A stretch of DNA of 64,000 nucleotides from Chlorokybus atmophyticus. Taxonomy: Eukaryota; Plantae; Mesostigma and Chlorokybus algae. Location: positions 62,001 through 126,000 of the forward strand of contig RHPI01003536.1 of assembly GCA_009103225.1 (NCBI GenBank), read 5' to 3'. The position numbers and the translations under genes were made by a program. Shown here piece after piece: positions 1 to 64,000 of this stretch. Position 1 is the first letter of the stretch; each line of letters opens with the position of its first letter. A model generated the notes under the pieces. The model saw nothing but the letters and a program-made list of their open reading frames with translations, made no database searches and had not been told where the DNA came from.

Positions 1-766
1 GCTCTCTGCATCTTGCTTTGTTCAAGGGTGCGAGAAGAAGCGCCATCCGCTCCCTCGCCGCTCATGTTTTTTATCATGACATGGCTTGGCATTCGTCCTT
101 CTTCCTTATGGTATTCACGCATTCGAGATGAGTTTGCTGTTGTTGCAGATATAAGCATGCGTGAGTTGGCTGTTTTGAAACCTACCGACAACTGTGTGTT
201 GACAAGTCATCAGCATTTCGACCGATTCAAGCAAGCGCACATCATAACTGTGAAGTTCATGAATTATACTCATGTAGCAACGTGGTTGGATACATCCATG
301 CTGGACAAGATGTATGCACTCAAATGTTTCGCGCCCGAGCAATCGCCTGTCAAATGCACCAATTATAATAAACGTATTAAGATCTCATATATATATATAT
401 ATATATTATACTTGAAGTATACTAAGCGGTATATTATACCGGTCAGTATACTGACCACGTAACTCTCGCACGTACCTATCGTATTGGATCGAGTAAACTG
501 CGCCTAAGCCTTACAACTATTCCTGTCATTTTGCCTACTCTAGGTTTCAAGTAGTGGTAGCACTGGTAGAGCCCTAACCGTACCTGTCATGCAAGTGGGC
601 CAACACTTGGCGCTCCTGAAAATGACTACGCGACGCCTCACCCGCTAACGATGACGTCGATGTTGCGTTGGTGCAGTCTCCTGATCTCATGTGGCAATGG
701 CCCCTGCGCAAACAGCATGCCTGAGCTTGGACGCCTTACGTAACATGTCACAGTGGGGTTGCACTA

Positions 767-2032
767 CTACACCAAAGTCAAGCGGAAGTTCAATGAATGT
801 GTTGTTACACTCAACCACCTCCAGAACAGGTTGAGCAGCCTGGCGGCAAGTCGATCCCACAGTCCTGCCGCATGCATGCACACGTAAGCGTCATCAGAAG
901 TGCGATGCAGCGCGTGTTGTGAGCAGGCAATGAGCAACACAACACAACACAAAGGTCACGTGCAGGCCTCAACCGGTAAGCATGGTTGCAATCGAACCTG
1001 GAGTGTAGCAGTAGTGCGTGCCTGCCAACAACAGCAACTGTTATTGTGGTACAGGTCCGTCATGTGCGTGCGCATGTCAGCAGTGATGCGAGAGGCCAAC
1101 ACGAACACTACAAGTGCACGACTCACAATCGCAGCAGCCGGTCCACGCGTAATCGGACTGGTTGCCACTAATGCGCTTGCACGCCTGCAGATGCATGTCG
1201 TGCCGCTGCACCGTCAGGTCGTAAAGCGGCAGAAACAGCAGCCGATCAGAAGAAGAAGATGCGCGCATCACCATCTGAAAACAGAGGACATGTTGGGTGA
1301 CGCAGAGAGTTGACAAACACGCACGCACGCACGCACGCAAACACACCTCTTGTAGTATGCGGTCCTGCGTGGCCACGTGGTTTGTCTCCACCATGCGCGG
1401 TTCCATCCTCGCGCACGTGCAGTTGCTTCGGTGCGTTGGGTCGGACAGGTTCCACGCGCCCGAGTGCGGGAAGTGCTGCGCGCTGTACCCCACCAGATGA
1501 TTCATCATGGCATCATGCTTCGTGATGTGGTGTGGTGTTGTCTCTCACCTCATCCCTCTGATCACAGCGATCTTGCCCGCGCCGGGGGTGGTCACAAACT
1601 GTTCCAGCTGGGATTGGAGGCTGATCATGTCTACGGCAAACCTTTCGATGTCAAAACTCTGCGCACGAGCAGTCGTGCTTTGTTAGAAGTAAGTAGCTAC
1701 CTTCATTACCGGTAACCAGGCGGAACTATGGCTGCTTTGCTTTGCCATTGTACTCAGGCGGCTGAATGCATGCACACACGCATGCAGTGCGAGTGTGCGC
1801 GTGTGCGTGCGTGCGTGTATGTATACACACACGTACTGCGTAGTGTAGGCCGTAGTTGACGATGGCGATATCAGCCAAATCCAGAAATCTCGCCAGCACG
1901 TCCTTGTTGTAGTAATTCACGCGGGCAAACAAAAAGAGCGTGCCGTACCTCGGTGCCGCCACACCCTGTCATCAGAAAACAAGTGTGACTTCATCATGAC
2001 AGCGCATATGGCACAACAACAGGCAGGGAAAG

Positions 2033-2070
<38 letters not shown>

Positions 2071-2380
2071 CTCACTGACCTTTGTAAAGGATGCGCCGCG
2101 CTCTGCCAATATTGTCCTGAGCCAAGCCACCCTTTTGTCCGAGCCCGGTGCGGCGTTCTCACCCGCACGCACTAGCCCGCACATCAATGAGTAGAACGTC
2201 TGCAAGTGGCGTGTGCGTGAAGACGCATGCATACAACTACGCCTGCATGCGCGCACGCATGTGTGCAAGGACGCGCGTGCGTGTACTCCAGAATGTTTCC
2301 CTGTGTGCATGCATGCGAGTGCGGGTGCGGATGCATATGCTCTTTGCCCCGTGCAACGGTGCGCGCGTGGCAGGGAGAAA

Positions 2381-2445
<65 letters not shown>

Positions 2446-3113
2446 NCAGTTCAGACAGCAGCAACTGCAGTGTGTGCAGCATGCGCACCTGGAACATGAT
2501 GGAGTCGCCAACCATGATGACTGTCTTGTTGCCTATGAGCTCCGCCAGTAGTGCCATTGGATGGGGGCTGCCACCAAGGGTGTCGTCATGATCCATACTG
2601 TCCTCTTCATACGGATCCCACGTTGGCCTGACAGACAGTAGGGCAGGTTGCGTTCAGTCTTGTCTCTCTCAACCATCCCAATCATGCTGATCACAGGACA
2701 GAAAACATCAATGCATGCATCCAGCCCGCATGTTTCTCTAGATCTTACCATTCTGTGGGTTTTGGCCTTGCTGCGCAGTGTTTGTAGTCTTTGGCGTCGT
2801 CTCCTTCGTGCATGAAGTTCAGCGTGACGCAGGGTGGGCTGCGCTCGCAGTCTGCAAACGTGACGGGCGTCACGCCATCCTCAAGGAAGCGCTCCGCCCT
2901 GCCTTCAAGAGACTGGTAGCAACGCTCCCTCACTGTGGATGGCCTCTCACGTGGAATGAGCTCAATCTCAAGACTCTGAGTGATATTGTCCTGGTCACCT
3001 TCATCAGCTGCTGCAGTCAGCAGAGAAGAGGACGCTGCCAGCAGCGAAGCAATGAAGGCAGACAGCAGCGCTGATAGCAATGCTGAGGAGGAGCAGGAGG
3101 CTGAGCCCGCCAT
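767..3113 (-). CDS. Multi-exon SGNH/GDSL-like esterase/O-acetyltransferase (TBL / PC-esterase-like) with N-terminal hydrophobic anchor
   Basis: Spliced by eye: N-terminal MAGSASCSSSALLSALL..; GNKTVIMVGDSIMFQ (GDS motif); IAIVNYGLHY; GCCD+CTHYCYTP+GLWDRL rebuilt across GT-AG introns at about 1122/1010 (DxxH motif). Exon boundaries approximate. Confidence 0.7.
2381..2445. repeat. Poly-G tract (65 nt, followed by an N) inside an intron
   Basis: Seen directly; its length is unreliable because of the adjacent N. Confidence 0.9.
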
Positions 3114-3287
3114 GCACGCTCCCTCTCACTGAGAGCTGCTTTTGAGAGAGAAGAAGCCGACAAGGTGTTGGGTTGCAAGCTGTGTTTCTACACAAGCTTG
3201 TCCTAGGCTTCTTCCTTACGCCTTTCTACTGCCTAGTTCCAGCTACACTGCGATTTTTTCAACAGCTTTGAATGAACAACCATACTG

Positions 3288-3323
<36 letters not shown>

Positions 3324-5565
3324 TAAGCGTAGTACACGCGACGATGCCACGCGAGCTTGAAGAGGCGCGAGCTTCCTTTGAGAGCGTTGGCTCCCCGCAG
3401 AGCATCATTGCAGGCTACTGTAACCTTCAAGCTATTGAATAGTTGCAAGTTTAACTCGCACGCTGGAACCGGTTCTTCATGTACCGAATTCCAAGATATG
3501 TGTCGTACAACACCGGGGCACAACCTGTCAGCTGCACAGCGCGCACCAAGAAGTAATACTTCGACCTAGCACACGTGCCGCACGCGCCAACCGTGACTTT
3601 CAGTCTGTAAGGCGCCTAAGCTTGAGCCGACATCACAGCGTGGTGTGTGTCATCCTTTCAGTGACACCCAACGCCGACTGCCGACCAAAGCACACCACAC
3701 TGCCATGTCGTGAAATCATCCATTGATTCTCACATTGATGCTCACTTATGCCTCTTGTGTCACAAAGCAGACAGCCACCATGGCGTGTTCGCACAGTCTA
3801 GTATCTCGTATGCAATAAGCAAATACAACGGTTCAATCTCAATGAGTGCATAGCCTACAACAATACAACATGTCAAATCATGGGCAACAATAATCAATTC
3901 GTCGCATATCCGCGTTGAGTACATAAGGTCCATGGTTTTTTGATGAGGGCACAAACTTCATGCAACTATTTAAGGTAATCCATACCACGTTACTTGTGAA
4001 ACGGAAAAGTATGTTAAGACTAATATGATATTTTTGCACGACCATCCGACTGATGATTGTTATGGAATGATAGCGCTAGCACAACAATAGATGCTGTTGT
4101 TAGACTTACACTATTATTGCGAATAATAACTTACTTACCTATATATCAATCCAGCAAAACTAGCATTATTGAATGCAATGTTGTGCTTAACGATCATGTC
4201 CTAGACGAGTGTTTGCTACCTGTATCATAATGATCTATTGGTATGAGCCACAGCTTATGACCTTTAATACTATTTCTGTTTCATTTTCATTCGTCTTTGC
4301 AAACAACTCAAATAACATCTAGCAACAAATGAAAAGCACCGGGCTAGTTGAATGCTTTGAAACAAGTAGGCAACGTGCGTTATTAAGCATTATGTTTGCA
4401 ACAAAAAACATACATGAATGAACTTATGCATAGATTAACTCTGGAGTTTATATTCTTCGCACGTAGACCTTTTTGTAATGTATTATGGTTGTAGCCTATA
4501 ATGGCTGTATCAACACTGCCCAAGGTTTGTTGAAGCTTGTAGAGTTTCATCACCTTAAAAAATGTTCAACGATGGCTAGCCAACAAAAATAAAGCTAAAG
4601 ACCACGTGACAACAGGGTATTGGTAATAATATGTACTATTACATGCGAGTGGGTAAATAATGTCACATACATTGTACAATAGCACAAGAAGAAGTCATTT
4701 ACTACAATCATTTGTAAAAGATTTATGCCATAACATACCCTAAATGGCATTTCATCACAAAGATTTTATATACGCGACTTGTTTGTGTTGTCATCGATAA
4801 AGCTCAGTTTTAACTAAGTAATAAATACTTATACATCAACATAATACAATATATATTAATGTGTACCTGTACAAAAGCTGATAGTCATTATGTGAAGGTT
4901 TGTGAAAATAACCTTTATTAGGTTAGGATATTGTGTTCATGAACAAACCAATCTGTATGTATACTTGTAGCAATTACGCAGAAATAGATCAAGTTGTGCA
5001 TAAAGAGTACGAGTCAAAGCTCAAATCTTGCAAATCACTTAAAGTCAACATGTACAACTTGAGTTTTTTTAACAGTCAGCTGATAATCAATCTGCTATCC
5101 GCAAGTTTACAGTTTCTGCACCCCCATGTTGACACACGATAGAAATGTATACACACAAGCAGATCAAGTCGTTTGAAGAATTAATTTTCAAGCCACTTCC
5201 CTTGTCGCAACACGCAACAGGCTCAACATATGTGCGTAATAGCGAGATGATGCGGTCCGTACAATAACAGAACTGCTCTCACCTGCACTGTCTGCAATGC
5301 ACTTTTGTCAGCAAGTGCATACATCACCTAGGCAACTTGTTTGCTTGCGTGCTAACATTGCTGTATGGACTAAGACACTCAGCCTTTACTATATATACAT
5401 CAATAGTCCTGACACTAACTGGGCACAACTAGTCAACTTACACCCAACAACTATTTACTGAATTGAAAGAATTATACCCTTAACGAACAACCACGCCTGC
5501 AAATGTTAAGATACTCTACTACCAGGTGTGCGTGTATGACCCACTGCAGCAGCAGCAGCAGCATC

Positions 5566-7308
5566 TCACGTACTCAGTTGAACACTCCCTATCCCCTCCT
5601 CATCGCAGTAGCTCCTCATCCACTCCTGTCTCCCCTCATCCATCCACTCCTCCACCACCCCCTTGACCCACCCCTTCACATCCCCCACACTCACCTCAAA
5701 GTCCGGACTGTAATTGTACCCAACATAACCCATGCTCCCCCTCAGCCCCGCGCACGAGGTGGACACATTACTCCCCTGTGGGAAACCAAACTTGAGGGAG
5801 TAGTCTTTGGGGACAAGAGAGACTTTGACTAGAGTGTCGTTGGAGCGCTGCCAGTCGGCCAGGAAACCAATCGCAGAGGAGTAGGTGGAGGCAGGAGACC
5901 TGAGAGGGGGGAGGGGTGAGCGTGAGTGTGTAACAGTAGACTGGTGAGGTGATAGGATGCGTGTGAAACAGAGGTGTGACAGTGGTGTTTGTGTGTGCTT
6001 CTTACCAGTGGCCGTGTCCGCACTCGGAGTCGATCTGCACGTAAGCAATCACGGTGTTAGCATCGACTACAAATGCAACTGTCCAGTATCACAGGCAGCA
6101 CAGGCCACTAGTGTACTCGCATGATCGGCACAATGCCTCCAGATAGGGCTCTCACCTCCAGGAAGGCAGCGCAGCGAGGCAGGAACAGGGACAGAGCCCC
6201 GTGGCCGCCGTGCGTGCCCACGTACACGTCCACATTTGCAATCCCCAGTATCTGGGAGTAGAGGGTTGATTATCATTCATGCGTGAAGATACAGTGCATC
6301 ACACACACAGGCATGTGCGCACGCACGCACGCACACATACCTGATCTCGGAACTCCGGGTGCTTCTTAGGGTCGAGCTGGCACGCAAAGTGCGCTCCCTC
6401 CAGCTCATCAATATCTGTGACATACACTCTTTGCACCCCCTCTTCCTTCACCGTCTCCACGACCCCCTTCACCACCTCATCCATGTTGACAATCTTCCTG
6501 TGCCACATGTGCTTGCGCGCGTACACGCCGAAGCGTATCTCCTCTCCGTCCATCGGTCTCGACACGCGTGGAGGGGGTACCTTGAGATAATCCCACGCAG
6601 AGGTGCGGTAAGCAGCCAATGCACGGTTTACTTGGGAGTCTGTATAGATGCGAGAGCGAGGGAATAGATGACGCAAAGGCCAGATCCACATCTGGTTGAT
6701 GATGAGGGTCTCAAAGCAGGTGACGGTGTTGCCCTCGAGGGCAATGAGGTCCGCCTGCACGTGTGAAAACAACACAATGTCAGTCAAGACAGATAGTTGA
6801 AGGATGTACACCCCCACACGTGCACGCACAGTAACACACCTCGGGGGTGATCGACAACGTGACGTGTGTAAGGTGCGCCGCAAGTGCGTAGTTTGCTTCC
6901 AATGCTCGATAAAAGTGCTGATCCGCTAAAAAACGCTCCACCTTGCCTCCAATCTTCTCCTCATACTCCTCCAAGACCTGGACGGCGCTCTCGTGCAGGA
7001 CGTTCTCCATCATGTGGTGGTTGGGGTTGGGACTCCTTACTCTTACACGCATGGTCACGCCTGGAACCCAACGGGGAGGAGGAGAGAGGGTCTTAGCTGA
7101 GGGTGTGAAGCGTATGGTTGGGGTGAAGCTCTCCTCGTAGGAGTCAGCCCATTCAGGACCAGCAAGCTTGAGCTCAGGGGACTCGTCAAGCCAGGTCTCA
7201 TTGCGACCCACAAACACGTAGCGGAAGCGGGAGGGAGGTGTCTCGATGCAAACATTCTTCAACACCGCTGATAGGGGAGGACCATCCTGCAGGTTTTAAC
7301 AGGTTGGT

Positions 7309-7367
<59 letters not shown>

Positions 7368-9111
7368 NNNNNNNNNNNNNNNNNNNNNNNNNNNNNNNNN
7401 NNNNNNNNNNNNNNNNNNNNNNNNNNNNNNNNNNNNNNNNNNNNNNNNNNNNNNNNNNNNNNNNNNNNNNNNNNNNNNNNNNNNNNNNNNNNNNNNNNNN
7501 NNNNNNNNNNNNNNNNNNNNNNNNNNNNNNNNNNNNNNNNNNNNNNNNNNNNNNNNNNNNNNNNNNNNNNNNNNNNNNNNNNNNNNNNNNNNNNNNNNNN
7601 NNNNNNNNNNNNNNNNNNNNNNNNNNNNNNNNNNNNNNNNNNNNNNNNNNNNNNNNNNNNNNNNNNNNNNNNNNNNNNNNNNNNNNNNNNNNNNNNNNNN
7701 NNNNNNNNNNNNNNNNNNNNNNNNNNNNNNNNNNNNNNNNNNNNNNNNNNNNNNNNNNNNNNNNNNNNNNNNNNNNNNNNNNNNNNNNNNNNNNNNNNNN
7801 NNNNNNNNNNNNNNNNNNNNNNNNNNNNNNNNNNNNNNNNNNNNNNNNNNNNNNNNNNNNNNNNNNNNNNNNNNNNNNNNNNNNNNNNNNNNNNNNNNNN
7901 NNNNNNNNNNNNNNNNNNNNNNNNNNNNNNNNNNNNNNNNNNNNNNNNNNNNNNNNNNNNNNNNNNNNNNNNNNNNNNNNNNNNNNNNNNNNNNNNNNNN
8001 NNNNNNNNNNNNNNNNNNNNNNNNNNNNNNNNNNNNNNNNNNNNNNNNNNNNNNNNNNNNNNNNNNNNNNNNNNNNNNNNNNNNNNNNNNNNNNNNNNNN
8101 NNNNNNNNNNNNNNNNNNNNNNNNNNNNNNNNNNNNNNNNNNNNNNNNNNNNNNNNNNNNNNNNNNNNNNNNNNNNNNNNNNNNNNNNNNNNNNNNNNNN
8201 NNNNNNNNNNNNNNNNNNNNNNNNNNNNNNNNNNNNNNNNNNNNNNNNNNNNNNNNNNNNNNNNNNNNNNNNNNNNNNNNNNNNNNNNNNNNNNNNNNNN
8301 NNNNNNNNNNNNNNNNNNNNNNNCTTTTACTTACAGTGACGTAGTCTGTGACAAAGTCTGGTGTCGGAGGGGCGACGGTCACCTCTCCGGCTGGCTTCAT
8401 TCCCCCTCCAGGCAGGTCCCTGAACACCATCGGTCCCCACCCCGTGCCGGGCAGAGCAGACGCCTCGCATGAGGGCAGAAACGCCGCCCTCCTGAGGAAG
8501 ACAACTAGTAAGTACAACACGCCCGTACGCATGCAAGCCATGACACAGAATGACACCCTCTTGGTCTCTCACCTGGCCAGGATGGAAGGGTCGATTGGTG
8601 TCTCTTCGCTGGTGCTGGAGTTGCCAATAGTAGTACTACTACCATCCCTATCGCACATGCATGCAGCAGAGGAGGGGGGTTGCAACTGTGTGGCCAGCGC
8701 TCCCCCTCTCATCGTCAGGAAGCGTCCGCCGCCCCCCTGCAGGAGGAGGATGACCAGGGCGAAGGCCAGGGGGCCAAGCAGGAACACCGATACAAGGCCC
8801 AGGGAACGCAAAGGACGGGAAGACCAAGGCCAGGGCCAGGAGGAAGACCCAACAGAAGGAGACGGGGGCCTCTCTGCAGGAGGCAAGGTGTCGATGAGTT
8901 TGACATGACAAGTATGACATGACAAGTGTGACAAGACAGATGTGTTTGTTTCTGGCCACACACTTGACTCGCCTGCGTCTTCCCATGCTTGCTTCATCGC
9001 TACATGTGCCCCACTTCGCCCGCCTTCTGGCGACCCTTCGCCGCTACTGCTGCCAGCACTGCCATACATGCTGCTGGCGCTGCGCCTCCCCGGGCCAGGT
9101 ATGCTGCTCAT
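5566..9111 (-). CDS. Multi-exon type II membrane glycosyltransferase, GT61 (DUF563)-like; spans an assembly gap
   Basis: TM segment LGLVSVFLLGPLAFALVILLLQ; HRKIVNMDEV (cf. RRIxNxxEV); exon at about 6240-6150 reads DVDVYVGTHGGHGALSLFLPRCAAFLEV, matching the GT61 DVxVGxHGAGLxNxxF motif. Confidence 0.65.
7368..8323. other. Assembly gap (N run) after a (GA)n microsatellite
   Basis: N run, with (AG)n at about 7312-7367. Confidence 0.99.
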
Positions 9112-11223
9112 GGTGGCGTACAACTACACCGCTTCTGACGATGACAACTACGACAAATACAGCTACCACTGTGTTGGGCTGCTGAGTTGTGTGACAATTT
9201 CGTTGACAGACTTACGACGAGCGAGATGCGCTAGCTCTTGCCGCAAGCTTACTGCTAGGACGGCGGGAAGTCGTGCCAGACGACCCAAGAAACAAAAAAA
9301 TAACAAAAACGAGCAAGATGCGCTGAGCACGCAGAGCAGAGCAGAGCAGAGGCTTGCGCAGTATTGCGCACGCGCCAGCCTTTCTTTCCAAACCTTCAGC
9401 CTCCCCTGCCAGCTTGACTTCTTCTCGAGCACCGGTTTGCCGGTCGGTCAATCGGTCAAGTTGATCAGGGGTTCTCCGCATGCAGACCGGTGGCAAGCCG
9501 CCCCTTGGCCGGCTGAGGGAAACGCGCCCGGTCCGACCGTACCCTGCGGCTTGCGGCATCGGCCAGGAGAGGAACGTGCGCCTTTGATACTTTGGCTGCG
9601 CGAGGAGGCTAACTTATGATCATCGCGTGATCATTATAGCCTATCAGGCTATCAAATATTAGGTTTGTCGTTGTCGTATTAGGCAAGCCTGGCCCAGGCA
9701 GGGCCTCTGATTTAGAGGGGAAGGCATGACTCATGTTGTTTGGCGTTGCGCAGCTTGGACTGTGGCGTTAGTCATCCGACAGGTTGAAGCTGAAACTTGT
9801 CAAGGTGTGAAACCTCTAGGGTTCGACCCTAGTACAGTGTATACGCACGTGCCAAGGGGGCATTCTGATGGCAACGCGAACTGCACGAACTTGCACATCG
9901 ACGGTACAACCTGCTGATCCCCCCCCAAAGGCGATGCACGATCAGCAACGAAAGTACCCAGTACGGTAATCCATGCAATACCGTAAGCTAAACTTAGTGC
10001 CACGAAAGTCTTCCTATAATAAATAATCCGGCGAGGCTCTGTACAACGAAAGTGTTACTAACTTGCCGGCAGCCAGACTAATGCTTCCAATGACATTGGA
10101 CTACATGCATCGGTTGGCGGGGTTTCGGGGGAGAACAACTTATACATTCTGGCGGCGCCTTTTATGAAGATTTTGTGGCACTACGGTATCATGGAAAAGA
10201 GTATGACATTTGTAGTGGTATGTTACCATACTTTTGATTGAGTTGTTAGTAATAATCTCTGATAATATAATGTACCTCATCACATTCACGTTGATTTTGC
10301 TTGATGCATAGTTGAAATGACATGACAATGTGCGATGTTGTTTCGGATAATACTGATCTCGCATTTTGTGTCCACCGGTGTAACACATCATTATAAGCAC
10401 TACGCTATGGCAGCAAAAGTTGCTGCCATATTAAAAGCCATATGTCCCGTATGTATCCCACCGCGTAAAGGTAATATTGTTGCTCAATTCAAATTGCGGC
10501 GCAAAAATGGCCACGACTGTGTAGTTGATAATGCTTGTAACAAATCATTTTGGCAAAACCTCAGACAACATTGCCGCGCGGGTTTTATATACAAAGGCTC
10601 GGCATATAATATTATTATGCAACTTTAATGGCTTAATTGAATGAGCGCAAATACACATAGCTAGTAGCTATACCATATCTTACATGTAGGATCTATCATT
10701 CGCATGTATGCGGCGGCTGCGTACGGGTGCTTACATTACAATACATCAGGATAAAACATACATTAAAATTTATATAATCTCATTTATCCGAACGACCGAT
10801 TACAAAATTGACGCGATATGCACAACGCCGGTATTTGTTATTTGCGTTGATTGATATGATAATCTATTATATATTGGTGCAGTATGTTCAAACACAATCA
10901 TCGATTAACCATTGAAAATTTGCATAATTGGTTTGAAGCAATTATAAAAACATCTTTAACCGACTCTTTCTTAACAGACACATCAAGAAGGTTGGGACAT
11001 TTAAAATATACGGCACGTATATTGATTTTATTGCGTTTTACCCCAGCTTTATACACATAAAGACCAAAAGGCAGTTTGGGGACATTTATGTTTGAAGGTA
11101 TATGGCAAAAGTAAAGAGTGGGCCTTGAAATCCAGCAAGGTAAAAAGTTGAATAATGATATGCAAATCATGACTGTAATTGTTCATGATACCACTATCAG
11201 GCTTATTTGGTCGGCCTGCGTGT

Positions 11224-11828
11224 TGTCATGCCTATCGCCCAAGCATGCCAGTCGTCATCGGGCATGCCTACAGCGAGACCCTCGCCCGGCTTACCAGCAT
11301 GGCGACCCGCGCGCGTCTCTGACCAGTAGCTAGGTCATGTCTCTAGAGTAGCTCATGACCATAGCCTACATAGGCACCGCGCGTAGCTGTTTAGTTGTGA
11401 GTTCAGTTATCAGTCGGGTGCTATATCGAGTGGGATTTCCTGTGGAAATAGCCTCGACATGACCGTTAGCTTATGTTCTGGACAGTCATGAGTTGACTTG
11501 TATAAGTAAGCACAGTGTTCACCGGATCAGCTGGTGACACTGTAAGTGAGAAAGCTAAGAGCTTGTGAAGCGACTTGAACTACGAAACACCCCGTCCCGG
11601 TTCCCAAGAATCCCCTCACCGTGTGAGAGCCTGTGCATGTTCTTGTGCACTGTGCTTGTCCTTACTGTGAGCTTTATGTACTTGGTCACGGTGTGCTTGT
11701 TGGCATCAATCAGGGCATAGCATCCACGTGTTGCTTGCTCATTCACCTCACTTAACAGTGTAATTTCTCTTCCACTCATGCAAAAAACTGTGTAAACAGC
11801 ACTACCTATAGTAGTGGCTTGTTGACTT
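11224..11828 (+). repeat. Terminal repeat A1 (605 bp)
   Basis: Aligns end to end with 21165-21769, about 20 differences counted by eye. Confidence 0.95.
11501..11547 (+). promoter_or_regulatory. Putative element promoter (TATAAG at 11501) and predicted transcript 5' end / self-primer (GGTGACACTGT, 11533-11543)
   Basis: A TATA-like box lies about 30 nt upstream of a 15-mer that is the exact reverse complement of 11825-11839. Confidence 0.6.
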
Positions 11829-11839
11829 ACAGTGTCACC
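11829..11839 (+). promoter_or_regulatory. Putative self-priming primer-binding site (ACAGTGTCACC)
   Basis: Immediately follows A1 and is complementary to 11533-11543. No TGG-type tRNA PBS is visible. Confidence 0.65.
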
Positions 11840-14800
11840 CTCTTTGCTCAAGTGAGTGTAGTTGCAGGCTGTACATCAGCATCGCAATCTGTAGTTGTAC
11901 ACATCGCAGTGCAGTGCTGTCACCGTCAGCGCATAGCGCGCACAAGCGCTAGTGTGTTGGGTGATAGCAACACTGGAGATTCCATTGTAGAGCACAAATA
12001 CTCTACCCTTCATCCACTTTCACCATCGCATCAGCTGTATGAGCAGGCCCACCCCTTTCTCGCCAATAGAAGAAGGGGACCTCAACAGCTGGAGCCCAAC
12101 CTCCAACCTTCATGATGTGTGGAAGTCCGTCGCTGAGTTGCACAAGATTGATGGCTATGGCGAGTTGGCCAGCACAATAGCCTCCACGTCACTTCATAGC
12201 CCATCGGTTACTGTCCATATATTAGCGACCCCACCAGCCTCAGTCACGGGTCTCACTCTAACTGCAGCCATGGAGAAGGCAGAGAATGAAGAAGTTGAGG
12301 TGGTAGTGGCCTCGTCGACTCCTGCAGAGATCGAAAGCAGGAAGGCCGAGCGCCGGATCAGGATACTCAACCGCACCGCTGCCATCATCAGGGAGCAACA
12401 AGAGGAGCAGCAAGCTGCAGCGTTGGAGATGGGTACGCCCCTGCTACCAACACCGAACTCGCGTGCTCCAACGGGAGGCAGTGTTTTCACCCTCGGCTCA
12501 GTGGCATTGCGTGCACCCGCGCTTACGGTGGGCGCGGCCATGTCGGACTCCCCGTTGAAAGACCTCTACGCCGCACTTCGGCGCACCTTCCCACCTCAAA
12601 CCAACAGCAAGGTGGAGGAGTTGAGGCGTTTTCGACGGAAGCCCAATGAGGACCCTCTCCGACTGTATTCACGGTTGGAAGGGTTGCTTAGGGACACTGA
12701 TTACAAAATCGTCAGCGAGGAGGCGGCAGCAGTGGTGTATGTGGCCGAGTTGGATCCCACCCTGAGTGAGTCAACGCGCCTGACGCTGAACTACAGCAGG
12801 CCCCTCGGCTACACCCTCAAGGAAGCTTTCGAGACTGCACAAGCCATCCACAAGCGCGCAGTGTATGAGAAAGCGGTGCTGGACACCAACCGCAGTGCCT
12901 CGCGGCCTATGGCAGGCACAAGTGCAGAGCCTCTTCGGCGAGACCGCAGCCGAGAGCCGCAAGGCATCCACAACAAGGATAAACGGTCAGCTCATGCTGC
13001 CCTGGTGGCTCCAGTGCTGTGCCACCGGTGTGGTCGACATGGCCACTACCAAAAGGAGTGCACCGAAGATTATGGCAACCTTGTGTGCGACTACTGTCAC
13101 AAGACGAGACACTTGGAGACAGTATGCTGGCTCAAGTTCCCTGAGCTGCGGCCCTCCATTGGCTACAACAACGGCAACAGCGCTGTTGGCTATCGCGGCA
13201 ACAACAACAACAACAACGGGGGCTACAACAACAGCAACCACGCTGGCGGCTACAACAACAGCAACAACGCTGGTGGTCGCAACAATGGCAACCACGCTGG
13301 TGGCCACAACCCCAACAACAACAACAACGCTGGCGCCCGAGAAGCTGGCTACAGAGGGAAAAACCGCCCTCCACAGCACAAAGGACTTGAGGGACGTCCT
13401 CGCGCTGGAGCTGCTGCTGTAAAGGCACCAGCCAATCCACCAGCTATTGACCAAGTGGCAGCCCTGATGGCGCGCGTGGCACAGCTGGAGGAGAACAAGG
13501 AGCAGGACTACCAAGCCTGCTATGCTGCTAGGTGGGCACTGATGGCACCAAAACGGGATAGGGACACTCCCACGCCGTCACGCGTACAACCATCAAGACG
13601 TGCGCGCAGGGAAGCTGGCGCGTCGTCAACAGCGGCATCGTCGGACGCCACAAGTGGTGCTGCCTCGACAGCCACAACCACCGCTGGGACGACGCCGTCG
13701 CCGTCCACACCGACCACGACAGCAGGTGTCAGCACTCTTGGCACCACGCTGTCCCCGGCAATGGAGAGCACCCACGCCGCAACAACCATGGTCGTTGGGT
13801 TCGTAAGTGGTGAATCCACCACTCCTGCCTCCATCGAAGCGACCACATTGTCCGCAACTGCTGCCACCCTCACAGCCGCCACCTCAACAACAACGACTGC
13901 TGCAGGTGCCGCCACCATCGCTTCCAGTAGTGCTGCCATACCCACTGCACCACTTCCTGAGGTTCGAACGGCACCGCCACCAGCGCTTGACGTCACACAG
14001 CAAGTGCCACGCGGGCCACAAGCAGAACGCGCCTGGGCGTCAGTTCTACGCAACGTGGAGCCCACCACCATTGCGTACGGACCAGGTGGGCAATGCACCA
14101 CACGCGTGGCACGCGATGATCGCATCTTGCCCCTACCACCTCCAGAGTACCACACGCTGCCGGAACCCACACAACAGCAGCTGGAGGATGAAATCCTCGC
14201 CGGCACTGCGCCAGAGATGAGGGACCGTCTCTTCGGGGTCACCTACGGGCGACCTGCAGTATTAGAGCTGGCCATTATGTTGTTCTTGGCATTACACGCA
14301 CGATTGCAAGGCGCACCCAGTCAAACGCGGCAACCCATGCCCGCTCAACAGATCGACTTCGAGCCTTCGCCACTGGACCCACTCGGACTTCAGCGCCACA
14401 AAATACAAGACCTCGTGGTCACCATGTCAGACATCGCGCTGGGCACTGATCCCGCTCTCCGGGGGCTCACTCCAGGCAGTCGTCAAGAGCGTTTCTCTGC
14501 TCTCGAACAGGCACATCGTCATCAGGTGGACCAAGCTGCCCAAGTGGACGCTCGCCGACAAGCGTACGAAGCCGCACACGCGGTTATCGTACCAACCATA
14601 GCTCCGGCAGATGTTGCCAGCGCCTCTACAACGCTGACAACAGGGTACTCCACGGCAGTCGCCATCGAACAGCCAGGGCAAGCAACTGTTGCAGACCAAG
14701 CGAGGGCGTTGGCACAACAATTGAGGGGGGTAATCGCCCCGCTGCTGCCTTCTTTGGTCGAAGACATGCCCGAGGATCAACGCGATGCAGGGCGAGGGTA

Positions 14801-16607
14801 CCTCACCCCGCAAGGGGACACCACACAACGAGGAGGAGCTGGTATGGTGGGGGAGCAACAACTCCGTACCGCACTCATCCGGCAAGCTGTCATGCTGCAC
14901 ATGCCTGAGGGCAACACGTTGAGACAGATGATGGGGATGCAAGAGGGCAGCGCCGCTCGTGCCCGTCTCGTGACATGGCTCGTTGCCAATTACCCTGCTG
15001 TCCCCCTGTTTGCCTTTGGCAATCGAGCATCATGGTTTGGGGCGTTCGTTCATTCGCTGCGTCAAGCATACGACGAGGCTGCCACCACAGCCCCGGACAC
15101 GCTAGAGGGAGTGCAAGAGGCAATGCTGCGGCTGCCAGGGGTGGAAGCCGCACGACAACGGCGGCGCATCGCCATTGCTCATGAGCTACACGCACAGCAG
15201 ACTGACCTCCAGCGCACCCGACGCGCGCGCGCCATGACCGTGCTCGATGTGGGAGTGGTACAAGGAAGGTGGGATGCCTACATGGCAGGGATCTTGCGAG
15301 TCCCCACCATCACTCACGATATGCGACGACAGCTGCTACGCACCGTATACCTGCAGCCCATGCCTCAATATCATCATTGGACCGACACGGACACCGAGCC
15401 CACGGCCACGTGGGAAGGGACGTTGGTCAGAGAAGCAGCTCATGCTGTCCGATGGACGTACGCCGCGGAGCAAGCTGAACGCGAGGCAGGCCCACAAACA
15501 CCGGGGCCGCCGGGGTTTCCTCCACAGCCATTGGGTACACCCGCAGGCATGATTCCATCTTCGCAGAGGCGGCATCCACCTGCACCGCCACCACAACCAG
15601 CGCCGGAACCTCCAGCATCGAGGCCCCCCCGTGTCTACCAACCATCACGACAAGGTCGGTTCGGCAGAGGGAGAGGGCAAGGAGGGGGTTCTCCGGACCC
15701 AGCAGGCAGAGGAGCTCTGGCTGCAATGCGCTCAGCACCCCCAGCTGAGAGAACTGAGGCAAAGGTGCAGACAGCTCGTATGAAGAGGCTGCGTATCGAC
15801 GCCAATGCTGCCATGGTGGCCAACCAAGGCAGGCACGTTACCATCAACGGCCTGGCACCCAAGCGAGCAATGTTGGACACTGGAGCACAGCCTGTCATCA
15901 TCGGGCGCTTCCTCGCGCGGTCTCTCGGCATAACCAGCTCCGACTTGGTGCCTTGCCCGTACGTGTTGTACACTGCCACAGGTAGCCGAGATAAGGTGAT
16001 GGGAGTCACCAGGGAGGCCTTTTGCATTCGGTTGACAGGGCTGGACCCAACTCACACAACCGAGGTCGTCCAGCAATGTGTGGTCACCAATGCCGGCTCC
16101 TTCGACTTTCTGCTTGGGCAGGACTTCAACTTCCCTGTGGGCATGGGCCTCGACTGCTAAACAGAGCGAGCGTGGTTTCGGCCACATTGGGATGAGGATG
16201 ACGGGGAGGTGCAGGGTTTCCTGCCTCTCGAGTTGGTCTCGCGCACGCGCGCCCAGCGCAGAGTGGCTGCTGTGGCCACACGCAACCACTTTCGCACACG
16301 GAAGGCTGCAACGGCCACAAACGACGGCGCTCGGACGCAAGTCGCTGCTGGTGCCACGGTCCTGTGTCGGACCGTCGACTCCTCTCCCACCCCGTACAAC
16401 GAGGAGCAGGAGGATGCCACCGTGGAAGTGGCAGTACAAGACCCAGCTGAACGGCGCTGGCGTGCACAGGTGGACGCACACATCTTGCTCAGCCATCCAC
16501 TGATCACCACGCGCTTCCCCAACTACCGAAGCCACATCAAGGTGCAGGACCACCATATGGTGGCCACCGGAGTGGTGGAGTTCCACACCTTTCGCAGGCA
16601 GCAGGGC

Positions 16608-17560
16608 ATCACAGTGTTGGAGCTGTTCGGAGGCATTGGCAGCGGTCTTGCTGCGGTCCTCAACACAGGGGTAAAGGTTGTCAAACACTATTACTGTGAC
16701 CCAGACCCACACGCGCAGACAGCCCTGAAACACCACTTACGCCAACTGCACGAAAGGTATTCATGTCAACTACCCCTCTCGGCGTTGCAAGGCAGCCTCA
16801 AAGCATTGCCACAAGACATCCGGCTGATCACTGAAGGTCACCTACTGTCCCTCGGCAACGTCGACCTGTTAATAGCTGGGTGGGAATGCCAAGGGCACTC
16901 CAGGGCAGGCAAGGGGCACGGCCTTGAAAACCCTCGCTTCGGGCTGTTTTTGGAGCTGATGAGAATCATCCACCTTCTTCAACACGACCAGATCTCCAGA
17001 CCCCTGGGGTACGTCATCGAAAATGTGCATTCAGAGGACGACAGGCGTCCGCACGTGGTCTCCAGCTACCGACAAGTTTGCTCCATTCTGGGGCACCCAC
17101 TCAAGGTGAACGCTGCACGACATGGCTCGCGCGCACATCGTATACGTGCAAAGTGGACAAACTTGGCCACCGTGGAAGAACTCATGACCGCAGAATACAC
17201 GCGCAGCGCTCGGCCGCGCGACCAGCTGGTCAGTGACATCCTTGACCCCGGCCGCACAGCACAACCTGTCCTGCGTCATGACCACCACCACTTTTACCCG
17301 TGCAATCAGCCCGGGCAGCCCCGTCGCGCACTGTCCACATTGGTGTCCTACCCAGGCTCCTACGCATTCCGGAACGGTGGTGACGGGATGGTGTTTGATG
17401 CGACCACCAACAGGTTGGAGGAACCCAACGCGCGCGAACGTGAACGCGCCATGGGATCCTTCCCCAATAGCATCACGGGTTCATCGCTGACAGATAGTCA
17501 GCAATGCCAGCTGCTTGGCCGCGCCATGGACCAAAACAGCATGGTATGGCTACTGGAGCT
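16608..17560 (+). CDS. Cytosine-C5 DNA methyltransferase domain embedded between protease and RT
   Basis: Motif I VLELFGGIG; IV DLLIAGWECQGHSRAG; VI YVIENV; VIII HGSRAHRIRAKW; IX/X-like EPNARERERAMG..LLGRAM, in canonical order. Confidence 0.9.
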
Positions 17561-20500
17561 GAGCTTCGCATTACAAGACCGCCACGTGTCCTTCGAGGAT
17601 CTCGAACACTTGGCTGGGGGGTGGGCTGATCGCGAAGTCGACACCAAGGCAGCTCACACAGCCCTCGAGGTGGTCCACATGGAGGAGCAAGCAGCAGTGA
17701 CAGTGGAGGACATTTTCGTGGTCGCCAATGCAACCTCTTGGGACCATGCCATTGGCTCGCTGACCACAGAAGACACTCGAGAGAAGCTGGAGGCTCTCCT
17801 CAACAAATGGAGGAGCCAATTCAGCTTCAATGTGAAGGAATTGGGGACATGCTCAGTGTACCAGATGGACATCGAGCTGGTGGACACTGAGCCGGTGTTC
17901 CGGCGACAATACAGCCTCTCCAAGTTGGAGGAGGACCTGGTGGAACAAAGATGTAAAGCGCTGCTTGATGCAGGCCTTATCGAAGAGTCCACATCGGACT
18001 TCGCAGCAGCAACTGTCATGCCTCTGAAGAAGGATTCAGCAGGCAACTGGACAGAACGACGCATGTGTGGCGACTATCGCCCCCTCAACAACAAGACCAA
18101 GCAAGACAGGTACCCCATGCCCACAGCGGAGGGTATCTTTGATGATGTGGGAGACTGCACAGTCTTCAGCATCCTGGACATGCGTCAAGGGTACAACCAA
18201 ATCGCCATCAAGGACGAGGACAAGCACAAGACCTCCTTCTGGGGCAACCGACAGTTGTACCAATGAAAGGTGATGCCGTTCGGGCTGAAGAACGCCCCCG
18301 CCAAGTTTCAACGCGTCATGGACAAGGCCTTGAAGGGGCTGGACTGCGCGCGGTGCTACATCGATGACATCCTCATCTTCAGCCGCAGCAGCGAGGAGCA
18401 TCTTCAGCACATCGAAGCGGTGCTGGAACGACTCAAGGGAGTGGGGATGACCGTACACCCCGACAAGTGTACCTTCTTCACTCACAAGGTGCCATACTTA
18501 GGGCACATGATTGTGCCCCATGGTATGTATGTGCAGCAGGCAAAAGTAGAGGCTCTGGCAGCTATCCCTGCCCCGACAGACCTCACACGTCTGCGCGCTT
18601 TCTTGGGACTTGCCAACTACTTTCGCCGGTTCGTGAAGGACTTCGCGATGATCGCCAGGCCCCTCAACGAGCTACTGAAGAAGGAGGTGGAGTTCGCATG
18701 GCTTGAGCCGCAACAGCAGGCCTTCGAGGAGCTAAAGAGCAGGCTCACCAGCACTCCCATCCTTCAACGTGCGGACTACGCCAAGCCTTTCATCCTTCAC
18801 ACCGACTGGAGCAAGCTGGGGATGGGAGCGGTGCTGGTGCAGCACGATGAGAACAAGAAGGAGCGGGTGGTGTCATACGCCAGCCGAAGCAACAACAGCG
18901 CCGAGGCCAACTACAGCAGCTACGAAGGGGAGTGCCTCGCTGCAGTGTGGGCCATCTCCTTCTTCCAACCTTTCCTCTTTGGGCGACAGTTCCAACTGAT
19001 CACCAATCATCAGCCCCTCAAGTGGCTGATGACCAACCAACACCTGACAGGGAAACTTGCTCGATGGGCCCTGCTGTTGCAGGAATACGACTTCGAGATC
19101 GACCACCGCGCTGGCCTCACCAACCAGGACGCCGATGGCCTCAGTCGCAACCCTCACCTCAGCAGCAACGACGCAACTGGAGCTCGGCATGAGCTCGTCC
19201 CTGCAGCAACAGCCCCCACCATGGCAGCCATGTTTGCTGCTGCCGCGTTGCGCTCAGGGCGCAAGACCAACACCACGGCCTCAGCAATAGCAGAGGAAAT
19301 TCCTGCCCTTGAGCCGACGGACTCTGCTACAACCACACCCTTGGGAGACGCCCACGCAGCCGACATTGACATCGATAACATAGAGCTGGCGCCCACTGAC
19401 ACCAGGCAGGACATATGGCAGGACAAGCCATCACTCTCCTTTCTTCAAATTGGCCAGCTTCCCTCCGGCATGAGCGCCCGAGAGAAAGACCGAGTCAACC
19501 AACGCACCCGTCACTATCGATGGGCAGGTGACAAGCTGTATCGCCGCTTCCACGACGAAGACAAGGAAGTGCCGACCCCGATCACGCGCGAGGGCATCAT
19601 CACTTCCCTCCATACTGAGCTTGGACACTTCGGTGTCAAGCGTACAGTCAGCCTAGTGAGGCCACAATATTGGTGGTATGGATTAACAAAACAGGTGCAG
19701 GGGTTCGTCAGCCACTGCCAACAGTGTGACATGGTGCGCGCCAGCCTCAACACGCGTAGCGCCACCTTGCACCCACTCCCCATCTCCGGTATCTTTTATC
19801 AATGGGGACTCGACATATTGGGGGACTTGGCACCTTCAGCACGTGGCAACCGGTACATCCTGGTCATGATCGAGCACTTCTCCAAATGGGTGGAGCTGGT
19901 ACCATTACCCGACAAGAGCAGCAGGGGGGTGTCTCAAGCCTTCCTCTCTCACGTTCTCAGCCGATTTGACAGCTGCGCGGAGGTCATCACTGACCAAGGT
20001 ACTGAGTTCAGAGGGGAATTCGACACCCTCTTGGACAAATGTTACATCGACCACCGTCGGACCTCGCGTGATCACCCTCAAGCCGACGGCCTCGCCGAGC
20101 GTACAGTACAGACCATCAAGAAGGCACTCCGCAAGTACGTGCTGGAGTACGAGAAGAACACTTGGGATGATCACCTCCCGTGGGTGGCCCTCAGATATCG
20201 ATTGTCAAAGCAGGCGGCTCTGCGGGAGTACAGCCCGTACTACCTGCTGTTCGGGCGACCAGCATTGCTCCCCTTCCGTGCGCAGCAGGAGGTGGATCGC
20301 GTCGTGAACAACCTCGACGACCCTGACTGGATGCACCACGACATCACCACGCGCGCCGCGCTTTTCGAGCGCACCGTCCCCATGGCCTTCAACAACCTGC
20401 GTATCGCGCAGCATCGCGACACGCTGCGCTACGAGCGCGTACGCAGCGGCTTCTACAAGGAGCGCCAACGGCGGTTCCAAGCGGGGGACTTTGCCTATCG

Positions 20501-20708
20501 CATGGCGGCCACTAAAGACACGCTTGACACCTCCGTAGGCCGCACCGTCTACAAGGTACTCAAAGTGTACCCCACAGGGGTGCTGGACCTCTTTGGTCAA
20601 AACGGAGAGAGGTTGAAGGACAACATGGTGAACTGTGCGCCATGTCACCTTCCTTATGTAGCCGGCTTCGGGCGTATCCAGCACCCTCGTCCCGCGCGCA
20701 ACACACGC

Positions 20709-20843
20709 TGTAAACGCTGCGGCAGCGCCGGCGACGACGCACTCATGATGCTCTGAGATGGCTGCAACAAGGGCCTGAATTGCTACTGCCTGGAGCCACC
20801 TCTGGACGCGATACCTATGGAGGAGTATTGGTGCGGCGATTGT
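20709..20843 (+). CDS. Degenerate C-terminal PHD finger (missed by the ORF track because of a stop)
   Basis: Read-through gives CKRCGSAGDDALMML*DGCNKGLNCYCLEPPLDAIPMEEYWCGDC, which has PHD C4HC3 spacing with the third Cys changed to TGA and the His changed to Asn. Confidence 0.8.
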
Positions 20844-20910
20844 CGTACCAACGGCCCTCCTCACTTGCGCTAGCAGCTGAGCTCTGGAGCTGGAACCTCC
20901 CCCAGAGCCC

Positions 20911-20919
20911 AAGGGGGGG
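20911..20919 (+). promoter_or_regulatory. Polypurine tract (AAGGGGGGG)
   Basis: Lies directly upstream of repeat B1, about 40 bp after the polyprotein stop. Confidence 0.8.
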
Positions 20920-21162
20920 TGGCTTGTTGACTTTGTGGGCTACAGCACAGCATGTACACTAGGGAGAGCACCGACTCCATCTGCCCGTACTACCCAGCAG
21001 CAGCAGACCAGCTGCACGAAGCACTTGTCACCATGAGGGTTGGGGTCACCTTTTGCTTGTTGCTGCACGTTGCACAGGTGGCGCAGCAGCATATCCAGCA
21101 CGGCATGGCTGTCCATGCAGCTGTCCGAGACAGCGTGACCCTCGACTCCCCTCGACCCGACA
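20919..21162 (+). repeat. Repeat B1 (244 bp)
   Basis: Aligns with 21755-21998, about 7 differences by eye; begins GTGGCTTGTTGACTT and ends CCCGACA. Confidence 0.95.
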
Positions 21163-21164
21163 GC

Positions 21165-21769
21165 TGTCATGCCTATCGCCCAAGCATGCCAGTCATCATC
21201 GGGCATGCCTACAGCGAGACCCTCGCCCGGCTTACCAGCATGGCGACCCGCGTGCGTCTCTGACCAGTAGCTAGGTCATGTCTCTAGAGTAGCTCATGAC
21301 CATAGCCTACATAGGCACCGCGCGTAGCTGTTTAGTTGTGAGTTCAGTTATAAGTTGGGTTCTATATCGAGTGGTGATTTCCTGTGGAAATAGCCTCGAT
21401 ATGACCGTTAGCTTATGTTCTGGACAGTCATGAGTTGACTTGTATAAGTAGGCACAGTGTTCACCGGATCAGCTGGTAACACTGTAAGTGAGAAAGCTAA
21501 GAGCTTGTGAAGCGACTTGAACTACGAAACACCCCGTCCCGGTTCCCAAGAATCCCCTCACCGTGTGAGAGCCTGTGCATGTTCTTATGCACTGTGCTTG
21601 TCTTTGCTGTGAGCTTTGTGTACTTGGTCGCGGTGTGCTTTTAGCATCAGTCAGGGTATAGCTTCCACGTGTTGCTTGCTCATTCACCTCACTTAACAGT
21701 GTAATTTCTCTTCCACTCATGCAAAGAACTGTGTAAACAGCACTACCTATAGTAGTGGCTTGTTGACTT
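21165..21769 (+). repeat. Repeat A2 (605 bp)
   Basis: Copy of 11224-11828. Confidence 0.95.
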
Positions 21770-21998
21770 TGTGTGCTACAGCACAGCATGTACACTAGGG
21801 AGAGCACCGACTCCATCTGCCCGTACTACCCAGCAGCAGCAGACCAGCTGCACAAAGCACTTGTCACCATGAGGGTTGGGGTTATCTTTTGCTTTTTGCT
21901 GCACGTTGCACAGGTGGCGCAGCAGCATGTCCAGCACTGCATGGCTGTCCATGCAGCTGTCCGAGACAGCGTGACCCTCGACTCCCCTCGACCCGACA
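21755..21998 (+). repeat. Terminal repeat B2 (244 bp), overlapping A2 by 15 bp
   Basis: Copy of 20919-21162, followed by GTGT. Confidence 0.95.
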
Positions 21999-22262
21999 GT
22001 GTTTCCCCTCATTTCCCCACTAAAAATTGCTCAAAATAATGCATGCTGCAAGAAAAGTTGTCGTCCACTGTTTGTCAAGTTGGTATTCATGTGTATGTCA
22101 AGGATTGTTGTGGCCTTTATGTGGGTCTTTGCAATCTTACATAATGGATGTTCGCTGTATTAAAAGCAGCTTACTTATCCGATTGGTCAGAATCTGCCAA
22201 CTGGATCGCTTGCGGCGAGGACAAGTCTGTAAGTCCGCTCCTCCCTTTTTACCGCGTCGGCA

Positions 22263-22346
22263 TAGGGTGAGGATTGAACCCCTAGACTTTTCGAATGCGA
22301 AGCTGATACAGCTCATGGCTGAAGTGCTTAGCAAGTGCGCTACCCC
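22263..22346 (-). other. Degenerate tRNA-like / SINE-head sequence
   Basis: Minus strand GGGGTAGCGCACTTG (A-box-like) ... GGGGTTCAATCC (B-box/T-loop-like); the stems are imperfect. Confidence 0.3.
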
Positions 22347-22349
22347 ATC

Positions 22350-22965
22350 AGGACCCGCCAGGGTATTCCATGTACTATACATTGAGTATCCATTATAATT
22401 ACAATATACCTTATCATCCTTGTCACATCCATGATGCCCATCGACCTGACGCCTTCTGTGCATGCTCGTAACTCGTAACATGCAACACATGGGATTTTTG
22501 ATTTATTAATGATTGTAATTTACATCTTTATTTAATATTAATGCATGCACCCCCCGAAGACTCGCCAGGGTATTCCATGTACTGTACATTTTATATCCAC
22601 TATTATTACAATTATACCTTATCATGCTCACCGCAGCTATGATGCCTTTGGACCTGACGCCTCTTGTGCATGCTCGTAACTCGTCACATGCAACGCGTGG
22701 GATTATTACGTTGTTGACAATCGTGGTTTTAATCCTTGTTCAATACTATTGCACGCACCCCCAAAGACCCGCCAGGGTGTTCCATGTTCTATGTATTGAA
22801 TATCCATCCATATTAACATCTTAACTTATCTTGCTTACCGCTACCGTGTTGCCCTTGAACCTAACGCCTCTCGCATGCTTGTAACTCATCGCGTGCATCA
22901 CATGGGATTTTTTATTATTAACCATCGTGGTTTATTGCTTTTTATTACACATTATTGCACGCTTT
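22350..22965. repeat. Three diverged tandem copies of a 207-bp unit
   Basis: CGCCAGGGT(A/G)TTCCATGT anchors at 22356, 22563 and 22770 (period exactly 207); a shared ACCT(G/A)ACGCC..CATGCT(C/T)GTAACTC block occurs in each copy. Confidence 0.85.
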
Positions 22966-24085
22966 CACCGTAACATCAACTGTAACATAAAAGGGATGCA
23001 TATCCGTGCCTGCCAACAAGTTGTCTATTATCATCATATTTAACAACCATGTAGATCGTGATCATGCAAAGTTCAAGTTATTAGATCTGATATGAAGGTT
23101 GTGAGTGATGGCTCACGACATAATGCCCTGCAAGTGTGATTATAATCCTTGGCGATGGGATAAAAGGAAAGGCTTTGGATGATTGGCGGCCCTAAAGTAG
23201 TGCTTGAGTTAATGGTTTAACGCAATTAAGGTTGAAGGTAGCACGTCATCAACTGTCTAGAGGCTAATCATTGCACAAATAACAAGGCCACTGCGTTCTA
23301 TGCGTACCGCATTCCATAGTCAATGCGTTCAGCATGAATCTTGGCAATATGTACCACACAATATAAAACCCACTAATCACTGTTATTGAGCACAACGCAT
23401 GCAGCTGATGTGCTACTTGTTGACAGACGTGATTCGGCCAATTGCATGTGCTGCAGTTTACCCTCGCTGTAATCACACTCTTTCTTGCGACACCCTCTCA
23501 GTAGTGACAATTTGCTGATTACCCGTTATACATAAGGCAATTTTCCACCTTTGTATTGACTATCACTCTCCCTATAAGGACAATCAGGGCTAGTAGAGAG
23601 CGTCGCTATAAACAGGGCAACATATATGAAATCATTGATTAGGGTTTGCAAACCTCATTATAGTGATCGTCATTATATATATATAAAATGTCATGAACAC
23701 TTTGATGTAATGCTCAATTATCAGTTTCGAGATGTCCGATGCCTAATGCATACACATGTTACTTGTTTTTGTTATCAAGTATTTATATTTTGCTAATAAA
23801 TCTCGTCACAATGACGGATGGTCATCAATTAGCATCAATGCGTTGTAGTGACCGTCCGTCACTACATCGAATGAACGACACCTCCGTACAATGACAAAAT
23901 GCCTCAAGACATGTATGGTCACTACATCGAGGGTAGATTGACACTACACCATTCACTCACATATCCAAAGTATGCAATCACACAACCCTCACGGCAACCA
24001 TTGCAGAACTTGATGCCGTGGGTGCACAGCGTTCACTACATAAGGCAAACCTTCAGCCCAGCAGCACCCAACTTACATGCGCTGG

Positions 24086-26537
24086 TCACCATTCAAACTC
24101 GCCTTGAGCCTGTGCATAGAGACCGCAACCATTAGCAGACCAGCAGGCGACCACCAGTATGCACAGCAGTAGCAATGTACTACCTTGGCAAACACAACGT
24201 CTTTTCCATTTATGTGCATGATGCCATCTTTAAGACTGCATTTCCATTTGTTCTTCGTTCTTGAAACCTACAACAAAGCATTAGGGCAAAATACAAAGTG
24301 CGAGTCACAGCACTGCAACAAGATCGAATGCAGTCGTATGCATAGAGCTGTGCTGCACAACGGTGTAGCCAGCACCTTATCAAACTGTGCAAGCACCAAG
24401 TTTGTTGTCTCGGGCTCAGCGTCATCGTTCGCATCATCCTCATCCTCGTCATCGTCTTCATTGAGGTCGCCATCAAGATCATCCTGCGCACAAGATGACG
24501 TGTTATTGGAACCCAGAACATACGGGCATGTCAAGTTGCTGATGCAGAGCGGCATTGGAGCCAACAGGAGAGCAGTCGACTAGCCATATGCTTTGCAAAC
24601 AGACAAGTGGTAACAGTTGCTGAGTGTCAACACCTCAGCCCCACTGCTTCCCGGAGCGCCTCCTCGTATCCTTGCAACACCATCCCAACCAGAGGTGTCT
24701 GCGCCAACCGACAGCAGGTTATGGACTAGTGTTGTTCATCTAACTACACCGCATTGTGATAATACACTGCAACACACTTTGTTCCAAAGCTCACCAGCAT
24801 TGAGATCTAGTGCTGGTTCCGCGGGGCGTTGTGCAGTCGTGTTGGGTGCAGGTATAGGTCGTCGCTGCGAGCATAACATTTCGTCAACGTCATCAGCGTG
24901 CCTATCCTTTCATGCGGCAATCATCGGCATGCAAGAACAATACCTGAACAATGGGTTGTGAGGGCGGCGCAACAGCATAACCGGCGGGCTGCAGGACTGC
25001 AGTTGGTTGGCCCCTGCCAGCAGGTGCTCTACTCTGCACCACCATAGGCGGGCCAGCCTCGTCCCGCGTGCGCTTGATGCCTCCAGACCCAAACAAGTCC
25101 TGCGACAGGATACAAAAAGGTGGGTGATGCGTGCAATGATACAGATTTCGTGGAGATTGACAGGGGAAGAGAGTAAAGCCGGCTGCGCTGTGCTGCTGCT
25201 GCAGCGCGCGTACCAGCGCGGCACTGCCCTGTGCAACCGGCGCCAAGCCGGACACGCCTGCAAGCAGTGGTCCCCGCATTTGAACAAACCCCTTTGCAAT
25301 GATGCTGTGGGGTGGGTGGGAAACACTCACTCATCCGGCAAGCACACCTGGATCAAACTTGACGTCTTGCTGCTGTGTCCACATGTTCGGAGCAGCCTGC
25401 ATGCATCCACCCATTCATCACCTGATGGGATAGAAAGCAAAAGCAAGCACCCCACACACTGCACGAGCACAACGCAACTGACCATGTACGGCTGCGGGCG
25501 ACCTATACTTGGAACAACAGTTGTGCTTGGGGCCAGATTCTGCATGGCAATCAAGGGAATGTCATTACAGGCCTCCACCACATTGTGCAACAAGCAGTAC
25601 TGTGTCCCAAAGCAACGAAAGGGGCGCTTCGTACCAAGTCATACCCCGCGCTGCCCCCGCTGTAGTATGCAGAGTTGCCGTGTTCCTCCGGCACGGCGGC
25701 AATCTGCGCGCTGTGTAATGCAGCATCGTCATAACCGGGCAGCTGCACGGCACCAGTCTGGCGCAGCTTCGTCTCCCACAACTGCAGGCAGACATTTGGG
25801 TGTGCACACAAAGCCAACTGAGGCATGTTTGTGGAACGCATGCAACCATAATGTACATGCATTACACAAGATATTCGTAGCTTCATGAAAACTGTCGATG
25901 CAATATCGCTAACCTACAGTGTGACGCTGTGCACCAAATCATGCTGCGGACGGAATCCTGCACCAAGTCACACATCTGTTCGGTATTAGCTAATGACACT
26001 GACTGCTGTGCACGACGCACACCAGCAAAGGTTATTGCAATCGAGTGACAACTGGAGATGCTATGCAAGTGCTATTGAGAGCCCTACACAATGTCGCTTG
26101 TTTACTACCACCGAACAAATGGTATGAACAAGTACAGATGCAGCAAAGCCCAAACGACTGTTGGGCTTCCTGATGGCATTGCCTCTCAGTTAAGTTTTGC
26201 TTTAAAAAACAAACAAGTAACAGTTTGTGCAAGACCACATGTTGACACTTGATGGAAAGAAACACTGGCAATTTCTGCGTTTCTTTTAGACAGACGCTTT
26301 TCCGATTGCAGACGACGATCAGAGCGCGCAATGCAACATTCTCAGATAGCGAGGTTATACTAGCGAACTGCGTGCACCGTCACGCTAAATTACTAGTACT
26401 GTCTCCATTCGAGTACACACACGCACCTGCTGCAGCTCCAGGAGCACCGTCTCTTCCACCCCATCATTTTGGAAATCCGTGCGCATGGAGGCGACGACCT
26501 CGTCGACAACATGCCTGTACACATCGGAGGTGTCCAT
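24086..26537 (-). CDS. GTF2A1: Transcription initiation factor IIA large subunit (alpha/beta), multi-exon
   Basis: MDTSDVYRHVVDEVV..LLELQQ / LWETKL; acidic stretch; NLVLAQFDKV / SRTKNKWKCSLKDGIMHINGKDVVFAK / AQGEFEW*. Confidence 0.92.
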
Positions 26538-26905
26538 CCTCACGCAGAGAACAACCGTTTGACTCCGTCTGACCGCCGCCGCCGCCGCGGACAACGACGG
26601 CAATGCCAACACCCTCCTCAGGGCGTCAAAACAAGTTTATATACGGCTCAAACCCTAGCTCAAACATCATGAGATCGCCTGCGTTCATAAGACACCTTGC
26701 AGGAAAAACGCCTGCCGCCTGCTCTGAAATCAGCTGCGACGACTGCCGGAAGCCCCTGCCTTGTTAAGACCCAGCTAGGACAGCCATATATTGGCTTGTT
26801 CTCCTGGCGTACTTGCGTTGGTGGCTGTGAACATTAGCGAGGGTGTTGTCGCTTGTGGACGAGGTTGGGCGGAGGGTTTTAGTCGCTGCAAGTAGTAGTT
26901 GTGCG

Positions 26906-27982
26906 ATGGTGCGGAAGGGGCGGCGGTCTGAGCGTACGCTGGCGTGCGCGGTGCAGGTAGAATAGGTCCAGTTATGAGCCCGCACATGCTGGATGAATGA
27001 ATGCGTGGCGGAAGCCTGTGGTTTGTTTGCGACTGGACAATGCCATTTGCTCTCACCTCGCTCATTCCTCATAATCTCATAACTTAGGCTGCAGAGATCA
27101 ACGCCCTGCAAGCAGCATGCACAAATTTGTGCCGGGCTTGTTGCCATGCAGCACAAGATGCAGCACATGTTCGTGTAAAGTGTGCATTGGCAGTGCTTGT
27201 CGACTACTTTATGTGACTTCAAGTACATGACATGATGTGCGGCCACACTGCACGCAACTTAGAGGCGTTGGCAGGCTCTGCAAGGAGAACTTGTCGCTGT
27301 GGAATTGCGGAACGACACTGTCATCAAGGGCCATTTGGAGCATGCAGACGATGCCATGAAGTGAGTTTGCTGCAGGTTATTGCAGTTGGTTTGACTGTGA
27401 CCTGAATGTGCTGGTTCTGAAAGGCGTAAAATTCTGGCAGTCTCACCATAAAAGACGCGCAGGTTACTCCACTGCAGGTGCGGTTATGTACACATGGTTG
27501 AATGCACATCGCAGGCAATGCAGCCTCATGTGCATTGTCAGGGTCTTGTGTGCATACAAGGCTGGAGAAAGAAAGCTATGCTGTGTTCCCTATTATGCAT
27601 TGTACACGAATAAACGCATTGTTTGTGAAGTAGGTTCTTGTGTGCTTGCATGCCAGGGCCAAACACGCATCCATGACGCCATCTTTATCAAGTCTGATCA
27701 AGTGCGCTTCGTGCACATACCCTCCTCCATCATTGTGCGCTCCGCAGTGGAGCAGCAGGTGCGCCCATCACACTTGGATGCGTTATGTCTAATTCTGTTG
27801 GCTCGCTCTTGTCGGCCAGCACGTTTGCCACCCGTCATTTCTGTTTGGAATAACAGCGCAAGCGTCGGGATGATGCGGAGTCCATGTACGGCCAAGCCAA
27901 GGCAGCTGGTGGGAACCAAGCGCAGAAGCCATCTTTGCATCCGTCGGAGTCAAAAGCAGCGCAGGCTGGCATGCAAGTATGA
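26906..27982 (+). CDS. LSM10: Sm-like protein resembling U7 snRNP LSm10
   Basis: SERTLACAVQ/ALQGELVAVELRNDTVIKGHLEHADDAMN (Sm1) and DAIFIKSDQVRFVHIPSSIIVRSAVEQQ (Sm2 with the LSm10-type VRxVHIP..IEQQ). The middle exon is not resolved. Confidence 0.65.
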
Positions 27983-28874
27983 AGTTTGATTGAACTGATG
28001 AACCAAGGCAGCTTTACACCACTCGGTCCTTTCCTGCTGGCTGATGGTCGTTCCCTTGCTGGTAGGCAACACGATGCGATGTAACTTTGTTGTTGACACC
28101 ATTGTGATTTGAACCCACTACAGGTCGTTGCGGTCATCACCAATGTGACATATCTGACATAACAGTTGTCTGTCAGGTTTGGCATTCAACCGCATGCGCA
28201 ATGAGAGTCTACAAGATCGCCACGCAAGCATAAGGCGTGGTGCAAGCGACATCGACAAGCACCACCGTGTTGCCACTGTCTGGCAGGTTCTTGAGCGCTT
28301 GCTGGTTACACCAGGAGCAACACTGCACGCCTATGAGCACACTGTGCACATGTTGCTGTGCTAAGGCTGGAACAATGCGAGCAACACTATCAAACGGTTT
28401 TAGTGGTGCCAATGCGGCCAACCCATCTTTAGTGCACAGACAAGTCTGTCAGTCAGTTGTTGCACTGAACATAGACTTATAATCTGCAGAAGGTACTTGG
28501 CTAGCGACAGCACTTCAGAGCACAGGCCCTGGTACCAAGCGTGCTTGCCACAAAGTGTACCTGCATGGTTGGTTTTAATATGTTAGCATAACCAAAGGGT
28601 GCGCATGCTTGTGTGGGTGCTAGTGACTGCCGGAGTTACACAACTCGCCTTGCATGTGGGTGGCACTTTGTTGGAGAGACTGTACGGGCAGGCAAGCAGT
28701 GCAACTGCTTGTGTGAATGCACTCGTACGCACTCATAGGCGCACTGGCATGATGCGCAACCATCAGCTCCAGTCATCAGTCAGCTTGGGCTTTGCTGACG
28801 GCGGCTTCCCTGCAGCACACTCGTGAGTCACATATGCATCACTTGCACTTTTTGTACACACTCCTCCCAATGTG

Positions 28875-30894
28875 TCATGTGTCCGATCTGCTTAGCACGC
28901 ATTTCCAGCAGCACACCAACAGAGCCATCAACACACCGGCTTGCATGCCGCACTGGCGGTTGTGCCTGTCGTCCCCGCGGTCATACTCGCAGTACCTCAC
29001 GTGTCCCTCACGATGCAGCGCAAGCATCAGGTCCCGCTCCGCGTCGAACGAGTGCGTGGGGTTCATGGAGTTCTTCTTCGCGTTGTGCGCCGGCGTGAAC
29101 AGGTGGAAGTAGTGGTACCCGCTGTTGCTGTTGGACTTGTCGTTGTCGTCTTTGGTGGTGGTGTGGTCGTCCTCGATGCCCGCATTGAGACCGAAACCGT
29201 ATATCGTCACGTTGCGGCACAGTTGAAACATCGTGAACACCGCAGCGTATCCTGATGATGGCTGAAACAAGAAAAGGCTACTGCTGTGTTACTCGTTTCT
29301 GTTTGCATGTGAGATCAGATACCAACACAACAAATTTACCGTGGAGCCACCAAAGTAAGGGCCTCGTTTGACATCATCAAGCTTGGTTCGGTACGCGACA
29401 AGCAGCCTCCGCGCCGCACTGAGGAGAGTGAGAGACACTCTCAACATCACATTCTGAAGGGAGAAGTTGACAACACGACATGAATAGCGAGTGGCACTTG
29501 TGTGCATGTACCCTATTACGCGGGAGGATAGGAAGAGTGCGCGCACGTCGGGACGCGCCTCGGCCAGGTAGCACGCCAGCCTGTCGTACGCCCTCGCCGT
29601 CGAGCGCGTCACAATCAACGTCACCTCCTGCTCCAATGGCAAACCTGTGGACGCAGAAGCATTGTTGATGTCTATGTTGTGAATGTTGCGATGCATCTAG
29701 CCTATGTTGTACAGTTGGATGCACTGTGCAGACTGCTGATACTCCTTGACTTATGCTGCGATGCATTTGCGTACAATTCCAACACGTGCATCTGTCACAT
29801 ACAAGCACAGCCACGCGTGCACACACGCGTGTCCAAACACGAACCTTCTTCGACAAAGTGCACATCGGCATACTTGTTGGTCCAGCGCGTGTTGATCAGC
29901 CTAAACGTGGTCTTCTCGCCAACATGCCGCGCGTACCGCTTTGTCGGCGCCTGTTTGGCACAGATTGAGACACTGAAGATGCATGCGTGTGCCGATACAC
30001 ACGCGCGCATGTGCTTGGTGTTGCATTCGTGTCATGCCAAACAACGGCACAACAATCTGGCACGCAACATCCTGCATGCGCACGCATGCACGCACGCACT
30101 TGGTTGATGCGCACGACGACCGTGTGCGAGTCGATCGCTCGCCCGAACGCGGAACTGAGCAGCGAGCCCGCTGACCCAACCACCGCGCACGAGTCGAACT
30201 CGTAGCGACCAAGCGCAATACTCCCATTGATGGGAAAAGAACTGTGTGCATATGAGAGTGAATGTGAATGTGTGTGTGTGTGTGTGCGCGCGCGCGAGAG
30301 TGTAAACATATGTGGGTCGTTGTGCGTGTGCGCGCACGCATGCACGCACAACGTGTGACATTGAGAACCTCCTACTGTCATTGAGCTATGGGATCTCCCC
30401 ACCTGTTGTGTTTGAGTCTTTTGAGCTGGTCCGCCGGCAGCACTCTGGCCAGGATGCCACGGTGCAGGAACAGGTTCTCCTTCGGGAGCGGCGCGCGCAG
30501 CAAGGAAGCATATGGGGCAAATGAAGGCAAGTCCACAGCATAATCTGACAATAGACAATTATTCAATCAACGTCACAATTACTCTATATTGTAGCATTGG
30601 CTTGTTGAATCAGTTAGTGCTCTCACTTGGTTTGACCCACTCATCTCCTTCCATCCACTTGTGCTTGCGGTGATTGCTATCCTCATCGTCGCTATCGACG
30701 ACGTCATTGATGTCGTGGAGGCGGCGGTGGACAGTGTTTCCGCCGCCGCCGCTGGCCTGGCCTGGTAGGAGCGAGGCGTGGCGAGCTAGCCAGGTGACGC
30801 AGAGTAGGGCGGCGGCGGCGGCGAAGCACACCTGCGGCACGCTCCAGGCCGCCACCTGTGCAGGCCCAGACCGTTGCTGCTTCCTCAATTTCAT
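28875..30894 (-). CDS. Sialyltransferase-like protein, GT29
   Basis: TM anchor; sialylmotif L CAVVGSAGSLLSSAFGRAIDSHTVVVRINQAPT; S motif PSSGY..YGFG; HYF; VS motif HSFDAE. The 3' end is approximate. Confidence 0.88.
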
Positions 30895-31388
30895 GCTTTC
30901 ACTCCCACCGGCCTGACCAGGCCACGCCAGACTGTTTGGCCTGGTCAGGCCAGAGCCTGACAACCACCATCGACAATGGACAGAGTCATACACGTCGACG
31001 GTCGACGACCGCAAAACCGAGGTAGTTACATTAACGGCTGACGGCAACACGGAAGAGTCACCTAACACTACTGTCCCGTCCTCCGTTTAAGTCACGTAGC
31101 CCGGCTCTTGAAGCATCCTTTGCACTATGTCTGGGGAAGCCAAAGACTAGAAGCCATCTTCAGTGACATTGTACCCCAGGGAAGCAGCTCGAGCCAGACT
31201 GCAAATTGCTGTTCCAGATTCGCTTCTGCAAAGACGGAGAAACGGCTTCCGCTTCTCTCTGCTGCTCTGTCGATATTCCTGTCGTCATTGTCATCGTTGT
31301 TGCCCTTGTCCTTGTTCTTGTTGGCGGCGGTTTAGTCATCACTGGGAGTGTTGTTGTTGCCTCTAGGGGTCCTCTGTGTATACCCACC

Positions 31389-33249
31389 ATGGCGGCGGCG
31401 GTTGCTGCGGCTGCGCAGCTGGTGCAGCAGTCTAGCGGTGAGTCCAGGTTGAGGCATGCCAGGCGGCATGCGCTGGCTCCGGCGGCGGTGAAGGCGAGCA
31501 AGCCTGTCCAGGTGGCCAACAGGCGCGGCGACAGGCGCAGCAACAGCCTGGTGGTCCGCAACGCCTCGACTGTGCTGGATCCCCACAGCTGGCACGTCTG
31601 CGAGAGCGACCTGCTCGAGGAGGGATGCTACCTGCAGGAGGAGAACCAGCTGGAGTCACTCAAGAAGATGTCAAAGGTGGGGACACACTCACACTGTCTG
31701 TGTAGTACTGTTAGTTATAGTGTGTACTGGCAATGGTTGGTGGTGATCAAGGATGCACTGTTGTGGGTTCTCAATCAGATGTGCCTGGTTCTCCTCAGGT
31801 GGTTGCGGACTCTGGCGACTTTGGCCTTGTCAAGAAGTACAAGCCCATTGACTCAACAACCAACCCTAGGTGTGTGCACTTGTAACTGTATGTGTGCGTG
31901 TGTATGCGTGCGCAGTTATGTGCGCATGCTCCTGTGTAAGCATGTGCACATGTGTGTGTATGCATTGGCCAGGCATTATGCGTGCGTGAGCGTGTACACG
32001 CGTCTACAATCACGCACGCACGCGCATGCATGCTTGTGCGCACGTGTGTATGCGTGCATATCCACTTGTGCACGTGCTCGTGTTTTTCTGCACGTGCATG
32101 TGTACATTGCCCTGACACAACTCGTCGGTCCACAGTCTGATCCTCAAAGCCGCCACCATGCCCGAGTACAAGCCTTTGGTCCTCAAAGCCCTCAAATACA
32201 AATCTCCCGCTGGCGTGCGTGTCGACCGTCCCATGTCCGTCGTGGTTGACAAGCTCGCCGTCGACTTCGGCTCAGAACTCCTCAAGATCATCCCCGGCCG
32301 CGTCTCCACGGAGGTGGACGCCCACCTCTCTTACGACACGCGCGCCACGGTCGACAAGGCCCACTACCTCCTTGACTTGTATGCTGCCAAGGGGGTGGAT
32401 CCGTCTAGGGTTTATATCAAGATCGCGTCGACGTGGGAAGGGATCAAAGCGTGCGAGGAGCTGGAGAAGGAAGGGATCAAGTGTAACATGACGCTGCTGT
32501 TCTCGTTCGCGCAAGGGGTGGCGTGCGCGGAGGCGGGGGCGGCGCTCATATCGCCGTTCGTCGGACGCATACTCGACTGGTGAGCAGATAGCTGGCGTGC
32601 GCGTGTTGCGTGTCCAGATGCATGCATGTGTATGCAATTGTGCATGCGTATGCGCATGCGCACACGTTGAGAAGTGTACATGTGTGACTGCAAGCGCGCA
32701 CGTAGGTTGGTGGGGGGCACATGCACGCACCCACACCAACGTACACCCTTCTTGCTCATGTGTACGGATGCCGTTTGCTGTCAAGAACACAACATGAACA
32801 TCTTCTCTCAACCCAACAGGTACAAGAAGGCGGAGGGTCGCGACTTTGCCCCCCACGAGGACCCGGGCGTCCAGTCCGTGAAGCGCATCTACAACTACTA
32901 CAAGAAGTACAACTACAACACCATCATCATGGCGGCTTCCTTCCGCAACATCGGCGAGATACGCGAGCTCGCGGGCTGCGACAACATCACCATCTCCCCT
33001 GCTCTACTAGAAGAGCTCCAACAGTCCACCGAACCCCTCGTGTGCAAGCTCGCGCCCGGCGTGGCGAAGCTCGAGGCGTGGCGAGGTGGATGTGTGGAGG
33101 AGAAGGTACACCTCGATGAGGAGAAGTTCAAGGAGATGCATGGAGGGGATCAGATGGCGGTGGAGAAGCTGGATGAAGGGATAAAGGGGTTCGCCAAGGA
33201 TCAGGAGAAGCTGGAGGAGTTTCTGGCGTCACTTGCTGCGCAGCAGTGA
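31389..33249 (+). CDS. TAL: Transaldolase (TalB-type) with probable plastid transit peptide
   Basis: [31 protein letters not shown]; [15 protein letters not shown]; [10 protein letters not shown]; [11 protein letters not shown]; [11 protein letters not shown]; IMAASFRN. Confidence 0.95.
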
Positions 33250-33999
33250 TATGTGGGTGTGCGTGGGTATGTGGGAGTGTGGTTATGCGCCTCGGGATCA
33301 TGTGTAGAAAGTGAAGGTTGTGACACCCAGCAACGAGGTGGCACATAGTGTATAGGGAAGCAAACAAGTATGTACATTAGGTTGTTGAGTTTGTTATAGA
33401 GGCAACCCGCAACACCAGTGAATTGGACTCGTGCTTGCACTCGGCATGCTTTCTGTTGGTGCAGGTTGTTCATGCCCAAATGCGTGTGCAGGCGCGCGCG
33501 TGATGGTGTTGCACCCTCAGCAGCCAAAGACAGTGCTCGTCCCCAAGCACAAGTTGTCAGTCACACATGCTTGCTGTGTGCATGAGACAGGCGACGCGGG
33601 AGGGCAATCAGCCATCTCAGCTAGCACGGTCATTACTGTTGCACAGGCCACACACAATGGAGTAATTAGACACAAGTAATTAGACATTCGAACAAGCCAA
33701 GAGTATGCGCACAGGACTATGAACCCCTTGGATGGCCCACCACACCAAGTGCAGGCCGGGCGGCAGAAACAAGCCAACCTGCTACGGTCGCAGCAGCAGT
33801 TTGCCATCACAGCTATGGATGGCACCATGCGCGCGCGCATGTGCGTACGCGCGCGTGCATGCAGCGTGCATAATGCGTGGTCCACTAGTACTCTCTGCTG
33901 TGCAACAGAGACCAAGTGAGCGTCTCTTACCAACAATTACCTTACCAGCCACTAGTGTTGTACTCAGCAACATAACACCAACTACGAGGGATGGCACTG

Positions 34000-34908
34000 C
34001 TATTGTGATTGTTGTTGTTGTTGCGACTGCTGCTGTTGCGCTTGTTGCTGTAGTTGTTGTTGTTGTTGTTGTTGTTTGTCGTCTTTGTTGGGCGTTTGCA
34101 ACACGTACAGCGACGACGCGGACATGAGCGCGACGGTGGCCGCCTGCGCGACAACGCGGGCGCGCATCAGGTTCTGGCTCGCGCGGCTGTGGCCCTTCTT
34201 GAACGCGTACAGGCCGCCGATAAGGACACCAGCCGTAATAGCAGCACCTGCGTGTGAGTGAGGGTGAGTGGTTGGGCGCGTGCGCGCGTGTGCGTGCGTA
34301 CGTGCGCGCGCGCTGGGGTGCGGGTGGATGCGCATAGATGTCGCGTGCGCGTGCGTGCGTGTGTGCGTGCGTGCGCTTGTGCGGGCGTGTGTGTTTGTGC
34401 GCGTGCCTTTGTGCGAGTGGGTAGGTGCGTACGCGCATGCGTGCTTTGTGAGGACTGTCTGTATTGTATACGTGTGGGTAAGCCAACACTGCATGTCTGA
34501 TACAAGCTGCTGATGCGTGAGCTGCAAGATGCCTGTGTAAGACCGACCAGTGCCATCAAGACCACCTCTAACAACCATGCAATGGCAACATACAGAGCAG
34601 AGCAGGACAACCAACAAGGTAGCAGAGCGGTCGATCTGTACATACCAACCATGAAACCCACACTGTCTACGTTGTGCATGCTTTCAGGGGGCGCAATTGA
34701 ACACAATCAGGTCAACTGTGTCATGTTGTGTTGCAGCTGCCCAATAACCTATTGAGCGTATAGTGGTGGCATGCATTTAGGGTGAAATCTGCAAATTGAT
34801 ACCTATGGGCACAAGAGGGTTTCTGAGTCGCTTCTTCTGCTCAAACATGTCCTCATCAACGTCATGCAGCCCATGCGGCGGCGGCGGGGGCACCGCCGAC
34901 GGCGCCAT
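34000..34908 (-). CDS. HIG1 (hypoxia-induced gene / RCF1-like) protein with C-terminal polyQ
   Basis: RLRNPLVPIG / AAITAGVLIGGLYAFKKGHSRASQNLMRARVVAQAATV across one intron. Confidence 0.85.
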
Positions 34909-35827
34909 GGACGACCCCCTTAGTCTATCCTCGCCTCAATCAACCCACGTTGTAAGTTACATAAACTCAATTTGTCGTCCTTCAGCACCTTCTTCACCCA
35001 CTTCGCATTCACCGCCGCTGCCGCCGCTGCTCGCGCAGTACACCACGTGGCGCATGCAGGCGCCATCTAGGGCTAAGGATCTCTGATCCTAATCCACAAA
35101 CTCTGGATCTACAAACCGGTTCAGCAGCCTGATTGACCGAGCCGGGTTCAGGCGCCAAACTGATCAGGTTTGACCAAACTGGTTGTTTTGGTTTGCAGCT
35201 CGCACAAACAGCAGGCGGCGGCGGCGGTGGCGCTGGGGCTGTGGGATTTATGGGCGCTCTGCGGATGCGCGGGAGTTGCTGCTTGGCTCCCTTTATGTTT
35301 GCTACTGAATGACTACCAGGATTAGCAGCAGCATGTTGACATGGGTGAAAGAGAGGAGGAGAGGAGGAGCATGAGGCGGCGGCTGGTCGGGAACGGCCTG
35401 GTGCAGTTACTCGTTTGAGCAGGTGCCTAATCATGCTCACGATCATGCTCTTGAGACTTTATGCTACTGCTGTGCGTCTACGCATTTGTCTCCATCTGCA
35501 TATGTCTCTCTTGCAAACTGCTACTACTGTTTACATTCTCTCTGCTAGTACATTCTGACCATCTTGGTTGACATTTAGTGGTTGTGGTTGTGGTGTTGTT
35601 AACAGCTGTGGCGTGTTCTGTTCTCTCTGACTCGATATGTGTTTGGGTTCGGGTCGTTTACAACCAGTTGCTCGCAGCAGCCACACTTGTTCATGCATGC
35701 ATGCATGCACGCCATGCACACGTGTTGCTTTCAACTGTGCTCCCAGTTAGCGCCACCAAGCACACTTCTTCTGCCTTGGCAGTGTTTGGAAAATTGCAGA
35801 TAGTTGGAGGCGTCTCTACTCCTCATT

Positions 35828-38800
35828 ATGGAGTACAAGTGCGCGAACGTGCTGGGGGCAGCCTACCGCGGCGCCAACATAGTCATCTCAAGAGACCGGT
35901 CAGTGGGTGTGCGCTGCGTGTTTCTCTTGCATGCGTATGCGTGTGCGTGCGCGTGCGTGCATTTGACTGATGAGGCGTGCAACCTCCATGGCACGCAGCA
36001 CGCTGCTCAGCGCGGCGTCCAACCGCGTCGCCGTGACGGACCTCGCCGCGGCCTCCTCGCGCGTGCTGCCCCACGCCCACGCGCGCGCCATCGCGTGCCT
36101 CGCGCTCCACCCGGACGGTGAGGACACAGCTGGAGACAGAGACTTTGCGCACGGTGGTTGTGATGCTGATGTGTGGTACTGACCATGCTGTTGTAGGCAA
36201 CTTGCTGCTGTCGTTTGATGATGCGGGCAAGGGTATACTCACCAACGTCAGGCGCCAGGTGGGTTGGTTGCGTGCGTGCGAGTGTGATGCATGCACATAT
36301 CAGCGGGTGCGCGCAAGAGCACCCGTGCGCATGTGTGCGTGGGGTGCTTTGGTGCATGAGGACCAGTGTATGTCTATGCCTGTGTGCGCACGAGCCACCC
36401 AGAAACTTGTAACCCCTCTTCGCTCCAGTTATTACGTAACGACACAACCTCTTTGTATACAAACACCACAGGTTGTTCTCCATCATCTCAACTTCAAGGC
36501 CCCCGTCAAGTGCGCGCAATTCAGCCCCGACGGCCGCTACTTCGCTGTCGCCATCGGCAAACACGTGCAGGTGACTGTCGAAACACTGCTATCATGGCTA
36601 ACGTAAATACAACAACAACAACAACAACAAACACACGTTCACTTACAGGTGTGGAGGACTCCCGGGATGGCCAAGGAGTTCGCCCCGTTTGCCCTCCTGC
36701 GCACTTACACGGGCTGCTACGACGATGTCACGTGCATCGACTGGTCAAGCGATTCGTGCTGGTTCCTCGCCGGCTCCAAAGATCTGACGGTGAGTGGGAA
36801 ACAACATTTTATGGTTTGCTTCACGCACATGCACACAACACGGCTGTGTGTGTGTGTGCGCACATGCACACGCGTACAACACAGGCGCACGCACAGGAAC
36901 ACACATGCAAATGCACAAACACCCATGTGTGCACACACCCAGGCGCGCGCATGCGCACACGCAGGCACGCGCACGCACACATGCAGGCACACACACACGC
37001 GCGCGCGCTCTCGCTCACTTTGTTGTTCTCTCTAGGTGAGGATCTACTCGCGTGATCCCGTGGAAGGTTTCAAGCCCGTGACTCTGTCCGGCCACCGCGA
37101 CAACATGGTCGCTGCCTTCTGGGACGAAACCGACCCGCACGCCCCACAAGTAATGTCGTTGTTGTTGTATACTGTATTCACGCTGACACTTGCACTACGA
37201 CTCTCCCCACGACAACAAGTATACCACAACAGATCTACTCCGTGTCGCGGGACGGCGCGCTCTTCGTGTGGCAATTCAAGCCCGACGACTCCACACCAAC
37301 CTCACCCACACCCACACCCACACCCACAACCGCAAGCACAACGACAACAACCCCCACCCACCTCTCCCGTGGCGTGTGGTCCCGTCTCTCGCGCCACTTC
37401 TTCAACCAGACTCCCGCCAAGTTGTCCAGCGCAGCTTACCACAGAGCGGGCAGGCTTCTGGTTGTCGGGTTCTCCTCTGGAGTGTTTGGCTTGTATCAGA
37501 TGCCGGGGTTTGAGAGCATCCATCGGCTGAGCGTGTCGAGGGAGAGGATCGATAGCGTGGCGTTCAATGGGACGGGGGACTGGCTCGCGATGGGGTGAGT
37601 GCTTGATGGGTCGGGTACTTAGTTGTGGTTCAGTTGTGAGGTTGAGATGATGCGTGTGAGCGGGCGCTTGCGTGCGTATGTGCCACACGTGCGCGTATTG
37701 AGTGAGTGTGCGCATACATACGCACGCACGCATACATGCGTGCACGCATGCGTGTTAGAGTGTGTGTGCGCACATGTGTATCGATCCCATAGGTTTGTGT
37801 TGGGGTGTGGAACGCATTCACGTACACACACTCAAGTGTCATTACCTCTTGTGTTTCATGTGTGTGCAGGTGTGCGAAGTTGGGTCAGTTGCTCGTGTGG
37901 GAGTGGCGTTCGGAGACGTACATCCTGCGCCAGCAGGGCCACTACTATGGCGCCAACACCGTCGCGTTCTCACCGGACTCGCAACTTATTGCCAGTGGCG
38001 CCGACGACAACAAGGCAAGCATGTCCTTATTTGCTGCAAGGGATCAACACACGCTCACACCCGCATGCGTACACAAGCCCACACGCACGTGCGCGCGCAT
38101 GTACAGACGCACGCACGCACACGAGAGCACACTCGCGTGCACGCACACGCGCACGCGTATGCAGTGGTGCACGCACAACGTGTACGCACATTTGCATCTG
38201 CACACCAACACTTGTGCCATGCATGCAGGTGAAGTTGTGGAACGCCGCGTCGGGCAGCGCCTTTGTCACGTTCAACGAGCACACGTCTCCCGTGACGAGC
38301 GTGACCTTCAGCGCGGCGGGCAACTGCGTCCTGTCGGCGTCGTTGGACGGGACCGTCCGCGCGTACGACCTCGCACGGTACCGCAACTTCCGCACGTTCG
38401 TTACGGGAGCCGAACGCGCGCAGCTCGCGTGCCTCGCCGTCGACCCCTCCGGAGAGATCGTGTGCGCGGGTACGGGTTGTCGTGTGTGTCGTTGCAGTGC
38501 GTGCATGGCGGATAGGCGCGCGCGTGTATATGTGGGCGTGCGCATGCGTACACGCGCACATATACACGCGTGCGTTGAGAGCACTTTTGTAACTTGCATT
38601 GAGATAGACATCTGTCCGTTATTGTATGGTCGTGCGCATGGGCAGTCTTCTTCAAGCGTACACGGGGTACATTTAGAAATTTGGTTACGTATAGGTGCTG
38701 TGGACACCTTTTCTCTGTACGTCTGGAGCATGAAGACGGGTCGGCTGCTGGATGTGCTCAGCGGGCACGAAGCGCCCGTCCACGGCCTTGCGTTCAGCCC

Positions 38801-40423
38801 AACACAGGTGCGATGCTGTACTGTCTGTTGTTGTGTCATGTAAGATGCGAAGCACTCATCAACGAGTTGTGTTAGGCGGTGCTGGCGTCGGCGTCGTGGG
38901 ACAAGACCGTGCGGTTGTGGGACGTATTCACGGGGAAGGGTGGCGTGGAGACGTTCAACCACACTCACGACGTGCTCGCGCTGGCCTTCCGCCCAGACGG
39001 TGAGAGTTGTGTCATATGCCACACCCACGCAAACACACAAGCACACGCACATTGTCTCAGGTATACACGCACACACGCGCACGCATGCAGACACCCACAT
39101 ACAACAACAACAACAACGTCCTTTCTCTCTCTCAGGCAAGCAGCTCGCTTCCGCCACGCTCGAGGGCGGCCTCTACCTGTGGGACCCCGTCGAGGGCGAG
39201 TTGCGCGGCACGATCGAGGGCCGTCGCGACGTGGCGGGGGGGAGGAGGGCAACGGACCGACAGACCGCCGCCAACGCGTCCTCCGGCAAATGCTTCAACA
39301 GCCTGAGCTACTCCGCGGACGGGACGTACCTGCTAGCGGGTGAGGAGAGTAGTTGTGCGTGTGTGGGTTGTGACAATCACATCCGTGTACGTGCACACAA
39401 CCATGCATGCGTGTGTGCACGCACGACATTAACACATGTCGTGTGATATGCGCGTAAAACATCAGATGCACATACACGCATACATGCATGTTTCCTCTAT
39501 GCCGTGATTATCATCCTGCATGCGTCGTTGTTGTGTCAGGTGGGAGCAGCAAGTACGTGTGTTTGTACGACGTGGAGGAGCTCGTGCTGCTTCGCCGTTT
39601 CCAGATCACGTTCAACCGCGACCTGGACGGCGTGTTGGACTTCCTCAACAGCAAGCGCGTGACCGAGGCGGGACCGTTGGACCTCATCAACGATGACGAT
39701 GATGACGATGAGAATGAAGATGATCACATGAACAAGAAGGCCGAAGACATGCTACCTGGTGAGAAACCCAACAAGGGCCGTCCCGTGGCTCAGACCAAGT
39801 GCGTGGTGTTCTCCTCGACGGGACGCATGTGGGCCGCTGCGTCCACGGAGGGCGTGTTGTTGTACTCGCTCGACGACGTGGCCGTGTTCGATCCCACCGA
39901 CCTCGATATCGACATCACGCCGGCCGCGGCGGAGATAGAGTTGCGGGCCGGGCGATATCTACGCGCCCTCGTGATATCATTCCGACTCAACGAGCCGACA
40001 TTGATATTGCGGTGCCTGGCGGCGGTACCCGTTACGCAGATACCCGTCCTCGCGCGCACAATACCAACATCTTATCTCAACCGGCTCGTACCTGCACTCG
40101 CGGAGCTCCTCGACACGTCATCTCATGTGGAATATGTGCTCACGTGGTGCGCCGAGTTGTGCACATCGCGAGGGCGTGCGTTGCAAGAGGCAAAAGGGTC
40201 CTATTTGCCGGCGTTTAGGAGTTTGCAAAAGGGACTCAAGCGCATGCATGATGAGCTCGCGGGCGTGTGCGAGGCCAACCAATACACGCTGGAGTACCTG
40301 GCCTCTATATCAAAGATTGCTGAAAAGAAACAACAACATGATGGCGAGGGTGAGGGTGAAGATCAGTTGCGGGGTAGTGGGGCAAACGTGAAGAGGACGC
40401 GAGCATTGCTGGTAGCTCGATAA
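35828..40423 (+). CDS. PWP2: Periodic tryptophan protein 2 (UTP1, WD40; 18S rRNA processing)
   Basis: MEYKCANVLGAAYRG; QLLVWEWRSETYILRQQGHYYG; TVRAYDLARYRNFRTF; VWSMKTGRLLDVLSGHEAPV; ITFNRDLDGVLDFLNSKR. Confidence 0.95.
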
Positions 40424-40832
40424 TGGCAAGTTGTTTGCGCTGGTGCTGCGCGTGTTGCTGTATTGTGCTGGTTTGCTGGTGGCTGCTGTGGGCAGATGGA
40501 TAGCACCCGGTACATGAACCCTCCCAAACTTGCACACTTCTTGTGATATTCGTAGCTGGAAGCATTATGTACTGCAGGAGGTCCAAGCGCACGCACCACA
40601 CGGTTGCAGAAGAACTTCTTGTGCGTGGCAATGACATTGGTGTATTCGATAGAAGTTCATTGTCCTGCATGCATTATCTGCATGGTGTGACACACTTGCC
40701 GTGACTATGACGCACACGAGTTCTGTCCACATGAACACAAATAGGAGCACCACTGCAGGCTCCATACAAGCTTGTAGATATTGCAAAGAGCTTCAAACAG
40801 TTACACATCAAGTCCCAACACGCGCTTCGTCA

Positions 40833-43800
40833 CTACTTTATGCGGTACTTGATTCGCAAGGCATCAAAGCGCCCCTTTACATCCGTTGGCACGCCAGTAT
40901 CACTCGCGATAGCATCCCAAAGCGCCCTTACGACTGCACACACAAAACGCCAACATCACATCGTTGCAAATATTGCAACACAGAATGATAAACACACACG
41001 CACAGAACAAGCGCCATACTCAACCGTACTGATTGAACTGTCTCACCTGCACGGTCTTTGGCAGGAAGCAACATGATGAGCATGTCAAAGCGAGCAACAT
41101 GTGACAGCTCTGTCGCAATATCCGCAGCTACACTGGCATCAGACCTGCCAAGGGAGAAACTTCTTACATTCGATAAAATGGATGACAAGGATACAACTCA
41201 CTCATACACCATGTTGGATTGATGCTTGCTCCTGGCGAACAAACTTACGGGACGAAGTGCAGCTGCAGCGTGTTCAATAACTGTGTGAGTAGGACGGCAG
41301 TCAGTGAGTCTTTGAACACGGCTGGCAGCCTCCGAGGCGGTATCATCTGCAAGGGTCAACACCATGTTAACATTGACAGTGCACATGCATGCACATGCAA
41401 GGTGCGCATGCATCTGCGTGTGCGCTATCAACAACCTTGAGGTAGTTGGCCTGAGCGTGCATATCGCCCGCAAGCGCCTTCCAGCTGACTTCAAATTCGT
41501 AAGCGGAACTCGGCGGTTGCATCGCCTGCAGAGCCCAAATTTCTTATATCATACAGTTAAATGTGTGGTTTGTGTAAATTTCATCACCCACACACATGCC
41601 TACAGTTGTAACTCTGCATGCTACTCACCTGTGCGACCGCTGAGCGAGCCTTCTCTGCAGCTGCGCGTGCAGCATTTGCAGCTGATTGATCTAGAGTTGG
41701 TGACGTCAGAGTCGAATTCTTGTTGCGCTGTCAACCGAGTAATCAAAACGAATTCTGTTGGTCGATGTGTTCACATTACCGCATTATGTAAGCAAGCACA
41801 ACCACAGCCATCTACCGCTTGCAACGAGGGAGAAACTACAGAGGGTAACTCGCGAATCTCAGGTTCGTCCGGCGCCGAAGACACCACACTGCTTGAGCAA
41901 CACAACAAACACGCATCAAAACCATTTCTATGGTTGGACACATATGCAACAGTCAACCTCAGACCTGATTGCAGCTGGCTTCGCATACGATGTGCTGGCA
42001 GGCTGCGACCGAGCTGCTTCAACTCGCTCTTCCAAGCCTTGCGGGGAGTCAGGGAAGCTGTGTGCGGCTTCATCCATGACGAGGGGGTCCTCGCCATCCT
42101 TCTCCTCGATCACATCGATGACGTCGGGCTTGGCCGTTGGCTTCAACCCGGACTCCTGCACAGCACATACACCACATCAGTCCAACGGCCAATCAACCCA
42201 ACATGATCATGATCCACACATGTATGTATAGTACACTCAAGCCCCACCTTCAAGTATTGCTCTTTAGCTTTCTTACGCTCCTGATTTAGCTCTCTGCTCG
42301 TGGGCTCGAGCCGCAGCGCGCTTTCAAAGTCTGAAAGAGGGGCCGAGTTTGGATGTTGAGACTAGCATGCAAGGAACCGCACACTTTTACGTGACCGTAA
42401 AAAGCAAACTTACCAAGTACGGCTTGAAGGTTGTTCCCGAGTGTGTGATGCGCGGTTGCTCGCCTCCAGTAGCCTTTGATGTAGCTGGAGTCCAAATCAA
42501 TGCAAGCAGTGCAGTCTGCTATAGCTTCTTTGTGCCTGCATGTAATTAAACAGTACTCAGCGAACACGCGCACGCACGCACACACGCATCACAACATTTG
42601 CACCTGTTCAGCTTCATCAGCGCCATCGCGCGGTTGGCATGCGCCACACTTGATGGCTGCACCGCTATGCTGCGGCCATACAACTCAACTGCCTCCTTCC
42701 ATCGGCCGCTTTTGAACAACCGGTTACCCTGCACCAAGCACACTCATCATCAAACCCAACATGACGGAAGCAACACACCAATGTTACCATACCTCTTCTT
42801 TCAAAGACTCGGATGATTGTGTTTCGGCTCTGCGTGAGGGGTCATTGCGAGCGTGTGATTGTGGCTTTACTGTCTTCTCTTGTTTGTGGTTGCTGGTGCT
42901 CGGGCCCGCCGCGTTGTGGTTGTTGTTGGCATGGCGCATAGCGCGGCTGATGCCGCCGCTGGGTTGATTTTCATCATCGGATGATGACGCCTCGGCTAGC
43001 GCGGCTTCCTTGGCAACAACATGCGGCAAGTCATTGCCTGCTCGTGCGCACACACGGCAGTAACTTGCTTGCTTGCATGCATGTCTTCATGCACGCACGC
43101 ACGCGCTCAACAGAAAAGGTGCATGATGCTGGCTGAGTGCCCTACAACAGTGATGTTGGCACGCTCGCGCGCACGCACGCACGCACGCACGCGTACACAA
43201 CGCCCATTCGAACATCAATGCTCACCACGTTGAATCTGTCCCACTTGTCTCGGAAGTAGTCGTACGTGTGTCCGGCGGCATGTCGCTGCGTCGCACCTTC
43301 CCCGACTCTATCACCGTCCGTCGCTGGGGCCTTCCCTTTTCCCTCCTTCGTTCGCGCGACAACGGCTGCAGCTGTGGCTGCCGCGCGGTCTAATGAGGGA
43401 TCGACTCGACCTCGCACGGGCGGCACAATCTGTGCATGAACAAGTGTGAATTGGTTGAGGTGGTGCTTGTTGCAGGCACGTTGCAGTGGCAACGAGATTG
43501 TGCATGCATGCAGGCGTGTATGCGTGTGTGAGCACGTGCTTGTGTTTGGATGTGGGCATGTGTGAGTACGTGCAAGTGCATGTGGGCGTGCTTGCCCGTG
43601 CGTGCGTGCGTCCATGTGGGCGTGTGTCAAGTTGTTGTTATTGCCTGTGCTGAGCCAGCGGCCTTTTTCAAGTTCGTGTCGGCGCTTTTTGCGTCGTTCT
43701 GCCAATCTTGCAGCTCCTTGAGAAAGTCTTGCACTTCCTGAAACAAAGAATGTCGGATTGCAGAAGAAAACAGCGCTGAGTATGTGACGTGCGTAATCCT

Positions 43801-44145
43801 CCACACATCATGCTGCTTGAACCATGACTAACACAAAACTTCGATGCGCGGCAGCTGACAAGCACATGGATGTTTCTAGGAGCAACAATCACACACAATC
43901 ACAGCTGCACATACTGCTCGCAACCCTAATGCATGTATGTGAGACACAGAAGTCAAGTCAAGCATCACGCCTTGCTGGCATGAACAGATATGAGCTTACA
44001 ACTTCTGAACTGCATTTGAAGCAGTGCAACTCTAAGCATGCCTTCTTATGATGACTCAACAAGCAGCAAACTCAGCACTCAAATCAGCAAACTCAATCTC
44101 ACTAACCAGGGCGTTCTGCCGGATCTGGTTCTGGACGTGCGCCAT
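40833..44145 (-). CDS. RPAP3: RNA polymerase II-associated protein 3 (R2TP TPR co-chaperone)
   Basis: MAHVQNQIRQNAL/EVQDFLKELQDW N-terminus; YDYFRDKWDRF; TPR GNRLFKSGRWKEAVELY..ANRAMALMKL..KGYWRRATA; C-terminal domain PPSSAYEFEVSWKAL..RFDMLIMLL..LRIKYRIK*. Confidence 0.85.
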
Positions 44146-45918
44146 GTTGGGGAGGCGGAGGAAGCAGCCACGTCGTGCATGCAGGAAAGACAAAGCTGCT
44201 GTTGTCCCTGCTGCCCCGCTCCAACCCGCACCGCCCGCCGCCCTTGTCCTGCAGCTGCTCCGGTACAGTGCTCGTTAACTTGTGCATTTCACATGGTCAT
44301 GAGCCATGAGAAACAACCTTCCCCCGCTATAAGTCAAAGCCACGACCCCCCTGCCTTTATGATACATTCATTCCAACAATGGGGTTTACTCTTTTGTTGC
44401 TTGTTAGGATGTTTTGGTAACTCCTTCCAGTAGGTTGAAGGTTGACTTGCACCTTATCGTCTTTACTCCATTAAAGTCCCCCCTCATATGAGGTCCCCTA
44501 CCAATGGAATTGCATTGTTTCACACTTATCTTCCTTTATGAAAAGGGGCAGGATTGTATACAAAATGGGAGACTTTACTGGAGTGAATACGGTATGCTGA
44601 ACATGAGGAGATTACATTAAGCATAAGCCAAGTCCCTAAATGCACGTTGCTAGCACATGTGCTCGATGATCGATCTTTGCATAATAGATTACGGAAATAT
44701 TGTTGCAACATTAAGATAAACGGTGCTGGTGTAATTACATATTAATAAGAATGCAACAGGAATGGAATACCTTTTCTGTAAGCGAGGTTCCACCACTGCG
44801 AGAATATTTTAATCACATGACAAGTTGTTGCTGTAACCATTAAATATGGTACATTGACGTTGATCGAACTTTCAAAGCAATGTCGGAGGATTCATGCTAC
44901 ATGGAGTATTGTGCGCACGCTTTACAAGTGCGCTCAATGAGTGTACCACGAAAAATCGCTTACCATATTTGCTTTCTGAAATGTCAAATCACATTCATGC
45001 ATAATTTGCACTCAAGTATCATGCACTTCATACTTTTCTGTGTTGCTCGGCATTGCTTTATGCTATAATAATAGTATACTCGTCAGATACTTACACTCTT
45101 TTCAGCAATCAAAGTTGGACTTTTTGACAATGAGATTGTGATGATGTTATTGCTTATTATAGGATTTGCCTCATACGTGAAAACAAACAAAATGCAAAAT
45201 TGCAAGTACAAGAATGTTATTGCTCGTATTTCTGTCTTGGTTGATAGTGTAGCACCCCTGCAGTTTCAATGTCACAATAACATGTTCGCGTCTTATAATA
45301 TCCAATTTAGATTATGGTGTCACATGTCATAATGCATACGTTATGATTTATTACTCACAAACATGCTCAACATGGCATATGTTATGTACCAAGTGTGCAT
45401 ATCAAACAAGTTGATGGGTGAAGACTTTAAACGGACTGCACATAACAGTAGCTTGAATGTGTTTTCATAAAGGCATGATATTGTATTTTTCGTATGTCAT
45501 GATCGGAATTACGATGGCATTCAAGTGATACCGCTATAGCATATTGCGCATGCTTATATCATATACTTACAAACACTTTACATACCTTTACTAAAACGTG
45601 TACGTAGCTTACAATTACTATATATATAAATGCAAGTAACATATGACAATGAAGGCTTTTTAAAGGGGTACAATCCGTTTTAATTTTGCACTGGATGTAA
45701 CATGTTACCCATATATCAATGCACATTCTGTAATCAAGTGCAGCTCTTGGCTAGCCCAATGTTACCAAACCGCATCACTAACACAATGCAATGCCAGCTT
45801 GCAATACAAACTTTATCATGATACTAGTATCTACGCATAGGACAATTAGCCAAATTGTTTTATAAAGCAACCTTGAGTTGTTTTACCCTTGCATTGCATA
45901 CATGCATGTAAAACCACG

Positions 45919-45953
<35 letters not shown>

Positions 45954-46380
45954 NNNNNNNNNNNNNNNNNNNNNNNNNNNNNNNNNNNNNNNNNNNNNNN
46001 NNNNNNNNNNNNNNNNNNNNNNNNNNNNNNNNNNNNNNNNNNNNNNNNNNNNNNNNNNNNNNNNNNNNNNNNNNNNNNNNNNNNNNNNNNNNNNNNNNNN
46101 NNNNNNNNNNNNNNNNNNNNNNNNNNNNNNNNNNNNNNNNNNNNNNNNNNNNNNNNNNNNNNNNNNNNNNNNNNNNNNNNNNNNNNNNNNNNNNNNNNNN
46201 NNNNNNNNNNNNNNNNNNNNNNNNNNNNNNNNNNNNNNNNNNNNNNNNNNNNNNNNNNNNNNNNNNNNNNNNNNNNNNNNNNNNNNNNNNNNNNNNNNNN
46301 NNNNNNNNNNNNNNNNNNNNNNNNNNNNNNNNNNNNNNNNNNNNNNNNNNNNNNNNNNNNNNNNNNNNNNNNNNNNNNNN
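45954..46380. other. Assembly gap flanked by (TA)n and (TC)n
   Basis: N run between microsatellites. Confidence 0.99.
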
Positions 46381-46480
<100 letters not shown>

Positions 46481-47372
46481 TCCTCTCTCTCACACACACA
46501 CACTCTCATTTGTGACGAATGCGCACAATGCTAATAGCTCATTGTTGCTAGGTTGTTTGCCAAGTGGATTGGTGTTATGCATGTTGTATGAAATGTACCG
46601 TATGTTACTTGTTTTGTATGTGGATGATTGTTCGTATGCTCCGTGTAAGATGGACCATGTGGCAGTGACACGTGTGATCGCATACACATGCATGCCAGTG
46701 CAACCCCGACTTGACTGCCTGTCGCACACAGCACTCTTCACGCCACGACACAGCCAGACTGGGTGCCACCAATCACACTCCCAATTCACGGAAAGTGAAA
46801 AAGTGCTGTTGGCCGCCACTGCACTGACTGGTGCCGCGCGCTCGGCCCCTCGCAGTGCAGCCAGTGTCCGGTTGACACCGCCCAGAACTCATCACTCGCA
46901 ACTTATGAGTGAGTCATCAGCCGTGCGTGTGGCCTTGAAACCTACCCAACAAGCCGCTTACATAATGACTACAGAGCCGAAGTTGCGTGCATTTTCAACC
47001 ATTGCCAAGCCGGCAACCAAACAACAGTAATGAAGAAGTCGTGCATGAACGCTGCTTTACTTTCACAACGCAAGAGGAGAGATCCCGAACGTCGCTCACC
47101 AACGTGATCTATTCTTCAGGATGCGCCATAGGTCACGGCCCGTAACACATGTTCGTGATGGCGTTGATTATACTGTAACGGTCGTTAGCTGAGAGCCACA
47201 TTTGGGTCCGCGGGCATCTTACTTGAAAAAGTGACTGCTGGCAGTAGCAGTGGCTGCGGCAGTGGCGGTGACAGCGGCGGCGGCCGCCGCGGCGTGGTTG
47301 TTTGGATTGTGCAGGTAGTGGTTCGGGCATCCATTGTTGCTGCCTTTACCGCCACCTGCTGCTAGTGGCGCA

Positions 47373-50202
47373 ATGTGCAACTTGGATAGCAATGTGAGTA
47401 GCGCTTGTTGGGGCAGGCTCCAGCTTGAGTTGCCAATGCTGCTCGCCTTCGCCTTGCTCCTCCTATTCGTTGTGGTTGTTGATGATGTTGTTCTGGTTGT
47501 TGTTGATGTTGTTGTGACGTTTTTGCCTTCTTCGTCATTGCCAGCGAACAGCTGCGGCGCCGGCAGCGGGGAAGGGGGACTGGCCAGACCAGAGGCGGGT
47601 GTTTCCGGAGGAGGATGAGAAGCAGGACGAGGATGACGTGGCTCAGGCCAGCAGTAGCAGCTCTGAGGAGGCGTCTTTGTCGCACGGCAATCGCCGCCGC
47701 CAGCAGCTGGCTGCGGTCACAGCGAAGGAGCTCGCTAGCCATCACACCCCTGACGACTGCTGGATAGCCATTAAGAACAAGGTGAGAGGAGCAGCTTTGC
47801 TTGTGCCAATGCTATATGCCAGCAAGCTTTCATGACAGCTGGCAGTGCGCTGGCTTCCTCTGCCTACATGCCAGCAGTAGATGCGATGCTACTGGCATTG
47901 GCATGTTAAATGAAGGGGCACAAGAGGCCACCTTGCCTATACGCGGTGTCATAGTGGCCTGTAGTGGTGCTACTGCAATTGGCATTGTGTCTGAAAGTCA
48001 GTTTCCTCTGCAAGTGTAGTTCCGACAGTGGTTGAGCGTTGTGTTCTCATACATCTCGCTTGTTGTGACAGCAAGTTCAAACTCAATTCCAGTCCTTCTT
48101 ATAATGATTGCTTTGGTTGATTAGTTAGACCAGTCTTCTGCGACAACTATAAATGTGTGTTTCTGCGTTTGGTAGGTGTATGACATCACTGGATGGGGCT
48201 CACAGCATCCGGGCGGCAATGTGGTGTATGCATATGGCGGCCAGGACGCCACCGACGTGTTCTCCACCTTCCATGCCGCAATCACATGGCAACAGCTGTC
48301 TAGATTCTGCATTGGTCAACTGCAGGTGGGCCTCACAAGTAGTGTTGTGCGTGCATGTGCGCATGCGGTTGCATGTGTGGTTGCGGGCATGTTTCACATG
48401 ACAAAGCAAGTATCACTGCAGGTTGACACGCCGACTCCGGCTCTACTTGAAGATTACCGCCGGCTTCGGGCAAAGTTCCAAGCAGATGGGTTGTTTACGA
48501 GCAATAAATACTACTATGTGTTCAAGGTTCTATGCAACCTAGGCATTCTTTACGCCGCGTTCGGGGCTCTCCGGGCTGCCGCACACAGCGCGTTGTTCCT
48601 CATTCTTTCCGCCGCACTGCTGTCAATTTGCTGGCAGCAGTGCGGATGGCTCGCACACGACTTCTTGCACCACCAGGTACACATACAAGCATGCATACTA
48701 GGACACCCCACAACAAACAAACATCCACCATGCTTCCAATCCAAAGCTTGTCGATCGATGTCGATCAGTAAACCCCACATGTCAACATACACACATGCAC
48801 AGGTGTATGTAAGCATGCAAGAAAGCATACCCCACAAACAAGTTACCAACTTGCCAACCATGCACTTGTCAGTGCACCCAACAATGTTATTGTGTTGTGT
48901 ACAGGTGTTTAGGCATCGGGCGCTGAACAACCTGGCTGGGTTGTTGATCGGCAACCTCTGGCAGGGGTTGAGCGTAACATGGTGGAAGACCAAGCACAAC
49001 ACGCATCACGCGGTGCCTAACGAGTGCGACCACGCCTTTGCACCGATTGACCCCGACATTGACACCCTCCCGCTGCTTGCGTGGTCTAAAGAGATGCTGC
49101 TGCCCGTCTCCAACCCAATTCACCGAATACTTATACGTCACCAGCAGCTTTTGGTCTGGCCTCTGCTCTGCATTGCACGAACCGTCTGGCTCATCAAGAG
49201 CATACTCTTTGTCATCAAGCCCGTCAACGCCAAATACGCCACATCGTTGACCCCGCTGCAGGTACATGTAACCGTGTTTGCCACCTTGCCTGCTTGCTGG
49301 CTGTTTGAATGAGTGATCAAGTGCTTCCAATCTGGATATCAATTCTGATGATGCTTGACCTGTCTCCTCAACGTGCTTGCAATGTGTTGTGTAATCAGGC
49401 TATGTTGGAGCTGTCGTGCTTGGGTCTTCACTGGAGTTGGTACTTGTGGGCTGCTTTCTCCCACCTCGGCCTCATCCGCGGGGCCTTGTATGTGGCCCTA
49501 ACACAACTCGCGAGTGGCTTTCTCCTGAGCTTTGTGTTCGTGCAATCTCACAACGGGATGGAAGTCTACAACGACAGGCACAAGGACTTCGTGAGCAAGC
49601 AGGTACACCAACAAAACGAAGTTCAATCACAAGCACCCCACACAAACAATCAAGCACATGCATGACTTGATAGAACCAATGCATGCGTACATTCACAGGG
49701 GTATCTTGTTTATACTACGTTGTTGCCGGTATGTCTCATGCATCACTCCAAGCCAACCGCACACATTGACACCAGCTGTTGTGTGCTCCGTGTCACTGTT
49801 CATAGTTTGCCGTTATATCTCACTCCAAGCCGAGCGCGCACATTGGCACCAGCTGTTGTATGCTCCGTGTCAGTTCATGAACTGCCATACTTTATCTTGA
49901 ATGACCAATACCCAATTCATGTGCGTGTGGCGCCATTGCTGAGTGTCATTCTTTGCTCCGCGCAGGTGGTATCCACGCGGGACATACAGAGTTCGCTCCT
50001 CAATGACTGGTTCACTGGCGGTCTCAACAGGCAGATCGAGCACCATCTCTTCCCGACAATGCCGCGTCACAACCTCGGCTGCATCGCCCCCGCAGTGAAG
50101 GCGCTGTGTGAGCGGCATGGACTCGTCTATGAGGATGCGTCGTTTGCGGAAGGCACGGCCAAAGTGCTGGAGAGACTAGCTGAAGTCGCGCGCGAAGCGT
50201 AG
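47373..50202 (+). CDS. Front-end (Delta6/Delta5-type) fatty-acid desaturase with cytochrome b5 fusion
   Basis: [16 protein letters not shown]; His boxes HDFLHH, HNTHH and QIEHHLFP; WWKTKHN. The start exon is approximate. Confidence 0.92.
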
Positions 50203-51226
50203 AGTTGTGTATGATGGCTTGCTGTCTCTGCAATCGGGAACCATTGAAATGCGTTGGGTTGGTTTGCCAAGAATATGAAGTAAGCTTATGAAGTGCTTGT
50301 TGAGGCTTATCAGCCAATGTGTGGCGACCAGAGCACAGTAGTGTTACGTGTGCTGCTTCGCAGTGCAAAAAAGTCAGGACGCGGATAAGCAGCACTGAGT
50401 ATGAAGGGGCAAACGGTGTTGGGGGACAGTGAAGTGCCCATCACCTTTGGACACGAGTGTGCTGCAGACCCACCGCTCACTCCTTGTAGCTGTGGCTCAC
50501 ATGACTCTATTTGGGGGGCAGCGCAAGTGCGATATGAGCTTTATTGTCAGATCTCCTACACAGTTTCACCTTGTGTGCCGTGGCTGCCTGCTGACTGACT
50601 GACTGACACTAACTGTGGGTACGGAGTGCCTGAGCGGGAGTGCATGAAGTATGTAACAATGTGCCATGCACAACACATGCGTCGCCTAAGACGTGCAGTG
50701 ACACTAACTTTCACCTCAAACACAACTGGGCTAGGCACCAACACACTCGCTGACTACTTTACTACTCCTAGTCCTGACACTACCGCTACTGCCCAACCCC
50801 GTCAGTCATGCATGGATGAATAGGGTCACACAAGATGTGCCACTACTTCAGCTAGGCGTCAATGTGCTTTATGCGCGCAGGCACGTGCGGCACTTTGACC
50901 GGAGCGCTGTGTATAAAGATTTGAAGGGTTTAAGTGCAGGTACACTTGCTGTGGTTATTGCCTTGTACAAGCTACATCGACATTGTACAATGCAACAACC
51001 GCAGCAAGTGTACCTATCTAACTTGTACCATCCATAGTCGCCTTCATAATGCCTTTGCCAATGTGTGTAATCGCCGATCAGACGCAATGACAAACACCAA
51101 CCTACTACATGCATAATATTTCGTCAAACTTGCAGTCATATATACTCAAGGATTGTTGAGAGTATATAAAGAGTACCAGTTGCTAACAAACCAAAACCAC
51201 CAATTGCCACAGGATTGTCCCAGAGT

Positions 51227-52843
51227 CTACCCAAACATGCCCGGCATGCCTCCCTTCTCAAGGATCTGAAGTCCAAACACCACAATCCCCGCACCGAGTG
51301 CCAGGTACGCCAGCCCCTCGATCGCCCCCAACAGCCCGTATGGCCCGGGCGGCAGGCCAGTGCCGGTTTGCGCCTGTCATATTGTAACAATATCAGACAG
51401 TAGTTGATTGCATTGAAGAGTCGGCGAGATTTCAAGTGTAAGAGCTCGTTGGAGCGTGAGAGTGTGAAGGTGCGCACGCCTGCGCGTGCATGCATGACAT
51501 GCTTGGCGTTGATGCTGGTCACATGATGCACGTGTGCGTGCATGTGTGTCATGATGTGGTGGTTATCCCTCACCTTTGTGTATATTGACCACGCCACAAG
51601 GCCCACAACCACCAGGTACCCGATGCCCTCCGCGGCTCCAAGGATGCCAAAGGGACCAGGCGGGAGACCCTCACCTGCATGCCACAGTGGTTACGAACGC
51701 TCATCCCAACATACGTGCAAAAAGCGCATTCAAACATATGAGTACGTTGCGTATCTGCAACAGCAACACATGCAGTTGCTGGTTGAGTGCCAGTATGATG
51801 CGCAGATGCAAATCTGAACTCTATGAGGAAAGATGGTTGTGTCGGGGTATGTGCACGCCTAACAATCAACACAGCATGGCTTGGTCTTGTGCGTGAGGGT
51901 GTGTTTGTGCAGGACCAGGCATCTGGGTGTGCGGCCACGCAGTTGTGCGTGTGCACACGGGCGCCCACACACATGCGCACGCAAGTGTGTGAATGCCTGC
52001 TCATGCATGTCTACGTGTGTGTATGTGTGGTTATAATAAATGCGCGTATGCCTGTGTAGACCTACATGTGCATGTGAGCACGCATGCACGGGCGTATACG
52101 TGCAAGCGCGCATGCACGTGCAAGCACATTTGTGCGCGTGTGTTGTACGTTGTATGTGTGCAACTTGTGCTTCCTTTTGACCTGTTATGCGCAGCTGCCA
52201 TTCGGACCACAACACGATGGGCAAGAAGAAGCCTCCTGCGGCAATCCCCGCCCTCTCTTGCGCGCTCACATCCTTGGCAACTGTCACCAGCGGCCTGTGC
52301 AACGCATGATTGATATGAAACATTGCTGATGTTCGGGCATGCCACAACCACTCATACCAAAACCCACCTGTTGCTTGATTGAGACTGGCGAAACGAGGAC
52401 ACGCGGCGAACTGGGGCAACACTCATGGTTAGCCAATGTGTTGAGTATCATCGCAGTGTGGCAGACAGGAGTAACCAACAGAGAAAGCCATTTTTGTTGA
52501 GGCATGTGTGACTCAAGTATATTTGCGGTCCTTGCATGCACGCTGTGAACGCATGCATGACGTTGCACGACGCATGGCCGCAATTACAGCATTACACACT
52601 TCAGTAAATCATGGCATGTCCTCAACACCCCATCATCAATAGGACAAACACACCGACAATCGCACACACTTTCCAACACACACGCGCACGCATGCGCACA
52701 AACCACACGCACACAATGGTCAGAAGCTTTAACTTACCTGGCTTGCCAGCAGCAGCGGCGCCGCGCAGGAAGCTTGAGTGCCGGCGTGGTGCAATACAGG
52801 AGGAGGACAGCACGCACGTCGTTGCCATTGCGGCCGCCGCCAT
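51227..52843 (-). CDS. Conserved small chloroplast membrane protein with duplicated GLPxGPxGxLGAxEGxxYL repeat (At3g50685-like)
   Basis: Transit-like N-terminus; GEGLPPGPFGILGAAEGIGYLVVVGLVAWSIYTKV and GTGLPPGPYGLLGAIEGLAYLALG. Confidence 0.75.
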
Positions 52844-53566
52844 CGCCGCTGCCGCCGCTGCTTACCACAGCCACAAGTACGCAGCGTTAAGACACTGAAT
52901 GCAAGTGCATTCAGTGTCTGAACTTACCTTCACGTGCGCCTTAACGGCTGCCTCCACACATTAAAGCACTGAACACGCTTGCTTAATGCATTATGGCAGC
53001 ACTGACTGCATTAAACTACAGACTGTACTGTATTAAGCTACAAGGCATCAGCAATAAGCCACATACAGTTGACGTCTGAGGCTGCCACGTGGTGTGGGCG
53101 GCGGTGGGAGGGTTGTCCGACATGGAGCAGGGCGGCGGTAGGGACGCGCTGGCTGCTGGAGGGGGCGCGGTCAGGCGCAGTCCCAGCAGGAGCGGCAGCG
53201 GCAATGCGCTGGGTGGTTCTGCTCAGGTACAGCCAAACTCTTGACTGGTTCGCTAATTCAACTCCATTGAAATCAGCATCGAATTCACAATACAGACTAT
53301 GATAAACAATGTATTATCATCGCTACATGTGCGGTGTGCGTCAAGTCACCATTGCTGTGGCACGCTGCAGCAGTTTTGCAACACACCACGAGCAAACATA
53401 CGAGTTTCCTTTTGTTTTGGTACTTCAAAGTCCCTTTCTGTATCTTGTTAGGCGTGAAACGAACGTCTTGCACCAATAAGTAACGCTTCAGTTGTAGCAA
53501 ACACAATAGCGCTGGCTGCAGATGATGCAATCGGCGCCGGACGCGGAAAGGGCTCTTTCTCAGCAC

Positions 53567-55332
53567 ATGGCCAGTGCGCTGGACTTCACCGCCATAGACC
53601 AGATGGACCCGTCGTTGGGTGAGAAAAGAGACAGATGTGAATGTTTGCGTGCGTGCGAAACTGACGTGCGCGTGTGAGAGACGTGCATGTGTGGCGCTTC
53701 TCTTAGAATGCGGTGTGTGTCAACAAGTTGTTCAAACAGGCGACGGGTACCGGGTATTGTATGACCGTGAAGTGCCCGTGGAGATTCGCACAGGTAACAC
53801 GAGCCAGGACACGTCTACGCTGGAGCCCCTGCGAGTGAAGATTCTCATGCAGGTGTGCGCGCAAGCACGCACGCACGCACTCAGCCATGTATGCACTGGC
53901 GCTTATATACCAGCACGCGCACACCTTCTCTCTCTTACTCACCCAACCAATGTGCATGCATGCACACACACACACGTGCGCACGCACGCATTCTCAATCC
54001 AGACGTATGCGTGCAAGCGCGCGCACACCCACATCCGCACCCACATCCGCACCCACCCACCCTCACACCCATAATCCACTGGTCGCATGAGGTTGACAGT
54101 TGTACGGTTCTGCGCAGGGTGATGATACAGCGCCGCGATCGCTGCGGATAGAGCTGACCAGTGAAAACGATCTGTTCTTCTTTTACCGTCATGATCTGGC
54201 CGAGAAGGGCTTCAGGGACCTCCAAAACAGCCAGGTGAGATGACGAAAGTGTTGTTTTGATGCATCCACGCTGCAAATACTGTAGAGCCGCACTGACCAT
54301 GCTATTGCTTGGTAGAAACTGATGGTGGAGTTTCCTGACTTCCCTCAAGTGCTCATCCGCATGCTCAACCTCTGTGTGAAGGTCAGTCACACCCATACTG
54401 TCAATAGTCACAAGCAAAAATGGAAAGATAGTTGTAGTGTTGCAACTCGAGTTGTTTGAGCCGCACAAAGATGCTGCATCAACATTAGTAGTGGTGTGAT
54501 TGTGGGGTGTAGCCTTATGCCGCTCTTTGTAGGAGCCACATGCGCACTTGGCGCTTCTGTACATACAAAAGGACCTTGGCGTGCGTCTTGACTTCATTCA
54601 GGTATGCTCGTGTCTAGTGTACTGGGTAGGCAGCTACTGTACAAAAGTCTCAAGAGCATGCAGCATGCACTGTATATGTGATCCCAATGTGACGTTTCTC
54701 ACTTGTGTACTCTGCAGAACATGGAGTACAAGTTTGTAGAGCTTTTGTCATTACCGTTCCAGCCTGCTCCAGAGGACTCTGTGCGCAGACAGATTACATA
54801 TCGATACAATGCCACAAAGGTACGTCATGCGACCAATGGCACCTTGATAAATCGCATATGCACATATGTGTGCACGAGATGGAATGCTAGATTAGTAGCA
54901 TGCATGGTGTCAAGCACATGCAGTGTCATGCATAGCAGCAAGCACTCGGCACTCCGTGTATGCTCACATGAAGGCATGCGCATGTTCGTGTGCGTGCATG
55001 TGTCATTGACCATGTACATCACATGCGTATTGTGAATGAACATGCATAGAACATGCAACGAACACAGTGAAAGCAGAGCAACTCACAGCCACTGTAACCA
55101 ATTGCGTTCTAAGGTCAACCTCCGGGCTACACAACTGTGTTTATATGATTGGCTGCAGGCAAGGCTGGCTCTCATGCAAGGGCGCTTGGCCGACGTCAAC
55201 GCGTTGGTAAAGATAAAAAACCCTTCTCTTCTGCTGCAACTGCACCGGCCGCCAACAAGCAACGCCAGCAGCAACAGCCAACAACACCACCACATGCTGC
55301 AGCGGCTACCCTCAGCACGGCGCATGTCATAG
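53567..55332 (+). CDS. SAS6L: SAS-6-like protein (SAS-6 head domain, no long coiled coil)
   Basis: DPSL..LYDREVPVEIR; LRIELTSENDLFFFY; KLMVEFPDFPQVLIRMLN; RLDFIQNMEYKFVELLSL; ITYRYN; LVKIKNPSLLLQL. Confidence 0.75.
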
Positions 55333-55704
55333 CAGCCAACATAACGCTCTGTTACATCAGTTCCATTGGCTTAAGTAGTGGTAAAAGTAGTATAAGATTG
55401 TATGATAGCAGGCTGAGATGAGACTGCTGCAGCAGCTAGTCACATCAACAGCCTATGTCAGTGCTGTAGGAACTATCATAATCTTTCCTGGACTGTAAGC
55501 GTATACAAAAGACACCTTGCAACACACTCGTCCACTGGCCTGCAGGCTATATGCCTTTAGGCCAAAGCCTTCTGCGCGCACGCATGCACGCACAGATAAA
55601 GCCCTTTCGTTTTGGTGCCTATAGAACAAGTTGACCACCCATGTTGGCCGCTCATTATATGGCGTACATGTAAGACATGTTCCCCACATGATCCTCTGTT
55701 CTGC

Positions 55705-56798
55705 TCACACCTTTTCACTATTGTGGTCGACAGGCTGTTCCCATTCCAGAGGCAAGATTGCAACAACTGAGCCATCCATTACGCGCACACCCGTGTCCAC
55801 CTTCAAGCATTGCCCGTCAAACGCAAGCCTGTTGCAAAACAATGAGTGATGTAATAGTGATGCTCATCACGTTGTGCTCTTCACGCGCATGCACGCACGC
55901 TTATGCACTCACTTTCTGCCGCTGATGTGGTTGATGACAACCTCTGCCTTCAGCAGCTCTCCCACATAAACAGGTTCTCGGAAGCGGTAGTTCATTGACG
56001 AGTAGGTCACCCCTGGCTGCACATCAACAGCCATGCGTGTGCGTTTTGTATGAATGTATGGTTGCATGCATGGACACAACGCTTACAAACTGCGTGCAGA
56101 TGATTGCCGGGAACATGCTAGCGTACAGCAACTCATGCACGGTGCCCTTCACGTGGCCGTACTTTGTTGGGGCGGCATCGTCTCTGCGTGCACACATGTT
56201 TGGAAGGCCGACAGGCAAGCTTGCAAGGTGCTATCGTCATGTTAAGCCCACGGTTGTGGTGTCAAGCGCAAGGCTGTCACCAAGGGCTGCTTGTTCACGT
56301 GTGCGTGGGCGTGCATGAGCACACATGTGTCCAGCATGCACCAACAACTAAAAAGCACAAAAAGGAATCATCAAAACAGCATGACTGCTATACCTTGCGC
56401 CAATAGTCTCGACATGAACAGCTGCTGGTTGTCCAGCGCTGCTATGCATGCACAACAGGCAGACATGTATGCCTGCATTCATGCATGCATGCACGCATGC
56501 ATAAAGAAGACACACTCACGCGTGCTCCCACCCACCCACCCACCCACCCACAGCTGTTGGCTCACTCCCGCTCATTGTACCGAACACTGTCTTACAGATG
56601 CATTGGGTTCCAGTCGCCGCTGGCGGCGGCGTACTGCGCCACCTGCTCCGGCCCGAACGCCCGCTCCATCTCATACACCTCACCCACGTTCAGCAGCGTG
56701 CGCCTGGTGAAGCCTGATGGTGAAGCCGGCCTGGCAGCGTAACGCCGCGCCGCTGTCACCCTCCATGCTGACGCCCATGACGACGACGATGCCCTCAT
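55705..56798 (-). CDS. MaoC-like (R)-hydratase / hydroxyacyl-thioester dehydratase, divergent paralog 2
   Basis: SGDWNPMHL; VHELLYASMF; YRFREPVYVGE; same exon structure as the upstream copy. Confidence 0.8.
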
Positions 56799-57468
56799 GG
56801 CGATCGCCGCCTCCCTCCGCAACGGCACAGGCCAAACCACCAACAGGGCAGGCAGGCAGGCAGGCAGGCAGGCAGGTGCTCCAGCTGCTGCTTGCCTGCC
56901 TGACTAACCGATGGGTGAATGGTTTTGACTGATTGATGGGTTGGCTGAGAAGGGAACAACTGGTTTAAACCACTGCAGTGCGGTTGAAACAAGTTCATCG
57001 GAAGGCAACAGCAGGGAAAACCATGGCCCGCCATTGCGCTCGCAAGTGCGTACATAAGTCGGGAAGACCAATGCAGTGTATATAAGGGGTATGGTACGGT
57101 GGCAGCATGCATGGTGTGTATGCACATGTCCACCCAATGCGTAGCTATACCAACATGCCCAGCCCAGGCTTGATGATGCTTGCTCAGCGCTGTAAGGCAC
57201 CACCGACTAACTTGTGAAACTGTTCCCAAACTAGCAACACGTTTCACCAATGTTGATCACAACAAGTTCAAGAATTGACTCAGCATGCTTGGTGGCGTCG
57301 CCCTGCTTCAGTCAACGGTTGCCAATGCAAACGCTATGCATGCGTGAGCATGCATGGGCATGACACAGGCATAGAAGTGGTTGAAAGCTACATTGTAAAC
57401 TGAAAACTGTACACGCATTGTTGCTGTGCTGTGCTGTGCTTAGTGCTTGCTTTGCGTTCTCAGCTGTT

Positions 57469-57653
57469 CTAACCGTTGCCGTCCTCGTCAACAGGCTGCT
57501 CCCACTCAGGAGGCAGCAGCGCCAGCGCCGTGCCGTCCAGCACGCGAGCGCCAGTCTCGGCCTTGACACACTGCGTGTCAAACGCCACCCTGTGGACAAC
57601 AAAGACGCTGTTCATGCTATCCTAAGCACTGTGCTGATACAAGTAAGCAACAA

Positions 57654-57688
<35 letters not shown>

Positions 57689-58324
57689 GAAGGAGCAGCA
57701 ACAAGAAACATGCTGGCTCACTTCCTGCCGCTTATCTGGTGGATCGCCACCTCCGCTATGAGGGCGTCGCCCACGTACACAGGCTCACGGAACCGCAGGG
57801 TCTGGTTCAAGTACACGGCACCTGGCTGTGTGCGTAAAGCACACAATAACGTGCTCAGCATACAAGCACGATGAACTGGCAAACTTGACCGTGTCCGTGT
57901 ACGAGATGCTTACAAACTGCGTTGCGATAATGGCTGGAAACATGCCGGCGTACAGAAGCCCGTGCACAATGGGCTTGGCGTAGCCCTGCTCCATGGCAGC
58001 TACCTCATCTCTGTGACAGTACACAAACACACGCACAACCACAAGCATAAGTTTGGGAATGCGCATGCAACTGTCTCGACTTTCAGCCTGGCCATCACTA
58101 GCCAATATGCTACTGCTGCGTCCTTACAGATGGATCGGGTTCCTGTCGGCTGTGAGGGCTGCAAACTGGGCGACTTGCTCTTGCCCAAACGTCCTCTCCG
58201 TCTCGTAGACGTCTCCGATATTCAGCAGCGTCCGCCTGGTGAAGCCTGCTGGCCCGCCACCCCCGTTGGCCCCGCCGCCACTGCCAGCAAAGGTCGCCAG
58301 GCGCCGCGCCAGCGGCAGCCTCAT
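57469..58324 (-). CDS. MaoC-like (R)-hydratase / hydroxyacyl-thioester dehydratase (HTD2-like), paralog 1
   Basis: TADRNPIHL; PIVHGLLYAGMF; PGAVYLNQTLRFREPVYVGD; VLDGTALALL. Confidence 0.88.
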
Positions 58325-58817
58325 GCTTGGGCAAGCGCAACTCACCGGCTCAACGCCACTCGGCCTGGCCTGGCCTGGCTTGGCCTGGGTTGGCCTAGTG
58401 CAGAACGCCTTGATTATAAGCATACACGACACGTACGGCATGACCTAGCACCCAGCGAGCATTTTGCAGACAACCTCTCTTGAAGGGTTATTACTACATT
58501 GCATGGCGTATATGCTTATAGTAGAACCGGCAGATTGCGTCAGCTTCGCCACGTCTGCCCTACCATCTCGGCCACTATTGTGCACAATCGCAGTGTAGGA
58601 GGCGGAGGCGGAGGCGTGTAAAGACGAGGAGCAGGACCATTGTTTCCTTGTGTTTTCCTTACTTTCTTTACTGCTTGTCGGACGCCAGTGGTGGAGTTTA
58701 GCCGTTTGGCTGCTGCTGCTTACGTTGAGCTGTTGTGCCTGGCCTGGTAGACTGGTTCAGTCAGCCTTGCTTGTAGAGCATCAGCTCTGGGCTGCGTCAC
58801 GTGACGTCACTCAGCGG

Positions 58818-60953
58818 ATGGCACTGCGCTGCTTGCCGGTAAGCAGGCTACTGGGTCTTGGCAGTCAGGCCATGGATTATGTTGTGTGCGTATGTCTGTG
58901 TGCGTGGCCAGCTTGACAAAGCTCAAGCCTGGCTTGCCAGGTGCAAACAGCAGTCGCAATGGACTTGTCCACGGCGGTGTCGCTCCAGGCTGGTGGTGGC
59001 CAGCGCAGACAGCAGCACAGCTCTAGAGGCCTGACGTTCCAGGCTCCCACCGCTGGAATGTGCGTATTTGTTTGTTTACTTGCTTGCTTGTTGGGGGGAG
59101 AAGNNNNNNNNNNNNNNNNNNNNNNNNNNNNNNNNNNNNNNNNNNNNNNNNNNNNNNNNNNNNNNNNNNNNNNNNNNNNNNNNNNNNNNNNNNNNNNNNN
59201 NNNNNNNNNNNNNNNNNNNNNNNNNNNNNNNNNNNNNNNNNNNNNNNNNNNNNNNNNNNNNNNNNNNNNNNNNNNNNNNNNNNNNNNNNNNNNNNNNNNN
59301 NNNNNGGGGGGAGGGGGCTGTATGTATGTGTATGGCAGTGCTTGTGGGCGCGCGCACGCGCGTGTGTTGGTTCGTGCGTGTCTTGGTCTGCTCTCCTGTT
59401 TGCTGGTCTGCTCGACTTCAGGTGCCTGCGTATTTTGTTTGGGACTTGCTGGCTTTGCTGCTCAGCTGCTTGCCTGTTTATTTGTGTGTCGTGGGGTAAG
59501 TCAGTGTTGTTTGCTGCATGCCTGCGCATAGGAATTGTTGCTGCAAGTACGTCAACTACATACTGATTGTTTTATGAGTCCAACACAGGTGTCGCCATGA
59601 TCACCAATCGGTGTCGTCACTAGTCATGCACATGTACGTTGCTTTTTGGATTGCAATCTTGACTGAAGCAGACACGACTCTTGCAGAAAAGCAGTAGGTT
59701 CCAGTGGGTGGTCCTCCAACAAGCATGCGCAAAGGCTGTCTTTGTCGGCAGCACAGTATGACACTGCAGTCACTGAAGATGAGGCACAAGACCAGGGCGT
59801 AGTGGGTGAACAGCAGGAAGACTTCGGTGCAAGCAAAAGTGATGACAAGCTTACGGCTGAGTCCGTAATGGTAAGTGGAGGAGTACTCGTGCTTGTCTTC
59901 ATTGTGCTGTTGGATGCCTGAGAATGTGCGTGCCTCTTCTGCGCTTGCATTTGCCCACAGACTATGAAAACTGTGCGTGCTCTTATGAGAGCGCGTGTGT
60001 ATTTTTGTGTACCTGTGTCGGTATGTGTTCATGTGTTGTATTGCGCAGGTGGAAGTAGAAAAGACACAACGCAACGGCCGGCAGTTGCAAGCGACCATCA
60101 AAGTGGCTGCGCCACTGCGCTCAGTGTGGTCGTGCCTCACAGACTATGCAAATCTGGCCGAGTTCATCCCAAGCCTGGCGCAAAACACGGTTCTCCAGGA
60201 GCGCAGTGATGGTGCCCGCCTTGAACAGGCAAGCATGACATGCATAAGTATGTTGCTACTTGCATGCTACTGTTGATTCTGGTTGAGCCCTATGTCCTTT
60301 TCGCCTGCCATCATGCGCACACAAGTGTGCATGTGAGGTGTACACACGTATGCGTGGTACGTGCATTTGTGCACAGGCGTGTTGTGTGCGTGCGTAGTTG
60401 TGCCCTAGTGCATGTACGCATGTTCATCAGTAAGTGCACTTATAACCATTCTTGCAGATTGGTGAACAGTCAGTTGCTTTGGGCATCAAGTTTCGTGCTC
60501 GGGTCATCGTCGACGTCCAAGAGTCAGCACCGGCCACTGAAGATGGCAATCATGATATTCGCTTCGATATGATTGAAGGCGATTTCCAAGAGTTCTCTGG
60601 AGTATGGAGCATGGAGCAGGTTTGCAACACTCCGCTGGGTTTGTTACTCGCATGCTCTGTTCTCACAACTCACAGTCCTAACATGCTCGGAACTTTTTAC
60701 AGGATCTATCTTCAGGAGAGAAGCACACTCTTTTGAAATACTCCGTGCTGGTGAGTCAGTCAACTGTCACAGTTGCGCTTCATGCACGTTGAGTGTTACT
60801 GACGGTTATTGCGCGAAGGTGCGGCCGCAGAGATGGCTGCCTGTGGCTCTGGTGGAGGGTCGAATAAAGCGGGACATGCAGACGAATCTGGTAGCTGTTG
60901 CAGCCGAGGCTGTTGCGCGCGCGAGGAACAGTGACGGTGTCCGTGTTGCTTGA
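58818..60953 (+). CDS. Polyketide cyclase/dehydrase (SRPBCC/START-like) protein; spans a gap
   Basis: ATIKVAAPLRSVWSCLTDYANLAEFIPSL; IRFDMIEGDFQEFSGVW; VRPQRWLPVALVEGRI. The start is approximate. Confidence 0.85.
59104..59305. other. Assembly gap
   Basis: N run. Confidence 0.99.
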
Positions 60954-62431
60954 ACATGGAGCATTTCTGACTTTTATGATTAATTACATCAACCTGATGG
61001 GAACAAGTGAGACACCATTTTTACGTGCTGCATGCGTGATCATGAAAACGAGCTGCAGCTCTGCAATGGCAGAGCTGTCATCATGGGAGTTGTGACTTCA
61101 TTACCAACATGCATACTATTCATACAGCATTTAGTGGTTGCTATTGCATGATGGCTTTGCATGTGAAGAAATGTTGCTGTAACACCGCATCTTGTTTGTG
61201 TAGTGGCACACCAGATTTAAAGTTACAACCTCTTCCTATACATACACAAGTGGCATGACGTCCAAATAAGCAAGCAACAACCACAACAATAACAACGTGC
61301 AGTGGTAGCGTCAGGCACAAATTAGCGTCAGTGTTACGCACCATAATCAAGCAACAACCACAACAAGAGCAATGCGCTGGGCCTGACAGCAGCACACCGA
61401 ACAAAACAGCCAGCAACAAGACGGCTCCGCCCTGGCACAGCAGCGCCACAGTTAGTGAAGTGCTAAGAAAGAGGCTACATGATTATGCCATTTTATCCGA
61501 TACCACTTTGTTGCATTTGAACACATGATGTGCATTCAATCTTCGCTCCCTAATAGCCGGTGGTGGGAAAAGGTAATTGCCATGGTCGGGTATGGTTAAA
61601 CAGTAAGCAACACGCAGCATGCTATCAACGATTCAATCATAGTACATACCAACAAAGCCAAGACAACGTCATATGACGTTATTTTATCACAATGATAAAT
61701 TATTCATTACAAGTGTTGAATGCTTGAGAGTATGAAACCGATACCATGATGTCGTTGACCACACCTGACGTACCTTGGCGTATATGTTGATGCACGGGTG
61801 CTGTTGAACATTTCATTTCCATCAACAATTAAAGTGCAATGAAGCGTACCACTGTAAGTGTACAAACATCTTAAATCATGTATGATAACAAGACTTATCG
61901 TAATATGCTGGCTAATTTTTGCAATGCCAACCCTCGGCACGCACTTCTCCATTGCACTCCATGTGCGCCCCATTGGGCACAGTCGACATTCCGATTGTCC
62001 GAGCCGATTTCGTTCGTCAATTGCTAGTATCTTATCAACTCATTAATTGCCAGCGGCGACAAGACCCATCAGCTGCCAGCGCTTACATCCACCAGTTATG
62101 TAAGGGTTGATGGCGGCAAACTGCGCCAACAGCTTTCATAAGGCAACCGTAATGCGGCAATTGCCAGTGAGTTGCAAGTAAGCGGATTGGCGCGAAAGAG
62201 GCGGTGGCACACTCAAGACTGCCAAGCCTTCACCAGACCAACATAAACCGTGTGCATCCATATGCAAGGACAGTGCTATGACACACAGCAAAGCCAAATA
62301 CACACGAGGTTGAGGAAGGGGACGGCGGACACAAAGGAGAAGTCAGCGTTAAACTGCTACCAAGCAAGCAAAGAATAGTGTGCTAGGCCCTTCAGCAACA
62401 CTTGCGTGACGTGCGAAGCAGTGGCAAGAAA

Positions 62432-62917
62432 TGTTGACTACTTACAACCTTGTTTTGTATACTTTTATTATACTCTCAATGTTGCATCTTCCCACTCTTG
62501 TGCTCGGTCTTGCGTACGCGTGCTCGTGCTGTTCACGTGGGTGCGATCACTGCCCCCGTTTCTTGCGACGCTGTAAAGAGACTAGAGGGGGTGTGCCCCC
62601 TCCTCCCTTTAATCCCCTACCCCAACACCACCACCAGCCACGACGCCACCGCCGCCGCCGCCAGGGGAATCTGCCGGAGCAGAAGATCCCCTGGCTATGG
62701 CGGCCGCTGCGTTAGCAGCACCGCCATACGGCTGATATCGACATGAGACTCATGTCTCATGTCGATATCAGTGTTACAATTAAGTAACACTACATTAGGG
62801 CCTTAACACTAGGTTAACGGCCCTAATATGGCTTAATAGACTGTATAATCCCGTTGGGACCCTTATTTAATCCTAAATAAGGGCGGGGAACCTCTATGGA
62901 GGTAGCACACCGTTACA
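62432..62917 (-). mobile_element. Probable 3' LTR of a chromovirus (TGTAAC...TCAACA), hairpin-rich
   Basis: On the minus strand, PPT GGGGGGGAA is followed by TGTAACG at 62917, AATAAA lies near 62470, and the end reads ...GTCAACA at 62432. The left boundary is inferred, since the second LTR is outside the window. Confidence 0.55.
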
Positions 62918-63039
62918 TTCCCCCCCACTTAGGTTTCAATGTCCTCATTGAAGGGTTAGCAAAGCCCCACCACGAGTAAAGAAACGAAAGCAGTGAGAGA
63001 ACCAGGGCCGAAACGGTAAAGATGTCTGCCAGCACCCTT

Positions 63040-64000
63040 TTACCGTTCGCGTGTGGACACCGTACTCCAGTACCCCCGAAGAATCTTTTGGCAGTTGGTA
63101 AGATTCCTTTCGGGCTCCCATGTATTGTGTTCAACACCATACCCTTTCCATTTCACCAAGTAAGACGGCGCGCGTCCGCGCCGGGGCTTACGATGACTTA
63201 GGACTGCTTCCACCTCATACTCGAAAGTATCGTCGCCATCCACTGCAACGGGGGGTGGAGGAGGTTGAACCCGACCGTCAGAACGATACGGTTTCATTAC
63301 ACTCACGTGAAACACATTGTGAATGCGTATTGACTTTGGCAATTCCAAACGATACGCGTGAGTGCCGACCCGATCAATTACCTTGAAAGGGCCTATCCAG
63401 CGAGGGAAAAACTTGCGGGTACCCACTCCCTTAATGGATATGTTTTTGGTACTTAAAAGCACCGAACAGCCCACATCGTAGCTGGCCTCTCTACGATGCG
63501 CATCAGCATGGGCTTTTTGTCTGTCTTGCGCTGCGCGCAGACAGTCCTTTGCCAGCGCTAGCCTATCCTGCATGGCCGAAGCCATCTCGCGTGCTGCAGG
63601 TACGCGAGTTATGTCGGTAGCGGGCAACTTGATGTTCGCAGGACTTAGTGGATGCACTCCGTAGTTCAAGAAAAACGGAGTTTCCTGCACACTCTCTTGC
63701 CAAGCATTGTTAATCGCAAACTCAGCCATTGGGAGATAGATATCCCAGTCAGACTGGTTTGGACTCACATAATGCCGAATGGTTTCCTCAATCACTTGAT
63801 TGGCGCGCTCTGTCTGACCATCCGTTTGTGGATGATAAGCTGTGCTCATGTTCTGCTGAATATGTAAGAAGCTGCATAGCGACTTCCAGAACTGAGACAC
63901 AAATCGCGGATCGCGATCAGACACAAAGTTGCGAGGCAAACCATGCAACTTAAACACAGAGGCGACAAAAACCATCGCTAACTCACGGGAGCCTATTTCC
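63040..64000 (-). mobile_element. Ty3/Gypsy chromovirus pol 3' end: integrase + GPY/F + chromodomain (runs off window)
   Basis: VSDRDPRF..STAYHPQTDGQTERANQ; PRWIGPFKV; YEVEAVLSHR..YLVKWKGYGVEHNTWEPERNL; open frame. Confidence 0.95.

Follow-up and report, generated by a model that had tools for sequence, protein, structure and literature searches.

Introduction

The closest described system is KnitGypsy-Dnmt3 of Klebsormidium nitens, in which Gypsy domains are combined with repeats arranged as in a DIRS element (de Mendoza et al. 2018, Nat Commun 9:1341, PMC5890265, Fig. 4c legend). That report gives no target-site duplications (TSDs), att site, analysis of the primer binding site (PBS) and polypurine tract (PPT), or mechanism for KnitGypsy-Dnmt3, and it also describes a Dnmt3 domain in SymbioDIRS-Dnmt3 (PMC5890265). 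The layout is therefore known already, and what is unpublished there is how it arises. In the textbook view, LTR retroelements insert through the termini of a linear cDNA and circles are dead ends. Integration from the circle junction was once proposed for retroviruses and later abandoned.

The element analysed here lies in Chlorokybus atmophyticus (GCA_009103225.1, contig RHPI01003536.1, positions 62,001-126,000 of the forward strand); this whole 64,000-nt stretch is referred to as the window. A preliminary description of the locus did not recognize its hybrid transposition route as described; the layout itself is on record in the K. nitens legend. The same description recognized the Gypsy domains and the DDE integrase correctly but overlooked a Dnmt3-like methyltransferase and a PHD finger, both markers of the clade.

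Results

The element spans 11224-21998 of the window in the order A1-coding-B1-A2-B2 (Table 1). Repeat search and blastn against the window gave 96.7% identity over 606 columns for the A pair (605 bp) and 97.1% identity for the B pair (244 bp, with B2 ending at 21998 or 21999), and no second copy of the element turned up when it was compared by blastn with all 64 kb. At 97% identity over 605 and 244 bp, chance can be dismissed as the source of the repeats, and the like divergence of the two pairs fits a single event that made both. Direct reading identified TGTCATG at the start and CGACA at the end, and thus TG...CA termini, with GTGT on both sides; repeats, termini and flanks were all as first described. 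The gap between B1 and A2 is exactly 2 nt (GC, 21163-21164), which creates the perfect palindrome GACAGCTGTC. The last 15 nt of A2 are also the first of B2; this 15-mer, GTGGCTTGTTGACTT, likewise ends A1 (11814-11828) and starts B1 (20919-20933).

Table 1 Features of the Chlorokybus element, in window positions.
Feature	Position	Strand	Description and basis
Left TSD	11220-11223	.	GTGT, read directly; identical to 21999-22002
A1	11224-11828	+	3' part of the LTR as defined by reverse transcription; begins with integrase end TGTCATG; 96.7% to A2
A1, U3 remainder and promoter (putative)	11224-11532	+	Subdivision from self-primer position
A1, R-U5 (putative)	11533-11828	+	Subdivision from self-primer position
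RNA 5' end and Tf1-type self-primer (both predicted)	11533-11543	+	GGTGACACTGT; exact reverse complement of the 11 nt after A1
PBS	11829-11839	+	ACAGTGTCACC; directly 3' of A1
ORF piece 1	12039-16157	+	gag, long low-complexity region, aspartic protease; ended by in-frame stop 16158-16160
gag CCHC knuckle	about 13020-13067	+	Pfam zf-CCHC
Aspartic protease	about 15837-16127	+	Pfam Asp_protease_2
ORF piece 2	16209-18263	+	Same frame; methyltransferase and N-terminal RT; in-frame stop 18264-18266 within RT
Dnmt3-like C5 cytosine methyltransferase	about 16578-17579	+	PF00145 at 2e-8; motifs FGGIGSG, GWECQ, ENV
ORF piece 3	18270-20753	+	Same frame; C-terminal RT (YIDD), RNase H, integrase, first half of PHD finger; in-frame stop 20754-20756
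RNase H	about 18699-19088	+	Pfam RT_RNaseH
Integrase zinc domain	about 19584-19742	+	Pfam Integrase_H2C2
Integrase DDE core	about 19800-20075	+	Pfam rve; D515, D575, E610
PHD finger, second half	20757-20873	+	3' of third stop; PF00628 positions 17-47, E 0.0035
PPT	20911-20919	+	AAGGGGGGG; plus-strand primer site adjoining B1; read directly
B1	20919-21162	+	5' part of the LTR as defined by reverse transcription (U3 start); ends in integrase end CGACA; 97.1% to B2
Palindrome at B1/A2 joint	21159-21168	.	GACA-GC-TGTC; integrase ends head to head with 2-nt spacer; putative att site
A2	21165-21769	+	Second A copy (U3 remainder, R, U5 of 3' LTR); repeat search, blastn
A2/B2 overlap	21755-21769		15 nt
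B2	21755-21998	+	Second B copy; joins the A2 end via the overlap; CGACA is the right end of the element
Right TSD	21999-22002	.	GTGT, read directly; same as left copy

The coding part is a single frame broken by three in-frame stops, with the domain order gag, protease, Dnmt3-like methyltransferase, RT, RNase H, DDE integrase and PHD finger. With these stops and repeats diverged by about 3%, the Chlorokybus copy is evidently dead or decayed. The low-complexity stretch of the first ORF piece had no Pfam match, and nothing else was found in its amino acids 401-1260 (860 aa). The best solved structures for the methyltransferase were DNMT3A, 3B and 3C; its motifs I, IV (with the Cys) and VI are present, and the motifs are kept in relatives. 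RT, which extends over the second and third ORF pieces, matched Pfam RVT_1. The best solved-structure match of pol was Ty3 Gag-Pol (7q5b, 1e-73), followed by Ty3 RT (4ol8), and the integrase of PFV matched at 1e-19. The D,D35E residues of the integrase are intact, and their three columns are invariant in an alignment of 17 relatives. Together with the PR-RT-RH-IN order, these results uphold the original assignment to the Ty3/Gypsy type. For the second ORF piece, with the methyltransferase, 306 representative proteins reached E<1e-30, and of the top 150 many measure 1,300-3,456 aa; intact relatives carry PF00628, the PHD finger, at the equivalent place.

Split direct repeats are otherwise known from tyrosine-recombinase retroelements only, and the element could accordingly be read as DIRS-like, its recombinase lost or supplied in trans and its integrase irrelevant to the layout. 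However, with a cut-off of E 1 neither the three ORF pieces, nor the 860-aa region, nor the ORFs of other frames matched a tyrosine recombinase, of the PF00589 type or other, in agreement with the preliminary description, and the Pfam domains of intact relatives include none. RT, RNase H and integrase are of the Ty3 type, and the conserved catalytic residues and the perfect 4-bp TSDs with TG...CA ends, the signature of a DDE integrase, further oppose this reading, which we consider extremely improbable. It is already contradicted by the TSDs; DIRS, PAT and Ngaro elements are not known to duplicate their target site.

Among the related elements tabulated, 33 of 33 have a G-run directly 5' of B1, where the Chlorokybus copy has its PPT. 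The self-primer site lies 296 nt before the end of A and has 11 nt of complementarity to the PBS; an RNA start at this site is a prediction. A pairing with the PBS like that of GGTGACACTGT was matched by 1 of 500 shuffles. In relatives from Closterium, Calypogeia and metagenomes the same PBS and self-primer arrangement occurs with other sequences: a stretch of 10-16 nt directly downstream of A1 can pair with a site within A, and the sequences vary by lineage, so that the pairing covaries. This putative self-priming PBS resembles the Tf1/Sushi/Tcn1 type (PMC6317226). Because the PPT precedes B1 and the self-priming PBS follows A1, the LTR as set by reverse transcription is B+A. The two signals are thus placed as in any LTR element, yet they bound a unit of B, 2 nt and A and not the integrated termini. 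Joined to host DNA are instead TGTCA, with which A starts, and GACA, with which B ends, and the 4-bp target duplication lies outside them, so the ends set by reverse transcription differ from those used by integrase.

The same B-A-B block was found in distant relatives from six genome assemblies, which represent at least five named streptophyte organisms, and from about 30 metagenome contigs. It lies directly 3' of pol in K. nitens (L002, L089), Closterium (L004 and L088, from two species), Marchantia (L003), Calypogeia (L087) and about 30 metagenome loci. The preliminary description had counted ordinary LTR pairs in relatives as evidence against its reading; instead, 12 complete elements have the full A-int-B-A-B order, and no copy with two colinear LTRs, (B.A)-int-(B.A) or (A.B)-int-(A.B), was seen here or among the relatives. 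The order A-B-A-int-B was also absent from the 17 loci with a visible 5' side. About 20 metagenome loci are A-int-B only, which could reflect deletion, collapse during assembly or an origin from one-LTR circles; L013 among them shares its insertion site with an A-int-B-A-B element (L032).

Perfect 4-bp TSDs at the A-start and B-end were present in 11 of 16 distinct complete elements, as had been anticipated for independent insertions, against a chance of 1/256 per element. These were GTGT in the window, ATGT (L011), CCAA (L032/L013), AAGG (L055), AATG (L057), AACC (L084), TACA (L016), AATT (L040), AGAC (L042), GTCA (L087) and AAAT (L088). Two further complete elements matched at 3 of 4 positions, and the remaining three (L004, L010, L029) had no TSD match. 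GACA-NN-TGTCA is present at every B1/A2 joint, always with a 2-nt spacer, including those of K. nitens (L002, L089), Closterium (L004, L088), Marchantia (L003), Calypogeia (L087), L086 and the metagenome loci; about 0.9 chance occurrences of the exact 10-mer are expected in 962 kb. The A2/B2 joint differs by a few nt among copies. In most copies it consists of the U5 end and the U3 start, with 8 nt missing in L034 and L035 and a 2-nt difference in L088. The 15-nt overlap was seen in the Chlorokybus copy, the one copy of its family that was studied, and not in the other lineages.

These recurrences bear on whether the locus is a one-off artefact, an ordinary LTR element that was rearranged, nested or misassembled. 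The window holds a single copy, and no relative exceeded 51% identity among the sequences fetched, both of which speak for an artefact. The arrangement, the palindrome, the positions of PPT and PBS and the TSDs nevertheless recur in independent assemblies of the named organisms and in many metagenome contigs, and the K. nitens layout is already published (PMC5890265). Two of the 12 complete A-int-B-A-B elements are young copies on long records, from Calypogeia (L087; A pair 99.4%, B pair 100%; 41.7-Mb record) and Closterium (L088; A pair 99.8%, B pair 98.4%; 1.9-Mb contig). An artefact is refuted by this family-wide pattern and has almost no probability left. The nearly identical Calypogeia and Closterium copies are probably active. 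The layout is conserved from Chlorokybus to liverworts and probably extends to mosses. To judge from its sequences, the clade is an old streptophyte Ty3/Gypsy line in which a Dnmt3-like methyltransferase sits between protease and RT and integrase is followed by a PHD finger.

Discussion

On balance, the layout is best explained by a joined-LTR or two-LTR-circle model in which a palindrome inside the LTR is cut. Reverse transcription would yield a normal linear cDNA, (B.A)-internal-(B.A), whose outer ends would not be integrase substrates. The U5 end (the end of A) would then be joined to the U3 start (the start of B), giving a two-LTR circle or some equivalent molecule with joined LTRs. One internal palindrome would be cut by the DDE integrase, 3' of CA on each strand, leaving recessed CA-3'OH ends and 2-nt 5' overhangs, and the permuted molecule would be inserted with a 4-bp stagger to give A1-internal-B1.A2.B2. 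A precedent exists in PFV and HIV-1, whose integrases cut two-LTR circles at the palindrome where the LTRs meet (PMC1180852, PMC1905944). This permutation alone would place the promoter and R-U5 upstream and U3-R downstream, and for that reason it would be the only one that can be copied again; B2 would be a by-product of integration, outside the RNA template.

Two features point to joined LTRs. The integrase ends meet as GACA-NN-TGTCA inside the B+A LTR, so that integrated DNA would need the U5 end joined to the U3 start, and the ends set by PPT and PBS differ from the integrase ends, so that each productive insertion would need a joined-LTR form. The few-nt variation of the A2/B2 joint is the pattern of a joint remade in each cycle. 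The preliminary proposal of a B+A LTR opened inside one LTR therefore gains from the PPT before B1 and the covarying self-priming PBS after A1, whereas the circular or joined-LTR intermediate is one that we infer purely from the anatomy of the copies. Its symmetric two-LTR circle fares less well. Such a circle has two identical palindromes and should also yield A-B-A-int-B; it does not account for the lack of that order among the 17 loci, which counts against the model. Either an asymmetric intermediate or fast collapse of such copies would account for it.

The single orientation seen is accounted for if linear A-int-B-A-B cDNA is made directly, from an RNA reaching from A1 to B2, by template switches between A1 and A2 and between B1 and B2 that restore the missing ends; integrase would then insert this linear molecule by its own natural ends, with neither circle nor joined LTRs. 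Such a scheme would follow DIRS, PAT and Ngaro elements, which share the identical layout, a comparison also made for KnitGypsy-Dnmt3 (PMC5890265). With the PPT at B1 and the self-priming PBS at A1 in every lineage, however, the primer positions would set the cDNA ends at B-start and A-end, rather than at A-start and B-end. No purine-rich stretch lies ahead of A2, B is not followed by a primer site, and there is no known step that halts exactly at TGTCA and GACA. A templated joint between A2 and B2 should moreover be inherited unchanged, yet the joint varies by copy. We regard direct synthesis as unlikely. For the PAT, Ngaro and DIRS-type elements themselves, synthesis by template switching has reportedly been proposed.

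Alternatively, linear (B.A)-int-(B.A) cDNA could be integrated through one internal palindrome, with a chromosome break and, after integration, host end-joining of the free A2 end to the free B0 start. The chemistry would be the same, the anatomy and the small A2/B2 variations would be explained as well, and a separate circularisation step would be unnecessary. This route is as symmetric as the circle, though, and predicts the unseen A-B-A-int-B equally, and it requires a double-strand break at each insertion; we judge it a little more doubtful than direct synthesis. Chances seem evenly poised that a joined-LTR cDNA, circular or concatemeric, is the obligatory integration substrate of an ancient, still active streptophyte Ty3/Gypsy clade, whose DDE integrase would cut a permanent att palindrome in the LTR and not the ends of linear cDNA.

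The DNMT-bearing Gypsy clade is thus no longer limited to Klebsormidium but has members in the deepest streptophyte branch and in land plants. Split direct repeats are not diagnostic of tyrosine-recombinase elements, which bears on automated transposon classification. If joined-LTR cDNA is indeed the obligatory substrate, the clade would be a natural case of the circle-junction integration route and would link LTR and DIRS-type retroelements mechanistically. The Calypogeia and Closterium copies make it testable whether a DDE integrase has the circle junction as its normal substrate.

Among known systems, KnitGypsy-Dnmt3 shares the A-coding-B-A-B repeats and a Gypsy-type pol whose polyprotein includes a Dnmt3-like methyltransferase. 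Like the Chlorokybus copy, K. nitens L002 and L089 have the B-A-B block, the GACA-GC-TGTCA joint and the same PPT placement. Chlorokybus pol matched the named K. nitens pol proteins at E 1e-145 to 1e-193 with 38-45% identity, and the att, PPT and PBS architecture is common to both. The differences are the Chlorokybus host, the distant family, the degenerate copy and the 15-nt A2/B2 overlap.

Canonical Ty3/Gypsy elements (Metaviridae) agree in the PR-RT-RH-IN order, the DDE integrase, the TG...CA ends, a TSD of 4 bp (within 4-6 bp), and a PPT and PBS that bound a U3-R-U5 unit, and the closest structure is that of Ty3. Here, in contrast, the integrase ends lie within U3 and not at the U3-R-U5 edges, and because of this the integrated copies are permuted, with split repeats in place of two colinear LTRs. 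A DNMT domain is added, and a PHD finger stands in place of the chromodomain of chromoviruses. PAT-like DIRS elements, Ngaro and SymbioDIRS-Dnmt3 have the identical A1-internal-B1-A2-B2 order, formally a two-LTR circle opened at the B/A joint, but they use a tyrosine recombinase and a DIRS-type RT, whereas the present element has a DDE integrase, a Ty3-type RT and 4-bp TSDs.

On two-LTR circles of PFV and HIV-1, as proposed here, a DDE integrase sees head-to-head ends and cuts after CA on both strands, giving integration-competent ends (PMC1180852, PMC1905944). The retroviral palindrome, however, comes into being only upon ligation of the LTR edges, and its cleavage gives back the normal linear genome. 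The circle-junction route of retroviruses is accessory or disputed, whereas in the present clade the palindrome is permanent in each LTR, cutting would give a permuted genome, and the route is apparently the normal one.

Repeat structure and coding content

Repeat search and blastn placed the A and B pairs exactly where the preliminary description had located them. The element begins with TGTCATG and ends with CGACA, and GTGT lies on either side, which confirmed the reported TG start, CA end and flanking tetranucleotide. B1 and A2 are separated by a 2-nt spacer, GC, and the joint forms a perfect palindrome. The overlap of A2 with B2 is a 15-mer, also present at the end of A1 and at the start of B1, and a AAGGGGGGG run lies directly 5' of B1. 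No second copy of the element was found when it was compared by blastn with the whole 64-kb window.

Features of the element and of the surrounding window (window coordinates)
Feature	Position	Strand	Remarks
Run of 65 G	2381-2445		
(GA)28	7312-7367		microsatellite
A1	11224-11828		96.7% identical to A2 (repeat search, blastn)
Site within A	11533-11543		GGTGACACTGT; reverse complement of the PBS
Putative primer binding site (PBS)	11829-11839		ACAGTGTCACC
Reading frame	12039-20873		in-frame stops at 16158, 18264, 20754
Tandem repeat in gag	13175-13352		degenerate 27/54-nt unit; Asn/Gly-rich tract
C5 DNA methyltransferase	16578-17579		between protease and RT
PHD finger	20709-20843		after integrase; split by stop 20754-20756
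B1	20919-21162		97.1% identical to B2 (repeat search, blastn)
B1/A2 palindrome	21159-21168		GACAGCTGTC
A2	21165-21769		
B2	21755-21998		
207-bp tandem repeat	22352-22928		2.8 copies, 76% matches; ~350 bp downstream of element, AT-richer DNA
WD40/Utp12 (WDR3-like)	37623-40420	+	host gene
(TC)56	46381-46491		microsatellite
Cytochrome-b5 front-end desaturase	47545-50199	+	exons 96-100% identical to C. atmophyticus protein; two poorer alignments (73-81%) extend past exon borders
Fragment of another Ty3/Gypsy element	63043-63975	-	chromovirus; Tf2-1-like SH3 domain and chromodomain; continues past window end

The single reading frame encodes, in Pfam order, a CCHC knuckle, an aspartic protease, a C5 DNA methyltransferase, reverse transcriptase (RT), RNase H, an H2C2 zinc domain, an rve core and a split PHD finger. 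The approximately 860 aa from the zinc knuckle to the protease had no Pfam match. The solved structure nearest to pol was Ty3 (7q5b, 1e-73), and the integrase matched PFV integrase in the solved-structure search. The D,D35E residues of the rve core are invariant across 17 aligned relatives, and no tyrosine recombinase was found in any frame of the element; the presence of a DDE integrase and the absence of a recombinase were therefore both upheld. The nearest solved structures to the methyltransferase are DNMT3A/B/C, and this Dnmt3-like domain, absent from the preliminary description, retains motifs I, IV and VI. Motif IV reads GWECQ instead of PCQ in the window and in relatives, a clade-wide variant. 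Intact relatives carry PF00628 at the place equivalent to that of the PHD finger. The exon matches of the cytochrome-b5 desaturase assign the window to Chlorokybus or to an organism very close to it.

The layout is shared by relatives

Protein searches recovered a large clade of DNMT-bearing polyproteins and no close relatives of the Chlorokybus family (best pol match 51%, best DNMT match 44%). The loci compared were from Klebsormidium nitens (L002, L089), Marchantia polymorpha (L003), two Closterium species (L004, L088), Calypogeia fissa (L087), two further NCBI assemblies (L085, L086) and 80 JGI metagenome contigs (L005-L084). L001 (6.8 kb) and L085 lacked element ends, and the related protein P0138 (2868 aa) lay outside the DNA comparison. 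Metagenome copies were detected by repeat mapping; the exact 10-mer GACAGCTGTC was rejected as a detector because it missed most of these copies, in which the palindrome is mutated (GATA/TATC, spacer AC).

DNMT was present in all loci with sufficient upstream sequence. B1-A2-B2 lies directly 3' of pol in about 30 loci, and the full A1-internal-B1-A2-B2 order was found in 12 complete elements; the structure of other copies, which the preliminary description had named as the check, was thus shared. Two of the 12, both located on large assembly records, are very young: the A and B pairs are 99.4% and 100% identical in L087, and 99.8% and 98.4% in L088. This recurrence argues strongly against the split repeats being a misassembly or a single rearrangement, an explanation to which we give hardly any credence.

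Individual loci showed further features. Exactly where A2 meets B2, the Marchantia copy (L003:16048-22037) is interrupted by an assembly gap (a run of N); scaffold assembly apparently failed there because of the split repeats, and the flanks of this copy have no matching target-site duplication (TSD). The Closterium NIES-54 element (L004) likewise lacks a matching TSD; direct repeats of ~730 bp, 80% identical, lie just outside A1 and B2 (3505-4218 and 17648-18379), and a 1.6-kb internal duplication (10715-12321 and 15527-17133) contains a third B together with 55 nt from the start of A. Within one element A1/A2 is nearly always more diverged than B1/B2 (L011, L014, L029, L032, L055, L084, L004 and the window), as in L029, at 84% versus 93%. 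Possibly A decays faster, the neighbouring B copies undergo gene conversion, or the assemblies are chimeric.

In approximately 20 metagenome loci the element consisted of A-internal-B alone; perfect TSDs flanked four of these. This form was found in none of the seven loci from named genome assemblies. L013 (A-internal-B) and L032 (A-internal-B-A-B), from different metagenomes, occupy the same site with the same TSD and 97% identical 3' flanks; their internal parts are only 92% identical. The pair suggests that a deletion took place between B1 and B2, that an assembly is chimeric or that two related host genomes are represented. Because the site is shared, at least some A-internal-B copies arose by deletion or by collapse during assembly; integration of one-LTR circles could account for others. 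L040, considered as an ordinary B.A...B.A element, was rejected as such and is an A-internal-B copy within a satellite. The metagenome contig L025 has 123-bp identical ends (1-123 and 9049-9171) that contain the B/A palindrome core, so the element was assembled as a 9,048-bp circle of the internal part and one B.A unit. It has the shape expected for a one-LTR circle and is most likely a repeat-collapse artefact.

Target-site duplications and the internal palindrome

Perfect 4-bp TSDs were found at A-start and B-end in 11 of 16 distinct complete elements: GTGT (window), ATGT (L011), CCAA (L032/L013), AAGG (L055), AATG (L057), AACC (L084), TACA (L016), AATT (L040), AGAC (L042), GTCA (L087) and AAAT (L088). 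Two more elements matched at three of four positions and three had no match. With a chance expectation of 1/256 per element, these duplications cannot be fortuitous. Judged from sequence, they are the signature of a DDE integrase working on the ends TGTCA...GACA.

The B1/A2 joint reads GACA-NN-TGTCA in every lineage, with a spacer of exactly 2 nt, which places the two integrase ends head to head within each LTR. The two spacer bases are GC in Chlorokybus, Klebsormidium, Closterium, Marchantia, Calypogeia and L086, and GC or AC, with transition-type decay, in older metagenome copies. Four old metagenome copies (L009, L030, L064, L070) carry the same transition in both arms, GATA..TATC, which would be the expected product of deamination at a symmetric CAG/CTG methylation site.

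Reverse-transcription signals

A G-run polypurine tract (PPT) lies immediately 5' of B1 in 33/33 elements tabulated. The 10-16 nt adjoining the 3' end of A1 match, as reverse complement, a site within A; Closterium, Calypogeia and metagenome families preserve this pairing although their sequences are quite different, and it exceeds nearly all shuffles. This predicted self-priming arrangement would start the RNA within A, at the equivalent of 11533, with a polyA site predicted within A2, and would make the end of A the end of U5. No tRNA-type PBS beginning TGG was seen by eye 3' of A1, and the 15-mer TGGCTTGTTGACTT was rejected as a PBS because it also occurs after the PPT and is missing from other lineages.

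With the PPT before B1 and the PBS after A1, cDNA made by ordinary rules would be (B.A)-PBS-internal-PPT-(B.A), and U3 would comprise B, 2 nt and the first part of A. The outer ends of such a cDNA (B-start, A-end) have no conserved TG/CA or inverted repeat. A linear split-repeat cDNA synthesized directly, by a DIRS-like route, conflicts with the positions of PPT and PBS and is unlikely.

Proposed integration from a joined-LTR molecule

The integrated ends are A-start and B-end, yet A2 is joined to B2, so the substrate must have had its U5 end linked to its U3 start. If both strands of one palindrome in the joined-LTR molecule were cut after CA, the product would be A1-internal-B1.A2.B2; its recessed CA-3'OH ends would carry 2-nt overhangs and be competent for strand transfer. 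The preliminary description had proposed a two-LTR circle (LTR = B+A) opened inside one LTR and integrated by the DDE enzyme. At the sequence level its structural interpretation is supported and extended by the clade-wide layout, TSDs, putative internal att palindrome, predicted self-priming, DNMT and PHD finger; the putative circle-type intermediate is the best inference.

In most copies the A2/B2 joint is the U5 end followed by the U3 start. Exceptions are a 15-nt overlap in the window, 8 nt lost in L034/L035 and a 2-nt difference in L088; the A end differs by 0-2 nt among metagenome copies. This variation is consistent with a joint formed anew in every cycle. Addition of B after A2 during reverse transcription, by read-through RNA, a second primer site or stalled strand displacement, was worked through on paper, and none of these routes yields the observed structure. 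In a symmetric two-LTR circle the palindrome is present twice in identical form, so A-B-A-internal-B should arise as well; it was found in none of 17 loci in which the 5' side could be inspected. Either the intermediate is asymmetric, or this form collapses by recombination between its two nearby A copies.

Comparison with known systems

The element type is previously published. De Mendoza et al. (2018; PMC5890265) described K. nitens Gypsy elements with a Dnmt3 domain in Pol, and the legend of their Fig. 4c states a DIRS retrotransposon repeat structure with domains typical of Gypsy, without TSDs, primer sites or mechanism. The earlier remark that this was not recognised as described was therefore too strong. 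Literature searches on split direct repeats with integrase or Gypsy, on the element name and on Chlorokybus retrotransposons gave nothing further than this legend.

The PHD finger occupies the position where chromoviruses have a chromodomain, and the priming arrangement is like the self-priming of the Tf1/Sushi/Tcn1 type (PMC6317226). The palindrome within the LTR resembles the junction of a two-LTR circle. PFV and HIV-1 integrases cleave palindromic LTR-LTR junctions (PMC1180852, PMC1905944), which by analogy is consistent with integration through opening of the palindrome.
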